Shown here one piece after another: positions 1 through 46,682 of a DNA stretch of 46,682 bases; within the stretch, counting starts at the first letter, position 1; the number at the start of each line of letters is the position of its first letter. The stretch is from an uncultured Methanosarcinales archaeon (GTDB lineage: Archaea > Nanobdellota > Nanobdellia > Woesearchaeales > SM23-78). Below the pieces are notes generated by a model that was given only the letters and a program-made list of their open reading frames with translations, searched no databases and was not told the DNA's origin. The DNA is taken from assembly GCA_964426715.1 (NCBI GenBank), contig CAYRRQ010000002.1, forward strand, positions 1-46,682. The letters run 5' to 3'. The position numbers and the translations under genes are program-made.

Positions 1-2
1 TG

Positions 3-2879
3 AAGGTTAACACGAGCCAGAGTGACGCTAATTACAGTGTTTTTGTTAATTGCACTGACCAGGCTGGGAATGTTAATAAGTCAGGGGTTCTTAATGTTGA
101 GATTGATACTAGTGCTCCTGCTATCAGTGCTGTGGTTAATGATAGCATTATGAGTAGCAGTGCCAGGGTTAACTGGACCACTGACGAGGCTGCTAATGGT
201 ACGGTTGTTTACGGTACTGGTCTTGATATGGGTGACGGCTCATCAACCCATTCTGATTTTCTTACTGACCACAATGTTTCTCTTTCTGGCCTGAGCCAGA
301 ACCAGTTTTATTATTATAATGTTACTAGCTGCGATGCCCAGGCCTTGTGCAACACTAGCGGTCCTTATAATTTTACAACAACATCGGGCCCGGACACAAC
401 AGCGCCGACTGTTAATATTAATGCTTCTTGGGATGATGTATTTACAACGAATCAGCAGCCTGTTATTAATTTTAACTTTACTGACAGCAGGAGCAGCAAG
501 GCCAATTGCACCTTGTACTTTGACACCTCTGCTGTTAACTCTACATTAAATGTTGATAATAATTCTATGACTGATGCCAAGGTTAATACCAGCCAGGCTG
601 ACAATAATTACACTGTTTTTGTCAACTGCACAGATAATGCATCTAACACTGGCAAGAGCTCTGAGATAAACATCATAATAGACGCCGGCTCTCCGAGTGT
701 TAATCCTGAGAGCCCTGATGATAATGACTGGACAAGCGATATCACGCCTGACTTTGTTTTTAACACAACTGACAGCTTCTCAGCCAGGCTTAACTGCACG
801 TTATGGGTTGATGGCAGTGTTAATGGCACTAACACGAGCACTTTGAATGATACGAGCACAACCATTACTAGCTCTGGATTAGACCAGGGCAGTCATACAT
901 GGACGATTAACTGCACTGACAACGCGACTAACACAGGGCACACAAGTGCAAGAACCCTGACTGTTGACAACACAGCGCCGAGTGTCAACCCTGAAAGCCC
1001 TGATGACAACCTCTGGACAACAGACACAACACCCGACTTTGTTTTTAACACGAGTGATAATTTGGACAACGAGCTTAACTGCACGTTATGGGTTGATGGT
1101 GCTTCTGAAGCCAATAATGCGTCTACAATTAATGATACTAGCACAACTTTCGCAGGTGTCAGCTTGTCAGAAGCCAGCCATACATGGACGATTAACTGCA
1201 CAGACAATGCGAGCAAGCAAGGCCACACCCCTGAGAGAACCTTGAACATTGACAACACAGCACCAATAGTCAAGATTAATACAAGCTTTAACAACACTGC
1301 TCTCAGCTCTGCCACGCCAACCATTAATTTTAATTTCACAGACAGTGTCAGCAGCAATTCAAACTGCACCTTATATATTAATAGCACAGCATATAATTAC
1401 ACTGCCAGTATTAGCAAGGATACTGACACAGAACTCAAAGTCAACACCAGTTTGCCAGAGGGAAGATATGATGTCTGGATTAACTGCACTGACCAGGCAG
1501 GCAAGACAGGCAGGTCTGATGTTCTTAACACAACTATTGATGCAGGCTATGTTATTACCAGTCCGCCGTCAGGGACCCAGTTCAGGCTTGAGAGCGACAC
1601 TGGCAAGAACGCCACTGAGTACGGGCAGAACGATGAAGTAAAAGTCCTGGTCGGCAAAGACTCTTCAACAGGCAACTACTCAGGCATTATCGTGTTCAAC
1701 TTCACAGCAGACATTGATGCTTCTAAGCTGGTAATTGACACCAACCGTTCTTCCAGAAAGTCCGTGGTTCATAATTCTTCTGAGCTGGGCAATGCAGTGG
1801 TCAATGTCTCATTGCTCATACCCCGGGTGCAGGATTCAGGCTCTGTATACATATGTCCCAGTGCAGAATCACTAGCCCAGGTTAACTCCAGCTGTACAGG
1901 CAAGGAGACTATTTATACTGGCCAGACTGTGAGCGGCATGACACTAAGTGAGGTAACCTATGACTCTAATAATTATTACCTGGTTGAGAATGTTACTGGC
2001 ACAGGAGGAGGCGAAGGCGATATCAAGCACTGGAATGGTACTTTCAGCACTTTAGGCGAGACTACGGGCGACTGGAACGTGAGCCTTAATGCAGACTCTG
2101 ACTGGTTCTATCCTGCAAGCCTGAACGATACAAGGCAGTTCACTCTTAATGCTGCAGGCGCCAACGACCCCCCAGCAATAGACACGGTGAGCTCTGTCTC
2201 GCCGCAGACCCCTAATGCTGAAGCCCTAAAGTATGTTGAGATTAACTTCACAGTAACAGACACTGACGGGGTGTCAAACCTGAATCATTCAAGTGCCAAA
2301 GCCAGGGTTAACAGGTCAGGAGTTACTCGCGAGGGCAACTGCTCTAACAACACTGTTGATTCTGACACAGTAGAGTATAATTGCAGTGTTCCTATGAAGC
2401 ACTATGACTCTGCAGGGGCCTGGGATATTAATGTGAGCATCAGGGATGACAATGATGCTTCTGATTACAATGCTTCGACTAATTTTACTTATAACAAGTT
2501 ATTATACATTCAGGTCAGCCCTGTTGTTTTTGGCTTCGGAGACTTTTACCCTGGAGACGGGCCTAATGAATCTGTTTCCAATCCCTTATTGATTGATAAC
2601 ATGGGCAATGTCAACCTTTCCCAAATTAATATCACTGCTTACAATCTTGTCAACTCCTCTTCTGTGCTCTGCGTTTCTAACATCACTGTGAACGTGTCTG
2701 ATGCTCCGGGCACTGCATTGCAGAACAACTCTGCTATTACCATTCCTCATGCTAATGTTAGTGTTGACCCGAGCGGGGCTGATGCTAATGAGTCCTTGTA
2801 CTTCTATATTTCCACGCCGAACATTCTTCCTCTGACTTACAAATCTTCAGCTAGCTGGGTGATTAGTACAGGTGAATAA
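3..2879 (+). CDS. Giant secreted/cell-surface glycoprotein, 5'-partial (runs off window start); tandem ~95-aa Ig-like repeats plus FN3-like domain and a ~240-aa C-terminal module
   Basis: The frame is open from nt 3, and the tracked GTG at 132 is internal. At least 5 tandem repeats of two alternating subtypes end in the motif 'NCTD(N/Q)A(S/G)(N/K)'. N-x-S/T sequons are extremely dense. Stop TAA at 2877-2879. Confidence 0.75.
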   Translation, partial: KVNTSQSDANYSVFVNCTDQAGNVNKSGVLNVEIDTSAPAISAVVNDSIMSSSARVNWTTDEAANGTVVYGTGLDMGDGSSTHSDFLTDHNVSLSGLSQNQFYYYNVTSCDAQALCNTSGPYNFTTTSGPDTTAPTVNINASWDDVFTTNQQPVINFNFTDSRSSKANCTLYFDTSAVNSTLNVDNNSMTDAKVNTSQADNNYTVFVNCTDNASNTGKSSEINIIIDAGSPSVNPESPDDNDWTSDITPDFVFNTTDSFSARLNCTLWVDGSVNGTNTSTLNDTSTTITSSGLDQGSHTWTINCTDNATNTGHTSARTLTVDNTAPSVNPESPDDNLWTTDTTPDFVFNTSDNLDNELNCTLWVDGASEANNASTINDTSTTFAGVSLSEASHTWTINCTDNASKQGHTPERTLNIDNTAPIVKINTSFNNTALSSATPTINFNFTDSVSSNSNCTLYINSTAYNYTASISKDTDTELKVNTSLPEGRYDVWINCTDQAGKTGRSDVLNTTIDAGYVITSPPSGTQFRLESDTGKNATEYGQNDEVKVLVGKDSSTGNYSGIIVFNFTADIDASKLVIDTNRSSRKSVVHNSSELGNAVVNVSLLIPRVQDSGSVYICPSAESLAQVNSSCTGKETIYTGQTVSGMTLSEVTYDSNNYYLVENVTGTGGGEGDIKHWNGTFSTLGETTGDWNVSLNADSDWFYPASLNDTRQFTLNAAGANDPPAIDTVSSVSPQTPNAEALKYVEINFTVTDTDGVSNLNHSSAKARVNRSGVTREGNCSNNTVDSDTVEYNCSVPMKHYDSAGAWDINVSIRDDNDASDYNASTNFTYNKLLYIQVSPVVFGFGDFYPGDGPNESVSNPLLIDNMGNVNLSQINITAYNLVNSSSVLCVSNITVNVSDAPGTALQNNSAITIPHANVSVDPSGADANESLYFYISTPNILPLTYKSSASWVISTGE

Positions 2880-3405
2880 AGACAGGGCTGCTTCGGACAG
2901 GGCAGAGGTTTTAAGAGAGTTAATACTCTATTTCAGGAAGAAAGGCCTGTCTAAGAAAGAATTTGCAAGTGTTGTTGAGCAAGCCTATGAAGAAGAGGTT
3001 GAGAAGCCGGCTAAGCCTGCAGAGCCTGCTGTTCCTGTATCTGTGTTTGATAATGACGTGCTGAGCCCGTTGGAGAGTATTGTCAAGTATTTTAAGGAGA
3101 ACAAAGGCCTGAGGTTGTTTGAACTAGCTCGGCTGATTAACAGGGACCAGAGGGTTGTGGGCGTGACTTATCATAATGCTGTTGACAAGCTCAAGAGAAT
3201 GCTCAGAGTTGAGGATTCGAAGTACATGATTCCTGTGTCTGTGATTGCTGACAAAAAACTCAGTGTGTTGGAAGGCATAGTGTATTATCTCAGGACTCGG
3301 CATGGCTTGTCTTATCATGATACTGCCGTACTTATCAGGAGGGATGACAGGACTGTTTGGACTGTTCATAACAGGGCTTTGAAAAAGCTTAAAAAACGTG
3401 TTTAA
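2872..3405 (+). CDS. Tandem helix-turn-helix protein (two sigma70 region4 / LuxR / HTH_10-like repeats)
   Basis: Two internal repeats: 'LSPLESIVKYFKENKGLRLFELARLINRDQRVVGVTYHNAVDKLKR' and 'LSVLEGIVYYLRTRHGLSYHDTAVLIRRDDRTVWTVHNRALKKLKK'. The GTG start overlaps the stop of the upstream gene, with GGTGA 9 nt upstream. Confidence 0.6.
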   Translation: MNKDRAASDRAEVLRELILYFRKKGLSKKEFASVVEQAYEEEVEKPAKPAEPAVPVSVFDNDVLSPLESIVKYFKENKGLRLFELARLINRDQRVVGVTYHNAVDKLKRMLRVEDSKYMIPVSVIADKKLSVLEGIVYYLRTRHGLSYHDTAVLIRRDDRTVWTVHNRALKKLKKRV

Positions 3406-3502
3406 CGGGTTAAAATGGATGATTTCGGGGTTTTTAGAGGATTTTTTGAGTATGTTAACCGAAAGCTTTATATACAAGTTATACCATAAATAAGGATATC
3501 AG

Positions 3503-3518
3503 TATACATTTATGTATA
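3503..3518. promoter_or_regulatory. Perfect palindrome TATACAT-TT-ATGTATA overlapping a TATA-like box upstream of the 3557 gene
   Basis: The 7+7 inverted repeat is read directly from the sequence. It lies between the HTH gene and the secreted-protein gene. An SD-like GAGGTG precedes the ATG at 3557. Confidence 0.25.
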
Positions 3519-3556
3519 AAAATAGTCAAAAACTATTAAACTGTGAGGTGTGAATA

Positions 3557-4408
3557 ATGGAAAAGAAAAGCCTGAGCATATTAATCTTTTTAGCAACCAT
3601 AATAGCCATAACAATACCCCTGGCAATGCTAACATCAGGAGCAGCAACAGACAACTTTGACACCAATGTAAGCGTAGGAAACACAGCACCGGTCATAAAC
3701 TGGGTTAATGACAGTGTAGGCCTATCACCTAATGAAGGCTCAACAAGAATAATCCAGATACAAATGAACGTTACAGACGACAACGGAGTAAGCGACATAA
3801 ACACATCAGACTGCTACATGAACCTGACCAAGAGCGGAGAGACCACCAGGACGTCAAATATTTGTTACTCAACCAGTAACACAAGCAACACGCAATGGAT
3901 TGAATGCAACATCACAATCTACTGGTATGAGAAGCCAGGAGAATGGGTGATAACAGCGTATGCAACAGACGATGCAGGAAGCACAGACACCAACGACACA
4001 TCAAACTTCACAATGGGCGACGCAGACTACATAGACGTCATAAACGCATCAATAACCTTTTCAGGCTCGCCAGGAGATGCCAATGTTGGACCATCAAACA
4101 TAATAATAAACAACACAGGCAACCAGAACTACACAGGCATAGACCTGACAGCACAGAACCTGACAGGAGCAAGCTCATCAGACAACATCGGAGCAAGCCA
4201 GTTCACAGTAAACATAACTGACGGTTCAGGAAACGGACAAAGCCTAAGCCACAACTCAGCAGTCTCAATAACCAGCGCAGTGCTGAACAGAGGACCAGGA
4301 GCATCAGGAGAAGAAGAACTCTTCTTCTACGTGGACATCCCATCAGGAATAGCCAACGACGAGTACTCAGCAGGCAGCAACTGGCTGATTGACCCGACAG
4401 GCAACTAA
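3557..4408 (+). CDS. Secreted glycoprotein, stand-alone paralog of the C-terminal module of the giant surface protein; TasA/camelysin-like N-terminus
   Basis: Signal peptide 'LSILIFLATIIAITIPLAMLTSGA' followed by 'ATDNFDTNVSVGNTA'. It shares these motifs with giant-protein residues encoded at ~2160-2876: 'VTD..GVS.(I/L)N.S', '(K/R)SG.TR', 'G.W.I', 'SNFT', 'PGD', 'N.GN.N', 'E.L.FY...P', 'W.I..TG'. Confidence 0.75.
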   Translation: MEKKSLSILIFLATIIAITIPLAMLTSGAATDNFDTNVSVGNTAPVINWVNDSVGLSPNEGSTRIIQIQMNVTDDNGVSDINTSDCYMNLTKSGETTRTSNICYSTSNTSNTQWIECNITIYWYEKPGEWVITAYATDDAGSTDTNDTSNFTMGDADYIDVINASITFSGSPGDANVGPSNIIINNTGNQNYTGIDLTAQNLTGASSSDNIGASQFTVNITDGSGNGQSLSHNSAVSITSAVLNRGPGASGEEELFFYVDIPSGIANDEYSAGSNWLIDPTGN

Positions 4409-4578
4409 AACTAAAAAATTTTTTATTTTTTTAATTATTATTTAATCCTTTTTTAATTCTACTTCTAATCATAATTCCCTGAACAAATAAATACTTCCCC
4501 CCCAATACCGCAGGGCTTTTTCAACACAAACCGGTATTTTCGAAAAGTTTATTAACTCCTGCACAAAGAAAATAAGTT

Positions 4579-5454
4579 ATGAGGGTGAGACTGTTAACCT
4601 GGATACTCGTATTAATAATAATCTCTGTTAGTGCGCATGCTTTTGGCATAGGATATCCCTACCTTAAGAACGACACCCTGGAGCTCTACCCGGGCCAGAA
4701 CCACCTGTTCAAAGTAGAAGTGCAGAACAAGAACGGAGAAGACGTAACAGCAGAAGTAAGTGTGAACAGCACAATAGCAAGCCTTGTAGGCAAGCCAAGG
4801 ATAGATGTTCCGCAGAACAGTTTTGACAAGTACTTCTACATAAACATCACCGCGCCCAGAGACGCAAAAATCAACCAAACCTATGAGATAAACTACGTGG
4901 TAACCCCTGTAGGAAGAGAAGAAGGGCAAATACCTCTCGCAGTAAGATACGCTAGGGGCTTCACAGTAAAGATTATTCCCAAACCAGAAGGAATAGAAGA
5001 GGAAGAGCCGCAGCCCAAAAAACAAAAAAAGATACCTGTATGGATTTACATGCCAATAATCATAATCATAATCATCATTATCCTGGTATTTATCTGGAAG
5101 AAAAGTAGCCAAATGACAGGAAGAATCACCAAGCCCAGAAAAAAACAACCTCCCATTCATATACCCATGAAAAAAGCGTCTAAGCCCAGAAAAACAGAAA
5201 AAAAAGCTGTTCCAAAAGCAGAGCACCCCTTCAAATTCAGAGAAGGCAAGACAATAAATACCCTGAGCGAACTCCACACAGCCCTGAAACACATGAGCCA
5301 GCAAGAATTCTCGCACTACGTAACCCCTAACAAGAACGACTTTGCCACATGGACCGCTCACAGCCTGAAAAACCAGGAGCTCGCCAACAAAATGTTCAAG
5401 ACCGCGTCTCAACAAGAAATAATCAGCCTGATAAAAAATGAGCTTTTCGAATAA
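4579..5454 (+). CDS. Single-pass membrane protein: signal peptide, Ig/CARDB-like ectodomain, TM helix, basic linker, conserved cytoplasmic C-terminal module
   Basis: N-terminal 'ILVLIIISVSAHA', TM 'IYMPIIIIIIIIILVFIW', C-terminal 'FKFREGKTINTLSELHTALKHMSQQEFSHYVTPNKNDFATWTAH'. The antisense 347-aa ORF is a shadow. Confidence 0.75.
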   Translation: MRVRLLTWILVLIIISVSAHAFGIGYPYLKNDTLELYPGQNHLFKVEVQNKNGEDVTAEVSVNSTIASLVGKPRIDVPQNSFDKYFYINITAPRDAKINQTYEINYVVTPVGREEGQIPLAVRYARGFTVKIIPKPEGIEEEEPQPKKQKKIPVWIYMPIIIIIIIIILVFIWKKSSQMTGRITKPRKKQPPIHIPMKKASKPRKTEKKAVPKAEHPFKFREGKTINTLSELHTALKHMSQQEFSHYVTPNKNDFATWTAHSLKNQELANKMFKTASQQEIISLIKNELFE

Positions 5455-6712
5455 GCAAATACTCCTAACAGCATTATTCGCCATAGCACTCCTATTAATC
5501 ACAACCAGCATTTTCTTTCCCACCACAACCCAGAACCTCATAACAGGATTTGCAAGCATAGCCGGCTTCAACGTAAGCATATCAATAATACACGCAGAAA
5601 TAAACATCTTAGGAGTGGCCCAGCTCGACCCGGTAATAGTGGAAGGCAGCAACATAACCCTGAGGATGCCAGTAACCTACTATGACAACATAACCATGAA
5701 CCTAACCATAGACAAGCCTGCGGGATACGAATGCGGGTACGACTGGTATATAAATGAGTCAGGAGTCCTAAAGAACATAACTGTTAACAACACAGAACTA
5801 TCATGGCTCGCAGACAAATCAATAAAAAACACCTCTTTATACTTCGACGTCTCCAATCCGACCATCACTACGCAGACCATATACACAGGGGACTCCTACT
5901 ATGAGAACACCTTCACAATCTACTCATGCTGCCCCTTAACCAATGCAAGCGCAAACATAACTGCGAACAGTGACTACGACAACTACATGCTCTACGAGAT
6001 AATAAACAACACCCTGGTAAACAAGACACAGGAATACCATCTTGAGGTAAGCAACACCACAGCCAGTTTCCACGGCTTTAACCTCTCAAACAAGACCTTC
6101 AGGCTGAAAGCAGAACCTGATGAGGAGGTAGTCCAGCAAGTAGTACAAATAGGAAGCAGCGGTGGAGGAGGAAGCGGAGGCGCCATGCCCCTAATAAACT
6201 ATTCAACAGACCAGCAGTTCATAGTAGAACCCAACTATCTCAGCATAACAACCTCAGAACAAAAAATAATAACAGAAGAAATAACGATTTACAACCTGAG
6301 AGGCGTAGACAAGGATTTTAATATAACCTACACAAACAATTTCATATACGACGTACCAAGCACCATAAGCGTACCTCACAAAGAATTCGAGGAAATACCA
6401 ATAAACAAGAACACACAAGGCCTAAACCCCGGCGTATACACAGACTATGTCTATGTAAAGACTTCCAAGCGAGAAGAAAAAGTGACTGTAAAGCTAAACA
6501 TGGAAGAACCAGAAATAATAACTGTGACAGAACAAGAAGAGGAAGAAGCAGCTGCTGAGACCCAGCAGCCAAGACCTATACAAAAGCCCAAAGAAAAAAT
6601 AACCAATCCCATCCCATCATCAGCTCTGATAATAACAGGCATAATTATCTTAATAATAAGCGTAGCAGTACTAATATATAAAAGGAGCAAAACAAAAATA
6701 ATTAGGTTTTGA
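5438..6712 (+). CDS. Membrane-anchored surface protein (N-terminal TM/signal, glycosylated ectodomain, Gly linker, Ig-like domain, acidic stalk, C-terminal TM anchor)
   Basis: The ATG overlaps the upstream gene by 17 nt. Contains the 'GSSGGGGSGG' linker and the C-terminal anchor 'ALIITGIIILIISVAVLIYKRSK'. Many N-x-S/T sequons. Confidence 0.75.
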   Translation: MSFSNKQILLTALFAIALLLITTSIFFPTTTQNLITGFASIAGFNVSISIIHAEINILGVAQLDPVIVEGSNITLRMPVTYYDNITMNLTIDKPAGYECGYDWYINESGVLKNITVNNTELSWLADKSIKNTSLYFDVSNPTITTQTIYTGDSYYENTFTIYSCCPLTNASANITANSDYDNYMLYEIINNTLVNKTQEYHLEVSNTTASFHGFNLSNKTFRLKAEPDEEVVQQVVQIGSSGGGGSGGAMPLINYSTDQQFIVEPNYLSITTSEQKIITEEITIYNLRGVDKDFNITYTNNFIYDVPSTISVPHKEFEEIPINKNTQGLNPGVYTDYVYVKTSKREEKVTVKLNMEEPEIITVTEQEEEEAAAETQQPRPIQKPKEKITNPIPSSALIITGIIILIISVAVLIYKRSKTKIIRF

Positions 6713-6756
6713 GCTCTGAAAAACAACATAACCTTTTTTTTGGAGAGGTGAAAAAA

Positions 6757-7548
6757 ATGAGGAAAACAATCTTTGTAACAGCAATAATCCTGGCCGCAAT
6801 AATCCTGGTAACAGGCTGCGCGCCCATAGCCAAGTATTATGTGTGCCCGGACGGCAGCCAGGTAGCCAGCCCTGAGCAGTGCAAGGATGCTACACGACCG
6901 GAAAGCGCGGAGGAAGAAACAGGCGGAGAAATAGAAGTAACCATAGAAGAGCCGGATGAAGAAACAGCAGAAGAAGGAACAGCAGAGCAAGAATCTGCGC
7001 CTGTTGAAAAAATCTTTTCAGAGGAAGCACAAGCCTTGTTCAGCAAAGCTGACAAAGCTCAAATCCTTAAATACACCTATGCAGAGACACCAAGCACACT
7101 GCCAGAAAACACGTACACCGTGTCAAGGCAGAGGATGAAAGTAGAGCTGGAGAACAGGTACAGGTACTCTCAGGACGAGAGTTATGACACAGTCTATCTT
7201 GACCTGGAAAGCAGAACAGCAACTGGTTACTGCGAACACAGGGACCGCGCCATGTGCCCTGAGCCCAACAAGGAATACGATGCAGAGTATGACAAATACT
7301 ACTACAAGACGCCTTTTGAATGGCTGGAAAGCATTACAAGTGCAGAGCTAACAGGCAGGTCAGAGCAGGTTAATGGCAGGACGGGCATAGAAGTAAGCTT
7401 CAGTATAAACCGCGAGCAGGGAGAAATGCTGGTTGACAGCTTCTACGGCGTGCCCCTGGAAATGGATTACCAGGATGTCAAGTACGAGTTCAGAAACATA
7501 GAAGTCAACATTGCCAAGCAAGAAGACCTGACTCACACAGAAGTATAA
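6757..7548 (+). CDS. Lipobox-type lipoprotein-like secreted protein with acidic linker
   Basis: The ATG at 6757 is preceded by GGAGAGGTGA. The sequence 'MRKTIFVTAIILAAIILVTGC' has a lipobox-like VTGC. An E-rich linker is followed by a globular domain. The tracked TTG at 6709 is rejected. Confidence 0.7.
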   Translation: MRKTIFVTAIILAAIILVTGCAPIAKYYVCPDGSQVASPEQCKDATRPESAEEETGGEIEVTIEEPDEETAEEGTAEQESAPVEKIFSEEAQALFSKADKAQILKYTYAETPSTLPENTYTVSRQRMKVELENRYRYSQDESYDTVYLDLESRTATGYCEHRDRAMCPEPNKEYDAEYDKYYYKTPFEWLESITSAELTGRSEQVNGRTGIEVSFSINREQGEMLVDSFYGVPLEMDYQDVKYEFRNIEVNIAKQEDLTHTEV

Positions 7549-7650
7549 GCGCAAAAAAATATTTATTTTTTCTTCTTTGATTATTTATTATTTGAAAAAC
7601 CCATCCAGATAGCAAAATTTAAAAGATACAAAGCATAAAAAAGGGGGTGT

Positions 7651-8646
7651 ATGGGTTTTTTACAATCGATATTAGGAAAAAACAAGCATAAGAACTGTTA
7701 TTCTGAGCTCGCAGCGCATAAAGTAAAGGATATTATGACCCGCGACGTGCTATGCATTCACAGAGAGGATAATCTGGTAGACGCTGCTCATACTATGATA
7801 GGCGCTCACGTCTCCTGCCTGGTGGTGCTGGATGAGTACAAGCCAATAGGCATAATCACAGAGCGGGATTTTATTAAGAAGATGAGCATGACAGAGGACA
7901 GCTCAGAAGAAATGATAGTTAAAGATATCATGACCAGGAAGCTGTTCACAATAGAGCCTGACCTGGACTTGTTCAAAGCCCAGGAGATAATGAGAAATCA
8001 TAATTTCCGGAAATTAGTGATAGTGGAGAAGGACGAGATTAAGGGCATTATCACCCAGACCGACCTTTGCCGTGCAGTAGCAGGGATGAAAACCATGTGC
8101 CCCCAACCCCACAAAGCAAAGGATGCCATGACCAAGAAAGTACTCCAGGTCTCAGAAGACGACAAGTTCTCAAAAGCCAAGAAATCCATGTCCTCAAAGA
8201 ACATAGGCTCAGTAGTGGTAACTGAAAAAAAGGAGATAAAAGGCATATTCACAGAATTCGACATAGTAAGCGGCTTTTTTCTCAATCCCAACAAGCTAAG
8301 AAAATCTTATATGAGAGAGTTGATGAGCAAGCCAGTCATATGCATAAGCCCTGACTTTAACCTGTTTGAGGTTAATGAGCTAATGCTCAAGCATAATTTC
8401 AGGCGGCTCCCAGTAATAGACAAGGGCAACCTTGCAGGCATAATCACCCAGACAGACATAGCCAGGCACCTCTACAAGTTCATACAAGAGAACAAGGATG
8501 AGCACGAGGTTAAGAACAAGGTTTCAGCAGATTATGAAATCCATAAGAAAGGCGGCATGATACTTTACAAGAAGAAGCATCAAGAAGAGCGTGATAAAAA
8601 ACAGAGAAATAATACCATTAAGAAAACGCTAAAAAAGAAATTATAG
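7651..8646 (+). CDS. CBS-domain protein (four CBS repeats, two Bateman modules) with basic C-terminal tail
   Basis: Four repeats of the CBS pattern, e.g. 'IMTRDVLCIHREDNLVDAAHTM...GIITERDFIKK' and 'GIITQTDLCRA'. SD GGGGGTG lies upstream of the ATG. Confidence 0.85.
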   Translation: MGFLQSILGKNKHKNCYSELAAHKVKDIMTRDVLCIHREDNLVDAAHTMIGAHVSCLVVLDEYKPIGIITERDFIKKMSMTEDSSEEMIVKDIMTRKLFTIEPDLDLFKAQEIMRNHNFRKLVIVEKDEIKGIITQTDLCRAVAGMKTMCPQPHKAKDAMTKKVLQVSEDDKFSKAKKSMSSKNIGSVVVTEKKEIKGIFTEFDIVSGFFLNPNKLRKSYMRELMSKPVICISPDFNLFEVNELMLKHNFRRLPVIDKGNLAGIITQTDIARHLYKFIQENKDEHEVKNKVSADYEIHKKGGMILYKKKHQEERDKKQRNNTIKKTLKKKL

Positions 8647-8648
8647 AA

Positions 8649-8948
8649 CTATTTGTTCTGAGCATCAAACTTCTCCTTTGCCTTTGATTCCTTCCAGTAA
8701 ACAGAGTGGCTTGCTCGCTTCTCGAACAAGGCAATGGCTGCTCTCACAACATCTGTCTGGTAATCTTTAAGAGTCTTGTCCTTGAAAATCTTCTTAGCAT
8801 CATCAATGCACTCTTTCAGCAGAAGGATATTCTCTTTTCTGCAAGTCTCCTCTTGTTCTCGCTCTTCTTGTTCTGATAAGTAAACCTCTATCCACCTGGG
8901 ATAAACACTCTTGTCCGTTGTCTTGGCAAAGGACTTGCTGAAAACCAT
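8649..8948 (-). CDS. Hypothetical small protein downstream of the HerA-like ATPase
   Basis: ORF with an ATG at 8948 (the tracked start at 8954 is TTG). No recognisable motif. Confidence 0.45.
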   Translation of the reverse strand: MVFSKSFAKTTDKSVYPRWIEVYLSEQEEREQEETCRKENILLLKECIDDAKKIFKDKTLKDYQTDVVRAAIALFEKRASHSVYWKESKAKEKFDAQNK

Positions 8949-9045
8949 GAGCAAAAAGAAAGACAGGGTATTATATAAATCTTATTAATAAACAACCGGA
9001 AAAACATTTATTAGAACCGGAAAGTTTAGTTTAGGCTGTTTAGGC

Positions 9046-10362
9046 TTACTCCTTAAAAATACTCTCCTCTTCTCTCAGAGCAGTAGGAGCTTCGCCTCCA
9101 TGCCACGTGAACCTGGGTCGTACACGCATAGGATACATCTTCTCATTGCTGTCATCAAGGATTATGGCAGCCCCCTTAACCCTGGGCAGGTCATCAAGGT
9201 ACTTGTCCAAGCCGCTCCTCAGATAACTTTGCATCAAGGTTCCCAGGGCGTCAATGTCTATCTTTGCAGTAATCCTGTGAGAAATAATAGTGTCTGCTTG
9301 GGTCATCACATCAGAATGTATCTTGCCAGGCTGCTGGCTTGCCAGCACCAGGCTAATGCCGGGCTGTCTGCCCTCCCTCAGAATAGTAATTAATGGGTTT
9401 GAAGCCAGGGTTTTGCCATCCTTGGGCAGGAATTCATGAGCTTCATCTATGACAAGCCAGACCATGGGGAAATCAAGCTTCTTAATCTCTTCTTCGCTGA
9501 AATAATACATGCTCTTATGCACCTGCTGGTACTCCTCATTCTTCCTTGCAATCATCCTCTGCACAAAAAGCTTCTCAGCCACCAAGCCAATTACAAGAGA
9601 CTTGATTCTCCAACCCCCAGGCATGGTAGCATAGCAGCTGACGTCAAGCAAAGTCACCTGACCCGGCCTGACAAGCTCGCTAAGAGGAGTACCCTGGATA
9701 TTGAACAGTCCCCAGTTATCAGCATTACTGAACAAGTTCATAGTCGCGTTTTTCACGTTCTCATCAGCACTGCTGTTCTTAACCGCCCCCAAGATGTCCT
9801 GGATAGAAAAATCCTTTTTAGACTTCTTTAATGTATGTATGACTTTCTCAATAAGCACGCCAATAGGATCATTAGGGCTGATGTCAAAAGTCATGCACCA
9901 GTCACTGCCTGCGAGCTCGCTCGGCTTAATACTAAAAGAAGCATCCGTGGGCACGCCCTTGTCCTTGTACTTATCATAATAGCCAACAGGAGTGTAAATA
10001 CTGATATCCAGGCCCCGCGCCTCAATACCCCAGTCATCAAGCAATTCCTGGTCCTTCTTGTTAGGATACTTCATAGTCCAGTAAACACCCATGGTGTCCA
10101 GTATGACCACAGAAACATTGTTCTTAATCTTAGCAGGCAAATCAGATATTCCCTCAGCAATCACACCCATGGTATAACTCTTGCCGCTTCCCCGCTTGCC
10201 GCAAACAAAGATTACGTGGCTGCGAATAACATCCAGCAAGATAGGGTTTGATAAGCTGGTAGTGCGTCCCATCTTAACATAATGCTTGCCCAGGAGAACA
10301 GTGCCCTCTGTGCCGTGCTTTTCACGGTCATTCTCGTTTCTGCCAATCACAATATCATACAT
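9046..10362 (-). CDS. HerA/FtsK-superfamily ATPase (DUF87-like)
   Basis: Walker A 'CGKRGSGKSYTMG' and Walker B 'VWLVIDEAHEFLP', with an N-terminal barrel-like segment 'IVIGRNE..GTEGTVLLGKH'. Confidence 0.8.
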   Translation of the reverse strand: MYDIVIGRNENDREKHGTEGTVLLGKHYVKMGRTTSLSNPILLDVIRSHVIFVCGKRGSGKSYTMGVIAEGISDLPAKIKNNVSVVILDTMGVYWTMKYPNKKDQELLDDWGIEARGLDISIYTPVGYYDKYKDKGVPTDASFSIKPSELAGSDWCMTFDISPNDPIGVLIEKVIHTLKKSKKDFSIQDILGAVKNSSADENVKNATMNLFSNADNWGLFNIQGTPLSELVRPGQVTLLDVSCYATMPGGWRIKSLVIGLVAEKLFVQRMIARKNEEYQQVHKSMYYFSEEEIKKLDFPMVWLVIDEAHEFLPKDGKTLASNPLITILREGRQPGISLVLASQQPGKIHSDVMTQADTIISHRITAKIDIDALGTLMQSYLRSGLDKYLDDLPRVKGAAIILDDSNEKMYPMRVRPRFTWHGGEAPTALREEESIFKE

Positions 10363-10417
10363 GTTAATGACTACACAGGCAGCAAGGGTATATAAATTTA
10401 ACCATCAGGGAGCGCTT

Positions 10418-10567
10418 GTCCTGAATATTAGCGTCATTAACCTGTGAGCACTGCCAGAATTCCTCGTAAGAAACTCTGAGGAATAAAAAATTCTTATTAT
10501 CAATTATTCCTAATTTTTTCAATGCGAACTGACGCAAACGAGCATGAAATGCGAGTTATTCAGGATA
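10418..10567. repeat. MITE-like palindromic element, copy 1 (inverted partner at 30174-30320)
   Basis: Positions 10421-10545 are the exact reverse complement of 30193-30317 (125/125 by manual comparison). The ends are TCCTGAATA and TATTCAGGA. There is an internal hairpin AGGAATAA...TTATTCCT. Confidence 0.85.
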
Positions 10568-10654
10568 AACCCCGGTAAAACAGTTTAAAGAAAACGCACA
10601 TACAGAAAGTTTTAAAAGGATGAATTAACCCTTAATAAGAATGCAAAAAGGACG

Positions 10655-10691
10655 CTTAGTCCCATGAATTGGACCAATAGCCTAGCCGTGG
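10655..10691 (+). repeat. Duplicate of tRNA leader plus 5' acceptor/D-arm fragment (copy A)
   Basis: CTTAGTCCCATGAATTGGACCAATAGCCTAGCCGTGG matches copy B at 10746-10782, CTTAGTCCCACGAATTGGGCCCATAGCCTAGTCTGGG, at 31/37 positions. A third CTTAGTCCC lies at 10891-10899. Confidence 0.6.
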
Positions 10692-10761
10692 CAACTGTTT
10701 ACGCCCAGTTGACATGCAAAGTGTGACGTGCACTCGCTATGCTCACTTAGTCCCACGAATT

Positions 10762-11028
10762 GGGCCCATAGCCTAGTCTGGGAGATTTTTGCGAAAAATC
10801 TCGTAACCAGCAAAAAGCAAAGCTTTTTGTGGCCACGAAATCCTGTTAGGATTTTGCTGGAAAGCAGGCGACATGCGCACCTTTCAGGTGCTTAGTCCCC
10901 TTTCAAGAATGGTTTTTCGTAGGAGTTATGGACAAATAGGGCATCAGCCTTCTACAACAAAAGCAGGGCTTTTGAGCTCGCCTGTTGGTGAGAGCTGAGG
11001 GTCGGGGGTTCGAATCCCCCTGGGCTCA
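10762..11028 (+). tRNA. Candidate tRNA-Arg(UCU) with two introns: ~153 nt in the D-loop region and 38 nt at canonical 37/38
   Basis: Three exons: 10762-10785 (GGGCCCA TA GCCT AGTCTGGGAGA), 10939-10954 (GGGC A TCAGC CTTCTA) and 10993-11028 (A GCTGA GGGTC GGGGG TTCGAAT CCCCC TGGGCTC A). They give a 76-nt cloverleaf. A relaxed BHB can be drawn for intron 2. The intron 1 junction is uncertain. Confidence 0.6.
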
Positions 11029-11046
11029 CTTCTTAATTTTTTTTAA

Positions 11047-11991
11047 TTATATATCTTTATACAACTCCAGAATCTCCTTAACACTCTTGGCGCGCATCAG
11101 CTTCTGCCTGTGCTTCTTAGCCCCTCTCACGCCCTTGGTAAACCACATTGCCTGCTGTTTTAGCTCAGAAAAACTTCTTATTCTCTCGTATTTCCTGTAA
11201 TAATCAAGGAATTTTTTAAAAGCCTGTTTTCTTTCCTGCTCGCCTGGCTCTGGAATGTTACTCCCTGTTTCCAAGAGGCCATTCGTTCTCTTAAAAATAA
11301 AGGGGTTGCCAATGGCAGCCCTGCCTATCATCACAAAATCGCAGCCTGTTCTCTCAAGCATTGACTTTGCATTGCCAGGTAAAAATACATCACCATTACC
11401 AATTATAGGAACCCTGGCTTTTTGCTTGGCCTTTTTTATCTTATCCCAGTCTGCCTTTCCAGTGTACTTCTGGGCTTTGGTTCTTGCATGAATAGCTATG
11501 GCATCCACTCCCAAATCCTCGAGAACCCTTATGCTCTTCATGGTGTTCACAGATTTCTCATCCCAGCCAGTCCTTATCTTGGCAGTAACCGGCTTGTTAG
11601 TGTTGTCAATCACAGGCTTAACTATCTTTTTGGCCTGCTCAGGGTGCTTTGCAAAGAATGCTCCTGCTTTCAGGGCCAGGATGTCTTTTTTAGGACAGCC
11701 CAAGTTAACATCAATCACATCTGCGTATTCTTCAATAATCCTGGTAGCCTCGGCTGCCATCTTTGAATCACTGCCTGCGAGCTGGACAGAAACCGGCTTT
11801 TCTTTTTTCAGAAAACAGGTTCTTTGAATGATTTTCTCAGGGGTATTAACAACCTGATTTATCACGAGCATAGGCGTGCTTACAAGGCCTGCGCCGTACT
11901 CCCTGCAGAGCAGCCTGAAAGCTGCACAGTTAACACCTGCCATGGGTGCGAGGATTAGTTTTGAGTCAAGTTTAAGGTTGCCTATTCTCAT
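11047..11991 (-). CDS. dus: tRNA-dihydrouridine synthase
   Basis: Motifs 'LILAPMAGVNCAAFR', 'DVNLGCPKKD' and 'IHARTKAQKYTG'. The start is set at the ATG at 11991, because the tracked N-terminal extension overlaps tRNA-Cys on the other strand. Confidence 0.85.
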   Translation of the reverse strand: MRIGNLKLDSKLILAPMAGVNCAAFRLLCREYGAGLVSTPMLVINQVVNTPEKIIQRTCFLKKEKPVSVQLAGSDSKMAAEATRIIEEYADVIDVNLGCPKKDILALKAGAFFAKHPEQAKKIVKPVIDNTNKPVTAKIRTGWDEKSVNTMKSIRVLEDLGVDAIAIHARTKAQKYTGKADWDKIKKAKQKARVPIIGNGDVFLPGNAKSMLERTGCDFVMIGRAAIGNPFIFKRTNGLLETGSNIPEPGEQERKQAFKKFLDYYRKYERIRSFSELKQQAMWFTKGVRGAKKHRQKLMRAKSVKEILELYKDI

Positions 11992-12073
11992 TTTTCTATG
12001 ATAAGAATGTGAACTCTTATTTAACTTTTTTTCGTAAGCTTTATTAATCTTGTTTTTCTCCTTCTGCTTTAGT

Positions 12074-12146
12074 GCACCGGTGGCCAAGCGGCTAAGGCAT
12101 TCGGCTGCAACCCGAAGATTCGTGGGTTCGAGTCCCACCCGGTGCT
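12074..12146 (+). tRNA. tRNA-Cys(GCA)
   Basis: Full cloverleaf read by eye: acceptor GCACCGG/CCGGTGC, anticodon arm TTCGG-CTGCAAC-CCGAA, T arm GTGGG-TTCGAGT-CCCAC, discriminator U73. Confidence 0.95.
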
Positions 12147-12157
12147 TTCTTCTTAAA

Positions 12158-12931
12158 ATGACCGAGAAAAAACTCTTAATCAAGAAAGAGAAAAAAGTCA
12201 GGGTTGATGGCAGGGAGAGAGTTATCTCTGGCTTTGAAAAGCATTATGCTGATACTGGTAAGGACTATCATACTAGGCACGGGATTATTAGTAAAAAAGA
12301 TTTATTGAAGAAAGCAGGTTCTAGTATAAATGTTAGAAATCATAATTATATAATAATAGATCCGGTGTTCCTGGACCATTACAAGCGCATAAAAAGGTTT
12401 GCGCAGATAATAACGCTTAAGGACATAGGCGCTATTATTGCCAATACAGGCATAACCAAAGATTCTATTGTGTTGGATGCTGGCAGTGGCTCAGGAGCCC
12501 TGGCCTGTTTTTTGGGCGTGCTTGCAAAAAAGGTTATTACTTATGACAAGGATGAGAAAAGCCTGGAAGTTACTAAGGAGAATGTTAAGACTCTGGGCTT
12601 AAACAATGTCTTTGTAAAGAAAGGAGATATCTATGCGCATACCAGGATTAAGGAAAAAAACATTGATGTTCTTGTGCTTGATGTTCCTGAGCCATGGAAA
12701 GCAGTTAAAACAGCACAAAAAGTGCTTAAAATAGGCGGTTTTTTGGTTGTTTATCTTCCAAACATAACCCAGGTGCAGGAAATTGTTAAAGCACTGTCTG
12801 ATGAATTATTGCTTGAGAAAACAATAGAAGTTATTGAGAGGGAGTGGGCTGTTGATGCCAAGAGGAGCAGACCCAAGACCAGGGACCCTGCTCATACTGG
12901 ATTTATTACATTTGCAAGAAAATTAAAATAA
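12158..12931 (+). CDS. trmI: tRNA (adenine-N1)-methyltransferase TrmI/Gcd14-like
   Basis: SAM motif 'VLDAGSGSGALACFL' and 'DVLVLDVPEPWKAV'. The start is set at the ATG at 12158, just after tRNA-Cys. Confidence 0.85.
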   Translation: MTEKKLLIKKEKKVRVDGRERVISGFEKHYADTGKDYHTRHGIISKKDLLKKAGSSINVRNHNYIIIDPVFLDHYKRIKRFAQIITLKDIGAIIANTGITKDSIVLDAGSGSGALACFLGVLAKKVITYDKDEKSLEVTKENVKTLGLNNVFVKKGDIYAHTRIKEKNIDVLVLDVPEPWKAVKTAQKVLKIGGFLVVYLPNITQVQEIVKALSDELLLEKTIEVIEREWAVDAKRSRPKTRDPAHTGFITFARKLK

Positions 12932-12951
12932 GTGGTAAAAAAGTGATTTTT

Positions 12952-13518
12952 ATGAAAAAAGAACTCCGAGTAGTAGGGATTGATGATGCTCCTTTTGACA
13001 AGTTTGACCCCTTGCAGAAGTTTGTTCTTGTTGTTGGCACTGTTTTTCGCGGGGGTAGCTTTATGGACGGCTTGCTCTCCACTCATGTTGAGAAGGACGG
13101 CGAGGATGCTACAGTCAGGATTATTGAGATGATTAATGACTGCAAGTTCAAGCCTCAGCTCCAGGCAGTTTTTCTTGACGGAATCGCAGTAGGAGGCTTT
13201 AATGTTGTTAATCCCAGGGCTGTTCACAAGGAAACCGGGGTGCCTGTGGTCGTGGTTATAAGGGAGAAGCCGGATTTTGGCAAGATGTTCAGGGCTTTGA
13301 AAAAGCTGGGCATGGAGAAAAAGATTGATATTATCAAGGCTATGCCTGCGCCTGAGAAGGTGAATGATGTTTATGTCCAGAATATTGGGATTAGCAATAA
13401 GGATACTGTAAAGCTGCTTGACATTACCTGCACCCACTCATATCTTCCTGAAGCCATAAGAGTAGCTCATTTAATCGCGTCTGGAGTTGCGGATGGCCAG
13501 AGCAGGGGGAGGGCCTGA
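12952..13518 (+). CDS. UPF0215/DUF99-family protein (EndoV-like fold family)
   Basis: 'LRVVGIDDAPF...VVGTVFRGGSFMDGLLSTHVEKDGEDAT' resembles the archaeal DUF99 signature. ATG at 12952. Confidence 0.65.
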   Translation: MKKELRVVGIDDAPFDKFDPLQKFVLVVGTVFRGGSFMDGLLSTHVEKDGEDATVRIIEMINDCKFKPQLQAVFLDGIAVGGFNVVNPRAVHKETGVPVVVVIREKPDFGKMFRALKKLGMEKKIDIIKAMPAPEKVNDVYVQNIGISNKDTVKLLDITCTHSYLPEAIRVAHLIASGVADGQSRGRA

Positions 13519-13523
13519 ATAAT

Positions 13524-13941
13524 TTATGTATTTGTTCTTGTGTTTTTCTTTATGATTTCCAAGAATTCTTTTACGTCTCTTACCAGCTCTGTTGTTATTG
13601 TTTCAAATACCAGGTTATTGTCCATGTTTCTGTATTGATGTGCTAACACATTTCTCATGCCTTTTATTTGTTTTAGATTGAATGATAGTTTACTTGATAT
13701 TAATTCTTCTTTTTCCAATATATTGAAGAGATTCTTATTTTCTTTTGGGATTTTTAATGTTCTTGTTTTTTAATATTAGTTTTGCCAGGTCTGCCATGGA
13801 TTCGGTTATTATTTCAAAGTATCTTTCGCATGCTGCTCTTGTTTTAAGGTCCTGCTCATGTTCTGAAAATTTTTCTGGCATAAAACTTTCAATCTCAGAA
13901 AGATATTTCTCTATTTCATGTATTTTTTCAGGTATTCTCAT
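13524..13941 (-). pseudogene. hepT: HEPN/DUF86 (HepT-like) toxin gene split by a frameshift in an A5 run
   Basis: The N-terminal part (13735-13941) and the C-terminal part carrying 'GMRNVLAHQY' (Rx4H) are in different frames. Removing one A near 13750-13755 joins them as '...NKNIKIPKENKNLFNILEKEELISS...'. Confidence 0.7.
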
Positions 13942-14434
13942 CTCTGAAAATAATCCTGCCTGTCTTATTTATATCCTCCTGCACTTTTTCCGGAAGGTTT
14001 CCAAATACCTGGATGTCCATTTGATCAGAAACATTTGCATGAATCCTTTTCCTGAATAAGGTGCTCTCTTTTAAGTCCAGTTCTTTCTTGAACTTTACAG
14101 CAAGGTCTATGTCGGAATCAAACATGAATTCCTTTTTTATAAATGAACCAAAAATGATTATTTTATCAATGTCTTTGCTTAGTTTGTCTTTGAGGATTTC
14201 TTTTTTTGCCTCTTGTATTTTTTCTTTTGTAATAATTCCTTTTTTCAGCTTGAAATAGTCAGAGTACCTGGCGCATTCTCTTATGAACTCGAATTTTGGC
14301 CTTATGTCTCTTGAAAGCCTGTTCTTCTCTGACTGAGTCAGGTTTATGCCTATTAGCTGCTTTTCAATGATTTTCAGCTCTCTCTTGCCAAAAACCTTTC
14401 TTGTATTCTTGTTCTCCTTTAAAAACCTTAACAT
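13928..14434 (-). CDS. mntA: Minimal nucleotidyltransferase (MntA-like antitoxin) with ~85-aa N-terminal extension
   Basis: Motif 'IIIFGSFIKKEFMFDSDIDLAV' (GS...DxD). Its 3' end overlaps the HEPN start by 14 nt. Confidence 0.75.
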   Translation of the reverse strand: MLRFLKENKNTRKVFGKRELKIIEKQLIGINLTQSEKNRLSRDIRPKFEFIRECARYSDYFKLKKGIITKEKIQEAKKEILKDKLSKDIDKIIIFGSFIKKEFMFDSDIDLAVKFKKELDLKESTLFRKRIHANVSDQMDIQVFGNLPEKVQEDINKTGRIIFRDENT

Positions 14435-14504
14435 CTTTATAACCCTGATAATAGTTACAATAACCTAAATAAAGGTTATATTTAAACTTTTCTATTTTTA
14501 ATAA

Positions 14505-15194
14505 TTATCTTGTCTTCCTAAGAAAACCATTAAAAGAATGCCCTAGAAAAAGCATGATCAAGCCCATAATAGCTGTGTGAAAAAACATTTTATTTGCAAA
14601 CCCCTTAAAAAAGCCTTGGGGAAACATCTTGATTAACAAGTAATAATCTGGGAACGAGTAGTTGCCCTGGGGGAACAAGACCTGGTGAAATGCGTTGAAA
14701 AAGGCCGGGAAGTTAAGGCTAAGAATAAAGAGGACTGCCAGGACTCCCAAGGTGCTTATCCCAGCGCAGACAAGGATTCTCCTAATATTAGGCCTGAACT
14801 CTGCTAGTGTGCTTAGGCGCATGATAAAAGCAAACAATAATACTGCTGCTGCAATACTCGTGGCTTTTACCCATGAGATTATGTTCTTCACATCCTGCAG
14901 GTGGCTCTTCTCCTCTGGCTCAAAAACAGTTAATTGCTCTGTTTTATTAATTTCAGTATTTTCACTAGTTAAGTAATTAATTAAGTAGTCAAGTGTGTTC
15001 CTAGTGCCCTGCACTCCGAGCTCGTCATAGACTCCGAGCTTCTCAAAGCTGTTGTCATAAAAGCTCTTGTCAAACAAGACCATCAAGAAGCTGGCGCTGA
15101 ACAAGATAAGGACTATGAGAAATACTGAGAGGATTATCAGGGTTTTTTGCTCTTGATGTCTTGTTTGCGCTGATAATTTCATTATGTTTTGCAT
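14505..15194 (-). CDS. Integral membrane protein, DUF1461/TIGR01906-like
   Basis: An N-terminal TM helix, then 'FYDNSFEKLGVYD', 'FEPEEKSHLQDVKNII', then 3-4 TM helices. The family assignment is from memory of this pattern. Confidence 0.5.
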   Translation of the reverse strand: MQNIMKLSAQTRHQEQKTLIILSVFLIVLILFSASFLMVLFDKSFYDNSFEKLGVYDELGVQGTRNTLDYLINYLTSENTEINKTEQLTVFEPEEKSHLQDVKNIISWVKATSIAAAVLLFAFIMRLSTLAEFRPNIRRILVCAGISTLGVLAVLFILSLNFPAFFNAFHQVLFPQGNYSFPDYYLLIKMFPQGFFKGFANKMFFHTAIMGLIMLFLGHSFNGFLRKTR

Positions 15195-15238
15195 ATTTTC
15201 ATTAACTTTAAATAACTTCTTATCCAGAGGTATTATTT

Positions 15239-16123
15239 ATGAGCATCATTGTCCAGCTTTTACTCAACGGCATAATCGCAGGCAGTATTTATGCTTTGAT
15301 AGCCTCTGGCTTCAGCCTCATCTACTCTGTGGCCAAGTTCATGCACTTTGCCCACGGAGCTGTTGTCACTGTATCTGCTTTCTTTCTCTTCTTCCTTGTG
15401 GCATTGCTCAAGCTTCCTTTCTGGCTGGGCTTTATCCTCACAGTCGTGTTTGCTGCCCTGCTCGGATTACTGATGAACCTGGTTGTTTACAAGCCTTTGA
15501 GGAACAGGAAGGCCACTAATGCTGTTCTCCTGATTGCAAGCCTGGCATTATTCATCTTCTTCCAGTCATTAATGATTGCCTTGTTCGGAGCTGATATTAA
15601 GACTGTGAGGAGCGGCACTATCAGCACGGGCATTAGTTTCCTGGGAGGCATAATTACAGAGCTTCAAATCATTATTGTGCTTGTATCCCTTGCTCTCCTA
15701 GTATTATTATGGCTTTTTATGAAGCGCACCAGGCTGGGCAAAGCCATGCGCGCAGTGGCTGATAACAAGGAAGTCGCCCAGACAGTGGGCATTAACCCTG
15801 AGAAGATATACAACCTTACCTTTATTATTGGAAGCGCTATTGCAGGCATAGCCGCGGTTCTTATAGCACTTGAGCAGAACATAGAGCCTAACATGGGCTT
15901 CAGCCTGATAATAAAAGGTTTTACAGGCTCAATCATCGGGGGCATCAGCAGTGTGCCCGGCGCAGTGCTCGGCTCCTACCTTTTAGGCCTGGTTGAGAAC
16001 CTGGGCATATGGTACCTGCCATCGGGCTACAAGGACGCCATAGCCTTTTTCCTGTTATTCATATTCCTGTTAATCAGTCCCAAAGGAATCCTTGGCTTAA
16101 AAAAAGGGGTGGGCACTAAATGA
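15239..16123 (+). CDS. livH: Branched-chain amino acid ABC transporter permease (LivH-type)
   Basis: Polytopic membrane protein with 'LLNGIIAGSIYALIASGFSLIY' and 'RAVADNKEVAQTVGIN'. Confidence 0.85.
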   Translation: MSIIVQLLLNGIIAGSIYALIASGFSLIYSVAKFMHFAHGAVVTVSAFFLFFLVALLKLPFWLGFILTVVFAALLGLLMNLVVYKPLRNRKATNAVLLIASLALFIFFQSLMIALFGADIKTVRSGTISTGISFLGGIITELQIIIVLVSLALLVLLWLFMKRTRLGKAMRAVADNKEVAQTVGINPEKIYNLTFIIGSAIAGIAAVLIALEQNIEPNMGFSLIIKGFTGSIIGGISSVPGAVLGSYLLGLVENLGIWYLPSGYKDAIAFFLLFIFLLISPKGILGLKKGVGTK

Positions 16124-16998
16124 TAGAGGCTTACTTAATGCACATCCTTATCCTTATCTGCATTTACATAGTCTTGGCTGTGAGCCTTGACCTGGCTGTT
16201 GGTTTTACTGGCCTGCTTAACATGGGCCATGTCGCGTTTTTCGGCATCGGGGCTTACACCTCTGCCCTGCTCGTGCTCTCAGGCGTTCCTTTCTGGGTTG
16301 GCTTGCTTGCAGGCGCAGTACTGGCAGGCTTTGCAGGCTTCCTGCTCTCATTGCCCACGTCCAAGATAAGAGGGGATTATCTTGCATTGGCAACAATGGG
16401 TTTTGCTTTTATTATTGAGAGCTTTATGAAGAACTGGGTTTCTCTTACCCGCGGCCCTCTGGGCTTGCCCGGCATTCCCAGGCCGAGCTTTTTCGGCTTT
16501 GTAATCAGCTCGCAGTTCGGCTACCTGGTCTTTGCTTTTATTGTCATGCTCATATGCGCCTTGCTGATAATAAAAATTGAGAAGAGTCCTTTTGGCAGGT
16601 TGCTCGAGGCTGTCCGGGATGATGAGACTGCTGCCAGGACTCTGGGAGAGAATGTTTACAAGACCAAGGCTATTGGCCTGACAGTCTCTGCTTTTTTTGC
16701 AGGGGTTGCAGGCAGCTTGTACGCGCATTACATCTCTTTTATTGACCCCACTACTTTCAGCCTGCTCGAGGTTATATTGTTGCTCAGCATCATAATCGTG
16801 GGCGGCCTGGGCAGCAGCAAGGGCGCGATTGCGGGCACCATAATATTATTAATCCTTCCTGAGCCTCTCAGGTTCCTGGGTTTTCCAAGCAGCATTGTGG
16901 GTCCTGCCAGGCAGATGATTTATGCCTTGATATTGTTGTTAATCATTTATTTCAGTCCCAAGGGTTGTTTTGGAAGAGTGCAGCTGGGTGAGTCATGA
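16120..16998 (+). CDS. livM: Branched-chain amino acid ABC transporter permease (LivM-type)
   Basis: Contains 'GLLNMGHVAFFGIGAYTSA' and 'AVRDDETAARTLGENV'. The ATGA start overlaps the livH stop. Confidence 0.85.
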   Translation: MIEAYLMHILILICIYIVLAVSLDLAVGFTGLLNMGHVAFFGIGAYTSALLVLSGVPFWVGLLAGAVLAGFAGFLLSLPTSKIRGDYLALATMGFAFIIESFMKNWVSLTRGPLGLPGIPRPSFFGFVISSQFGYLVFAFIVMLICALLIIKIEKSPFGRLLEAVRDDETAARTLGENVYKTKAIGLTVSAFFAGVAGSLYAHYISFIDPTTFSLLEVILLLSIIIVGGLGSSKGAIAGTIILLILPEPLRFLGFPSSIVGPARQMIYALILLLIIYFSPKGCFGRVQLGES

Positions 16999-17753
16999 TG
17001 AGCAAATATCCAAAAACATTGCTTGAACTAAGAAGGGTTTCAAAGCATTTTGGAGGAGTAAAGGCTGTTAATAACTGCTCTTTTTATGTGAAGCAAGGTC
17101 TTATCACAGGGCTTATTGGTCCTAACGGCGCTGGCAAGACAACTGCTTTTAACCTGATAGCTGGCTTGCTAAAACCTGATAAGGGCAGGATAAGCTTTTT
17201 GAAACAGGACATCACAGGCAGGTCCGCTCATGTAATTACCAGGATGGGTCTTGCCAGGACTTTCCAGCATGTCAGGTTGTTTGACAACCTTAGCATTGAG
17301 GAGAACCTGTTAGTGGCTGTTGATCATCCTGGCGAAAAGTTTTTTAACTGCTTTTTTCACTCGAGGAAAAGTGGTTCTTATCACAAGAAGATTAAGGGTG
17401 TCCTGGCCTTGGTAGGCCTGAAAAAGCCTTTGAGCACCCTCGCTGCTGATTTGTCTTATGGCCAGAAGAGGCTCTTGGAATTGGCAAGGGCTCTTATGAT
17501 GGATTACAAATTATTAATGCTTGACGAGCCCACAGCAGGCGTGAACCCTCTTATAAGGAAAAGATTGAAGGCTTTGCTCAGAAAGCTCAGAGAGCAGGGC
17601 AAGACCATTTTGTTAATAGAGCACGACATGGATTTTGTTATGAGCTTGTCAGACGAGGTAATAGTGCTTGATGCTGGGAGAAAGCTTTTGGCTGACAAGC
17701 CCTCAAAGGCAAGGAAGGACAAGAGGGTATTGGAAGCATACCTGGGAAAATAA
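16995..17753 (+). CDS. livG: Branched-chain amino acid ABC transporter ATP-binding protein (LivG-type)
   Basis: Walker A 'GPNGAGKTT', signature 'LSYGQKRLLELA', Walker B 'LLMLDEP'. The start overlaps the livM stop. Confidence 0.9.
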   Translation: MMSKYPKTLLELRRVSKHFGGVKAVNNCSFYVKQGLITGLIGPNGAGKTTAFNLIAGLLKPDKGRISFLKQDITGRSAHVITRMGLARTFQHVRLFDNLSIEENLLVAVDHPGEKFFNCFFHSRKSGSYHKKIKGVLALVGLKKPLSTLAADLSYGQKRLLELARALMMDYKLLMLDEPTAGVNPLIRKRLKALLRKLREQGKTILLIEHDMDFVMSLSDEVIVLDAGRKLLADKPSKARKDKRVLEAYLGK

Positions 17754-17803
17754 TATTTGAAAAAATTTATAAAGTATAATAAATTATACAACTGTATAAT
17801 AAA

Positions 17804-18343
17804 ATGAACAACGAAGATAAGATACTTAAAGTAGTCTTTGAAAATCCATATGATGAGTTCCATATGAGGCTGCTGGCCAGGATGACAAAACTACATCCAA
17901 ACACAGTTATAAATATAACCGACTCTTTAGCAAAAAAAGGTTATGTTATTAAAAAAAAGGACAAACAAAAAAACATGGTCTTGGTTAAGGCCAATAATAA
18001 AAACTGGTTTTATAAAGTTAAAAAACAATATTTCAACATAAAAAAAATATACTCCAGCGGACTAATTGATTTCTTGAATGAGAAACTGGATTACCCCGCA
18101 ATAATATTGTTTGGCTCATATGCAAAAGCTGAAAACCATAAAGGAAGCGACATAGACCTTTTTATTGTGACATCCACAAAGAAAAGAATTGATTTGAGCA
18201 ATTATGAAAAAAAACTCGGCGCTGAAATACAATTGTTTGTTCATACAAGAAAAGAATTCAAGAAATTAATAAAAACCAACCCTGAATTAATAAACAATGT
18301 TATAAACGGATATAAGCTTTCAGGATTTCTGGAGATAGCATAA
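17804..18343 (+). CDS. wHTH-fused minimal nucleotidyltransferase (antitoxin-like)
   Basis: The N-terminal 'LLARMTKLHPNTVINITDSLAKKGYV' is wHTH-like. The NTase motif is 'IILFGSYAKAENHKGSDIDLFIV'. Confidence 0.75.
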   Translation: MNNEDKILKVVFENPYDEFHMRLLARMTKLHPNTVINITDSLAKKGYVIKKKDKQKNMVLVKANNKNWFYKVKKQYFNIKKIYSSGLIDFLNEKLDYPAIILFGSYAKAENHKGSDIDLFIVTSTKKRIDLSNYEKKLGAEIQLFVHTRKEFKKLIKTNPELINNVINGYKLSGFLEIA

Positions 18344-18759
18344 TGATATTTGAAGATTTTATAAAAGAAGAAAGAGTAATTATTGGAGAAAAAGACTTTC
18401 AAAAAGCAAAAGCGCTAATCAAAATGTCAAAGAAAAATTTTCAAACAGCAGAAAAACTTGAAATAGATAAGATTACAGCCTCAACAGTGTTGAGTATCCT
18501 ATACGAATCTTTAAGGGAAATAGTAGAAGCGATATGCTTAACAAAAGGGTACAAGGTTTGTTCTCATGAAGCGTTTACAGCCTATCTAAAGAAAATAAAT
18601 GAAGATAGCACCGCAGAGAAGTTTGACAGATTAAGAAAACTCAGGAATAGAGTTCACTACTACGGGAAACCAGTATCAACTGAAACTGCTGTTAATGCAA
18701 AACAAGAAGTAAAAAAATTAAATTACTATTTAACAGATAAGCATCTGAAAAATTTATAG
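18343..18759 (+). CDS. HEPN-domain protein (toxin-like partner of the NTase)
   Basis: Its first base is the last base of the 17804-18343 gene (ATAATG junction). Contains 'FDRLRKLRNRVHYYG' (R-x-H HEPN motif). Confidence 0.7.
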   Translation: MIFEDFIKEERVIIGEKDFQKAKALIKMSKKNFQTAEKLEIDKITASTVLSILYESLREIVEAICLTKGYKVCSHEAFTAYLKKINEDSTAEKFDRLRKLRNRVHYYGKPVSTETAVNAKQEVKKLNYYLTDKHLKNL

Positions 18760-18762
18760 AAA

Positions 18763-19470
18763 ATGATTTTGCAAATAAAGGATTTGGCAGCCGGATACGG
18801 CAAGTTCGCAGTACTGGAAGACGTGGAGATAAGAATTAAGCCTGATGAGATAGTGGCTCTTATTGGTCCTAACGGCGCAGGCAAGAGCACTGTGCTCAAG
18901 TCAGTTTTTGGCCTGACCACTGTTTACAAAGGCAAAATAATCTACAGGGGCAAGAACATTACCCGGCTTAAGACTAGCGAGCTGGTAAGACTTGGCATAA
19001 GCTATGTTCCCCAAGGCAGGCAGGTGTTCCCCTCCTTGACTGTGAGAGAAAACCTGGAGATGGGAGCGTTCATAACAAATGACAAAGTGCTTGTCAGGAA
19101 GAAGATGCACGAGGTTTTTGACCGGTTCCCTGTTCTTAAGGAGAAAATAAATGATTATGGTTTCAGCCTGAGCGGAGGGCAGCAGCAGATGCTGGCAATG
19201 GGAAGAGCCCTGATGCAGGACCCCCAGCTGTTGTTGCTGGACGAGCCCAGCCTGGGTTTAAGCCCCAACCTAATGAAAGACATATTTAAGAAGATTATAG
19301 AGATTAACAAGGAAGGAACAGGCGTGCTCATAGTAGAGCAGAACGCAAAGCAGGCCATGAAGATTGCTCACAGGACCTATGTGCTTGAGGACGGCAAGGT
19401 CGCATTTAAAGGCGGAAAGAACATTGTTAACAACCCCAAGATTAAGAGTATTTATCTGGGCGGGCGATGA
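18763..19470 (+). CDS. livF: Branched-chain amino acid ABC transporter ATP-binding protein (LivF-type)
   Basis: Walker A 'GPNGAGKST', signature 'LSGGQQQMLAMGRAL', Walker B 'LLLLDEPS'. It starts 3 nt after the HEPN stop. Confidence 0.9.
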   Translation: MILQIKDLAAGYGKFAVLEDVEIRIKPDEIVALIGPNGAGKSTVLKSVFGLTTVYKGKIIYRGKNITRLKTSELVRLGISYVPQGRQVFPSLTVRENLEMGAFITNDKVLVRKKMHEVFDRFPVLKEKINDYGFSLSGGQQQMLAMGRALMQDPQLLLLDEPSLGLSPNLMKDIFKKIIEINKEGTGVLIVEQNAKQAMKIAHRTYVLEDGKVAFKGGKNIVNNPKIKSIYLGGR

Positions 19471-19532
19471 GTAGTCATATAGTAAATATTATAAAACAAA
19501 CCTTATTTCTTATCTTTTTGGGGGGGGATTAT

Positions 19533-20657
19533 ATGTCAGATGAATACAACAAACTAACTGCTAAAAAACTATTAGGACTTGCTGATGTTAAGATTAACGG
19601 GGACAGGCCCTGGGATATTCAGGTTCATGATGAAAGGTTGTATCAAAGAGTTCTTAGCCAGGGCTCTTTAGGCCTTGGAGAAAGCTACATGGATGGCTGG
19701 TGGGATTCAAAGAATATTGACCAGCTCACCCAGCGAGTCTTAATGGCTGATTTAAAAGACAAAGTAAAAGGCATCCCAGTTCTAATTATTTTCTTAAAAG
19801 CAAAACTATCCAATCTCCAGAGAAAATCACGGGCTTATAATATTGGAGAAGCACATTATGATATTGGTAATGGCCTTTACACCAGAATGCTGGATAAAAG
19901 AATGAATTACAGCTGCGGTTATTGGAAAGATGCAAAAAACCTTGACCAAGCACAAGAGAACAAATTAGAACTTATATGCAAAAAACTTGGGTTAGAAAAA
20001 GGCATGAGCGTGCTTGATATTGGTTGCGGCTGGGGAGGATTTGTAAAGTACGCAGCAGAGAAGCATGGAGTAAAGGCTGTTGGGATAACTGTTTCTAAAG
20101 AGCAAGTTGATTATGCAAGAGAAGACTGCAAAGGATTGGATGTAAAAATAAAATTAGAGGATTATAGAAACCTAAAAGACAAGTTTGACAGAGTCGTTTC
20201 TGTTGGGATGATAGAGCATGTTGGCTATAAGAATTACAGGACTTTTATGAACGTAGTTGATAATTGCTTGAAAGATGATGGCTTGTTCTTATTACACACT
20301 ATTGGCGGCAATAAGAGCGGCGTTATTGGAGAGCCATGGATGCACAAATATATTTTCCCAGATGGAATGCTGCCATCACCAGTACAAATATCCAAGGCGA
20401 TTGAGGGCTTGTTCATGATTGAAGACTGGCATAACTTTGGAGCAGACTATGATAAAACCCTAATGGCTTGGCATGCTAATTTTAATAAAAACTGGCCTGA
20501 AATAAAAAAGAATCCAAAGTATGATGAAAGATTCTTTAGAATGTGGAATTATTATATATTAACATGTGCGGGGGGTTTCAGGGCAAGGCACAATCAGTTA
20601 TGGCAGATAGTGCTCTCAAAAAAAGGAGTTCCTGGCGGGCATGAGAGTGTTAGGTAG
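19533..20657 (+). CDS. cfa: Cyclopropane-fatty-acyl-phospholipid synthase family SAM methyltransferase
   Basis: Contains 'GSLGLGESYMDGWWD', 'AHYDIGNGLY', 'VLDIGCGWGG', 'SVGMIEHVG' and 'YILTCAGGFRAR'. The ATG at 19533 follows a GGGGGGG run. Confidence 0.85.
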   Translation: MSDEYNKLTAKKLLGLADVKINGDRPWDIQVHDERLYQRVLSQGSLGLGESYMDGWWDSKNIDQLTQRVLMADLKDKVKGIPVLIIFLKAKLSNLQRKSRAYNIGEAHYDIGNGLYTRMLDKRMNYSCGYWKDAKNLDQAQENKLELICKKLGLEKGMSVLDIGCGWGGFVKYAAEKHGVKAVGITVSKEQVDYAREDCKGLDVKIKLEDYRNLKDKFDRVVSVGMIEHVGYKNYRTFMNVVDNCLKDDGLFLLHTIGGNKSGVIGEPWMHKYIFPDGMLPSPVQISKAIEGLFMIEDWHNFGADYDKTLMAWHANFNKNWPEIKKNPKYDERFFRMWNYYILTCAGGFRARHNQLWQIVLSKKGVPGGHESVR

Positions 20658-21030
20658 CTAAATCTTCTGCTTTTTCCCATAGTTCATCAAATACTTGGTT
20701 AAAGGTTTGTGCAAATATTTTATCTTCTATTAAAAATCCTCTGGGTTTTTTACTTGTTATATATTGTGTGTAGAGTTTATTTCCTATTGTTCCCCATTCA
20801 GCATCCTTTTTTAAGTTCATGAATTTGATTGTTGTGTATTGGTTGGTTCTTTTCTTTGCTAGTTCTTTTTCCTCTAGTGGAAAAATCATTTTTGAGTTTA
20901 CTTTTTTCTCGAATCTTATTTTATGATGTTCTGTGTAAACCCCCACTAAGCGTTCATAGCTTTCTTTTTTTGCTGTGTACACTCTTTCTAGTTGTTCTGA
21001 ATTCATTTCCTGATTTATTTGGTGCCACAT
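20650..21030 (-). CDS. Hypothetical protein, possibly the 3' remnant of a TrmB-like regulator
   Basis: The same frame stays open ~130 nt upstream of the ATG, through an A9 run, with no alternative start. The C-terminal 'FAQTFNQVFDELWEKA' weakly resembles a TrmB C-terminal domain. Confidence 0.4.
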   Translation of the reverse strand: MWHQINQEMNSEQLERVYTAKKESYERLVGVYTEHHKIRFEKKVNSKMIFPLEEKELAKKRTNQYTTIKFMNLKKDAEWGTIGNKLYTQYITSKKPRGFLIEDKIFAQTFNQVFDELWEKAEDLAT

Positions 21031-21201
21031 GGCTTTTATTCCTGTTATTCCTTCAGAGTATTTGTAGTTTGAGTAAGGCTCTTTAGGCAGCTCGGCTTTT
21101 TTTAGGTTTCTTATTATTTCTGCTACTTCTTTTCTTTCTTGTTCTAGTTTTTTTTTGCTTTTCTAGAAAAAGCTCATTCAGGGTTTCTGGGGTTCTTTTT
21201 T

Positions 21202-22947
21202 CTAACTATAATACAACTTCCCAGATTTCTTCTGCTCCTCGTCTTTCTGGCTGCCCGGCTTATTTATTCTTGGCCTTTGGCTTTCTTCATCTCGCCTAAA
21301 GGTTAGTTCTATGTTTTTCAGGAAGTGGTTCATGCCCTCCTCCATTTTAAACGGGCCTGTGACTTGTCCTCTTATTGCAGGCTTTCCTTTAAAAACTATT
21401 AGTCTGTCAGATATGGTGTCTATGAATAATAAATCGTGGTCTACTATGAGCGCGCTCCTGCCTGTTATTTTTAACATGTCACGCACCACTTTTCCCAGGC
21501 TTAGTCTCTGCTCTACATCAAGATAAGCAGATGGTTCGTCCATAAGAATCAAATCAGAATCTTCACTCAGGCACCTGGCTATCCACACTCTTTGAAGCTC
21601 TCCTCCGCTGAGCTCGCTTAGTTTTTTTGTGAGCAAGCCTTTTAGCTCTAATGGCCTTATTAGCTGAGCATCATGTTTTTGAACTGCGGTTTGCAGGAAA
21701 GTTATTACTAGTTCATCGCTTTGCTTTAAGTATTGCGGCTTGTAGCTTATGTTCAACCCTTTTAATTCAGGGCCATTAATTTCGCCGGCTAGGGTTCTTA
21801 CAAAGGTTGTTTTTCCTATGCCGTTCTCTCCCAGGATTCCTATCATGTCGTGCCTGTAAACTGCTCCTTTGTTAGCATGGAGTTCAAAACTGCCTGCTTT
21901 CCCTTTAAAAGCCTGCCATTCTGTTAATAACTCCATTCTCTTGATATCCACAGGCGGCCTTGCCTCAAACCTTATCTCTTTATCCCTGAAACGAACATTC
22001 TCTTCTTTTAAATAACCCGACAAGTAGGTGTTAATACCTGCTTTTGCACTCTTGGGCGTGCTAGCCACTCCAAAGGCTTCTGGCTTTCCATACATCAGGT
22101 GGATGAGGTCTGCCATGTAGTCCAGGATTATGAGGTCGTGCTCAACCACCATGACTCCAGTGGTCTTGTCTGCCAGGCCTCTGATAAACCTGCTTATCTT
22201 GAGCCTCTGCTTGACATCCAGGTAGCTGGTTGGCTCGTCAAAAAAATAGACATCTGCTTTTTTCAGGACGCAAGCAGCAATCGCTACCCTCTGCAGCTCC
22301 CCGCCGCTAATCTTGCTTATGTCATGGTCAAGTATCTCTTTTAACTCAAGGACTTTGCTTATCTCGTCAAGTTTTTTTAATTCATCAACTTTTTGTAGCA
22401 AGCCCTTAACACTGCCTTTGTACTGCCTGGGTATCTGGTCTACTTGCTGGGGCTTGTAACTAACCCTGATTTTTCCTTTTTTCTGCTTTTCAAAGAAGCC
22501 CTGGGCTTCGCTGCCCTTAAAATAATCTATTAAATCATCATAAGACGCTTCTCTGCCTGTTTTGCCCAGGTTGGGCTTGTCCACGCCTGCAAGAATCTTT
22601 AATGCTGTGCTCTTTCCAATACCATTCCTACCTATGATTCCAACAACTTTATTATTTATTGGTATGGGCAGGTTGTAAAGCGCGAACCCGTTTTTTCCAT
22701 ACCTGTGAACAGGCTCTTTTTTTAATTCCTCTGGCAGGTTAACAACGTCAAGGGCCTTGAAAGGGCATTTCTTGACGCATATGCCGCAGCCAATACACAA
22801 GTCCTCGTCAATGCCTACCTTGCCGTCATCAGTCTTGATAATGCACTCCTCTCCCTTGCGGTTTACAGGGCACACTCTAGCACAAAGGTATCCTCCGCAT
22901 GCCTGCGGGTTGCACTTGTCCTTTTTTACTATGCATATTCTGCTCAT
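21202..22947 (-). CDS. ABCE1 / RNase L inhibitor-type ribosome recycling ATPase
   Basis: N-terminal Fe-S motifs 'CNPQACGGYLCARVCP' and 'CIGCGICVKKCP'. Two ABC domains ('GRNGIGKST', 'GENGIGKTT', two 'SGGELQRV'). Confidence 0.95.
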   Translation of the reverse strand: MSRICIVKKDKCNPQACGGYLCARVCPVNRKGEECIIKTDDGKVGIDEDLCIGCGICVKKCPFKALDVVNLPEELKKEPVHRYGKNGFALYNLPIPINNKVVGIIGRNGIGKSTALKILAGVDKPNLGKTGREASYDDLIDYFKGSEAQGFFEKQKKGKIRVSYKPQQVDQIPRQYKGSVKGLLQKVDELKKLDEISKVLELKEILDHDISKISGGELQRVAIAACVLKKADVYFFDEPTSYLDVKQRLKISRFIRGLADKTTGVMVVEHDLIILDYMADLIHLMYGKPEAFGVASTPKSAKAGINTYLSGYLKEENVRFRDKEIRFEARPPVDIKRMELLTEWQAFKGKAGSFELHANKGAVYRHDMIGILGENGIGKTTFVRTLAGEINGPELKGLNISYKPQYLKQSDELVITFLQTAVQKHDAQLIRPLELKGLLTKKLSELSGGELQRVWIARCLSEDSDLILMDEPSAYLDVEQRLSLGKVVRDMLKITGRSALIVDHDLLFIDTISDRLIVFKGKPAIRGQVTGPFKMEEGMNHFLKNIELTFRRDEESQRPRINKPGSQKDEEQKKSGKLYYS

Positions 22948-22964
22948 ATTCTTAGGAATACTGC

Positions 22965-23615
22965 TTATTTGTTTTTAAATCCTTTGTATAACATCCTGAA
23001 ATATTGCTCAGGTATGAACACGTATTTTTTTAGTTCTTTCATGGTTTTCTCTGTGTCGAGCAAGGCCCACTTGTCGCCGTGCCTGTGCTGCCAGGCTGCT
23101 TCTTTTACCAGGTATCCCCAGTCAAAAGTTTTTTCTTTTTTTACGATTGTAAGTATGTCTTCGAGGTCTTTGTCTCTTTCAGTTATTGCTTTTAGGAATA
23201 CTATGTGTTCTTTTCTTAACACCTTGACAACCAAGTTTTTGTTTTCTTTGAACTCATGAACTGCGTAGAGGTCTTCCTGCATTTTAGGGCTTATCAAGGT
23301 TTTGAAGATTTGCTTTACAAAAAGGTCAAACCTGGCTTCTTCTCTGTTGTACATTACAGGCCTGTTTTTTTCTCTTAGCTTCTCAGGAATAAATATCCTT
23401 ATTGGGTCTGACTTTTCAAACCCAAGCTTTTCTATTGCTTTTACAAATTCCTGTCTGTCCTCTTCTTTTTCAAACAACAAGTCTATGTCTTTGGTCTCGT
23501 CATTGTAGCCGTAGAACATCATGGCTGTGCCTCCAAAAGCATAGCACTCAATATCTTTGGAAAGGTTCTTTGCGATTAGTCTGAACAGGTCTAATTGGTC
23601 TTTTGCTGTTATCAT
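22965..23615 (-). CDS. Putative nucleotidyltransferase (AbiEii/DUF6036-like toxin candidate)
   Basis: Motif 'CYAFGGTAMMFYGYNDETKDIDLLF'. The start overlaps the stop of the upstream HTH gene (TAATG). Confidence 0.55.
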   Translation of the reverse strand: MITAKDQLDLFRLIAKNLSKDIECYAFGGTAMMFYGYNDETKDIDLLFEKEEDRQEFVKAIEKLGFEKSDPIRIFIPEKLREKNRPVMYNREEARFDLFVKQIFKTLISPKMQEDLYAVHEFKENKNLVVKVLRKEHIVFLKAITERDKDLEDILTIVKKEKTFDWGYLVKEAAWQHRHGDKWALLDTEKTMKELKKYVFIPEQYFRMLYKGFKNK

Positions 23616-24226
23616 TAAGCCACCTCTATAAGGTCTTTCTTATTAAAAGGTATGTATACATGCCATTTTCCCTGGATTTCTGGAAAGTTATTCCTGTTTT
23701 TTAGCGTACTTATCTTTTTCCATTTATACTTCTCTTTTTTTCTTCTTTGATACTTCTGCGGCATCTTTCTCACCTTGAAGTGCATTCTTGCCAGGTCGTA
23801 TAGTGCGCCGACTTTTTGCCAGCAATCCTGTTCTTTTGCCAGTTTGTATAGTCTGGGCCAGTTTGTTATGTGGTTAAAGAGCCTGAGGCTTGCTAGGATT
23901 GCCCTGAAGCTACGGGTTTGTATTGCGTCTATGAGTGCTTCCTCTGGCCCGTATCTGCCGTGCACCTGGTGATCGTACCACGGGTTAAGTTTCATTGGTG
24001 AGTGCTTGTTTATTATGTCGAACATGCCGCGTTTCCGAGGCCTCTGTTTTCTCGCGGTTATCTTGTAAAGCCTTTTCTTCCTGCCTCCCCCGCTGGTTGT
24101 GACATGGCCTTGTTTTTTCAGCTTGCTGACCAGGTTGAGGGCTGATTGGCGCGTTATGCCCAGGGCTTCTGCTATTGTCTCTATTGTGTGCAGGCCTTCA
24201 AGTTTTAAGAGTGCTTCGTTGTCCAT
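23615..24226 (-). CDS. wHTH transcriptional regulator (AbiEi-like antitoxin candidate)
   Basis: N-terminal 'IETIAEALGITRQSALNLVSKLKKQGHVTTSGGG', plus a ~130-aa C-terminal domain. Confidence 0.55.
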   Translation of the reverse strand: MDNEALLKLEGLHTIETIAEALGITRQSALNLVSKLKKQGHVTTSGGGRKKRLYKITARKQRPRKRGMFDIINKHSPMKLNPWYDHQVHGRYGPEEALIDAIQTRSFRAILASLRLFNHITNWPRLYKLAKEQDCWQKVGALYDLARMHFKVRKMPQKYQRRKKEKYKWKKISTLKNRNNFPEIQGKWHVYIPFNKKDLIEVA

Positions 24227-24250
24227 AATAATATTATCTATATTAACTAA

Positions 24251-24258
24251 TATATAAA
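24251..24258 (-). promoter_or_regulatory. TATA box (TTTATATA on minus strand) for the HTH/NTase pair; spacing implies a leaderless mRNA
   Basis: The box is centred ~27 nt upstream of the ATG at 24226. Confidence 0.4.
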
Positions 24259-24305
24259 TTTTTCTATTTTTAAGTTAGGTTAAATATTTTTTTGTTACAA
24301 TTAAC

Positions 24306-24313
24306 TATATAAA
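24306..24313 (+). promoter_or_regulatory. TATA box (TATATAAA) for polB; spacing implies a leaderless mRNA
   Basis: The box is centred ~27 nt upstream of the ATG at 24337, with no SD between them. Confidence 0.4.
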
Positions 24314-24336
24314 CCTGACTGAATTATTATAAGCAC

Positions 24337-26658
24337 ATGAAAGGCTTTATAGTCCATCCCAAGTATGAGGTGAGGAATGGGAAAGCTCATGTTCATTTGT
24401 ACGGCAGGCTTGAGAATAATGATTCCTTTGTAGCAATCAACGAGTTCAGGCCTTATTTCTTTATCAAAAAATCCGACCTTAAAAAAGCCCTGAAAATCAG
24501 CAGGGTTGATTATGAAGACGCGGGCAAGGTCAAGCTCAAGAATTTCAAGGGTAAGCCTGTTGTAAAACTGGTGTTTGACATCCCCTCCCAGGTAAAAGAG
24601 TTCAGGGACAGACTATTGGAAGAGAAGATTAAGTGCTACGAGGCTGACATTCGCTTTGAGTACAGGTTCATGTTTGACAAGCGCCTGCAGGGAGGAGTAG
24701 ACATAAGAGGAGATTATAAAAAAGGTGATTTCACTGACAGGGTTTATGAGAATCCAGAGCTCTCACCAGCAGATTATTGCCCTGAGAACCTTAAGGTGTT
24801 GGGCATTGACATTGAGACTGACAAAAAGGTGAAGGAGCTTTACTCAATCTCTTTGTACTCAAATGATTTTAAAAAGGTTATTATTCGTTCTGACAAGAAG
24901 CTGAAAAACGCGGTTAATGTCAAGAACGAGAGGGAAATCCTCTTGAGGTTCCAGGACTTGCTCGTGAAGCATGACCCTGACATCATAACAGGCTGGAACG
25001 TGATAGACTTTGACCTCAGGTTTCTCCAGGACAAGTTCAGGCATTATAATATTCCTTTTAAACTGGGCAGAAGCACTTCTGAGTGCAGGCTCAGAATCTT
25101 TCAGAATTTTCTGAGGGATTCAAGGGCTGACTTTGCAGGCAGGATGGTGCTGGACGGCATATATACCTTAAAGAATAATTTTATTGGTTTGCCTGACTAC
25201 AAGCTGGAAACAGCAGCCAACACTTTCCTAGAGGATTCCAAGATTTTTAAGGGTGAGGAACGATACACCAGGATTGAGAAGGCTTTTAAGGATGACCCTC
25301 AGTTATTAGTGGATTACAACCTGCAGGATTCAAAGCTCGCACATGACATATTATACAAGAGCGGTGCTTTTGAGCTCTCAATCCAGCGCTCCCTGCTAAC
25401 AGGCATGCCCCTGGATAGGGTGAGTGCGAGCATTGCCAGCCTGGACTCATTGTACCTTAAGGAGCTCAGGAAAAGGGGTTTTGTAGCGCCCACCTCCTTG
25501 TACTCCCAGGATGCTGAGCGTGGTAAGGGCGGCTATGTTATGAATCCTAAGCCAGGCATATACAACTATGTTATTGTGTGTGATTTTAAGAGCCTGTATC
25601 CCAGCATAATCCGCACTTTTAATATTGACCCTCTCGGCTTTGTGCATGGCTGCAAGGGAAAAAACCTGGTCAAGGCGCCTAATGGCGCTTGTTTCAGGAA
25701 TGAAGATGGGGTTCTTCCCATGATTATTCAGGGATTATGGGAGCAGAGGGATAAGGCCAGGAAGCAGAAAGACGAGCTGGCCAGGTATGCTATTAAGATA
25801 CTCATGAACTCGTTCTTCGGAGTGCTGGGAAACGAGAACTGCAGGTTTCATAACAAGGACATAAGCAATGCAATAACCTATTTTGGCCAGAGCCTGATAA
25901 AGTTGACTGCAAAGAAAATAAGGGATATGAACTACGAAGTGATATACGGTGACACTGACAGCGTGTTCATCAACCTCGATGTTAACAACTACAAGGAAGC
26001 AGCGCGTACAGGAAAAGAGATTGCAGACAAGTTGAACTCGTTTTTTAGCAAGTATACCAGGGAGGAGTACGAGCGCAGGAACTTCTTGGACCTGGAGTTT
26101 GAGAAGGTGTACAAGCGTTTCTTAATGCCCAGGATTAGGCGTTCAGAAATCGGGAGCAAGAAGCGCTACGCAGGCCTGTTAATAGATGAAAAGGGCAAGG
26201 AGAAAATGGATATTGTGGGCTTGGAGTTTGTGAGACGGGACTGGACTATTGTTGCCAGGCACTTCCAGCAGGAATTGCTTGACAGGATATTTCACAAGAA
26301 AGAAGTTGCAGACTATGTGAAGAAGCTGGTGGACGAGGTAAAGCAGGGCAAGCATGATGACCAGCTGGTTTACAGGAAGGCACTGAGAAAACCTGTTGAT
26401 GAATACGTGAAGACTACGCCACCGCATGTCAAGGCTGCCAAGATTCTGGGAGACGACCTTAAAAGCAACCTAATAGAGTATGTGATTACCAAGAACGGGC
26501 CTGAGCCTGTGCAAAAGCAGAAGCACAGCATTGACTACGAGCACTATATTGAGAAGCAGCTCAAGCCAATTGCAGATTCTATTCTCGTGTTCTACAACAC
26601 GTCTTTTGACGACGTCTTAAAAGGAAGTTCTCAGAAAAAACTCTTGGGTTTTGAATGA
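24337..26658 (+). CDS. polB: Family-B DNA polymerase
   Basis: Exo motifs 'LGIDIETD' and 'ITGWNVIDFDLRFL'. Pol motifs 'DFKSLYPSII', 'KILMNSFFGVLG' and 'VIYGDTDSVF'. No intein. Confidence 0.95.
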   Translation: MKGFIVHPKYEVRNGKAHVHLYGRLENNDSFVAINEFRPYFFIKKSDLKKALKISRVDYEDAGKVKLKNFKGKPVVKLVFDIPSQVKEFRDRLLEEKIKCYEADIRFEYRFMFDKRLQGGVDIRGDYKKGDFTDRVYENPELSPADYCPENLKVLGIDIETDKKVKELYSISLYSNDFKKVIIRSDKKLKNAVNVKNEREILLRFQDLLVKHDPDIITGWNVIDFDLRFLQDKFRHYNIPFKLGRSTSECRLRIFQNFLRDSRADFAGRMVLDGIYTLKNNFIGLPDYKLETAANTFLEDSKIFKGEERYTRIEKAFKDDPQLLVDYNLQDSKLAHDILYKSGAFELSIQRSLLTGMPLDRVSASIASLDSLYLKELRKRGFVAPTSLYSQDAERGKGGYVMNPKPGIYNYVIVCDFKSLYPSIIRTFNIDPLGFVHGCKGKNLVKAPNGACFRNEDGVLPMIIQGLWEQRDKARKQKDELARYAIKILMNSFFGVLGNENCRFHNKDISNAITYFGQSLIKLTAKKIRDMNYEVIYGDTDSVFINLDVNNYKEAARTGKEIADKLNSFFSKYTREEYERRNFLDLEFEKVYKRFLMPRIRRSEIGSKKRYAGLLIDEKGKEKMDIVGLEFVRRDWTIVARHFQQELLDRIFHKKEVADYVKKLVDEVKQGKHDDQLVYRKALRKPVDEYVKTTPPHVKAAKILGDDLKSNLIEYVITKNGPEPVQKQKHSIDYEHYIEKQLKPIADSILVFYNTSFDDVLKGSSQKKLLGFE

Positions 26659-26667
26659 GTTGTTTTA

Positions 26668-26869
26668 GTTAAGACCTACTCTGCTTTGCTCACTGAAAAA
26701 CCGTTCGCAAAACTTCGCCGATACAAAAATGAAAAACATTTTTGAATGTGCAAAATAAAAAAATTTGCACACACCTTGCAAGTTTGCAATTTTAATTGTA
26801 ATCTCCAAAAACTTGTTTTTGATGGTTTACGTTGTAAACGTTGCAACTGAAGACAGCGACGGTCTTGAC
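26668..26869 (+). repeat. Structured intergenic repeat, family F, copy 1
   Basis: Arms GTTAAGACC / GGTCTTGAC. The 5' core is TACTCTGCTTTGCTCAC and the 3' core is GAAGACAGCGACGG. It shares CTTGCAAGTTT and GTAAAC(G/A)TTGCAA(C/A)TGAAG with copy 3. Confidence 0.7.
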
Positions 26870-26895
26870 ATCGCCTTTAAATTCATAATATTAGA

Positions 26896-27168
26896 TCAAA
26901 TCAGGCTTATATAGCCGGGTTCAGGCTCTGTTATGAGGTGGTCGTCTTTTAGCAGTCCAATTATTCTTTCAATCTCTGTTTCTGTCATTCCTTCTGCCTG
27001 GGCTTCGAGCAGAATGCTTTCTTTCTGCACCTTTTTTCTCTTCTTGGTAATCATGTTGTTGATTATGTTCATTAGTTTTATCTTGTTGTCTGTTTCTGAC
27101 TCATTGGTTACTGAGCGCAGTGTCATCCTCTGGATGCGCATTAGTTCTTCAAATTCGTCCGGGTCCAT
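26896..27168 (-). CDS. Small protein resembling the C-terminal winged-helix domain of MCM
   Basis: 'ESILLEAQAEGMTETEIERIIGLLKDDHLITEPEPGYISLI' resembles the MCM C-terminal pattern '...EEKVEELIRILKDKGAIFEPARGYLKIV', recalled from M. thermautotrophicus MCM. Confidence 0.5.
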   Translation of the reverse strand: MDPDEFEELMRIQRMTLRSVTNESETDNKIKLMNIINNMITKKRKKVQKESILLEAQAEGMTETEIERIIGLLKDDHLITEPEPGYISLI

Positions 27169-27332
27169 CTTGCTTGCTTAGAGGCGGGGGGTTTTTTTAG
27201 CTAACATTGTTAATACTACGATGTAATGTTATCCTGACCCCCTTATACAGGTTAGAAGGCTTGCCCCATATAAATAGTTTTCGCTATTAACATACTTTTA
27301 TGTATATCATTCCTTTTTTTGCTTCTCTCTCC

Positions 27333-28040
27333 TCAATTATCTTCTGACAGAACCTGCTTATAAACTTCTTCCTTGTCAAGGCTTAATCCCTGCTTGTTAA
27401 AATAATTGACAATGTTCTTCAAGTCCCGTCTAAGAAAATCATCTGCCTGTGGATGGCTGGTAGTCGTGGCCTGGCTCCAGTCAATAAATACAGGCTCCTG
27501 CTCATGGTTAAGGATGTTGAACTCTGAGAGGTCTGCGTGCACTAAGCCGGCCTTGTAGAGCTTCTTAACATTGTCCAATACTTTTTCAAAGAAAACCCTA
27601 GGATTATTCATTTCAGAGTCCTTGAGCATGGGAGCAGGTATTCTGCATCCTATTAACTTCATTAAGAGCACATTATCCTTTACAGCAATGGGCGCCGGAA
27701 CCTTCATAACCTCTCTTGCTTTTAGCAGGTTCCTGTACTCCCTCTGGACCCAAGAGAATATTACCAGGCGCCGTCTCTTTTTAATACCAGCATATCTTGG
27801 GTCAGGTGCAATGTACTCGTACATCTTATTAAAATTACAGTTTTCAACCCTGTAAATCTTGGCGATTATCCAGTGCCTGCCCTTCACAGCAGTGAACACA
27901 TTAGATTCCTTGCCAAGCGCAACAGGACTCTTAAGCTCTTCAAAATGTCCCTGGTTGCTCAGCTTGTGAATATTCCTCAGAGTAGCATTGTCAAACACGT
28001 TCTTGTAAACCTTCCATTCTTCACGTGATTTTTTGGGCAT
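27333..28040 (-). CDS. rio1: RIO-type serine protein kinase (Rio1-like, no N-terminal wHTH)
   Basis: Motifs 'LGKESNVFTA', 'LVHADLSEFNIL' and 'FIDWSQA'. Confidence 0.9.
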   Translation of the reverse strand: MPKKSREEWKVYKNVFDNATLRNIHKLSNQGHFEELKSPVALGKESNVFTAVKGRHWIIAKIYRVENCNFNKMYEYIAPDPRYAGIKKRRRLVIFSWVQREYRNLLKAREVMKVPAPIAVKDNVLLMKLIGCRIPAPMLKDSEMNNPRVFFEKVLDNVKKLYKAGLVHADLSEFNILNHEQEPVFIDWSQATTTSHPQADDFLRRDLKNIVNYFNKQGLSLDKEEVYKQVLSEDN

Positions 28041-28095
28041 GTGGATAAGATAAAAGCAAGGACTATAAAAAATTAATTAAAAAATGGCGGCGTCC

Positions 28096-28213
28096 CAGAG
28101 TCCTACTTTGCTTTGCTCGTTAAAGCCCTTACTCACAAAGCTCCGTCGCGCCGCCATTATTTGCCAAAAACAAAGAAGTGGCAGTGGAGGCGGCGACGGC
28201 CTCTAGGACTCGG
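28096..28213 (+). repeat. Structured intergenic repeat, family F, copy 2 (GC-rich)
   Basis: Arms (CA)GAGTCCT / AGGACTC(GG). The core is ACTTTGCTTTGCTCG. The inner helix is CCGTCGCGCCGCC / GGCGGCGACGG. An alternative helix AATGGCGGCG (28083-28092) / CGCCGCCATT (28149-28158) is also possible. Confidence 0.7.
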
Positions 28214-28268
28214 CCTAAGAGGTAATGAAAACTAGATAAAGTAAAAACTAAATAAATAAAACTTTCTC

Positions 28269-29537
28269 TTACAAGTCATCGCTGGTAAGGATGTACACTT
28301 GATTGCTGGTTTTCACCTTGGTATCCATGCCTACCAGGAAGTTGACATTGGCTCTTTCTGCTGTGCTCACAATGTCCTTCTCGATAACTCCGTCAAACAC
28401 TACTGCGTATATGCCTGATTTAAGGCTTTTTATAGTGCCCTGGAGTTCTGACAAGGGTACCTTGCCGAGTATGTTCAGTTTCTGGTCGAGTATATAGGCT
28501 CCTCTTGTTCCTATGAGGTCTTCGAGCATCTCATTAAAGGCTTCTTTTTCCTTTGGAGTCGGTGCCCTGGGCTTGGAACCAGGCGAACCCGAGGCTGGTC
28601 TCTGTCCAGAACTTGAGTATCCCGGGCGCTTGCTCTTAAATCCTTTTTTGGACTTGGAGTCAGCCCTGCTCTTACCCTTGAAATTATTATTGTCGTTTTT
28701 TTTAGTCTGAATCTCGCTCTTGGCCTGTTCAAAAGCAATCCTGCTCCTCAAGGCCTTGTGCAGTTCTTTCTTGGTTAACTCCTCCACTTCCTTGCCGTCA
28801 GGCGCCTTGGTGACAAAGTCTATGTCCCCTGCACCTGCGAGCTCTTTTATTATGAGGTCTCCGCCCCTGTCTCCATCCACAAAGACAGTTATGGTTTTCT
28901 TCTTGCTCAGCTCAATTATGGTCTGGGGTATGTTGGTGCCGTTCATAGCCACTACGTTCTTAAACCCGTGTTTCAGCATGTTAAGCACGTCTGCTCTTCC
29001 CTCGACTACGATGAGCTCATCGCTCTCATCAACTCCAGGCCCTGCAGGCAGTCTTTCCTTGCCATACTCCTGTATCTCCATTACTCTGACAGCGTATGCT
29101 ACTTCGTCTGCGAGTTCCTGGCTGTCTGGCATAGATGATTCTATTAGGGACTTTAGAAGTGTCTTGGCCCTGTCCACTACGAACTGCCTCTTGGACACTC
29201 TGACATCCTCTATCTTGGTAACCTTAATCTTTGCATTGCAAGGCCCTATTCTCTGGATGACTTCTAGGCTGGCAGCCACAATGCTGGTCTCTGCTTTGTC
29301 CAAGGAGCTCGGAATGGTTATGGTTCCCTGGGTCTTGCCGCCTGTAGTATCAACCTTTACTTCTATTCTTCCTATTCTTCCGCTTCTCTGAAGCTCTCTT
29401 AGCTCCAGGTCGCTTCCCAGGAGCCCCTCGGTCTGGCCGAATATTGCCCCTATTACATCGGGCCTGTCCACTGCGCCGTCTATCTGTATGTTTGAATGAA
29501 CAATATATTTTGCTGACACTTGCGCTATTTTCGCCAT
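28269..29537 (-). CDS. dnaG: Archaeal DnaG primase-like Toprim protein
   Basis: N-terminal 'DRPDVIGAIFGQTEGLLG'. Toprim motifs 'IVVEGRADV' and 'VFVDGDRGGDLI'. There is a basic S/G/K-rich insert. Confidence 0.9.
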   Translation of the reverse strand: MAKIAQVSAKYIVHSNIQIDGAVDRPDVIGAIFGQTEGLLGSDLELRELQRSGRIGRIEVKVDTTGGKTQGTITIPSSLDKAETSIVAASLEVIQRIGPCNAKIKVTKIEDVRVSKRQFVVDRAKTLLKSLIESSMPDSQELADEVAYAVRVMEIQEYGKERLPAGPGVDESDELIVVEGRADVLNMLKHGFKNVVAMNGTNIPQTIIELSKKKTITVFVDGDRGGDLIIKELAGAGDIDFVTKAPDGKEVEELTKKELHKALRSRIAFEQAKSEIQTKKNDNNNFKGKSRADSKSKKGFKSKRPGYSSSGQRPASGSPGSKPRAPTPKEKEAFNEMLEDLIGTRGAYILDQKLNILGKVPLSELQGTIKSLKSGIYAVVFDGVIEKDIVSTAERANVNFLVGMDTKVKTSNQVYILTSDDL

Positions 29538-29596
29538 TGTTAATCACCTTTCTTATTATCTTCTAAATTTCTTTAATCACTTAATCTGTTTTTTCA

Positions 29597-29877
29597 GAAG
29601 GAGTTCATGGCTTATCGCTTATCTCTGTCTAAGCATCCTGATAAACCAAGTACATGTATTCTTGGGTAAATGCTTGATAAGCATATGATTATTACTCCTT
29701 CTTCAGAACAAGCACTTATCTTTACTTGATTTTAACATCCCTTTAAGGGAGGTGGCACTCTCCTTTTAATCCGACTCCCCTAACTCATCCTCTTTGTCCT
29801 TTATCTTAAAGTAAAATATGAAGTAATAAGGAATGATGGTGCTTGTTCCTTAACTATCGTTGGTCTGTAACAAGCAT
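29597..29877. ncRNA. Candidate structured RNA / regulatory region upstream of dnaG (identity unknown)
   Basis: A nested hairpin spans 29597-29701: GAAGGAGT/ACTCCTTC, GCTTATC/GATAAGC, AAGCAT/ATGCTT, CCAAG/CTTGG. A 10-bp long-range helix pairs GAACAAGCAC (29706-29715) with GTGCTTGTTC (29839-29848). A competing helix pairs TGCTTGTT with AACAAGCA (29870-29877). Confidence 0.3.
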
Positions 29878-30040
29878 GCCTTGTAAGCATGCATTGACAA
29901 ATATGAATGGTTTGTAGCCCAACACTAACTCACGATGCTCATAGCCAAAGGCTTGTGCGCCTGGGCTCGCATGAGCAACTCTATGCCGGGCTTAAAAACA
30001 AGGAATATGCAGGTGTTTTTAAAGTTTTGGGTTTGGGGGC

Positions 30041-30155
30041 GTTTGTCGCAGAATACGTCGCTACCTTCATTTGCAATGTTTACTGTGTTTTTGTAAACTT
30101 GCAAGACGCGATGGAGCTTTGCAAAGCAAAGCGTAATAGTAATTCTGTGACAAAC
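30041..30155 (-). repeat. Structured intergenic repeat, family F, copy 3 (inverted orientation)
   Basis: Read on the minus strand, the arms are GTTTGTCACAGAAT / ATTCTGCGACAAAC. The core is TACTATTACGCTTTGCTTTGC and the 3' core is GAAGGTAGCGACG. Confidence 0.7.
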
Positions 30156-30173
30156 TCGTTTAGGCAGGGTGCT

Positions 30174-30320
30174 GTCCTGAATACGCTCGCATATGCTCGT
30201 TTGCGTCAGTTCGCATTGAAAAAATTAGGAATAATTGATAATAAGAATTTTTTATTCCTCAGAGTTTCTTACGAGGAATTCTGGCAGTGCTCACAGGTTA
30301 ATGACGCTAATATTCAGAAC
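30174..30320. repeat. MITE-like palindromic element, copy 2 (inverted partner of 10418-10567)
   Basis: Positions 30193-30317 are the exact reverse complement of 10421-10545. The flanking ~20 nt are similar but diverged. It directly abuts family-F copy 3. Confidence 0.85.
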
Positions 30321-30375
30321 AGCGACAATTTTTGCGACAACCAACCTTGCCTTATAGTAAGATAATAAGATAATA

Positions 30376-30384
30376 TTTATAAAA
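30376..30384 (+). promoter_or_regulatory. TATA box (TTTATAAAA) for the KH-domain gene
   Basis: The box is centred ~28 nt upstream of the ATG at 30409, which supports that ATG rather than the tracked TTG at 30391. Confidence 0.4.
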
Positions 30385-30408
30385 CATCAGTTGCTTCGCT
30401 TTTTTAGC

Positions 30409-31080
30409 ATGAAAAAGAAAACGCCGGGCGCAGCAAAAACCGGGCACTCAAAAGGCGAAAAATCAAGAGGCAAAGAATCAGGAGGCAGGAAATCAAGAGC
30501 CGGGCAGTTAGAAGATGAGCAGGTGGGCGAAGTTTATTCTTATACTGTCAAAATTCCTTTGGACCGCGTAGCTGTGCTTATAGGTGTGAAAGGAAGCGAG
30601 AAAAAGGAACTTGAGGATTACTCGCACGCATCTATTAATGTGGACTCAAAAGAAGGCGATGTCACTATAACAGGCAAGGACCCTCTCAGGCTTTACTCTC
30701 TTAGGGAAGTGGTGCGCGCAATAGCCAGGGGTTTTAATCCTGACAAGGCAAAACTCCTTCTTAAGCCAGATTACATGCTTGAAATCATAAGCCTTAAGGA
30801 TTACGGCCTGGTCAAGCCCAGCCACGCCCGCAGGGTCAAGGCAAGGATTATTGGCACACGGGGCAAGGCAAGAAGAGCCTTGGAAGACTTAACTGGTACT
30901 GCTCTCAGTGTTTATGGCAAGACTATCAGCATACTGGGGTACTGCGATGACGTGGCCAATGCAAAGAAGGCAGTAGAGATGCTTGTCCAGGGCAGCATGC
31001 ACGCAACAGTGTATAAGTGGCTTGAGGATTATAAGAGGAAGACTAGGATGGTCCAGAATGATTTGAAGGTTTCTGAATAA
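30409..31080 (+). CDS. KH-domain RNA-binding protein (archaeal Dim2/Pno1-like) with basic N-terminal tail
   Basis: Two KH-like segments: 'VKIPLDRVAVLIGVKGSEKKELED' and 'RIIGTRGKARRALEDLTG'. Confidence 0.8.
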   Translation: MKKKTPGAAKTGHSKGEKSRGKESGGRKSRAGQLEDEQVGEVYSYTVKIPLDRVAVLIGVKGSEKKELEDYSHASINVDSKEGDVTITGKDPLRLYSLREVVRAIARGFNPDKAKLLLKPDYMLEIISLKDYGLVKPSHARRVKARIIGTRGKARRALEDLTGTALSVYGKTISILGYCDDVANAKKAVEMLVQGSMHATVYKWLEDYKRKTRMVQNDLKVSE

Positions 31081-31107
31081 AAAATTATGGTTCTCTATTA
31101 TTGTGTT

Positions 31108-31233
31108 GAAAAAGTTCTACTTCACTTACCATAACCCTATACTCCGTATAGGAACATGGATAAGTTTTGTCTGGCCTTGCCATTGTTAACAAAAAAAGTT
31201 AACAAGACAACAATGGCACAGACAAACTTTTTC
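31108..31233 (+). repeat. Structured intergenic repeat, family F, copy 4
   Basis: Arms GAAAAAGTT (31108-31116) / AACTTTTTC (31225-31233), followed by CTACTTC. Hairpin ACTTACCAT/ATGGATAAGT. Block TGTCTGGCCTTGCCAT. 3' core AATGGCACAGAC. Confidence 0.75.
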
Positions 31234-31279
31234 TTTACACTATTCCAGCCAAAAATCTTTTGATTCTGCTAGGCAAAGA

Positions 31280-31287
31280 TTTATAAA
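31280..31287 (+). promoter_or_regulatory. TATA box (TTTATAAA) for top6B; leaderless spacing
   Basis: The box is centred ~27 nt upstream of the ATG at 31311. Confidence 0.4.
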
Positions 31288-31310
31288 GGAGATATTCATC
31301 AATTATAGTC

Positions 31311-33074
31311 ATGGTTTCGACCAAGGCTTATGAGATGGCGAGCAAGCAGCGCGATATAAGCGTGGCAGAATTCTTTGAGAAGAACAGGCATCTGCTGGGC
31401 TTTGACAACACCAGGAAAGCGCTCCTGACCACTGTGAAAGAAGCAGTTGACAACTCCCTGGACGCTTGCGAGGAAGCAGACATAATACCTGAAATAGTTG
31501 TTGAAGTAATAGATATGGGCGATGACAGGTTCAGGATAATAGTGGAGGATAATGGTCCTGGCATTGTTAAGAGTCAGATTCCAAAGATATTTGCCAAGCT
31601 GCTTTATGGAAGCAAGTTTCACAGATTAAAGCAGAGCAGGGGTCAGCAGGGAATAGGCATAAGCGCGAGCGTTATGTACGCCCAGCTTACCACTGGCCGG
31701 CCTGCTAAGATACTCTCAAAAGTAGGGCCTGACAAGCCAGCCCATTACTATGAGCTGAAAATAGATACTGCTAGGAACAAGCCCCAGATACTTAAAGACG
31801 AGAAAGGAGAGAATGAAAACTCTCATGGCACCAGGGTAGAGATTGACCTTGAAGGAACTTATGTTAAGGGTAAGCAGAGCATAGACCAGTATCTTAAACA
31901 AACAGCTATTGTTAATCCTCATGTCAACATAACCTATGTTAACCCAAAGGCAGAGCAGATAATCTTTCCCAGAGTCACAGACAAGATGCCCAGACAGCCC
32001 ATAGAGATAAAACCCCATCCTGCTGGTGTGGAGCTGGGAATACTCCTGAAAATGCTTTCAGCAACGAGTTTCAGAACCCTCCAGGCATTCCTGACCAACG
32101 AGTTCTCAAGAGTGGGCTCAGGCACTGCCAAGCAGATATGCGAGAAAGCATTAATTCCTCCGAGCACAATACCCCGCAGGATTAAGAGGGGTGACGCAGA
32201 GAAGCTCATAAACGCTATCAAAAAAACCAAGATTATAACTCCGCCAACAGAGTGCATAAGCCCTATAGGCCAGGAGTTATTGGAAAAAGGTCTTCGCAAG
32301 GAGATAAACGCAGAGTATTACTGCGCAGTAACCCGCAAGCCAAGTGTTTACAGGGGCAACCCCTTTCAGGTAGAAGTCGCAATTGCTTATGGAGGAGACC
32401 AGACTGCAGAAGGCTCAGTCAACCTCCTGAGATTTGCCAACCGCGTGCCATTGTTATACCAGCAGAGTGCGTGCAGCATATTCAGAAGTGTGGCAGACAC
32501 TAATTGGCGCCCGTACGGCCTGAGCCAGAGCAACGGCTCCCTGCCTCAAGGCCCGGTAACCATAGCAGTACACATAGCCAGCGTGTGGGTGCCCTTTACA
32601 TCAGAGTCAAAAGAGGCTATTGCTCATTATCCTGAAATCATAAGCGAGCTGAAACTTGCTTTGCAAGAAGCAGGAAGGAAACTTAAGAAGTATACTGTGA
32701 AGAAGCGCAGGGTTAAGGAAGAACTTAAAAAAAGAAGTTTTATAGAGAAATATATTCCTCATGTTGCAGACGGACTCAGGGAAATACTTGATCTGAAAAG
32801 AATCGAGGTGAGCAGTGTAGAAAAAATTCTTAAGCAGATGCTTGAGAAAAAGAGGGGGAAGCTGGACAAGGTAGGCTTTGACCCCTCTGAGAACCCGGAT
32901 TATGATGAGGAATTTGCCCGCATAGGAAGCATAGGACGGGATGATGAGAAAAAACAAGAGCAGGAAGAAGCCTGGGAAAACGCCAAGGCAGATGACAGCG
33001 AAGAGAACGAACAAAAAAAAGAAGAAAAAGACCAGAAAGAAAACAAACAAGAAGCCAAGACAAAAAAGGAATAA
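31311..33074 (+). CDS. top6B: DNA topoisomerase VI subunit B with K/E-rich C-terminal tail
   Basis: GHKL motifs 'EAVDNSLDACEE' and 'VEDNGPGI', 'YGSKFHRLKQSRGQQGIG', and transducer 'ANRVPLLYQQSAC'. Confidence 0.95.
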   Translation: MVSTKAYEMASKQRDISVAEFFEKNRHLLGFDNTRKALLTTVKEAVDNSLDACEEADIIPEIVVEVIDMGDDRFRIIVEDNGPGIVKSQIPKIFAKLLYGSKFHRLKQSRGQQGIGISASVMYAQLTTGRPAKILSKVGPDKPAHYYELKIDTARNKPQILKDEKGENENSHGTRVEIDLEGTYVKGKQSIDQYLKQTAIVNPHVNITYVNPKAEQIIFPRVTDKMPRQPIEIKPHPAGVELGILLKMLSATSFRTLQAFLTNEFSRVGSGTAKQICEKALIPPSTIPRRIKRGDAEKLINAIKKTKIITPPTECISPIGQELLEKGLRKEINAEYYCAVTRKPSVYRGNPFQVEVAIAYGGDQTAEGSVNLLRFANRVPLLYQQSACSIFRSVADTNWRPYGLSQSNGSLPQGPVTIAVHIASVWVPFTSESKEAIAHYPEIISELKLALQEAGRKLKKYTVKKRRVKEELKKRSFIEKYIPHVADGLREILDLKRIEVSSVEKILKQMLEKKRGKLDKVGFDPSENPDYDEEFARIGSIGRDDEKKQEQEEAWENAKADDSEENEQKKEEKDQKENKQEAKTKKE

Positions 33075-33090
33075 GATCAGGATTAAAAAA

Positions 33091-34176
33091 ATGGTTAATG
33101 ACGCACTAAAAAAAATCAGGGAAACAGCAAAATACGTTTATGAAAGAATAAAAAGCAAGAAACTGCCCAGCCTGGACACGCCTATCAGGAGCCTTAACAA
33201 TGTAACCTATAATCTTAAGGACGGGTATTTTGAGCTCAACGGCAAGGTCAAGAAGAGAACCCTGACTGCCTCCACAGTAAAAGGCTTTGCCCAGACCCTG
33301 AAGATGATGGCGCTCTCCCAGGAACTAATAAAGAACGACGATATTGCCACAAAGAGAGAAGCCTATTATGTGAGTAAGAACTGGGATGAGGCCAGATTCA
33401 CCGCCCAGAGCGACTCAGACACAGTAATGGATGACGTGGAAGCCATGATAGGTGTGAACAGGGAGAGGCTTGGATTCATACCCGAAGAAAAAGGAGGGGA
33501 TATAGCAGGAGACCTGGTAGTAATAGACAAGGACCCGTCCACGGGCAAGCAGATAAGGGTTGACTGCAAAAAGTTCGGCTCAGGCGCTTACAGTGTTCCT
33601 AGTAGCGTGGAACACCTCGGATTTGAGACCAGGGCTAAGTTCATACTCGCCATAGAAACCGCGGGTATGTTCCAGAGGCTGGTAAAGCACAATTACTGGA
33701 AAAAAGCCAACTGCATACTGGTAAGCATGGGAGGGGTGCCCACCAGGGCCTGCAGGAGGTTTATCAGGAGGCTGAGCGACGAGAAGGAACTGCCAGTGTA
33801 TGTATTCACAGACGGCGACCCCTACGGCTACCTCAATATCTACAGGACTTTTAAAGTTGGCAGCGGCAACGCAGCGCACATAAACGAGTTCTTCTGCGTG
33901 CCCCAGGCAAAATTCATAGGCATAACACCGCAGGACATAGAGGAGTACAAGCTCCCAACCCACCCCCTTAAAGAAGTAGATATAAAAAGGCTGAAAGATG
34001 GCCTGAAAAATGACCCTTTTATCAAGCACCACAAGACATGGCAGAAAGCGCTTAAAAAAATGCACCAGATGAGAGTAAGAGCAGAGCAACAGGCACTTGC
34101 AAAGCACGGACTTAACTTTGTAATTAGCAACTACCTGCCTGACAAGATAAAGAATTCTAAGACCTGGCTTGACTAA
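33091..34176 (+). CDS. top6A: DNA topoisomerase VI subunit A (Spo11-type)
   Basis: Contains 'TKREAYYVSKNW' (catalytic Tyr region) and Toprim 'ILAIETAGMF' and 'VYVFTDGDPYG'. The start is set at the ATG at 33091, because the tracked Lys-rich extension overlaps the top6B tail. Confidence 0.95.
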   Translation: MVNDALKKIRETAKYVYERIKSKKLPSLDTPIRSLNNVTYNLKDGYFELNGKVKKRTLTASTVKGFAQTLKMMALSQELIKNDDIATKREAYYVSKNWDEARFTAQSDSDTVMDDVEAMIGVNRERLGFIPEEKGGDIAGDLVVIDKDPSTGKQIRVDCKKFGSGAYSVPSSVEHLGFETRAKFILAIETAGMFQRLVKHNYWKKANCILVSMGGVPTRACRRFIRRLSDEKELPVYVFTDGDPYGYLNIYRTFKVGSGNAAHINEFFCVPQAKFIGITPQDIEEYKLPTHPLKEVDIKRLKDGLKNDPFIKHHKTWQKALKKMHQMRVRAEQQALAKHGLNFVISNYLPDKIKNSKTWLD

Positions 34177-34221
34177 TCTGTATTAATCTGTTGAATAGGC
34201 AAAGCCTTTTTTGGCGGTAGC

Positions 34222-34394
34222 GTTGAAAATCTCCTACTTCGCTGACTTTAACCCTAAACCAGAGTTATAGGAACAAAGTCAGCTATGTCTGGCCTTGCCA
34301 TCATTAACTACGTTAACAAGGGGCAAACAAAAATAAGATTTTTGGATGTTCCTGATGGGAACAAAACAATGGCACAGATAGAGACATTCTCAAC
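34222..34394 (+). repeat. Structured intergenic repeat, family F, copy 5, bracketed by 11-bp direct repeats
   Basis: Arms GTTGAAAAT / ATTCTCAAC. Core CTCCTACTTCGC. Hairpin GCTGACTTT (34241-34249) / AAAGTCAGC (34275-34283). Block TGTCTGGCCTTGCCAT. 3' core AATGGCACAGAT. GCCTTTTTTGG occurs at 34204-34214 and again at 34398-34408. Confidence 0.75.
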
Positions 34395-34448
34395 GGTGCC
34401 TTTTTTGGGCAAAACATTTAAATAATGTTCACTCTAATAATCATAGTT

Positions 34449-35042
34449 ATGGGAATGGCAAAGCTGAGGCCTGGGGATGAGCGTGATATCCTGGCTACCA
34501 GGTACGAGATAAATGTGAGAGAGACTTTTCACCTGAAAAATCTTTACAAGCTGGTTCATGAATGGTTGGGAGACGAGGAATTCGTATCTGTTGATACAGG
34601 TGATGACAAGGTAGAGTACTTGTACATTGACAAGATGCTCCCTGCTGGGAATAAGGAGCACAGAATTTGGTGGCGCGCAATCCAGGTGCCCAGGGGCAAC
34701 AGGTATTACAGGTACTTCTTAAAGATTGACTGGCAGACCCTTAATGTTAAGACTGTTGAGATAATGCATAAGGGCCAGAAGTTCAAGACCAACAAGGGAG
34801 AAGTAACTATTTGGATTGAGGCTTGGCTGCAACTGGACTATAGGAATGAGTGGGCGGACCATCCCTTTCTAAAACATTTTGACAGGTGGTTCAGGGAGAG
34901 GTTTTACCTGGAGAAAATCAAGTCTTACAGGGACGACTTGTACAGGACCGCGTTCAGGCTAAACCAGACCATCAAGCAATACCTTGAGCTAAAGATGCCT
35001 GTTGATTGGGGCAAGCCCTTCCATCCAAAGAAAGGAGTTTGA
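34449..35042 (+). CDS. Hypothetical protein (no recognisable family)
   Basis: Clean ORF. The start is ambiguous (ATGs at 34425, 34449, 34455). A TATA-like ACATTTAAATA at ~34414-34424 favours 34449 or 34455. W/R/Y-rich: 'HRIWWRAIQVPRGNRYYRYFLKIDW'. Confidence 0.55.
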   Translation: MGMAKLRPGDERDILATRYEINVRETFHLKNLYKLVHEWLGDEEFVSVDTGDDKVEYLYIDKMLPAGNKEHRIWWRAIQVPRGNRYYRYFLKIDWQTLNVKTVEIMHKGQKFKTNKGEVTIWIEAWLQLDYRNEWADHPFLKHFDRWFRERFYLEKIKSYRDDLYRTAFRLNQTIKQYLELKMPVDWGKPFHPKKGV

Positions 35043-35765
35043 TTATAATATCAGTGACTTAATATATCTTATTTCTTTTTTAACAAGTTTTATGTTTTTT
35101 ATTTTTACATCTTCTTCTATGATTACAGGCACTTCAAGTTCTTTTATTGGCTGGATAGACTTTATGAACATGGGAGAAACCTGTTGCAGAGGAAGATGGT
35201 CTTTTCTTCTATAAGTTCCGCTTAGGTGTATCTGGGTTATTCTGTTCTTAAATGCCTTAATCAGTTTTTCTGTTTCAAACATTGACCAGAAGTAGGCGTG
35301 AGCAACATCCAGGCAAAGACCGAGTTTAGGATATCTTTTGAATATAGCATGCAGCTTCCTTATAGTAACCTGTCTTTTTTTAGGAAGGTTCTCAGTTGAG
35401 AAGTTCATATTATACTTGTCAAGCACCTCTTTTGGAGGGAGGTCAAGAGGATGAATGATAATCATTTTGGCTCTTATCTGCTTATATATTTTTTCAATGC
35501 AATCCAGCTGTTTAATGACTTCTTCCTGGTTATCAGCTTCTCTTAACAACCTAAAAGGAGCATGAATACTGACATAATCCAGGTTTCTGAGCCATTTTAC
35601 TTGCGAAGCGCTTATTTTTGTGTTGTAGAGCTCTTCTTTTTTCCCTAAGGTTAATTCTATACCAGGGAAACCCAGTTTTTTTGCATAATTTATCAGTTCA
35701 GCCCTGTTTTTTCCTTCTGACCACCGCCATATAGTGCCTGTTGCAAAGCATAAGGTTCTTTTCAT
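35043..35765 (-). CDS. Xylose-isomerase-like TIM-barrel protein (sugar phosphate isomerase/epimerase family)
   Basis: Contains 'VSIHAPF', 'MIIIHP', 'LGLCLDVAHAY' and 'ITQIHLSG'. The start is set at 'MKRTLCFATG', because the tracked extension runs into the IS end. Confidence 0.7.
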   Translation of the reverse strand: MKRTLCFATGTIWRWSEGKNRAELINYAKKLGFPGIELTLGKKEELYNTKISASQVKWLRNLDYVSIHAPFRLLREADNQEEVIKQLDCIEKIYKQIRAKMIIIHPLDLPPKEVLDKYNMNFSTENLPKKRQVTIRKLHAIFKRYPKLGLCLDVAHAYFWSMFETEKLIKAFKNRITQIHLSGTYRRKDHLPLQQVSPMFIKSIQPIKELEVPVIIEEDVKIKNIKLVKKEIRYIKSLIL

Positions 35766-35824
35766 AAAAAATGATTTGGGCAGCAAGATTATAAATGTTT
35801 CTAGTTTTTTTATAATGTATTCGT

Positions 35825-36780
35825 TCATGACATATGTCACTAGTGGCTTTTTGTGTTCAAAAAAGCTTTTTAAAGGAGTGATATATGTCTGCGGGAGTCT
35901 TGTTTTCTAGGCTGCTGTGTGGTCTGAAGTGGTTGTATCTCATTCTGAAAAACTCTAGGTCATAATTGCAGAATTCTAGTTCTTCGTCCATTGTCTTGAA
36001 CAATCGTTCAACTTTCCCATTAGTGGTTGGGCTATGAATTTTTGTCCTGATATGTTTTATACCTCTTCGTTTGCACCATTTGTCAAACTTGCTTCTGGTA
36101 CTGTTCAACCCATAAGCGCTGCCATTATCAGTTAATATTTGAGATGGCTTGCCAAACTTCTTGATGAGATCATCAAGCAAATGTGTGACGATGATAGTCG
36201 TTACACTGTTTAGCTTTATCAAAGCTAAACTGTACTTGCTAGCATCATCCAATACTGATAAGGTGTAGCAGTCAAATAATTCTTGTTCATCAGTGTGATC
36301 TATCTGCCATAAACTGTTAGGATGCTCACGTTGCCAACGAACCCATTTCTTGCGCTTGCCTTTATTCTTTGTCTCCCGACAAAGATTATTTCTCCTCAAT
36401 ATCCTTTTAATAGACATCTTGGATATGTTAAGATGTCTAAGATGAGGATGAAGCTTGTCCTCGCCCCACCCAGTCTTCTTTCGAAGACCAATAACTTCCT
36501 GCTCAATAGCAGGAGTTATCTTGTAATGAATTGTATGAGGCCTACGAGAGTTATCAAGCAAATTCCAAGTTCCTTCATCTAAGCGTTTAACCCAACGCTT
36601 AAGAGTACGAACATCGACTTCATAATCATATAACGATTTAAGTAATCGACGACAAACAGCGTAAGAATGACCCTCAAACTTTAACTTAAAAAATTCTTTA
36701 CGAATCTCATGCTTCTTCATAGACACCACCAATATTCAGCAAAAAAGCTGAATATTTAAGGGTGGTGACATATGTCATGA
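35825..36780 (-). mobile_element. Insertion sequence (~956 bp) with perfect 16-bp terminal inverted repeats, single DDE/rve transposase (IS481/IS3-like)
   Basis: The left end is TCATGACATATGTCAC (35825-35840) and the right end is GTGACATATGTCATGA (36765-36780). A subterminal hairpin AATATTCAGC-A6-GCTGAATATT lies at 36731-36756. Confidence 0.8.
35857..36720 (-). CDS. DDE (rve/integrase-core) transposase with N-terminal HTH
   Basis: Candidate DDE triad in 'LWQIDHTDE', 'ILTDNGSAY' and 'TNGKVERLFKTMDEE'. The ATG at 36720 is preceded by GGTGGTG. Confidence 0.85.
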   Translation of the reverse strand: MKKHEIRKEFFKLKFEGHSYAVCRRLLKSLYDYEVDVRTLKRWVKRLDEGTWNLLDNSRRPHTIHYKITPAIEQEVIGLRKKTGWGEDKLHPHLRHLNISKMSIKRILRRNNLCRETKNKGKRKKWVRWQREHPNSLWQIDHTDEQELFDCYTLSVLDDASKYSLALIKLNSVTTIIVTHLLDDLIKKFGKPSQILTDNGSAYGLNSTRSKFDKWCKRRGIKHIRTKIHSPTTNGKVERLFKTMDEELEFCNYDLEFFRMRYNHFRPHSSLENKTPADIYHSFKKLF

Positions 36781-36840
36781 CCCAGCACACTAGTTTTTTT
36801 ATAACAAACTATTTAAACTCTTTTTTCTCTTAATCCTATT

Positions 36841-37827
36841 ATGCCTTATGATGTTATAACCTTGGGAAGCAACACAGTGGACGTGTTTGCTCATACTGAC
36901 CAGTCTGGTGTTATTGACATCCGCTCTGGTTCTGGCTCAGAGGAGTTCATATCCTACCCGGTTGGTACCAAGATGCTGATAACAAAGCTGATGCATAATA
37001 TCGGGGGTAACGGCGCTAACTCTGCAGTTGCTTTTTCCAGGCTCGGACTAAGAACTGCTTATCTTGGCAAGATAGGAAAGGACCATAATGGAAGGCTCAT
37101 AATGAATGCCCTGAAAAAAGGCAAGATAGACTTTATTGGCAGCCGCGGCGAGGAATCAGGCTTTTCAATAATCCTAGATTCCATGGAAGATGACAGGACC
37201 ATACTCACTTATAAGGGGTGCAATAATGACTTGTCCTATAAAGAGGTGCATGTGTCCGGGCTTAAGACCAGGTGGTTTTATGTTTCGTCTATGTTGGGCA
37301 AGAGCCTGCACACCATGCAGAAGATAGTTGAGTATGCCAGGAAGAACAAAATAAAGGTGGCTTTTAATCCTTCAGCTACATTGCTTGAGAACGAGACAAA
37401 AGCTGCTTTCAACCTCTTAAGATACACGGGCTTACTCGTGCTTAACAAGGAAGAGGCAGAGAGCCTCATAGGAAAAAAAGGAGCTGATGCCAATGCCAGG
37501 AAGCTGAGGGTTTATGGTCCGCAAACAGTGGTGATTACTGACGGCAAGAGAGGAGCATTAGCTCTTCACAAGGACTATTATTACAAGGTGCCTGTCAGCA
37601 GGGACATAAAGGTTGTGGAGACCACTGGCGCAGGAGACGCTTTTGCCAGCACCCTGACCGCAGGAATGATTCTTAAGAAGCCTTTTGAGTACTGCCTGAG
37701 AATGGCTATTAACAACGCAGAGTCAGTCATAAGTCATCACGGAGCACAGAACCTCTTGCTGAGCAGGAAGAAACTCTTTGACTTGGTAAGCAGGGACAAG
37801 AGGAAGATTGAGAAGAGAAAAGCCTGA
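36841..37827 (+). CDS. PfkB-family carbohydrate kinase (ribokinase-like)
   Basis: Motifs 'NIGGNGANSAVAFSRLG' and 'VETTGAGDAFAS'. Confidence 0.85.
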   Translation: MPYDVITLGSNTVDVFAHTDQSGVIDIRSGSGSEEFISYPVGTKMLITKLMHNIGGNGANSAVAFSRLGLRTAYLGKIGKDHNGRLIMNALKKGKIDFIGSRGEESGFSIILDSMEDDRTILTYKGCNNDLSYKEVHVSGLKTRWFYVSSMLGKSLHTMQKIVEYARKNKIKVAFNPSATLLENETKAAFNLLRYTGLLVLNKEEAESLIGKKGADANARKLRVYGPQTVVITDGKRGALALHKDYYYKVPVSRDIKVVETTGAGDAFASTLTAGMILKKPFEYCLRMAINNAESVISHHGAQNLLLSRKKLFDLVSRDKRKIEKRKA

Positions 37828-37849
37828 GTGCAGGGTTTTCTAGGGATTT

Positions 37850-38046
37850 GAAAATCTCCTACTCCGCCAAAGTTTTAAAAAAAATTACAAGCAAAAAAGT
37901 TAAGGAGGACATTCACTTTTTTCAATCTTTCGAACTACGTATAACTAAAGTAATTTTTTAGCTTTATGTTGTACTGACGTGCTTTTATTCAATTTTTTAA
38001 GTGAGCAAAGCGAACGAGCAAAAAAGTGGCACAGACGAAGATTTTC
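37850..38046 (+). repeat. Structured intergenic repeat, family F, copy 6
   Basis: Arms GAAAATCT (37850-37857) / AGATTTTC (38039-38046). Core CCTACTCCGCC. 3' core GTGGCACAGAC (38026-38036). It contains an inverted GAGCAAAGC motif. Confidence 0.7.
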
Positions 38047-38105
38047 TACGAAGAATTTAAATATTAGGAGATACTATGAAAGATTAAGGAATATCAGGTG
38101 GCAAT

Positions 38106-39641
38106 TTGAAGTACATAATAACCCTTAACAAGGTAAAGGAGTCAGACCTCGAAGCAGTTGGTTTCAGGGCAGTTGACCTTGCTCTGGTCAGGCAACGCTT
38201 TAATGTTCTCTTGACCTTTGTTATTAACAACCAGGCATTTGAGGACTTTATGAACGAAAACAATCTCGGGCTTAAGGCCGGGAAAATCCTGGATAAAAAG
38301 GATAAAAAGGATAAATGTCAGGACCCTGAAAAAGCATACAAGGAAATCCTTGAATTGTTCAACAAGGCAGGTCTTCCTGCAAAGCTGGAAGAGGAGTTGT
38401 TCGAGGCTTACGAGTCCCTGGCAGTGGACCCGGGCATAAGCGCGAGCAGTCTGGTCTCAGAGATTAATTATCCCTTTATAACCCTAATAAGAAGCCCCTC
38501 TTACATATTGGGTGATAATGACGACGAGGGAATACTTCAGAATATCAGGGGCAAGGAAGACTTTATTGCAGGCCTGAAAAGGGTGTGGGCATCCTTTTTT
38601 TCTGCGCGTTCAGTTGCTTACAGGGACAAGCACAGCATAAATTCTTTTGGCGCCGGCGTAATGGTTCAGAAGATGAAAAAGTCAGAGCAGTCAGCAACCG
38701 CTATTTATGATACTGAGGCTGACAGGATAATTATTGAGAGTTTCTTGGGCTTGCACGATTTTGGTATTGAAAAGATTCTTGGAAAAGACTTCCACGAGGT
38801 TAACCCGGATGACTTGTCAATTACTAAGTCAGATATCAAGACCCAGGAGTACGCGTTGCTGAGAGACCCTGAAACTTATAAACTTGAGAAAGAGGAATTA
38901 GGGGAACAGGGTAAGAGGCAGAAGATTGATGACAAGCAGGTTTATGAAGCAGCCCGGATTACCAAGAGAATCAGAAGTTTCTTGGGGAAAAACATCAAGT
39001 TGTACCTGGGTATTCGAAGGGCTTATACCTATGTGCTTATTGTTAACCAGAGAAGTGCAGAGAAGCAGGTAATATTTAAGGATCCCGAGGAGGCTAAGGT
39101 AGACGAGAGCACTGAAAAGGTTTTGGAGTACGCCCACGGGGTGAGTTCTGGCAGTAGTGAACAAGAAGAACCAAACCTGTCAGAGCCGGTCCAGGCAGAA
39201 GAAGATAAAGTCAAAGCTGTAGAGATGCCTGAGATACTTTCAGATGAAGAAGCGCGGGCAGAGGTTAAGAGCGAGCAAAACCTTGAGGATGTGGATGAAG
39301 ATGAGGCTGAGCGGCTTGACGGCAGGGATGACCAGGAAGTGGATGAGCAGTTAAAACAAGACCTGGAATTCCTTGAAGAAATAGAAGATCAGGAAAAACC
39401 AGGCCTAGGCGAAGCAGATAAGGAGAGCACCGCTGAGAAGAGCGCAACTGAGGAAAGCGCTGTTCATGAGGACATCATCCCGGGTGAGGTTGAAAGAGAG
39501 GTTAACCTTTTGCAGGAAGTGCTTGGCATCAAGGAACTGGTTGAGAAGATGGAGGAGCATGCCCTGAACAACAACAAGGAGGCTTATCTGCACGAGAACA
39601 AGAAGCTCAGGGAAATGCTTGATGATATCAGGCACGAATAA
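38106..39641 (+). CDS. PEP/pyruvate-binding (PPDK_N, ATP-grasp) domain protein with long acidic coiled-coil C-terminus; no phosphohistidine or PEP-utiliser domains
   Basis: Contains 'VGFRAVDLA', 'VWASFFSARSVAYRDKH' and 'GVMVQKM'. The TTG start is preceded by AGGTGG. The C-terminal ~170 aa are E/D-rich. Confidence 0.7.
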   Translation: MKYIITLNKVKESDLEAVGFRAVDLALVRQRFNVLLTFVINNQAFEDFMNENNLGLKAGKILDKKDKKDKCQDPEKAYKEILELFNKAGLPAKLEEELFEAYESLAVDPGISASSLVSEINYPFITLIRSPSYILGDNDDEGILQNIRGKEDFIAGLKRVWASFFSARSVAYRDKHSINSFGAGVMVQKMKKSEQSATAIYDTEADRIIIESFLGLHDFGIEKILGKDFHEVNPDDLSITKSDIKTQEYALLRDPETYKLEKEELGEQGKRQKIDDKQVYEAARITKRIRSFLGKNIKLYLGIRRAYTYVLIVNQRSAEKQVIFKDPEEAKVDESTEKVLEYAHGVSSGSSEQEEPNLSEPVQAEEDKVKAVEMPEILSDEEARAEVKSEQNLEDVDEDEAERLDGRDDQEVDEQLKQDLEFLEEIEDQEKPGLGEADKESTAEKSATEESAVHEDIIPGEVEREVNLLQEVLGIKELVEKMEEHALNNNKEAYLHENKKLREMLDDIRHE

Positions 39642-39691
39642 TCCGTAATTTCTAAACCTTTAAAAAAAGGCTTTGTTTTCCTGCTATTATA

Positions 39692-40636
39692 ATGGTGGCA
39701 AGACGAGCTGAGAAAAAAGCCAGGAAATGCGGGAAATGCGTTAAGTGTAGCAGGGCAGTGTACTGCTCAGATATGTGCAGGAATCATTTCACGGACTATT
39801 TTGAGAAGAAGGTTAAGAAGACTGTTAAGAAGTTTGGTATGTTCTCTAAGAAGCATAAGGTCGGGGTTGGTGCCAGCGGAGGCAAGGATTCGACCACCCT
39901 GCTCTTTGTGCTTAAAAGGCTTGGCTACAAGGTCGAGGCAATAACTGCGAATTCAGGAATACCCCTCTATTCAGACAAGAACCTCAGGAACCTGAGAAGC
40001 ATGTGCGATAAATACGGGATTAGGCTTACCACGCTGTTTTTCAGGGATGAATTTGGCGGTTCTCTGAGCAAAATTATGTCTGCTCTGAGCAAAAAAGGCC
40101 TGAACTACTCGCACTGCTTTGTGTGCGGCGTACTAAGGCGTTACGTACTGAATAAATATGCCAAGAAGCAAGGGTTTGATTGCTTGGCCACGGGCCACAA
40201 CCTTGATGACGAAGCCCAGAGTTTTGTCATGAATGTTTTTAGGAACGACCTGACTCTTGCCAAGAGGCAGGGCCCTGTCAGCGGCGAGTCTGAGAGCAAA
40301 CTCTTTGTCAAAAGAGTAAAACCCTTATACTTTTGCTCTGAAAAAGAGATAACTGCTTATTCAAAGCTCATGAAACTCCCTGTGAATTTCAAGCCCTGCC
40401 CTCACAGAAGAAACTCTTACCGCAGGGAATACGCTGACATGCTTGACAGGTTTGAAAAGAAGTACCCGCCGACAAAACACAACATTATCAGATTCTTTTT
40501 AAGAACAATCCACAAGATGAAAGATAAAGATATTGATAAAGAGGTTGTGATTAGCACGTGTGAGAAATGCGGCGAGCCCTGCGCTGACAAACTATGCAAG
40601 AAGTGCCAGATACTGGGCGCTCTGAAGAGTAAATGA
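39692..40636 (+). CDS. PP-loop ATPase, tRNA 2-thiolation protein (TtuA/NcsA-like) with N- and C-terminal Cys clusters
   Basis: PP-loop 'GASGGKDSTT', plus 'CGKCVKCSRAVYCSDMC', 'TGHNLDDEAQS' and 'CEKCGEPCADKLCKKC'. Confidence 0.8.
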   Translation: MVARRAEKKARKCGKCVKCSRAVYCSDMCRNHFTDYFEKKVKKTVKKFGMFSKKHKVGVGASGGKDSTTLLFVLKRLGYKVEAITANSGIPLYSDKNLRNLRSMCDKYGIRLTTLFFRDEFGGSLSKIMSALSKKGLNYSHCFVCGVLRRYVLNKYAKKQGFDCLATGHNLDDEAQSFVMNVFRNDLTLAKRQGPVSGESESKLFVKRVKPLYFCSEKEITAYSKLMKLPVNFKPCPHRRNSYRREYADMLDRFEKKYPPTKHNIIRFFLRTIHKMKDKDIDKEVVISTCEKCGEPCADKLCKKCQILGALKSK

Positions 40637-40725
40637 CCAAGATAAACCTTGGAAAAACAGGATAAATAAAAAAAAATAAATATAAGAAGATCAAAGTATA
40701 GCTTATCTTTCCCTTAATCTTAATT

Positions 40726-40944
40726 GTGCTTAGTATTTTAATATTAGGTTATTCTATTTTTCTCTGTAGAAGATTGGTTCTGTCATTTTCAATAGATGTT
40801 CAGAGAAAAGCAGCTCATATCCTGCTTTCATTAATAATTATTTTCTTTATAGGAGATATAATTTACCTTGCTTTTAGTTTTAATTATTTGTTCAGTAACT
40901 TTTTAGTCAGTATTCTATTCTTTTTTTTTCAGCTTTTTTTATAA
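40726..40944 (+). CDS. Hypothetical small membrane protein
   Basis: GTG start, two hydrophobic helices, very AT-rich. Weak coding evidence. Confidence 0.3.
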   Translation: MLSILILGYSIFLCRRLVLSFSIDVQRKAAHILLSLIIIFFIGDIIYLAFSFNYLFSNFLVSILFFFFQLFL

Positions 40945-41222
40945 TGCTGATACTGCAGGTTAATCTCAGTCTTATCCGCACTCTTGTTCTTAAGAACAGG
41001 GATTTAAAAAAATTTAATGATAAACTAATTAAGGCGACCCGGTCTTTATCTTCAAGTAAAAGCCGGTTAAAACACATAAAGAAGCTTATTGAGCAGAAAA
41101 ATAAGGACTTGGAGGATGCTTTGGAAGATTTCTATGCTTTAAGAGTTGATTATGCAAAAAATCAAAGAGTAAAAGTATCGATGAAGAGAACAAAAGCATT
41201 AGGAAAAAGTTTGATGCTTTGA
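40944..41222 (+). CDS. Hypothetical coiled-coil protein
   Basis: TAATG overlap with the upstream ORF. K-rich heptad-like sequence. Confidence 0.35.
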   Translation: MLILQVNLSLIRTLVLKNRDLKKFNDKLIKATRSLSSSKSRLKHIKKLIEQKNKDLEDALEDFYALRVDYAKNQRVKVSMKRTKALGKSLML

Positions 41223-41317
41223 AAACAAAGGAAAAATAGAATCTGATTCCTTATTTTTCTTTGCATTATTGAAAATTAATCAAAAGATTTAAATAAAAAA
41301 AGATTATAGATATTCTT

Positions 41318-41674
41318 ATGAAGAGTAAGAGGGGAAGGCCCCTAGGCAGCAGCATAAGGCAGAACCTGATAGAAATACTCTTTTTCAAGGGCAAGGCCTA
41401 TGGATACGACTTGTACAGGGATTACTGCGCTATCTACCCGCCAGTAACCCTCAGAGTAATTTATTACCACCTAAAAAAAGGAGTGTCCCTCGGAGAGTTC
41501 AAGCTGAAAATAATAAAAACAGAAAAAGGAAACTATTCCTGGGGGGGAGAGGCAGAAAAAAAATATTATGAACTTGGGCCCCAGGCTTATCCCAAGTCAG
41601 ATCCCAGGGCAAGGGCTTATTATGATAAGCAAAAAAACAAGAAGAATACCAGGAATCAGAATAAGAAGAAATGA
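41318..41674 (+). CDS. PadR-like winged-helix transcriptional regulator
   Basis: 'IEILFFKGKAYGYDLYRDYCAIYPPVTLRVIYYHLKKGVSLGEF'. Confidence 0.6.
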   Translation: MKSKRGRPLGSSIRQNLIEILFFKGKAYGYDLYRDYCAIYPPVTLRVIYYHLKKGVSLGEFKLKIIKTEKGNYSWGGEAEKKYYELGPQAYPKSDPRARAYYDKQKNKKNTRNQNKKK

Positions 41675-41690
41675 TGAGGAGAGGTAAGCC

Positions 41691-42707
41691 ATGAGAAAAG
41701 TATTTGTTTGCAGCAAGAATAAGATAATAAGGAATCCTTCTAACAAGCAAATAGCCAGTCATCTTAAGAAGAGCAAGAACACGGTCTGGGTTGATTTGTA
41801 CAAGCCTGAAAAAAAGGATTATGAATTCCTGCAGGACGCCTTTGGCTTCCATCCCTTGTCATTAGAGGACTGCGAGAAAAGCAATGAGCTCCCAAAAATA
41901 GATGTGTACGAGGACTACCTGTTCATAATACTTCACAGCGCCACTTCAGACAAGAAGGACCTGGGATTTGGGATGAGGGAGATAGACTTCTTCCTGGGCA
42001 AGAACTTCCTGGTAACAATTCATAAGCACAAATCCACCAGTGTCGAGCACCTCGCAAAAAAATTAGCAGGAAAAACCAACACCAGAAAAAACGGAAAAAA
42101 CGGAAAACACGCTTCTGCAACACCAGACTTCATGATGTACCAGTTAATTGACTATTTTGTAGACCTCTACTTCCCCCTACTAGATGAGTGGGGTGGCCGC
42201 ATAGAAGTGCTGGAAGAAGCAGTAATAAAAAATAAGTCCTCCCAGAAGCTCCTGAGAGAAATGATGAGGATTAAGCGCGAAGTAACACATCTCAGGAAAA
42301 GCCTTGCCGCCCAGAGAGATGTTATCAGCAGGCTTACCAAAACAGACCTGCCGTTTATAAGCACGAAAACACATGTTTATTTCAGCGACGTATATGACCA
42401 CATCCTGAGGCTTTACACAGAAATAGAGACCCAGAGAGACCTGGTAAACACCACTTTTGAAGCCCACATGTCTGTGCTTTCAAACCAGATGGCTGAGACC
42501 AGCAACAAGATGAATCAGGTCATGCAGAAGCTTACAGTGATAGCCACTATTTTCATGCCCTTAACCTTTATTGCTGGTGTTTATGGCATGAACTTCAGGT
42601 ACATGCCCGAGCTATACTGGAAGTACGGCTACTACATAATCCTGGGCATAATGCTAGTAATAGCAGTGCTCATGTACTTGTTCTTCAGAAAAAGAAAGTG
42701 GATGTGA
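41691..42707 (+). CDS. corA: CorA-family magnesium transporter
   Basis: 'VIATIFMPLTFIAGVYGMNFRYMPEL' (GMN motif) plus two C-terminal TM helices. Confidence 0.9.
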   Translation: MRKVFVCSKNKIIRNPSNKQIASHLKKSKNTVWVDLYKPEKKDYEFLQDAFGFHPLSLEDCEKSNELPKIDVYEDYLFIILHSATSDKKDLGFGMREIDFFLGKNFLVTIHKHKSTSVEHLAKKLAGKTNTRKNGKNGKHASATPDFMMYQLIDYFVDLYFPLLDEWGGRIEVLEEAVIKNKSSQKLLREMMRIKREVTHLRKSLAAQRDVISRLTKTDLPFISTKTHVYFSDVYDHILRLYTEIETQRDLVNTTFEAHMSVLSNQMAETSNKMNQVMQKLTVIATIFMPLTFIAGVYGMNFRYMPELYWKYGYYIILGIMLVIAVLMYLFFRKRKWM

Positions 42708-42744
42708 AGCCTTTATCATCTTTTATTATTTAATACCTTTATTT

Positions 42745-43767
42745 TTAACTTTTCTTCTTCTTGTTTTTCTTTGTCTTAATCTTTTTTGTTTTCTTTTTCC
42801 TTGCATTCTTTGCAGACTTCTTTGCTGTCTTTCTCAGTTTTTTAGGCTTCTTAACATCCTTTTTAAACACAACAGTCCTGTATGGGAAAGGAATTTCAAC
42901 CCCTTCCCTGTCAAACCTCTTCTTTATGCTCTCAGTCAGTTCAAAGCCAGAAATCGTGTTGTCTGGCTGGTTTTGAACCCAGTAGTATCCTCTTAGTTTT
43001 ACACTAAAATCACCGCAGCTTACCACCCTGACCTTGACAGGCTCGTTTCCCTCAAGCAGGTCAGCCTCTGTCCTGTTATCAACGAATTTTGGATGCTTTA
43101 ATATCTCCTCTTTCATGATTTTTTTTGCCAAGTCAATGTCTGAGTCATAGCTGATGTCTATTTCCACAGTTGCCAGGATTTTTTCATCGCCAATAGTGTA
43201 ATTATTGATAACTTCCTGGTTTACCAAGTCATTTGGTATGATAACATACCTGTTGTCCCATGTTTTGAGAACTGTGTGCCTTAAGGTAATGTCCTGTATT
43301 ATGCCGTACTCATCTCTAAATCGAACCCTGTCGCCGACTCTGAAAGGCTGGCTCACAGATATCATGAGCCCGGAGATGATGTTTGCAAATGTTTTTTGTG
43401 TTGCAAATCCTATGATTATAGCCAGCACACCTGCTCCTGCAAGTAATGAGTAAGAAAATGTTTTCAAGGCAGGAATTGTGCTCACAATTAATATTATTCC
43501 TATCAGATAAATAACTCCGACTGTAATCCTTCTCATAAAAACAAACTTGGTTTTTTCAGAAGCAATCTTATCCTTATGATACTTATCCTTTGTTTTTTCA
43601 GCATGTTTTTCAAGTGCATGTTCTGCGCTCTTAAATCCTTTTTTCAGAAGAATATTAACTAAGCTTGCAACTACAATAGTGATTATTCCTATAAATATGG
43701 GCGTAAAAACCGCTCCAAGGGAAGTGCTCATGTCAAAAATACTTCCTGAAGCCAAAGCATTAACCAT
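42745..43767 (-). CDS. MscS-family mechanosensitive channel with K-rich C-terminal tail
   Basis: 'FANIISGLMISVSQPFRVGDRVRF'. The start is either the ATG at 43767 or the GTG at 43812. Confidence 0.85.
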   Translation of the reverse strand: MVNALASGSIFDMSTSLGAVFTPIFIGIITIVVASLVNILLKKGFKSAEHALEKHAEKTKDKYHKDKIASEKTKFVFMRRITVGVIYLIGIILIVSTIPALKTFSYSLLAGAGVLAIIIGFATQKTFANIISGLMISVSQPFRVGDRVRFRDEYGIIQDITLRHTVLKTWDNRYVIIPNDLVNQEVINNYTIGDEKILATVEIDISYDSDIDLAKKIMKEEILKHPKFVDNRTEADLLEGNEPVKVRVVSCGDFSVKLRGYYWVQNQPDNTISGFELTESIKKRFDREGVEIPFPYRTVVFKKDVKKPKKLRKTAKKSAKNARKKKTKKIKTKKNKKKKS

Positions 43768-43836
43768 TATATTATTCAAACCTCGTTTTTCTGTATTTTT
43801 ATAGGAGTTCACAGAGATTTATAAATCTATTTTATT

Positions 43837-43964
43837 TTCTTCAGAAATCCCATATGCGGAGATTTTTGCTTACTCACTGCATTTGCTCTTAAAATCTCGT
43901 AAAAAGCAGGGGTTTCCTCCCTTTGGTCGCCAAGCCCCTATTCAATCTTCTTCAGAAATCCCAT
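43837..43964. repeat. 17-bp direct repeats (TTCTTCAGAAATCCCAT at 43837-43853 and 43948-43964) bracketing a small hairpin element
   Basis: The second copy is the 3' end of the SpoU/TrmJ-like gene. The bracketed segment holds GGAGATTTTTGC...AAAATCTCGTAAAAAGCAGGGG, which is also seen in tRNA-Arg intron 1. Confidence 0.6.
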
Positions 43965-44624
43965 GAGTGCGTATGCTTCTCGCTTGGTCATAAAACTCTT
44001 GCTAATCATCCTTTTCCAGACCTTAAGCTGAGTGTCTTTTTTCTTTTGGCTTGAAAAATCCATTTTCTTCATAGCTGCATTTAACAGCCTCAGAATCTGC
44101 TTTTTTTCTTTTGCACTAAGGGGGGTGTATGGCTTTACCATCTCTTTTGTGTTTTTTTCCTTAAGGATTTCATAGAGAAGCACCCCCGCAGCATGGCTGA
44201 TGTTCAGGGCCTTGTAGTTCCTGCTTGTAGGAATCGTAACTGTGAAATCACACAACTTAAGCTCTTTGTTTCTCAGGCCATCACTTTCCCTGCCCAGGAT
44301 AAGTGCAATTTTTCTTTTTTTAATCTCCTTAAGCTTTTGAGCCAGTTGCTCTGGTGTAAGAGGGCTCCTTGGAATATTATAATCATTGCCCAGCTTGCTG
44401 GTAGTGCCAACCAGGCAGTCAAATTTAGCCAGAATGCTGAAGCCGTTAATCTTTGCCTTGTCAAGGATTTTTTGCGCATTCTTGGCCAAGCGCCTGCTCT
44501 CCTCATTAATCCCGCACCTGGGGTTTACAAGAACAAGGTTTTTTACACCAAAATTAGCCATGACCCTGGCAACACTCCCTATGTTAGCAGGGTTCTCAGG
44601 CTCCACAAGTATTATGCTTAGCAT
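43938..44624 (-). CDS. SpoU/TrmH-family RNA 2'-O-methyltransferase (TrmJ-like)
   Basis: Contains 'IILVEPENPANIGSVARVMANFG', 'LILGRESDGL' and 'ALNISHAAGVLLYE'. Confidence 0.8.
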   Translation of the reverse strand: MLSIILVEPENPANIGSVARVMANFGVKNLVLVNPRCGINEESRRLAKNAQKILDKAKINGFSILAKFDCLVGTTSKLGNDYNIPRSPLTPEQLAQKLKEIKKRKIALILGRESDGLRNKELKLCDFTVTIPTSRNYKALNISHAAGVLLYEILKEKNTKEMVKPYTPLSAKEKKQILRLLNAAMKKMDFSSQKKKDTQLKVWKRMISKSFMTKREAYALMGFLKKIE

Positions 44625-44663
44625 GCTATCAAGAACATTGCAGGTTTTTAAAAAGTTAACTCA

Positions 44664-45824
44664 CTAACCTATGATTGCCTTTAGTATTGGCGTGACAAGA
44701 AGTATGACTATTATTATTATCATTATTATTGTTATCTTACCCCACACTAATTTACCTTTTTTTTCTCCCAGGGTCTTGGAAAGGCTGACACCGAGCATCC
44801 TTCCGCCATCCACAGGGCCTAGGGGAAGCAGGTTTGCAAGCCCAAGCCCCAGGCTTAGCATGAAAATCCAGCTGAATAAACCTGTGAACCATAAGAATAT
44901 CTTGGCAAAGACATTGTCCTCGTTGGTATAACTCGTCTTAATGCTTACCCCGATGACAGGGCTTTCAGGCGCATCTGGCCTTGCAGTGGTTGTAACTGTG
45001 TGATTATTGCGTGCGCTTCTTATGAGCACACTCTGGTTTACTTCAATGCCTTCAAAAGCTGCCACAAAGTCTTCTGTGCTCTTAACAGAATAATTATTGA
45101 CATAAGTGTAAACCACTCCTTGTTCCAGGCCAGCCTCTGCAGCTGGCATGCTAGGCTCTACTTCTGTGAACACTACTCCGCGCGGCTGGATATAAGCATT
45201 TGACAGGGGATTAATCAGTAATATGAAGAGCAGGATTACTATGCCTGCGGTTAAGATGTTACTGAAAGGGCCTGCTGCGAATATGCTATACTGCACCACG
45301 TCCTTTTGTTTTTTAATCTTTTTCTCGTCAGGCTCTACAAAGGCTCCTATCAAGGGGCCGAAGAATACAATGCCCGTGTTCCTTACTGGCAGATCATGCG
45401 CCCTGGCTACTATGCCGTGCGAGAACTCGTGGATGAGCACCACTATAAACAATGATATTATGCCGTACCAGAAAGGCACAAATACAGGGCTGCCAGGTAT
45501 GGCTACTCCAGGGAGTACTGGCGCGATAATAGCAGGAGCCTCAGGCACGAATACTAAGTCGTACAACCCTTTTATTATGAAAAAAAGGATTACTGCCATG
45601 CCTGTGTATCCAATCCCAATGCCTATATATCCCAGGATTTTTATGAACTCAGAATACCTGGTGCCTATCTTTTTAATCAGCTTCAAGCCAATCTTGGTCC
45701 TGTACAAGGCTATGAACTTGGCCTGGAACTGAAACTTCTTCCTCTTGATGATTATTATGAGGATTATTATCAGGTAGAACAGGATTACCCACTTGTATTC
45801 CACTAAAAAACTTAAGAGACTCAT
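44664..45824 (-). CDS. Site-2 protease (M50 metalloprotease) with PDZ domain
   Basis: Contains 'HEFSHGIVA' and 'ANLLPLGPVDGG'. It is polytopic. The ATG is at 45824 (the tracked start is TTG). Confidence 0.85.
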   Translation of the reverse strand: MSLLSFLVEYKWVILFYLIIILIIIIKRKKFQFQAKFIALYRTKIGLKLIKKIGTRYSEFIKILGYIGIGIGYTGMAVILFFIIKGLYDLVFVPEAPAIIAPVLPGVAIPGSPVFVPFWYGIISLFIVVLIHEFSHGIVARAHDLPVRNTGIVFFGPLIGAFVEPDEKKIKKQKDVVQYSIFAAGPFSNILTAGIVILLFILLINPLSNAYIQPRGVVFTEVEPSMPAAEAGLEQGVVYTYVNNYSVKSTEDFVAAFEGIEVNQSVLIRSARNNHTVTTTARPDAPESPVIGVSIKTSYTNEDNVFAKIFLWFTGLFSWIFMLSLGLGLANLLPLGPVDGGRMLGVSLSKTLGEKKGKLVWGKITIIMIIIIVILLVTPILKAIIG

Positions 45825-45892
45825 TACAAACAAGAATATTATGAGAAACCTTTTTAATTCTTTCTATTTCTATTCATATCTGGATAGAAAAA

Positions 45893-46054
45893 TTATTTTT
45901 TCCTCACAGGCCTGAGGTCTTTGCTGTTGCACTTCCTGCACCTTATCTTGCCCGCGAGCACCTTAAGAGTGGGCGCCCTGACCTTGCTCTTGCATCTTAG
46001 GCACACAAACATGTTCTTAAAATGCCTTGCTTCTGCTTCTTTGAACTTGACCAT
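45893..46054 (-). CDS. rpl40e: Ribosomal protein L40e (53 aa; below the ORF-track size cut-off)
   Basis: Manual translation: MVKFKEAEARHFKNMFVCLRCKSKVRAPTLKVLAGKIRCRKCNSKDLRPVRKK. It has the CxxC...CRKC...LRP zinc-ribbon pattern of archaeal L40e. Confidence 0.85.
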   Translation of the reverse strand: MVKFKEAEARHFKNMFVCLRCKSKVRAPTLKVLAGKIRCRKCNSKDLRPVRKK

Positions 46055-46132
46055 CTGAAATCAATCCTTTTTCATGCTTTTAATCATTCTTTATTTGTCC
46101 TCAGAAAACTTTGTTTTCTGGGATGCTCAAAG

Positions 46133-46537
46133 CTACTCTGTAGCTTTAACCTGCTTCATAACCCGGTCTTCCAGTATCTGCCAGTAAACAACCACTACTC
46201 CCTCTGACAAGCCTTGCTTCATGTCACCAGGTATTTTGAGGTCGAAGGTTTCGTAAGTCTCTGAATCCATTACATTAGCAGTGTCTCCGCTTATATGAAG
46301 CACTTGGGCGTTCCTCTTGTCAATAACAGGAACCTCTATCTCGTCATGGCCCGGCATGACTATCTGGCGCTTCCGGTCGTCAACCATTCCTACCGCGTCA
46401 AGCCTTACTTTGGCGTGTCCGTGCTTGCCAGGCCTCGACGTCTGGATATTAGTAACTGTACATGCAGCTCCGTCAATCACTACATAGCTGCCTTTTTTAA
46501 GCGTTCCAACGCTCTTTCTTTTTATTTCTCCTCCCAT
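46133..46537 (-). CDS. eif5a: Translation initiation factor 5A (aIF5A)
   Basis: 'LKKGSYVVIDGAACTVTNIQTSRPGKHGHAKVRL' (hypusine loop). SD GGTGAT lies upstream of the ATG. Confidence 0.95.
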   Translation of the reverse strand: MGGEIKRKSVGTLKKGSYVVIDGAACTVTNIQTSRPGKHGHAKVRLDAVGMVDDRKRQIVMPGHDEIEVPVIDKRNAQVLHISGDTANVMDSETYETFDLKIPGDMKQGLSEGVVVVYWQILEDRVMKQVKATE

Positions 46538-46682
46538 ATTATCACCGTGAAAATATTGATAAAACCTTATTCTGAAGGGATAAGATATTATTTAAAAAAC
46601 TTGCGGAAATCGATAAAGTCAAGTTAACTGTGTTCGGCGTCTACATGACAGCCCGCAGATTTTACAAAAATCTGGTAAAAGT

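Follow-up and report, generated by a model that had tools for sequence, protein, structure and literature searches.

In Neisseria, the Correia elements (CREE or NEMIS) generate TA duplications and bring along promoters of their own as well as an IHF site. They are non-coding, about 100 to 155 bp long, bounded by terminal inverted repeats and present in many copies that lie mostly just upstream of genes, properties that they share with the element described here, and a review presents them as promoter-proximal MITEs that can invert in situ and are linked to rearrangements (PMC10969869). The ERIC/REPIN-type repeats of bacteria resemble our element in their long imperfect hairpins, in the compensating changes of the two arms and in their dispersed intergenic copies. 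For REPINs, mobility depends on RAYT (Y1) transposases, and the target is not duplicated. Among archaea, the MITEs SM1-4 of Sulfolobus and the MITEs and PATEs of Haloquadratum are likewise non-autonomous IS derivatives in intergenic DNA. Placement at a fixed distance from a core promoter element, as seen here, has its counterpart in yeast Ty3 and in Tf1. These LTR retrotransposons are guided by transcription factors, Ty3 inserting at Pol III start sites and Tf1 at Pol II promoters. The genomes of DPANN archaea are tiny and densely packed, and the tolerance of these organisms for mobile DNA is poorly understood. A 2024 census of prokaryotic MITEs places a Woesearchaeal genome, with 105 per Mb, among the archaea in which MITEs are densest (PMC11602168).

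The window analyzed here is a stretch of 46,682 nt from a Woesearchaeales MAG that is 82% complete (G000; 916 kb in 84 contigs, over 90% coding). A repeat search of the window returned inverted arms at 10417-10545 and 30193-30321 (129 nt, one mismatch, 99% complementary) that lie 19,647 nt apart. Within them, 10421-10545 is the exact reverse complement of 30193-30317 over 125 nt, which confirms the perfect 125-bp inverted pair, 19.6 kb apart, reported in an earlier sequence-only reading of this DNA. Neither copy overlaps coding DNA: the neighbors of copy 1 are a divergent ATPase gene and a tRNA-Arg gene rich in introns, and those of copy 2 are dnaG and a KH-domain gene. The features of the locus are as follows.

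9046-10362, minus strand: divergent ATPase gene beside copy 1.
10389-10396: TATA box of the divergent ATPase gene, 27 nt from the ATPase ATG and 6 nt from a presumed 9-nt target (10403-10411); the order TATA, 6 nt, 9-mer, outer terminus recurs in at least 10 family members.
10412-10572, plus strand: MITE copy 1 (C2a), core 10418-10566 plus 6-nt degenerate outer termini; covariance model score 154.9 bits.
10421-10545: identical tract on the copy 1 side, probably a gene conversion tract; 0 differences in 125 nt, whereas the 28 nt of the element outside the tract differ by 7 events.
10573-27332: block B (tRNA-Arg, dus ... ABCE1, polB and a small ORF), located in another chromosomal region in the congener G014, between orthologues of the genes of contig C84 and of contig C27.
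27333-29537, minus strand: rio1-like gene and dnaG, inverted, as assembled, relative to both the ATPase gene and the KH-domain gene in comparison with six congeners.
30041-30155, minus strand: family-F MITE copy F3, beginning 18 nt past the 3' end of the copy 2 core.
30168-30326, minus strand: MITE copy 2 (C2b), core 30174-30320 plus outer termini; covariance model score 161.6 bits.
30193-30317: identical tract on the copy 2 side, probably a gene conversion tract; exact reverse complement of 10421-10545.
30328-30342, minus strand: 15-nt fragment just beyond the 5' end of copy 2, probably related to the 5' terminus of family F (7/9 match to the F3 terminus across copy 2).

Both copies had been described as lying beside family-F-like sequence. 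This holds for copy 2, which abuts F3 and is followed by the 15-nt fragment, suggesting a composite junction; what was noticed at copy 1 is mostly the flank geometry common to all copies. ARAGORN detects the tRNA-Arg gene directly downstream of copy 1 (10655-11029) only when introns are allowed (here one of 179 nt), and no more than 15 tRNAs can be detected in the whole of G000. Elsewhere in the window, four tandem 285-bp repeats with 65-80% identity (620-1511) encode a repeated domain of about 95 aa within a 915-aa ORF (132-2879).

A dispersed family of foldback elements

A covariance model trained on 11 copies was searched against 15 genomes of the genus (G000 and 14 congeners). The pair in the window is not a lone pair, which was part of the outcome that would have spoken against the sequence-only reading: G000 holds 10 copies, all intergenic, of which nine are full and one, beside a tRNA-Ser gene, is diverged, together with five intergenic fragments that contain only the 5' module of about 45 nt. 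Relatives are present in 5 of the 14 congeners (six copies in G006, three in G014 and one each in G005, G011 and G002), so that 6 of the 15 genomes carry the family. Beyond the genus, the model detected one or two weak copies in 7 of the 120 other genera searched in this order. The unpublished genome G002 contributes one of the 22 members aligned below and one row in each of five comparisons between genomes, and the conclusions are independent of it. The 5'-module fragments (G000 C12:6731, C14:6290, C46:7632, C4:7427 and C58:5340) include some that fold into a short hairpin of their own, and three of the five lie just upstream of promoters or tRNA genes.

Full copies in G000 are 65-83% identical to each other, the pair C2a/C2b alone reaching 94%. 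They are 147-159 nt long, within the limit of about 500 bp for MITEs, and contain no conserved reading frame, and their indels are not multiples of three, in agreement with the lack of coding capacity noted earlier. The 5' terminus of the C27 copy carries a 10-nt tandem duplication (G000 C27:2110-2130). A pattern scan of JGI metagenomes with the 3' motif gave 17 matches, five of them real; all five came from one metagenome and were 99.9% identical, representing the same population. The runs that contain the locus are hydrothermal-vent metagenomes. Among viral contigs, the scan returned two chance motif matches, neither of which matched the covariance model.

The element forms one long interrupted foldback. 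Its helices are P1, P2, P3 and one rich in A/U, and each arm bears a small hairpin; the internal hairpin of the sequence-only reading was thus borne out. Its terminal inverted repeats also exist and are longer than the 9 bp first given: the terminal stem comprises 11-13 bp and continues into a degenerate outer part of 4-6 nt. This stem is 96% paired over the 22 members despite quite different sequences, and P2 switches concertedly across members. Changes on both sides were found in 39 of 44 pairs, and 89.8% of the cells were paired compared to 68.3% in shuffled alignments. The covariation score was 0.505 versus 0.163 in shuffles (0 of 500 shuffles reached it), and controls with slid partners did not exceed 0.108. 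Judged from these alignments, the foldback arms keep their complementarity while their sequence changes across the genus and the order.

Two tandem G.A motifs are conserved among the unpaired positions, as is a tetraloop of the GNRA type (GUAA; GCAA in one member). We inspected these motifs by eye for hammerhead, K-turn and BHB-intron readings, none of which fit. Rfam gave no family at its gathering score, and none at a meaningful E-value in a permissive scan.

Insertion sites and spacing to TATA boxes

Empty orthologous sites were found at two loci. At C8:16773-16920, two genes remain neighbors in the congeners G008, G009 and G001, and the stop codon is about 20-25 nt from the TATA box; in G000, the element is inserted there together with a perfect direct repeat of 9 nt. 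The spacer of the C1 locus is free of the element in five relatives. Target-site duplications of about 9 bp match at 9/9 positions in four members from four species (G005, G011, G006_C34 and G000_C8b), at 8/9 in three further members and at 7/9 in two. Only one locus is common to G000 and G006. Because of the empty sites, the ~9-bp duplications and the dispersal, we class the element as a MITE, and we propose with a probability of about 0.8 that it is a non-coding foldback MITE of about 160 bp. The MITE-like character suggested from the sequence is thereby supported, also by the lack of coding or Rfam identity. Upstream of the orthologue of C8:16988, G014 (L109) and G011 (L111) each carry a different hairpin-ended insertion of about 200 nt. 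These occupy the same stop-codon-to-TATA spacer as the MITE in G000 and end about 19-25 nt from the TATA box, and the spacer looks like a recurrent landing pad.

The autonomous parent anticipated by the sequence-only reading was not among the sequences searched: the assembled 82% of G000 yielded no autonomous IS with matching ends and also contains no IS6, no TnpB and no pair of element termini at IS length, and the metagenome and viral scans revealed no other carrier. The termini differ strongly between subfamilies, which would be odd if one transposase served all and counts against such a scheme. Two candidate partners, an IS5-type fragment (C77) and the window's rve element, were rejected because their ends are unrelated. 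The latter unit (35043-36792) comprises an rve-type integrase gene (35857-36732, minus strand), a second ORF and 28-nt imperfect inverted repeats (35813-35840 and 36765-36792), and is probably an IS.

A reading as a REPIN-RAYT system or an IS200/IS605-derived PATE moved by a Y1 (HUH) transposase was likewise rejected, given the duplications; such a system would have neither TIR-type ends nor duplicated targets, and its repeats would flank the RAYT gene. Y1 and the element co-occur in three genomes of the genus, three have the element only and two have Y1 only, and the flanks of the Y1 gene in G006 are unrelated to the element. In G000, the Y1 gene is truncated by a contig end (C23:12150-12619) and preceded by several GTAG-prefixed palindromes and a GCGAGC-loop-GCGAGC hairpin; this hairpin is a generic module that recurs in the MITE, in family F and in tRNA-intron modules.

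The duplicated 9-mer lies 6 nt from a TATA box much more frequently than expected by chance. In 8 of 22 members, a gap of exactly 19 nt separates a consensus TATA 8-mer from model position 1, with about 0.5 expected per position. Once the duplications are placed, at least 10 members show the order TATA, 6 nt, the 9-nt target, the 4-6-nt outer terminus and the stem. It is found on the 5' side in eight to nine members and on the 3' side in three; G006_C20a has it on both sides and lies exactly midway between two divergent promoters that are 21 nt apart. The TATA boxes belong to the promoters of neighboring genes, 22-27 nt from the start codons. A second family, F, has related termini (TTTGTC core), duplications of about 9 bp that match at up to 9/9 positions and the same TATA offset, its gap peaking at 17-19 nt owing to a shorter outer terminus.

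These spacings and the conserved fold would also be expected of a small structured RNA gene family with its own promoter, in which the TATA box sets the start at the first base of the terminal stem and the fold, not mobility, explains the conservation. Consistent with this, the five covarying helices come with conserved loop motifs, the TATA peak is sharp on the 5' flank (the 8 of 22 members above) and diffuse on the 3' flank, and G.U pairs outnumber A.C pairs by 40 to 20 on the modelled strand, although this last count is a weak hint, taken from a model-fitted alignment with related rows. Nevertheless, we regard an RNA gene as unlikely. Duplications and empty sites demonstrate insertion, the TATA boxes are those of the neighbors and also occur on the 3' side, and half of the members have no TATA at that offset. 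Moreover, the G000 subfamily has an internal T6 run on both strands that should terminate archaeal transcription, and the family is patchy in the genus and has no Rfam match. A transcribed MITE could be both RNA and mobile; no RNA runs were listed that contain this DNA.

For a MITE, the TATA spacing would reflect target choice and not a promoter of its own, because the insertion at the C1 locus took the 6-nt offset despite about 100 nt of available spacer. Survivorship in a compact genome could contribute to part of the promoter-proximal pattern. As a tentative proposal, which we hold to be possible but not probable, an archaeal DNA transposase would pick its target by reading the core promoter, making a 9-bp staggered cut exactly 6 nt upstream of the TATA box, over or beside the BRE, and perhaps contacting promoter-bound TBP/TFB or the DNA bend that they cause. 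In the mechanism that we envisage, a DDE-type enzyme with 9-bp staggered cuts would move both the MITE and family F in trans and would select the target relative to the BRE/TATA region.

Sequence identity and gene order at the inverted pair

All seven differences between C2a and C2b, including two indels, fall into the first 5 and last 23 of 153 positions. On the 5' side, 10420 is C where 30318 is T, and on the 3' side the variation lies in 10546-10566 and 30174-30192. At about 25%, the divergence of these terminal 28 nt is as high as the family average, and no difference falls in the central 125 nt; under an even spread, the chance that all seven differences lie in the terminal 28 positions is (28/153)^7, about 7e-6. 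The sequence-only reading had explained the identity by recent transposition or gene conversion. We infer internal gene conversion between two old, diverged copies and not a fresh insertion, because a new transposition would have copied the termini too. That one window copy is a fresh daughter of the other, as 125 nt of 100% identity among pairs of otherwise 65-83% might suggest, appears highly improbable, given that the termini, which a transposase must copy, differ by these seven events, that neither copy has a target-site duplication and that both lie at rearranged junctions. Gene conversion between copies can thus mimic recent transposition.

Six congeners have the common order ATPase(-), gene U(+), dnaG(+), rio1-like(+), a variable gap, KH(+) and topoVI-B(+). 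G000, as assembled, has ATPase, copy 1, the 17-kb block (tRNA-Arg, dus ... ABCE1, polB), inverted rio1 and dnaG, F3, copy 2 and KH. Gene U is now located on contig C27, 78 nt from a third copy of the element. In G014, the orthologues of the C84 genes are followed by the 17-kb block B and then by exactly those C27 genes that adjoin the third copy, which shows this arrangement to be the ancestral position of the block. A fourth copy (C34) lies in a changed neighborhood that is common to G006; at this gene-X locus, the elements of G000 and G006 are at the same distance from the TATA box of gene X, with the interior flipped. Next to the C8a copy, the gene found there in relatives is missing in G000.

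Both window copies and the C27 and C34 copies are thus located at synteny breakpoints relative to congeners and have no matching duplications. Copies in conserved synteny retain their duplications; junction copies match at only 1-2 of 9 positions, which fits an exchange of flanks by recombination between copies. We also matched orphan half-duplications across copies; about 8,000 comparisons gave a single AT-rich 9/9 match (C6 with C44), which chance can explain.

The pair had been suggested to be able to mediate a chromosomal inversion. In support of this, both copies lie at novel junctions and dnaG-rio1 is inverted relative to six congeners, but the 19.6 kb do not represent one simple inversion, because at least two or three events are needed and the 17-kb block has moved as well. 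The inverted order could also be an assembly artefact, with contig C2 mis-oriented or mis-joined at the 125-bp repeat, in which case the copies would be real and no inversion would exist in cells. Flipping the segment restores the ancestral order and orientation of ATPase, dnaG and rio1, and the orientation rests on one short-read assembly of about 6x depth over a 125-bp exact inverted repeat that k-mer contigs cannot bridge. Furthermore, JGI assembled this population independently, and that assembly is interrupted exactly where copy 2 has its 5' end. However, read pairs of 150 nt can span 125 nt and assemblers usually resolve such repeats, the flip does not restore matching duplications, and both copies still lie at novel junctions after it, with gene U and block B moved either way. 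We are therefore rather doubtful of an artefact, while giving it real weight. Logan contigs of four vent metagenome runs showed no empty-site allele or alternative joint and are uninformative on orientation. For MAGs in general, 125-bp exact inverted repeats are a warning that the orientation of the DNA between them needs spanning reads.

In run X1, one contig omits 167 nt of the region that joins the small ORF to rio1 (27098-27266); this may be a presence/absence variant or a copy from elsewhere. The polB gene of block B is uninterrupted in G000, G014, G005 and G011 (about 773-790 aa), and matches in two pieces within open frames of about 1170-1180 aa in G006 (C57:61037-64504) and G001 (C38:11546-15097), with an intein-sized insert.

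Taking a true rearrangement as the preferred reading, ectopic recombination between dispersed copies probably homogenized the inverted window copies via gene conversion, and the same recombination would have swapped flanks, leading to the movement of the block and the dnaG-rio1 inversion.

Comparison with known systems

Our analysis supports a real MITE family whose unusual property is the TATA offset. Such a MITE can persist in a compact DPANN genome by landing just upstream of promoters, and its copies act as recombination substrates that coincide with breaks in gene order between species of one genus. If the offset, seen in two families and several species, is true targeting, it offers a testable lead to promoter-directed integration in Archaea. 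Provided that the promoter is indeed read, the 150-nt family and family F would be the first known case of prokaryotic elements that integrate at a constant spacing from a basal promoter element, with a safe harbor in a genome that is more than 90% coding and with recombination sites seeded at gene boundaries.

Correia elements offer a further parallel in that they invert in situ, comparable to the flipped interior at the gene-X locus. In contrast to them, the family described here duplicates about 9 bp and lies at a constant spacing from an archaeal TATA box that was already present; its termini, moreover, differ from one subfamily to another. It differs from REPINs by its duplications and by the single Y1 gene, which shows no link to it. 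In the literature searched, we came across no prokaryotic MITE with a constant TATA spacing, and neither a promoter-offset targeting rule nor genus-wide covariation of the arms is described there for archaeal MITEs, from which the family also differs in that no parent IS was found for it. Unlike Ty3 and Tf1, it is a small archaeal DNA element, for which guidance by TBP/TFB is a hypothesis.

Follow-up and report, generated by a model that had tools for sequence, protein, structure and literature searches.

A tRNA-Arg(UCU) gene with two BHB introns in a Woesearchaeota-type archaeon and a hairpin element repeated within and upstream of it

The gain of introns by archaeal tRNA genes, and the fragmentation and splitting of such genes, have been debated for two decades, mostly on the basis of indirect sequence similarity. 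A 46,682-nt stretch of DNA, here called the window, raises this question at a single locus: do three separated pieces between positions 10,762 and 11,028 form one functional tRNA-Arg(UCU) gene, and what are the short modules that recur within and ahead of them? The host of this locus is a tiny archaeon of the Woesearchaeota type (DPANN), and the named relatives of its Dus and pelota genes are from Woesearchaeota or Nanoarchaeota. [quoted passage not shown] The features of the locus are collected in Table 1.

Table 1. Features of the tRNA-Arg(UCU) locus, in window coordinates.
Feature	Positions	Strand	Description
Candidate archaeal promoter	10610..10639	+	TATA-like TTTTAAAA (10610-10617) and TTAATAAG (10632-10639); read from sequence
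M'	10640..10669	+	degenerate M copy; GAC and GCTTAGTCCCAT kept, inner hairpin lost
Copy A	10670..10687	+	duplicated 5' tRNA fragment, -1 to position 17 (T-GGACCAATAGCCTAGCC)
E1	10688..10760	+	73 nt: hairpin h (10692-10697 / 10706-10711), linker, hairpin M
Exon 1	10762..10781	+	acceptor 5' strand, D-stem 5' strand, D-loop up to GG
Intron 1	10782..10935	+	154 nt, D-loop, after mature nt 20; BHB
Exon 2	10936..10954	+	remaining D-loop, D-stem 3' strand, anticodon stem 5' strand, UCU through A37
Intron 2	10955..10992	+	38 nt, canonical position 37/38, hBHBh' motif
Exon 3	10993..11028	+	A38, anticodon stem 3' strand, variable loop, T-arm, acceptor 3' strand, discriminator A
T-run	11037..11044	+	eight T, nine bases past the gene; read from sequence

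In the raw window, both ARAGORN and Rfam (at gathering score) find a single tRNA, a tRNA-Cys at 12074-12146. An earlier note on this DNA had assembled a 76-nt tRNA-Arg(UCU) from three pieces; those pieces, too, yield a clean tRNA-Arg(tct) when joined, and the identity stands, but the junctions of the first insert were slightly off and the product has 75 nt. Joining the three exons, and thus removing both introns, restores a canonical cloverleaf that ARAGORN calls tRNA-Arg(tct), and once the first insert alone is deleted the program itself detects the 38-nt intron after position 37. The tRNA-Arg(gcg) with a 179-nt intron that ARAGORN proposes for the raw region is an artefact caused by a local hairpin. 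A sub-threshold Rfam tRNA match (10923-11028) treats the intron 1 tail as if it were a 5' half. The exon borders were set by an intronless tRNA-Arg orthologue on a related Woesearchaeota contig (L001, positions 7281-7356, minus strand), with which 10769-10781, 10936-10954 and 10993-11018 align at 100% as one contiguous stretch, so that exon 1 comprises 10762-10781, intron 1 10782-10935 and exon 2 10936-10954. Exon 1 matches this gene perfectly up to 10781, exon 2 does so contiguously and is also supported by the ARAGORN result, and exon 3 ends without an encoded CCA. Over mature positions 8-65 the spliced core is identical to the orthologue at 57 of 58 positions, the single mismatch being a T-stem base, and the acceptor pairs 3:70, 6:67 and 7:66 differ from it on both strands, three changes that span more than 250 nt of intervening sequence. 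The only TATA-like sequence ahead of the gene is at 10610-10639 and may act as its promoter; in the orthologues, (A)AACTTTTATAAAC lies ~27-34 nt ahead of tRNA position +1 or of copy A. Downstream, the run of eight T is, given that archaeal termination uses oligo-T, presumably a terminator.

A BHB motif consists of a 4-bp helix between two 3-nt bulges on opposite strands, and relaxed forms exist. Both introns carry this junction motif, by which archaeal BHB tRNA introns are defined. For intron 1, a scan at the orthologue-defined junctions gives a full central helix (H = 4, inner = 1, outer = 4), a score equalled by only 6 of 5200 junction pairs: GUCU (10776-10779) pairs with GGAC (10930-10933), the bulges are GG|G and AA|A, and the outer helix is 10772-10775 / 10937-10940. 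The earlier note had found no convincing BHB here and would have taken the lack of an endonuclease-competent motif as evidence against the gene; it missed the motif because its junctions (10785|10939, against 10781|10936 from the orthologue) are off by 4 and 3 nt and leave none of the four central pairs. The inner helix has just one pair before a 1-nt bulge, and hairpin 10782-10802 competes with the closing helix, so this BHB may belong to the relaxed forms. That closing helix has 17 bp (10784-10800 paired with 10911-10927), and the cargo of the intron consists of hairpins 10782-10802, 10807-10832 and 10833-10860 together with a hairpin M'' (10866-10901). An unconstrained minimum-free-energy fold retains the cloverleaf and the helices of both introns (z = -4.1). 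For intron 2, the BHB was found as previously described, with a central helix of 3/4 (one U-U), bulges UA|C and AG|A, an inner helix of 4 bp and an outer one of 5; a homologous 34-nt intron occupies the same site in the orthologue of L005. The general picture of a long D-loop insert combined with a canonical intron is likewise confirmed, and 154 nt is indeed long for a tRNA intron.

Other origins of intron 1 were considered and rejected. The C box (RUGAUGA) and D box (CUGA) mark C/D-box sRNAs, of which the intron of tRNA-Trp type is an example; intron 1 contains no TGATGA, and Rfam reports no snoRNA or other family for it at E <= 5. A group I or group II intron finds no Rfam match even at E <= 5, and a catalytic core would not fit into 154 nt. 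Birth by tandem duplication, in which intron 1 would end in a third, degenerate copy of leader plus exon 1, yields an alignment at chance level (p = 0.47).

The Dus-linked tRNA-Arg orthologues carry zero, two or three introns, situated in the D-loop, the anticodon stem, at position 37/38 or at T-loop position 59/60. L001 is intronless; L008 has two introns and the same order of copy A, E and copy B as the window; L121 has two, L002 and L005 have three each, and L131 apparently three, by reading, with its junctions outside the scored set. All scored orthologue junctions have a BHB central helix of 3-4 pairs, and the D-loop site of the window holds a 32-nt intron in L002, L005 and L131. Such variation in intron sets fits the "disrupted tRNA" pattern known from earlier work on DPANN archaea. 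The pattern used to scan genome contigs was so unspecific that most matches were bacterial tRNAs; the useful yield was a few DPANN-type loci, the most used of which, L121, is labelled Methanosarcinales. A further locus, L010, has tandem 3'-end fragments of a tRNA-Arg gene.

The repeated modules of the locus lie close together. Three exact copies of CTTAGTCCC occur in the window (10655, 10746 and 10891), all within 250 nt, and leader plus 5' exon form a 31-nt repeat with 90% identity and 91-nt spacing (family D1; second copy 10746-10776), which bears out the duplicated 5' exon-like fragment that had been noticed upstream. GGACCAATAGCCTAGCC has just these two relatives in the window, against a chance expectation of 0.09. 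The acceptor of copy A is of the L001/L008 type and, as had been stated, cannot pair with the local 3' strand TGGGCUC, two positions being mispaired. M' has the same flanks as a full copy (ATGCAAA… before, …AYGAATT after) and is not a full match to covariance model R1, which matches E1 at 10713-10762 (50.3 bits, E = 7.7e-13). The copy A arrangement is also present in L008/L009. E1 is 84% identical (57/68, no indels) to the element that L008 has at this site, against ~53% for the upstream flank, and in hairpin h a compensatory change has turned the first pair from C-G into U-A. Copy A is the upstream direct repeat of an E insertion; together, copy A and E1 would represent a DNA insertion that lies at position 17 in the D-loop, has duplicated 18 nt and is common to the window and L008. 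Excision of the direct repeat plus element as a BHB intron, by which the single-copy sequence would be regained, was rejected, as only trivial palindromic 4-mers pair and flanking helices are missing. The earlier note had also tied intron 1 to a motif family F, a link that was not confirmed within the window: GCTTTGCTTTTTGCT has a single exact copy in the window, with near-matches at chance level. At 37.83-38.10 kb, a candidate second disrupted tRNA or family F copy amounted to a 16.6-bit partial M-like hairpin and low-complexity matches. The hairpin CAAAAAGCAAAGCTTTTTG recurs in related elements of other contigs, for example L161.

What recurs is a defined hairpin structure. M (GACAUGC…GCUUAGUCCC) is a covarying hairpin of ~36 nt with two conserved internal loops, its features including a conserved AUGC/UUA loop and a U·C/C·U mismatch, and it forms the conserved 3' half of E, which is non-coding, 60-120 nt long and composed of hairpin h, a linker and M. 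In the alignment of M, 83% of cells are paired compared with 73% in shuffles, and 65 are changed on both sides where 19 are expected, a value reached by 0 of 500 shuffles; the bases fixed in the search pattern are not among the covarying columns. The pattern scan of metagenome contigs, a search for further modules that the earlier note had proposed, returned 45 stretches, two of them chance-like, leaving 43 credible further copies, with covariance model matches among them of 50-70 bits. The "repeated leader modules" of that note are real as repeats but are neither leaders nor promoters: they belong to a structured hairpin element present at many loci. Neither the gathering score nor permissive E-values yielded an Rfam family for M or E, whether in the window or in six other loci, and we found no published description of E in the literature.

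Copies of E occur in two settings. Within introns, R1 matches intron 1 of the window at 10858-10907 (56.9 bits), where M'' has exactly the M sequence of L150; M is further found inside the T-loop 59/60 introns of tRNA-Gln(CUG) (L150) and tRNA-Ala(GGC) (L154) and within a T-arm intron of tRNA-Pro (L160). Outside introns, ~14 copies are flanked by direct repeats of 13-58 nt that start and stop at the element borders. E lies next to tRNA ends and in promoters, and in one case its target is a pelota stop codon. Two sites are filled in some lineages and empty in others: the first is empty in L001 and filled in L008 and the window, the second empty in L005 and filled in L121 and L131. The E subtype at the tRNA-Arg 5' end of L008 recurs at the 3' end of another tRNA in L134. 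At the pelota insertion no presence/absence polymorphism was seen, the site being filled in all five contigs read that carry an identical pelota gene. When the ORFs lying up to 3 kb from the metagenome-contig copies (L163, L166 and the duplicate L159 left out) were compared all against all, no transposase, reverse transcriptase, integrase or other neighbour recurred.

From these observations we propose the following course of events. A single precursor would probably be transcribed from the promoter near 10610-10639 to the T-run at 11037. The splicing endonuclease would cleave the two BHB motifs, releasing the D-loop and the 37/38 intron, and an RNA ligase would link the three exons into the 75-nt tRNA. 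The ~100-120-nt 5' leader with M', copy A and E1 would be cut off at 10762, presumably by RNase P, and CCA addition would follow. Intron 1 is composed of hairpin modules, M among them. E would have two modes of existence, one as cargo of BHB introns in several tRNAs, from which splicing excises it, and one as a DNA insertion flanked by a duplication of host sequence that leaves one intact gene copy. Of the options first raised for this locus, a mobile-intron-like insertion is the one that the evidence favours. A tentative extension, which we consider possible though rather less than evenly probable, is that E represents an undescribed class of tiny non-autonomous mobile elements, which would be converted into, or carried by, BHB introns when they land in a tRNA body and would form an active source of introns and gene fragments. 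Such elements would insert at gene ends with long, variable and polar target duplications, and we know of no prokaryotic transposition chemistry that variable duplications of 13-58 nt would fit. One possible route would be a SINE-like RNA intermediate released from tRNA introns, with M as recognition hairpin and an A/T-rich tail, but retroposition is only a guess.

The strongest competing account holds that M and E are host-functional RNA and not selfish DNA; they might signal processing or protein binding within pre-tRNA leaders and introns, or be set free from introns as a small RNA. The strong covariation of M and its invariant loop nucleotides fit such a role, as do the sense-oriented 5' insertions, which place M 1-19 nt ahead of tRNA position +1, and the 84% conservation of copy A and E1 between two lineages with randomised flanks. 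This conservation suggests some function beyond what the insertion explanation supplies. Many E copies, however, are antisense to the adjacent tRNA or lie behind a protein gene, and the lineage-specific sites, flanking duplications and empty orthologous sites likewise speak against this account. M has no Rfam family, and reading of the intron sequence revealed no C/D or H/ACA box motifs. We consider this host-functional account unlikely.

A little less likely again is that copy A and the modules are scars of integrase-mediated plasmid or virus integration, att duplications whose body has been deleted, with no small mobile element involved. In archaea, integration into a tRNA gene leaves part of that gene in duplicate, and such events have been put forward as a source of 5' fragments and new introns (Sugahara 2012, PMC3293823). 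The tandem tRNA-Arg 3'-end fragments of L010 and the break of synteny with relatives 5' of the window tRNA, beside a HerA/FtsK/Zot-like ATPase, point in the same direction. A direct repeat of a tRNA segment is present at the locus, but the 73 nt between its copies are non-coding hairpins, and no integrase was found among the window ORFs tested or near other copies. Across sites, just 62-117 nt separate the repeats, and the same ~65-nt hairpin unit at about a dozen unrelated sites is not expected from independent deletions. The repeat length varies from 13 to 58 nt, one target is the pelota stop codon, and no recurrent protein lies nearby. An integrated element upstream in the window was looked for and rejected, as that region holds the ATPase and unassigned ORFs but no integrase and no further tRNA-Arg fragment. 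A viral origin of M was dismissed in the same way, as its pattern has no match in 2.9 million viral contigs.

It is very improbable that the gene is decaying or non-functional, with mature tRNA-Arg(UCU) supplied from elsewhere, an option that the earlier note had kept. That standard tRNA finders miss the gene, that its leader is long and cluttered and that the visible portion of the genome is 46.7 kb would agree with this; against it stand the 57/58 identity of the exons with the intronless orthologue, the three acceptor pairs changed on both strands across the intervening sequence, the BHB motifs kept in both introns, and the same gene with other intron sets at the Dus-linked position of the orthologues. 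A further tRNA-Arg(UCU) copy may nevertheless exist elsewhere in the genome.

Split and tri-split tRNAs are made from separate transcription units whose complementary leader and trailer form a BHB. A split or alternatively spliced tRNA, in which copy A would serve as an additional 5' exon and be linked in cis or trans with a 3' half to yield another tRNA, is the least probable of all: although split and tri-split tRNAs share pieces in Nanoarchaeum and Caldivirga (reviewed in PMC4033280) and the conservation of copy A is good, the three exons directly follow one another within 267 nt, with no TATA-like motif before exon 1 or 2, the modules are direct repeats and not complementary leader/trailer pairs, no BHB links copy A to a sensible acceptor site, its acceptor mispairs twice with the local 3' strand, and the suggested 3' half ending in TTGGTCC comes down to three window sites within coding sequence and with no T-arm nearby, so that copy A has no 3' partner in the window.

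Returning to a functional gene with two introns and an inserted element, what is new here is the recognition of the "leader module" as the M/E hairpin element; the multi-intron tRNA pattern is already known for DPANN archaea. Because the gene is missed by standard tRNA finders, 'missing' DPANN tRNAs may be annotation failures. Close lineages offer one orthologous gene with zero, two or three introns, and a structured module that is both intron cargo and a DNA insertion with target duplications makes the question of intron origin testable. E may show how archaeal tRNA introns arise and, if the mobile-element interpretation is true, it would be a direct source, active to this day, of non-canonical introns in archaeal tRNAs and of tRNA gene fragments.

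Among known systems, the gene most resembles the multiple-intron tRNA genes of Thermoproteales, ARMAN and other DPANN (Kaneta et al. 2018, PMC5829648), which rely on the splicing endonuclease at BHB motifs. As in those genes, introns are found in the D-loop, the anticodon stem and at 37/38 and 59/60, with orthologues carrying zero to three, and the host belongs to a lineage known for disrupted tRNA genes: that survey, which includes a Woesearchaeota genome, reported many of them in DPANN, as well as an L3-loop EndA. Unlike them, the 154-nt D-loop intron of the window is long and made of hairpin modules that are also found outside introns. The transposition of tRNA introns in Thermoproteales (Fujishima et al. 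2010, as partly relayed in PMC4033280 and PMC4090602) likewise involves related intron sequences at different positions and in different tRNAs. The modules of the window's D-loop intron are correspondingly common to the T-loop 59/60 introns of tRNA-Arg, tRNA-Gln and tRNA-Ala; here, however, the common unit is a defined structured hairpin with covariation, which is also a DNA insertion with duplications at tRNA ends, promoters and the stop codon of a protein gene. To our knowledge, no insertion form with flanking duplications is on record for introns of Thermoproteales. In Caldiarchaeum subterraneum (Sugahara et al. 2012, PMC3293823), too, a 5' tRNA fragment forms a direct repeat upstream of the intron-containing copy, and a mobile-element model ties it to intron gain; there, 1.8 kb encoding a recombinase lie between the repeats, whereas in the window ~70 nt of non-coding hairpins do, and this unit recurs at many sites. 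Finally, E differs from MITEs and SINEs in being without terminal inverted repeats, in its long (13-58 nt), variable and polar duplications, in showing no within-population polymorphism among the pelota-site contigs and in having no known partner enzyme, but resembles them in being short, non-coding and multi-copy, with a conserved end (the 3' hairpin), flanking target duplications at ~14 copies, and sites that are filled in one species and empty in another.

In the raw window, tRNA-Cys(GCA) is the sole tRNA called by ARAGORN and by Rfam at the gathering score. When the three pieces that an earlier note had assembled into a tRNA-Arg(UCU) are joined, ARAGORN returns a clean tRNA-Arg(tct), and removal of the first insert suffices for the program itself to place the 38-nt intron 2 at the canonical position. 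The junctions proposed for intron 1, however, had to be shifted, because window positions 10769-10781, 10936-10954 and 10993-11018 form one contiguous 100% match to the intronless tRNA-Arg(tct) of contig L001, which lies ~1.3 kb from a gene for dihydrouridine synthase (Dus) whose protein is 75% identical to the window's. The exons defined by this match splice to a 75-nt tRNA with an ordinary D-loop, AGUCUGGAUA. Its core differs from that of L001 at a single T-stem base (57/58 identical over mature positions 8-65), and acceptor pairs 3:70, 6:67 and 7:66 differ on both strands; together, the core match and the two-sided acceptor changes are strong evidence for selection acting on the spliced molecule.

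A bulge-helix-bulge (BHB) geometry scan independent of L001 chose the same intron 1 junctions, with a score that just 6 of the 5200 junction pairs in the scanned region equal. No convincing BHB had been drawn for this intron before, since the earlier junctions leave 0/4 pairs in the central helix; at the L001-defined junctions one is present, and the BHB of intron 2 holds as drawn. The unconstrained MFE fold of 10762-11028 retains all four stems of the tRNA and the helices of both introns (z = -4.1 vs shuffles). At the sequence level there is support for the gene structure, the two splice motifs and selection acting on the product of splicing; this tRNA and both introns are very probably real and functional-looking. 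On raw 10762-11029, ARAGORN with the long-intron option gave a tRNA-Arg(gcg) with a 179-nt intron, rejected as an artefact in which the local hairpin GAGATTTTTgcgAAAAATCTC is taken as the anticodon arm; automated pipelines could report it here.

Coordinates of features in the window
Feature	Position	Strand	Remarks
HerA/FtsK/Zot-like ATPase	9046-10362	minus	among unassigned ORFs
TATA-like region	10610-10639		putative precursor start
Degenerate third M (M')	10640-10669		upstream of copy A
Copy A	10670-10687		duplicated 5' tRNA fragment
E1	10688-10760		
Full M copy (R1)	10713-10762		
Exon 1	10762-10781		
Intron 1 BHB central helix	10776-10779 / 10930-10933		GUCU/GGAC; bulges GG↓G and AA↓A; outer helix CCUA/UAGG (4 bp)
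Intron 1 inner helix	10784-10800 / 10911-10927		17 bp, after one pair
Full M copy (R1)	10858-10907		in intron 1
Exon 2	10936-10954		
Exon 3	10993-11028		
T-run	11037-11044		putative precursor end
Dus	~11047-11991	minus	
tRNA-Cys(GCA)	12074-12146		between Dus and Trm61/GCD14-like gene
Trm61/GCD14-like tRNA methyltransferase	~12150-12931		
Endo_dU	12943-13518		after Trm61/GCD14-like gene
Intergenic hairpin region	37828-38105		278 nt
Partial M-like inner hairpin (R1)	37998-38016	minus	weak, 16.6 bits

The repeats noticed earlier around exons 1 and 2 were borne out: the window has CTTAGTCCC at exactly three places, which fall within 250 nt, and leader plus 5' exon recur as a 31-nt repeat (90% identical, spacing 91 nt), this fragment having only two relatives in the window vs 0.09 expected by chance. 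The leader motif, GACATGC…GCAC…CTTAGTCCC, forms a hairpin (M). Its outermost part is a 3-bp helix, separated by a C·C mismatch from a GAC/GUC helix; further in come the AUGC/UUA internal loop, which is invariant, a 6-bp helix that usually has a tandem U·C/C·U mismatch, and finally a triloop. Scanning for the M pattern yielded 45 stretches in metagenome contigs, two of them chance-like, and no match in viral contigs. Columns left free by the search pattern covary: the two variable outer pairs are GC 21/AU 20 and UA 29/GC 12/AU 3, and the two innermost pairs AU 30/GC 13 and CG 34/UA 12. Paired cells amount to 83% vs 73% in shuffles, and two-sided changes to 65 cells vs 19 expected (reached by 0/500 shuffles). 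A covariance model built from the M sequences (R1) found two full copies and one weak partial copy in the window, and scored 50-70 bits in other loci.

Several contigs carry two M copies, in some 200-900 nt apart (L151 3525-3765, L145 3130-4006, L157, L167, L169, L147, L162), and the sub-family that has the hairpin AAATGGAAAYCCATTTGAT shows, after M, an additional partial copy of the M inner hairpin (GCTCACTTCGTTCGCAAAC); both suggest nested or tandem module rearrangements. The "family F" motif proposed earlier could not be confirmed as a repeat within the window. The intergenic region that holds the weak R1 match also contains the hairpin GGGATTTGAAAATCTCC and the motif CTCCTAC and is probably what was meant by that family; neither a tRNA nor significant similarity to other loci turned up there.

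Upstream of M there is always a hairpin (h), variable in sequence, followed by an A-rich linker, and the three parts constitute a non-coding element, E, of 60-120 nt. No Rfam family matched E and a literature search found no paper with its sequence or description. The hairpin element behind the leader modules, intron cargo and exon-fragment duplication appears to be new. E lies in sense orientation in BHB introns, namely the D-loop intron of the window, T-loop 59/60 introns of tRNA-Gln(CUG) (L150, whose M is identical to that of intron 1) and tRNA-Ala(GGC) (L154), and a T-arm intron of tRNA-Pro (L160). The first two hairpins of intron 1 are shared with the T-loop intron of the L002 orthologue, and the T-loop intron of L121 repeats its first hairpin, its M-like hairpin and the motif AGUCCCCUUYCRAGAAUG.

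Direct duplications of host sequence (13-58 nt) flank ~14 E copies. The segments duplicated include tRNA 5' parts (window, L008, L148), tRNA 3' ends, where E runs antisense to the tRNA (L138, L153, L158, L174, L134), promoters (L121, L131, L137) and the last 58 nt of a pelota gene (L135, L175-L179). In the last case E sits inside the stop codon, which its first base recreates, and its terminal G turns TAA into TAG; this insertion is present in 5/5 readable contigs with identical protein, each from a different sample. Orthologous sites are empty in L001 vs filled in L008 and the window, and empty in L005 vs filled in L121 and L131. In all 12 interpretable copies the M side points toward the gene copy that is intact, and behind M comes an A/T-rich tail of variable length (0-19 nt). 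BHB splicing could not excise these duplicated units; they are tolerated since the gene survives in one complete copy. Copy A and E1 represent such an insertion, located at D-loop position 17, with 18 nt duplicated, and shared with L008 at 84% identity vs ~53% for the upstream flank. The acceptor of copy A is of the L001/L008 type, that of functional exon 1 different and compensated. In the Woesearchaeota MAG contig JACRKK010000046.1 (L010; minus strand, reverse-complement ~6445-6700), two additional copies of the 3' end (CCCCTCAGGCGCGTTTA) come after a tRNA-Arg(TCT) that has a short canonical intron. They are set apart by hairpin-rich ~85-100-nt spacers lacking M, and the arrangement seems to represent another family of hairpin insertions, one in which the intact gene lies on the opposite side.

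A single precursor would extend from the TATA-like region to the T-run; EndA would cut both BHBs and an RtcB-type ligase would join the exons. The leader (M', copy A, E1) would be cut off at 10762, presumably by RNase P, and CCA then added. E itself looks like a selfish, non-autonomous element; either E or a passenger hairpin set would ride in introns, and E may also insert into DNA beside gene ends. Its long, variable, polar duplications, conserved 3' hairpin and A/T-rich tail recall SINE target-primed retroposition, a speculative route that we rate as unlikely; no recurrent transposase, integrase or reverse transcriptase was found near E copies. Campbell-type integration of small circles and the action of an unknown nuclease are alternatives. 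The integrase model of Sugahara 2012 (PMC3293823) can in principle account for tRNA fragments and for the gain of introns, but a 70-nt non-coding insert found again at a dozen unrelated sites is at odds with it.

Judging by its sequence, the source is a DPANN archaeon of Woesearchaeota type: the window carries genes for topoisomerase VI-B, family-B DNA polymerase and ABCE1, and where relatives of its Dus protein have a named source, the label is mostly Woesearchaeota or Nanoarchaeota. Contig CAYGYA010000050.1 (L121), labelled 'uncultured Methanosarcinales archaeon', is probably mis-binned, since the mature tRNA-Arg predicted from it does not differ from that of Woesearchaeota MAG L005, and the same element family is present. 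Given the Dus, Trm61/GCD14-like and Endo_dU surroundings (11047-13518), both tRNA genes lie in the midst of genes for tRNA modification; two mechanically listed ORFs, 11047-12183 and 12050-12931, run into tRNA-Cys, so their true starts must lie further in. In L001, L002, L005 and L008 the order is Dus, tRNA-Arg, MFS transporter, beta-propeller protein and KaiC-like ATPase, synteny that the window loses on the 5' side of tRNA-Arg (3500-10400). This stretch could be an island; an integrase and an additional tRNA-Arg fragment were sought there and none found. In L001, a LAGLIDADG_3 homing-endonuclease-like ORF (1059-1826) adjoins the Trm61-like gene.

Intron content of the Dus-linked tRNA-Arg(UCU) varies among related contigs: none in L001; D-loop after nt 20 (154 nt) and 37/38 (38 nt) in the window; D-loop after nt 21 (15 nt) and 59/60 (49 nt) in L008; D-loop after nt 20 (32 nt), anticodon stem (28 nt) and 59/60 (142 nt) in L002; D-loop after nt 20 (32 nt), 37/38 (34 nt) and 59/60 (158 nt) in L005; anticodon stem (27 nt) and 59/60 (88 nt) in L121; and D-loop, anticodon stem and 59/60 in L131, which was read by eye and unscored. 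The BHB central helix has 3-4 pairs at all orthologue junctions scored. A 32-nt D-loop intron occupies the intron 1 site in L002, L005 and L131, and intron 1 may be its expanded form or an independent arrival. The orthologues show the "disrupted tRNA" pattern known from Thermoproteales, and Kaneta et al. 2018 (PMC5829648) described disrupted tRNAs in DPANN lineages with L3-loop endonuclease, with a Woesearchaeota genome in their survey; the multi-intron architecture is therefore of an already known type, in an under-described lineage.

Follow-up and report, generated by a model that had tools for sequence, protein, structure and literature searches.

In a classical MITE the ends are the best-kept part of the element, and the Correia element has a target duplication of TA. 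Upon transcription, bacterial MITEs such as Correia, ERIC, RUP and BOX form long stem-loops, and they often adjoin promoters or terminators (also PMC3184786). In the Bacillus cereus group, bcr1 (~155 bp) is a MITE-like element in which compensatory changes keep a cruciform-like fold (PMC3184786), and REPINs are REP doublets which form hairpins and are mobilised by RAYT transposases (PMC3116915). The IS6 family is abundant in archaea, and two IS6/IS26-derived MITEs, of 227 and 336 bp, are present in ISfinder (PMC7986276). IS6/IS26 ends follow the consensus GGTTCTGTTGCAAA, archaeal IS6-family TIRs being longer (at least 18 bp) and looser (PMC6807381), and IS15-delta-I has an inverted repeat and an 8-bp duplication (PMC5328509). 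Among archaeal genomes, a Woesearchaeal one ranks with the richest in MITEs per length (PMC11602168).

The window analysed here, a 46,682-nt stretch of a genome that Top6B homologues place in the Woesearchaeota (DPANN), contains a family of elements which are probably non-autonomous, MITE-like DNA transposons with a hairpin-rich core. All six segments reported in a preliminary description of this DNA were found where it had placed them, with one common layout. The copies, c1 to c6, and the other features of the window are:

26668-26869, + strand: c1, type A; arms GTTAAGACC / GGTCTTGAC; 5' block CCTACTCTGC, 3' block GACAGCGACG; interior a long AT-rich hairpin
28086-28215, + strand: c2, type A; long arm register GGCGGCGTCCCAGAG / CTCTAGGACTCGGCC
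30041-30155, - strand: c3, type A; arms GTTTGTCACAGAAT / ATTCTGCGACAAAC
31105-31238, + strand: c4, type B variant; arms GTTGAAAAAGTT / AACTTTTTC(TTTAC)
34215-34400, + strand: c5, type B; ends CGGTAGCGTTGAAAATCTC ... GAGACATTCTCAACGGTGCC
about 37847-38049, + strand: c6, type B ends; arms TTTGAAAATCT / AGATTTTCTAC
about 4457-4534, + strand: degenerate seventh copy, c4-like; 5' block TTCTACTTC, remnant 3' block CGCAG
46616-46682, - strand: c7, a different hairpin element at the edge; 277 nt in full, continuing ~210 nt past the window end
35816-36789, - strand: resident IS481-family insertion sequence; transposase at 35857-36720

The family layout combines a closing stem and a core that folds as a three-way junction with two sequence blocks, CTACTYYRC on the 5' side (TACT only in c3) and GRYRSMGAYR on the 3' side. 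The layout first described is retained, except that its two separate 3' blocks merge into one, with the variants GACAGCGACG, GGCGGCGACG, GGTAGCGACG, GGCACAGACA, GGCACAGATA and GGCACAGACG across copies. The two subterminal blocks are imperfectly inverted relative to each other. The elements, 110-240 bp in size, have no ORF, occur on both strands and have variable or mosaic interiors. c1 lies 10 nt past the polB stop codon; its 5' end agrees with c2 at 17/18 nt and its 3' end with c3 at 24/28 nt. The c2 arms can be read as GAGTCCT / AGGACTC, as originally proposed, or in the longer register listed above, and its inner helices are GCTTTG/CAAAGC and CCGTCGCGCCGCC/GGCGGCGACGG. In c4, hairpin A is ACTTACCAT/ATGGATAAGT and hairpin B is TGTCTG..GCCATTGT/ACAATGGC..CAGACA. 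The AT-rich interior of c6 is unrelated to that of other copies, only the ends being kept, and its 3' interior contains type A 5' sequence in reverse orientation. The degenerate copy lacks a 5' arm, and its 3' arm, CTTTTTCAACACAAAC, is perfectly complementary to the 5' arm of c4. The edge element, c7, as read from the same-strain contig L046, has a terminal stem of 15 bp enclosing many hairpins; it is similar to the family in style but has neither family block. A JGI metagenome scan yielded two new copies, c8, on a chromosomal contig (37% GC) of a different archaeon, which places the family in a second genome, and c9, at another locus.

Block pairs were sought in 197 kb, on both strands, with order kept and a spacing of 40-330 nt. 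The 197 kb contain 22 occurrences of the 5' block and 23 of the 3' block, and ordered pairs are found only at elements, seven in number (five window copies and two new ones), versus ~0.4 expected by chance, in a test that is partly circular as the block patterns were derived from the copies themselves. Abutting arms of at least 8 bp are present in every case.

The arms are complementary, as the preliminary description stated. Their free variation, however, does not extend to copies 4-6, in which a conserved terminal inverted repeat is observed. The arms GTTGAAAATCTC / GAGATTTTCAAC are common to c5, c6 and two further copies, c4 alone deviating, by three compensated pairs, and a 22-nt 5' end is identical in c5, c8 and c9 and nearly so in c6. 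Judged by their sequence, the arms of copies 4-6 look like a fixed terminal inverted repeat of the IS6/IS26 type. The c8 5' and 3' ends match the consensus at 11/14 and 10/14 positions and those of c5 at 10/14 and 9/14, the empirical per-position rate of such matches being 7e-4 for at least 10/14 and 6e-5 for at least 11/14. G1, G2, G7 and G10 of the consensus are present in these ends, with one exception in four, the c8 3' end, in which G1 is replaced by A. Like IS6/IS26 MITEs, the elements are short and non-coding, and their ends open with GG and have G7 together with the TGTT-like and AAA motifs of the consensus, from which they depart at positions 5-6 (GC/AC) and 11 (A). The described IS6 MITEs consist of two IS ends only; the elements here have a conserved three-way-junction core, which types A and B have in common while differing in their ends.

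An 8-nt direct repeat, TTTTTTGG, lies immediately outside the ends of c5 (34207-34214 and 34401-34408), so that an IS6/IS26-like 8-bp flanking repeat is readable, although an alternative 11-nt reading, GCCTTTTTTGG at 34204 and 34398, exists. In c8 the repeat immediately outside the ends, GATAATTAATA, is 11 nt long (11/11), unlike IS6/IS26, and the lengths at c5 and c8 do not fit the 8 bp of IS6 cleanly. A possible 7-nt repeat, TTTTCTA, is found at c6 (37836 and 38042). The repeats of c5 and c8 enclose both arms, indicating that both arms were inserted at those sites. Clear direct repeats are restricted to these two of nine copies, an observation which counts against a MITE reading, as does the absence of a cognate transposase. 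Neither an IS6-type transposase nor an IS with the element ends was found in the window and 5.4 kb more, ~52 kb of this genome, a further difference from IS6/IS26 MITEs. The preliminary description had directed attention to a transposase-bearing IS of the same genome with ends matching the elements; the window's only IS, the IS481-family sequence, has the TIR TGTATTCGTTCATGACATATGTCAC and a 15-bp target duplication, CTAGTTTTTTTATAA, and its ends are unrelated.

Relatives with ~80% Top6B identity were compared over 113 kb of syntenic loci, in which BLAST detected no element. The matching intergenic spacers are 80-110 nt in the relatives versus 230-280 nt here, with flanking promoter sequence conserved, and in the dnaG-RIO1 spacer of relative L003 neither c2 arm is present. 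Exclusion of a MITE, as originally argued, is not supported, given the fixed IS6/IS26-type repeat in copies 4-6, the target-site duplications at two copies and the empty syntenic sites; the option of a hairpin-dependent element fits. The transposase, the mechanism and any host effect are matters on which we infer: a transposase acting in trans would cut the target with a stagger of ~8-11 bp, and insertion would occur into A/T-rich spacers, usually directly upstream of a TATA box. As the ends of copies 4-6 resemble IS6/IS26-family inverted repeats, that group is likely mobilised by an IS6-like transposase encoded at another place in the genome.

The fold is maintained despite sequence change. 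When four copies were aligned with MAFFT and the alignment left uncurated, RNAalifold recovered the terminal stem, the two inner hairpins and 7 double-sided changes, and in a hand-curated alignment 93.5% of cells are paired and 10 pairs show double-sided change, versus 4.0±1.4 in shuffle controls (0/500) and 0-2 in slid controls. These 7-10 changes bear out the earlier claim that the helices vary in sequence yet stay paired. Neither a cut-and-paste nor a replicative DDE mechanism requires covariation within hairpins A and B, a point against the MITE reading. Pairing may be kept because one transposase must fit both ends, and because multiplication is limited to master copies able to form the hairpins or palindromes undergo DNA-level correction, which would follow the pattern known for bcr1 repeats and REPINs. 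Like bcr1, the elements are intergenic, with short flanking direct repeats, a distribution not conserved between close relatives and a fold maintained by compensatory base changes; bcr1 is bacterial, with 5-bp repeats and demonstrated transcription, whereas the present elements are known from DNA and have IS6-like ends (PMC3184786). Like REPINs, they are extragenic, hairpin-forming miniature mobile DNA in which two-sided compensatory hairpin changes are common, with a conserved CTAC/GTAG-type tetranucleotide adjoining a stem; REPINs, in contrast, are bacterial, require a RAYT (HUH Y1) gene, none of which was seen here, and comprise two 20-40 nt REPs with no target duplication, unlike these direct-repeat-flanked elements (PMC3116915). 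As small, TIR-bearing, intergenic repeats they also resemble Correia, ERIC, RUP and BOX, as generally known (and PMC3184786), from which they differ in host, TIR and target duplication, the sequences being unrelated.

Alternatively, the copies could be paralogous small structured RNA genes and not mobile DNA, with a functional fold made up of the terminal stem and two hairpins. The compensatory pairs, strong predicted folds in c3-c5 (z about -5 to -7.5), the conserved loop AACCCTA..TAGGAAC and 3'-arm T-runs, which could end archaeal transcription, are consistent with such genes. We consider this unlikely, as neither strand folds better than the other, A·C mismatches are roughly as common as G·U, leaving no strand-specific G·U signal, and the copies share neither an internal nor an upstream promoter. 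Rfam and box searches gave no match, in agreement with the earlier statement that no C/D box, H/ACA or known RNA class is present. Mobile DNA is favored over an RNA gene by these A·C and Rfam results, by the sites empty in relatives, the presence of both orientations, the interchangeable interiors (only the ends surviving in c6), the new JGI copies, the c5 and c8 direct repeats and the IS6/IS26-like repeat in copies 4-6. Of the earlier alternatives, then, a single family of hairpin elements is upheld and a structured RNA gene is not favored.

Equally improbable is a structure-dependent module, in which movement, as ssDNA or RNA, is confined to the core (CTACT...GACR, with or without the 5' arm) and the terminal stem arises at each insertion by guide-like pairing of the 5' arm with a complementary target or by snap-back or template-switch copying of the flank in reverse. 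In its favor is c3, the 3' arm of which overlaps sequence conserved upstream of a promoter in element-free relatives, aligning with TCTCGTCGACAAAT (L002) and TTCTCGTCTAAAAAC (L003), both of which lack the core, and the 5' arm of which is a 13/14 complement of that 3' arm. More weakly, the distal 3' arms of c4 (TTCTTTACAC) and c6 (TTCTAC) resemble the relatives' sequence, and such matches are not predicted by two-armed insertion of a MITE. Also in favor of core movement, and against a MITE, c1 and c3 have unrelated arms yet homologous cores from (C)TACT to GCGACG, and type B 5' arms are identical, showing much stronger conservation than the 3' arms, which all differ. Conversely, the relatives match over short stretches within low-complexity DNA, the direct repeats of c5 and c8 place both arms within the insertion, type B arms are inherited rather than copy-specific, and no reverse transcriptase or HUH enzyme is encoded in the window. 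The c4-type arm also occurs at another locus, in the degenerate copy, and is therefore element-encoded; the relatives' sequence matching it may be remnants of old copies.

Still less probable is insertion of cores into pre-existing intergenic palindromes, such as terminator hairpins or inverted duplications made by rearrangement, the arms being target halves. Type A arms do vary between copies, and c1 and c3 lie at opposite ends of a RIO1-dnaG block inverted relative to the relatives, a breakpoint of which could carry inverted duplications. However, no palindrome is present at the relatives' c3, c5 and c6 sites and the same type B arms recur at four or five loci; this alternative, raised in the preliminary description, is not supported for c5 and c8, with both arms inside the direct repeats, and is possible for c3. 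Chance likeness of AT-rich intergenic hairpins, to which the frequency of lone 8-nt arm complements within 300 nt (not significant, also found for 15-36% of control 5-mers) might point, is already refuted by the excess of block pairs, by identities of 74% over 100 nt between c4 and c5 and 93% between c9 and the c5 5' half, and by member-to-member nhmmer E-values of 1e-26 to 1e-39.

Read as MITE-like, these elements most likely belong to an already known type of selfish DNA, in this case within a DPANN archaeon, and not to a new class of RNA gene.

The hairpin repeats of this contig form a real and well-structured family, which is best explained as MITE-like mobile DNA, with its copy 4-6 group (c4-c6) probably IS6-related. 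All six segments of the preliminary description were confirmed where it had placed them; they are listed here with a further degenerate copy and the sole insertion sequence (IS) of the window.

26668-26869, plus strand, confirmed copy c1 (type A)
28086-28215, plus strand, confirmed copy c2 (type A)
30041-30155, minus strand, confirmed copy c3 (type A)
31105-31238, plus strand, confirmed copy c4 (type B, variant)
34215-34400, plus strand, confirmed copy c5 (type B)
about 37847-38049, plus strand, confirmed copy c6 (type B by its ends)
4457-4534, degenerate c4-like copy
35816-36789, complete IS481-family IS

The family thus amounts to seven copies in the window and two elsewhere (c8 and c9, both type B), with copy lengths of 110-240 bp and no ORF. 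The arms, the outermost complementary ends of each copy, are 8-15 bp long throughout; arm complementarity alone means little, as an 8-nt complement within 300 nt is also found for 15-36% of control 5-mers. Aligning the ends extended the 5' block to CTACTYYRC and showed that the conserved 3' block noted in the preliminary description is present, the two versions listed there being a single block, GRYRSMGAYR. Both blocks in order within 40-330 nt occur solely at family elements in 197 kb searched on both strands (chance expectation ∼0.4), every pair being accompanied by abutting arms of at least 8 bp, and never co-occur in 113 kb from relatives, a test which is partly circular because the block patterns were built from the copies themselves. 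BLAST and nhmmer similarity between copies provides independent support for the family. A JGI metagenome scan with the 5' end common to c5 and c6 gave the two new copies: c8, in another archaeon, on a chromosomal contig of 13.9 kb (37% GC; genes for a LysRS/AspRS-type synthetase, TFB and a beta-CASP nuclease), and c9, at a different locus and 93% identical to the 5' half of c5. Type A and type B nhmmer profiles detected no additional copies in all sequence gathered, pattern scans of viral contigs gave chance matches at most, or none, and a genome-contig collection that lacks the source genome yielded just bacterial chance matches to CTGGCCTTGCCATNNTTAAC. The IS481 transposase, used as a query for more of the genome, returned the same locus and nothing else.

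The fold of each copy comprises a closing stem, an unpaired CTACTYY junction and two hairpins, A and B, with the 3' block as the 3' strand of hairpin B. RNAalifold recovered the closing stem and both hairpins, with seven double-sided changes, from the raw MAFFT alignment of c4, c5, c8 and c9. In a hand-curated alignment of five sequences, which is fitted to the structure in that loops were replaced by linkers and bulges taken out, 93.5% of cells are paired and double-sided change is observed in 10 pairs, compared with 4.0±1.4 in shuffled alignments (0/500) and 0-2 in the slid controls. The preliminary description was therefore right on structure-preserving change, which is upheld for hairpin A (four pairs), hairpin B (three pairs) and the inner closing stem of c4 (three pairs). 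Hairpin-forming miniature mobile DNAs with compensatory changes are established in bcr1 (PMC3184786) and the REPINs (PMC3116915).

Mobility is indicated by comparison with relatives, in which no copy is present at eight syntenic loci. The orthologous spacers from top6A to the next gene, pfkB to PPDK and KH to top6B are 80-110 nt in relatives versus 230-280 nt in the window, the promoter-proximal flanks remain alignable (e.g. TTCTACGAAGRATTTAAATATTAG after c6), and relatives may retain short remnants of copies. c5 is flanked by the direct repeat GCCTTTTTTGG at 34204 and 34398, readable as 8 or 11 nt, c8 has an exact 11-nt direct repeat, GATAATTAATA, on either side, and c6 has a candidate 7-nt repeat; no clear target duplication was found at c1, c2, c3, c4 or c9. 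Both orientations are represented among the copies, and c6 retains the family ends only, its interior holding reversed type A 5' sequence. Strain-level SNPs fall inside elements, at 34229 and 34379 (c5) and 30107 (c3), while flanking genes are identical between contigs. Set beside a generic MITE, the family has terminal inverted repeats (TIRs), small size, no transposase ORF, dispersed copies and absence at the syntenic sites of relatives.

The arms were initially described as copy-specific, which does not hold for type B. The 5' ends of c5, c8 and c9 are identical over 22 nt, with c6 one base off, and therefore the arms of this group are a terminal inverted repeat; the type B 3' arms are imperfect complements of the 5' ends, and the same TIR, GTTGAAAATCTC/GAGATTTTCAAC, recurs at 4-5 loci. 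In the 14-bp TIR consensus of IS6/IS26, GGTTCTGTTGCAAA, G1, G2 and G7 are invariant and G10 is highly conserved (PMC6807381). Extended to their direct repeats, the c8 ends read GGTTGCGTTGAAAA... and ...TTTTCAACAGTGCT and match this consensus at 11/14 and 10/14 positions, while the c5 ends, (C)GGTAGCGTTGAAAA... and ...TTCTCAACGGTGCC, match at 10/14 and 9/14. All four ends carry G7 and G10, and three of them GG; in the window, scores of ≥10/14 and ≥11/14 are reached at 7e-4 and 6e-5 of positions, respectively. The long arms of c2 have the GG start and G7-T8 and otherwise match poorly (6-7/14), and those of c1 and c3 do not fit the consensus. IS15-delta-I/IS26 has the inverted repeat GGCACTGTTGCAAA and an 8-bp duplication (PMC5328509). 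If the c5 3' end is read as ...GGTGCC, the abutting duplication becomes TTTTTTGG, 8 bp as in IS6, with an extra C before the 5' GG. The c8 duplication is 11 nt versus the 8 bp of IS6, and no archaeal IS with an 11-bp duplication turned up in the literature searched. Archaea harbour abundant IS6-family elements, and MITEs of this family have been described (PMC7986276); the archaeal TIRs are longer and looser (PMC6807381). A Pfam scan detected no IS6-type DDE transposase (DDE_Tnp_IS240) among 40 window ORFs, the genome sequence examined amounting to about 52 kb; the gene of an IS6-like mobiliser of this type would be flanked by GGTWGCGTTGAAAATCTC.

The arms of c3 are one loose end, leaving a small probability of something more unusual. 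c3 adjoins a non-coding region upstream of dnaG that is conserved in four genomes and has a promoter-like CCAAAGCTTTAAAAACCC. Its 3' arm, ATTCTGCGACAAAC, aligns with TCTCGTCGACAAAT and TTCTCGTCTAAAAAC at two loci of relatives (L002 and L003, respectively), both without the core, and its 5' arm is a 13/14 complement of that 3' arm. Weaker parallels are observed at c4, with the 3' arm TTCTTTACAC versus TTTTTTATTACAC, TTCTTTGCCACAC and TTCTTGGTCACAC in relatives, and at c6, which has TTCTAC in common with relatives; the c4-type arm recurs at 4457-4534, which indicates that it is element-encoded. The arm matches in relatives possibly represent remnants of old copies, a target preference for sites like the element's own ends, quasi-palindromes lengthened by template switching, or truly structure-guided insertion. 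In the most far-reaching reading, which we consider highly improbable, the three-way-junction core would be a fold-dependent mobile module whose closing stem is built against the target at each insertion, the 5' arm either pairing guide-like with the target or the flank being copied by snap-back. Support for such a module comes from the c3 arms, one found in element-free relatives and the other its near-complete complement, and from the unrelated arms that c1 and c3 carry on homologous cores.

The preliminary description had favoured a structured RNA or hairpin-dependent element over a MITE. Judged by generic features of ncRNA genes, covariation is present, and a strand-specific G·U excess and cross-species positional conservation are absent. 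A·C is at least as frequent as G·U among non-standard pair cells, folding is equally good on both strands, and selection on a single RNA strand is not indicated. The comparison against Rfam proposed at the outset matched no family: Rfam 15, including C/D, H/ACA, ribozyme and tRNA-like families, gave no hit to any copy even at E≤10, and searches of the window, new loci and relatives at gathering thresholds and at E≤10 returned only a tRNA-Cys and a sub-threshold tRNA. At the arm-block junction, read by eye, a BHB splicing motif was rejected, the required 3-nt bulge and 4-bp helix being absent, as was a K-turn or box C/D, GA pairs being absent.

The resident IS, identified as IS481-family at 210 bits versus an NCBIfam cut-off of 224, has a 25-nt TIR with a TGT start, TGTATTCGTTCATGACATATGTCAC, and a 15-bp target duplication, CTAGTTTTTTTATAA, at 35801-35815 and 36790-36804; its left TIR overlaps the called start of the adjacent AP_endonuc_2-fold gene. 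No element end resembles these IS ends, and a MITE derived from this IS was rejected; the correspondence with an IS of the same genome that the preliminary description had raised against its own proposal is not found, because the IS481 ends are unrelated to those of the family. A same-strain ENA contig (L042) departs from the window exactly at the IS481 end, suggesting more than one IS481 copy or an insertion polymorphism. REPIN/REP-RAYT systems consist of GTAG-bearing REP palindromes accompanied by a RAYT gene and make no target duplication; they are ruled out by the direct repeats and by the absence of a Y1/HUH protein among the window ORFs. IS200/IS605-derived PATEs have neither TIR nor duplication, insert 3' of a fixed tetranucleotide and carry similar subterminal hairpins at both ends, whereas TIRs and direct repeats are present here and hairpins A and B are dissimilar. 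Integron attC sites (5'-RYYYAAC ... GTTRRRY-3') have AAC/GTT innermost in their R boxes; the arrangement is reversed here, with GTT outermost 5' and AAC outermost 3'.

The 46.7-kb contig comes from a Woesearchaeota (DPANN) archaeon, the best named Top6B relatives being annotated Woesearchaeota/Nanoarchaeota and the nearest non-self Top6B match being 81% identical; near-identical same-strain contigs are present in ENA, Logan and JGI samples. Genes near the copies include polB, RIO1, a Toprim/DnaG-like gene, KH (Dim2-like), top6B, top6A, a 205-aa ORF, the AP-endonuclease-2-fold gene, the rve transposase, pfkB and a PPDK_N protein. Most copies have one end just 6-16 nt away from a TATA-like box (TTTAAATA, TTTATA or CTTTAAAAAC) of the adjacent gene, as noted for the flanks of c1, c2, c3, c5, c6 and c8, that end falling roughly at the BRE position; the core genes concerned include top6B, PPDK, RIO1 and the conserved non-coding RNA-like locus. 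This closeness may reflect a target preference, or may simply arise because such short spacers tolerate insertion nowhere else.

The RIO1-dnaG-(non-coding region) block at 26870-30040 is inverted with respect to KH-top6B relative to all relatives, and c1 (plus) and c3 (minus), the most similar type A pair, lie at its two ends. Direct comparison of the flanks did not reveal the reverse-complement 8-mers at the c1/c3 junctions that mark IS26-style intramolecular inversion. An inverted repeat pair at 10417-10565 and 30175-30321 (129-150 nt, 96-99% identical), each member preceding a gene start (HerA/DUF87-like and KH, respectively) by 50-70 nt, lies at synteny breakpoints, relatives having a contiguous DUF87-...-dnaG-RIO1-KH-top6B order; L042 differs from the window at four positions inside this repeat. 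Further features were observed.

29538-30020, minus strand, conserved non-coding region upstream of dnaG (in relatives, L002:4425-5010, L003:2302-3122 and L006:4928-5701)
10655-11028, plus strand, tRNA-Arg(UCU)-like gene, missed by ARAGORN (Rfam 26.3 bits versus a threshold of 29)
46616-46682, continuing on a same-strain contig (L046:5184-5472), intergenic 277-nt hairpin element of another family (c7), straddling the right window end

The dnaG-upstream region, about 450-750 nt and conserved in four genomes, has long-range complementary blocks (GAACAGGCAC/GTGCTTGTTC and AGAAGGAG/CTCCTTCT) and an 85-nt hairpin beginning AGCCCGGCA; no Rfam match was obtained in any of the four genomes. The region may encode a structured RNA that annotation has missed, a divergent RNase P or SRP RNA being one possibility. 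In the tRNA-Arg(UCU)-like gene the T-arm and 3' acceptor are intact, the anticodon loop holds an intron of roughly 40 nt, CTTAGTCCCAYGAATTGGRCCMATAGCCTAG is duplicated in tandem, and GGGCCCATAGCCTAGTCTGGGA, some 150 nt upstream, is the likely 5' exon (D-loop intron or insertion). A SpoU methylase gene carries at its 3' end a 94-nt insertion (43854-43947) between exact 17-nt direct repeats of TTCTTCAGAAATCCCAT (43837-43853 and 43948-43964), which re-create the C-terminus of the gene. The insertion has GGAGATTTTTGC and AAAATCTCGTAA in common with the tRNA-Arg-like insertion/intron at 10.78 kb, and may belong to a second family of small mobile elements or be a mobile tRNA intron. In c7, a terminal stem of 15 bp (AAGTCAAGTTATGTG/CACAGTTAACTTGACTT) encloses numerous hairpins (MFE -102 kcal/mol), and GGTTAAGTCAA is duplicated in tandem at one end. 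The eIF5A promoter follows just downstream of c7, which lacks the CTACT and GACR blocks. An intergenic hairpin at 27169-27332 (GGGGGGT...GACCCCC around AACATT...AATGTT), between a 90-aa ORF and RIO1, is by sequence outside the family. A large ORF at 132-2879, cut by the window start, contains 285-nt (95-aa) tandem repeats (repeat families D3-D9) and probably encodes a repetitive surface protein.

One Woesearchaeal genome, with 105 MITEs per Mb, ranks among the densest in archaea for such elements (PMC11602168). For annotation, the result is a concrete, annotated MITE family in Woesearchaeota, a group with reportedly MITE-dense genomes and undescribed elements. Hairpin repeats in DPANN bins should be checked for terminal repeats, target duplications and empty sites before being called novel ncRNAs. 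The c3 arm puzzle would be of wider interest if upheld. A fold-dependent module, if true, would represent a mode of targeting or integration undescribed for prokaryotic miniature elements. With copies close to core-gene TATA boxes and at both borders of the inverted block, the family may influence transcription and rearrangement in what is a very compact genome.
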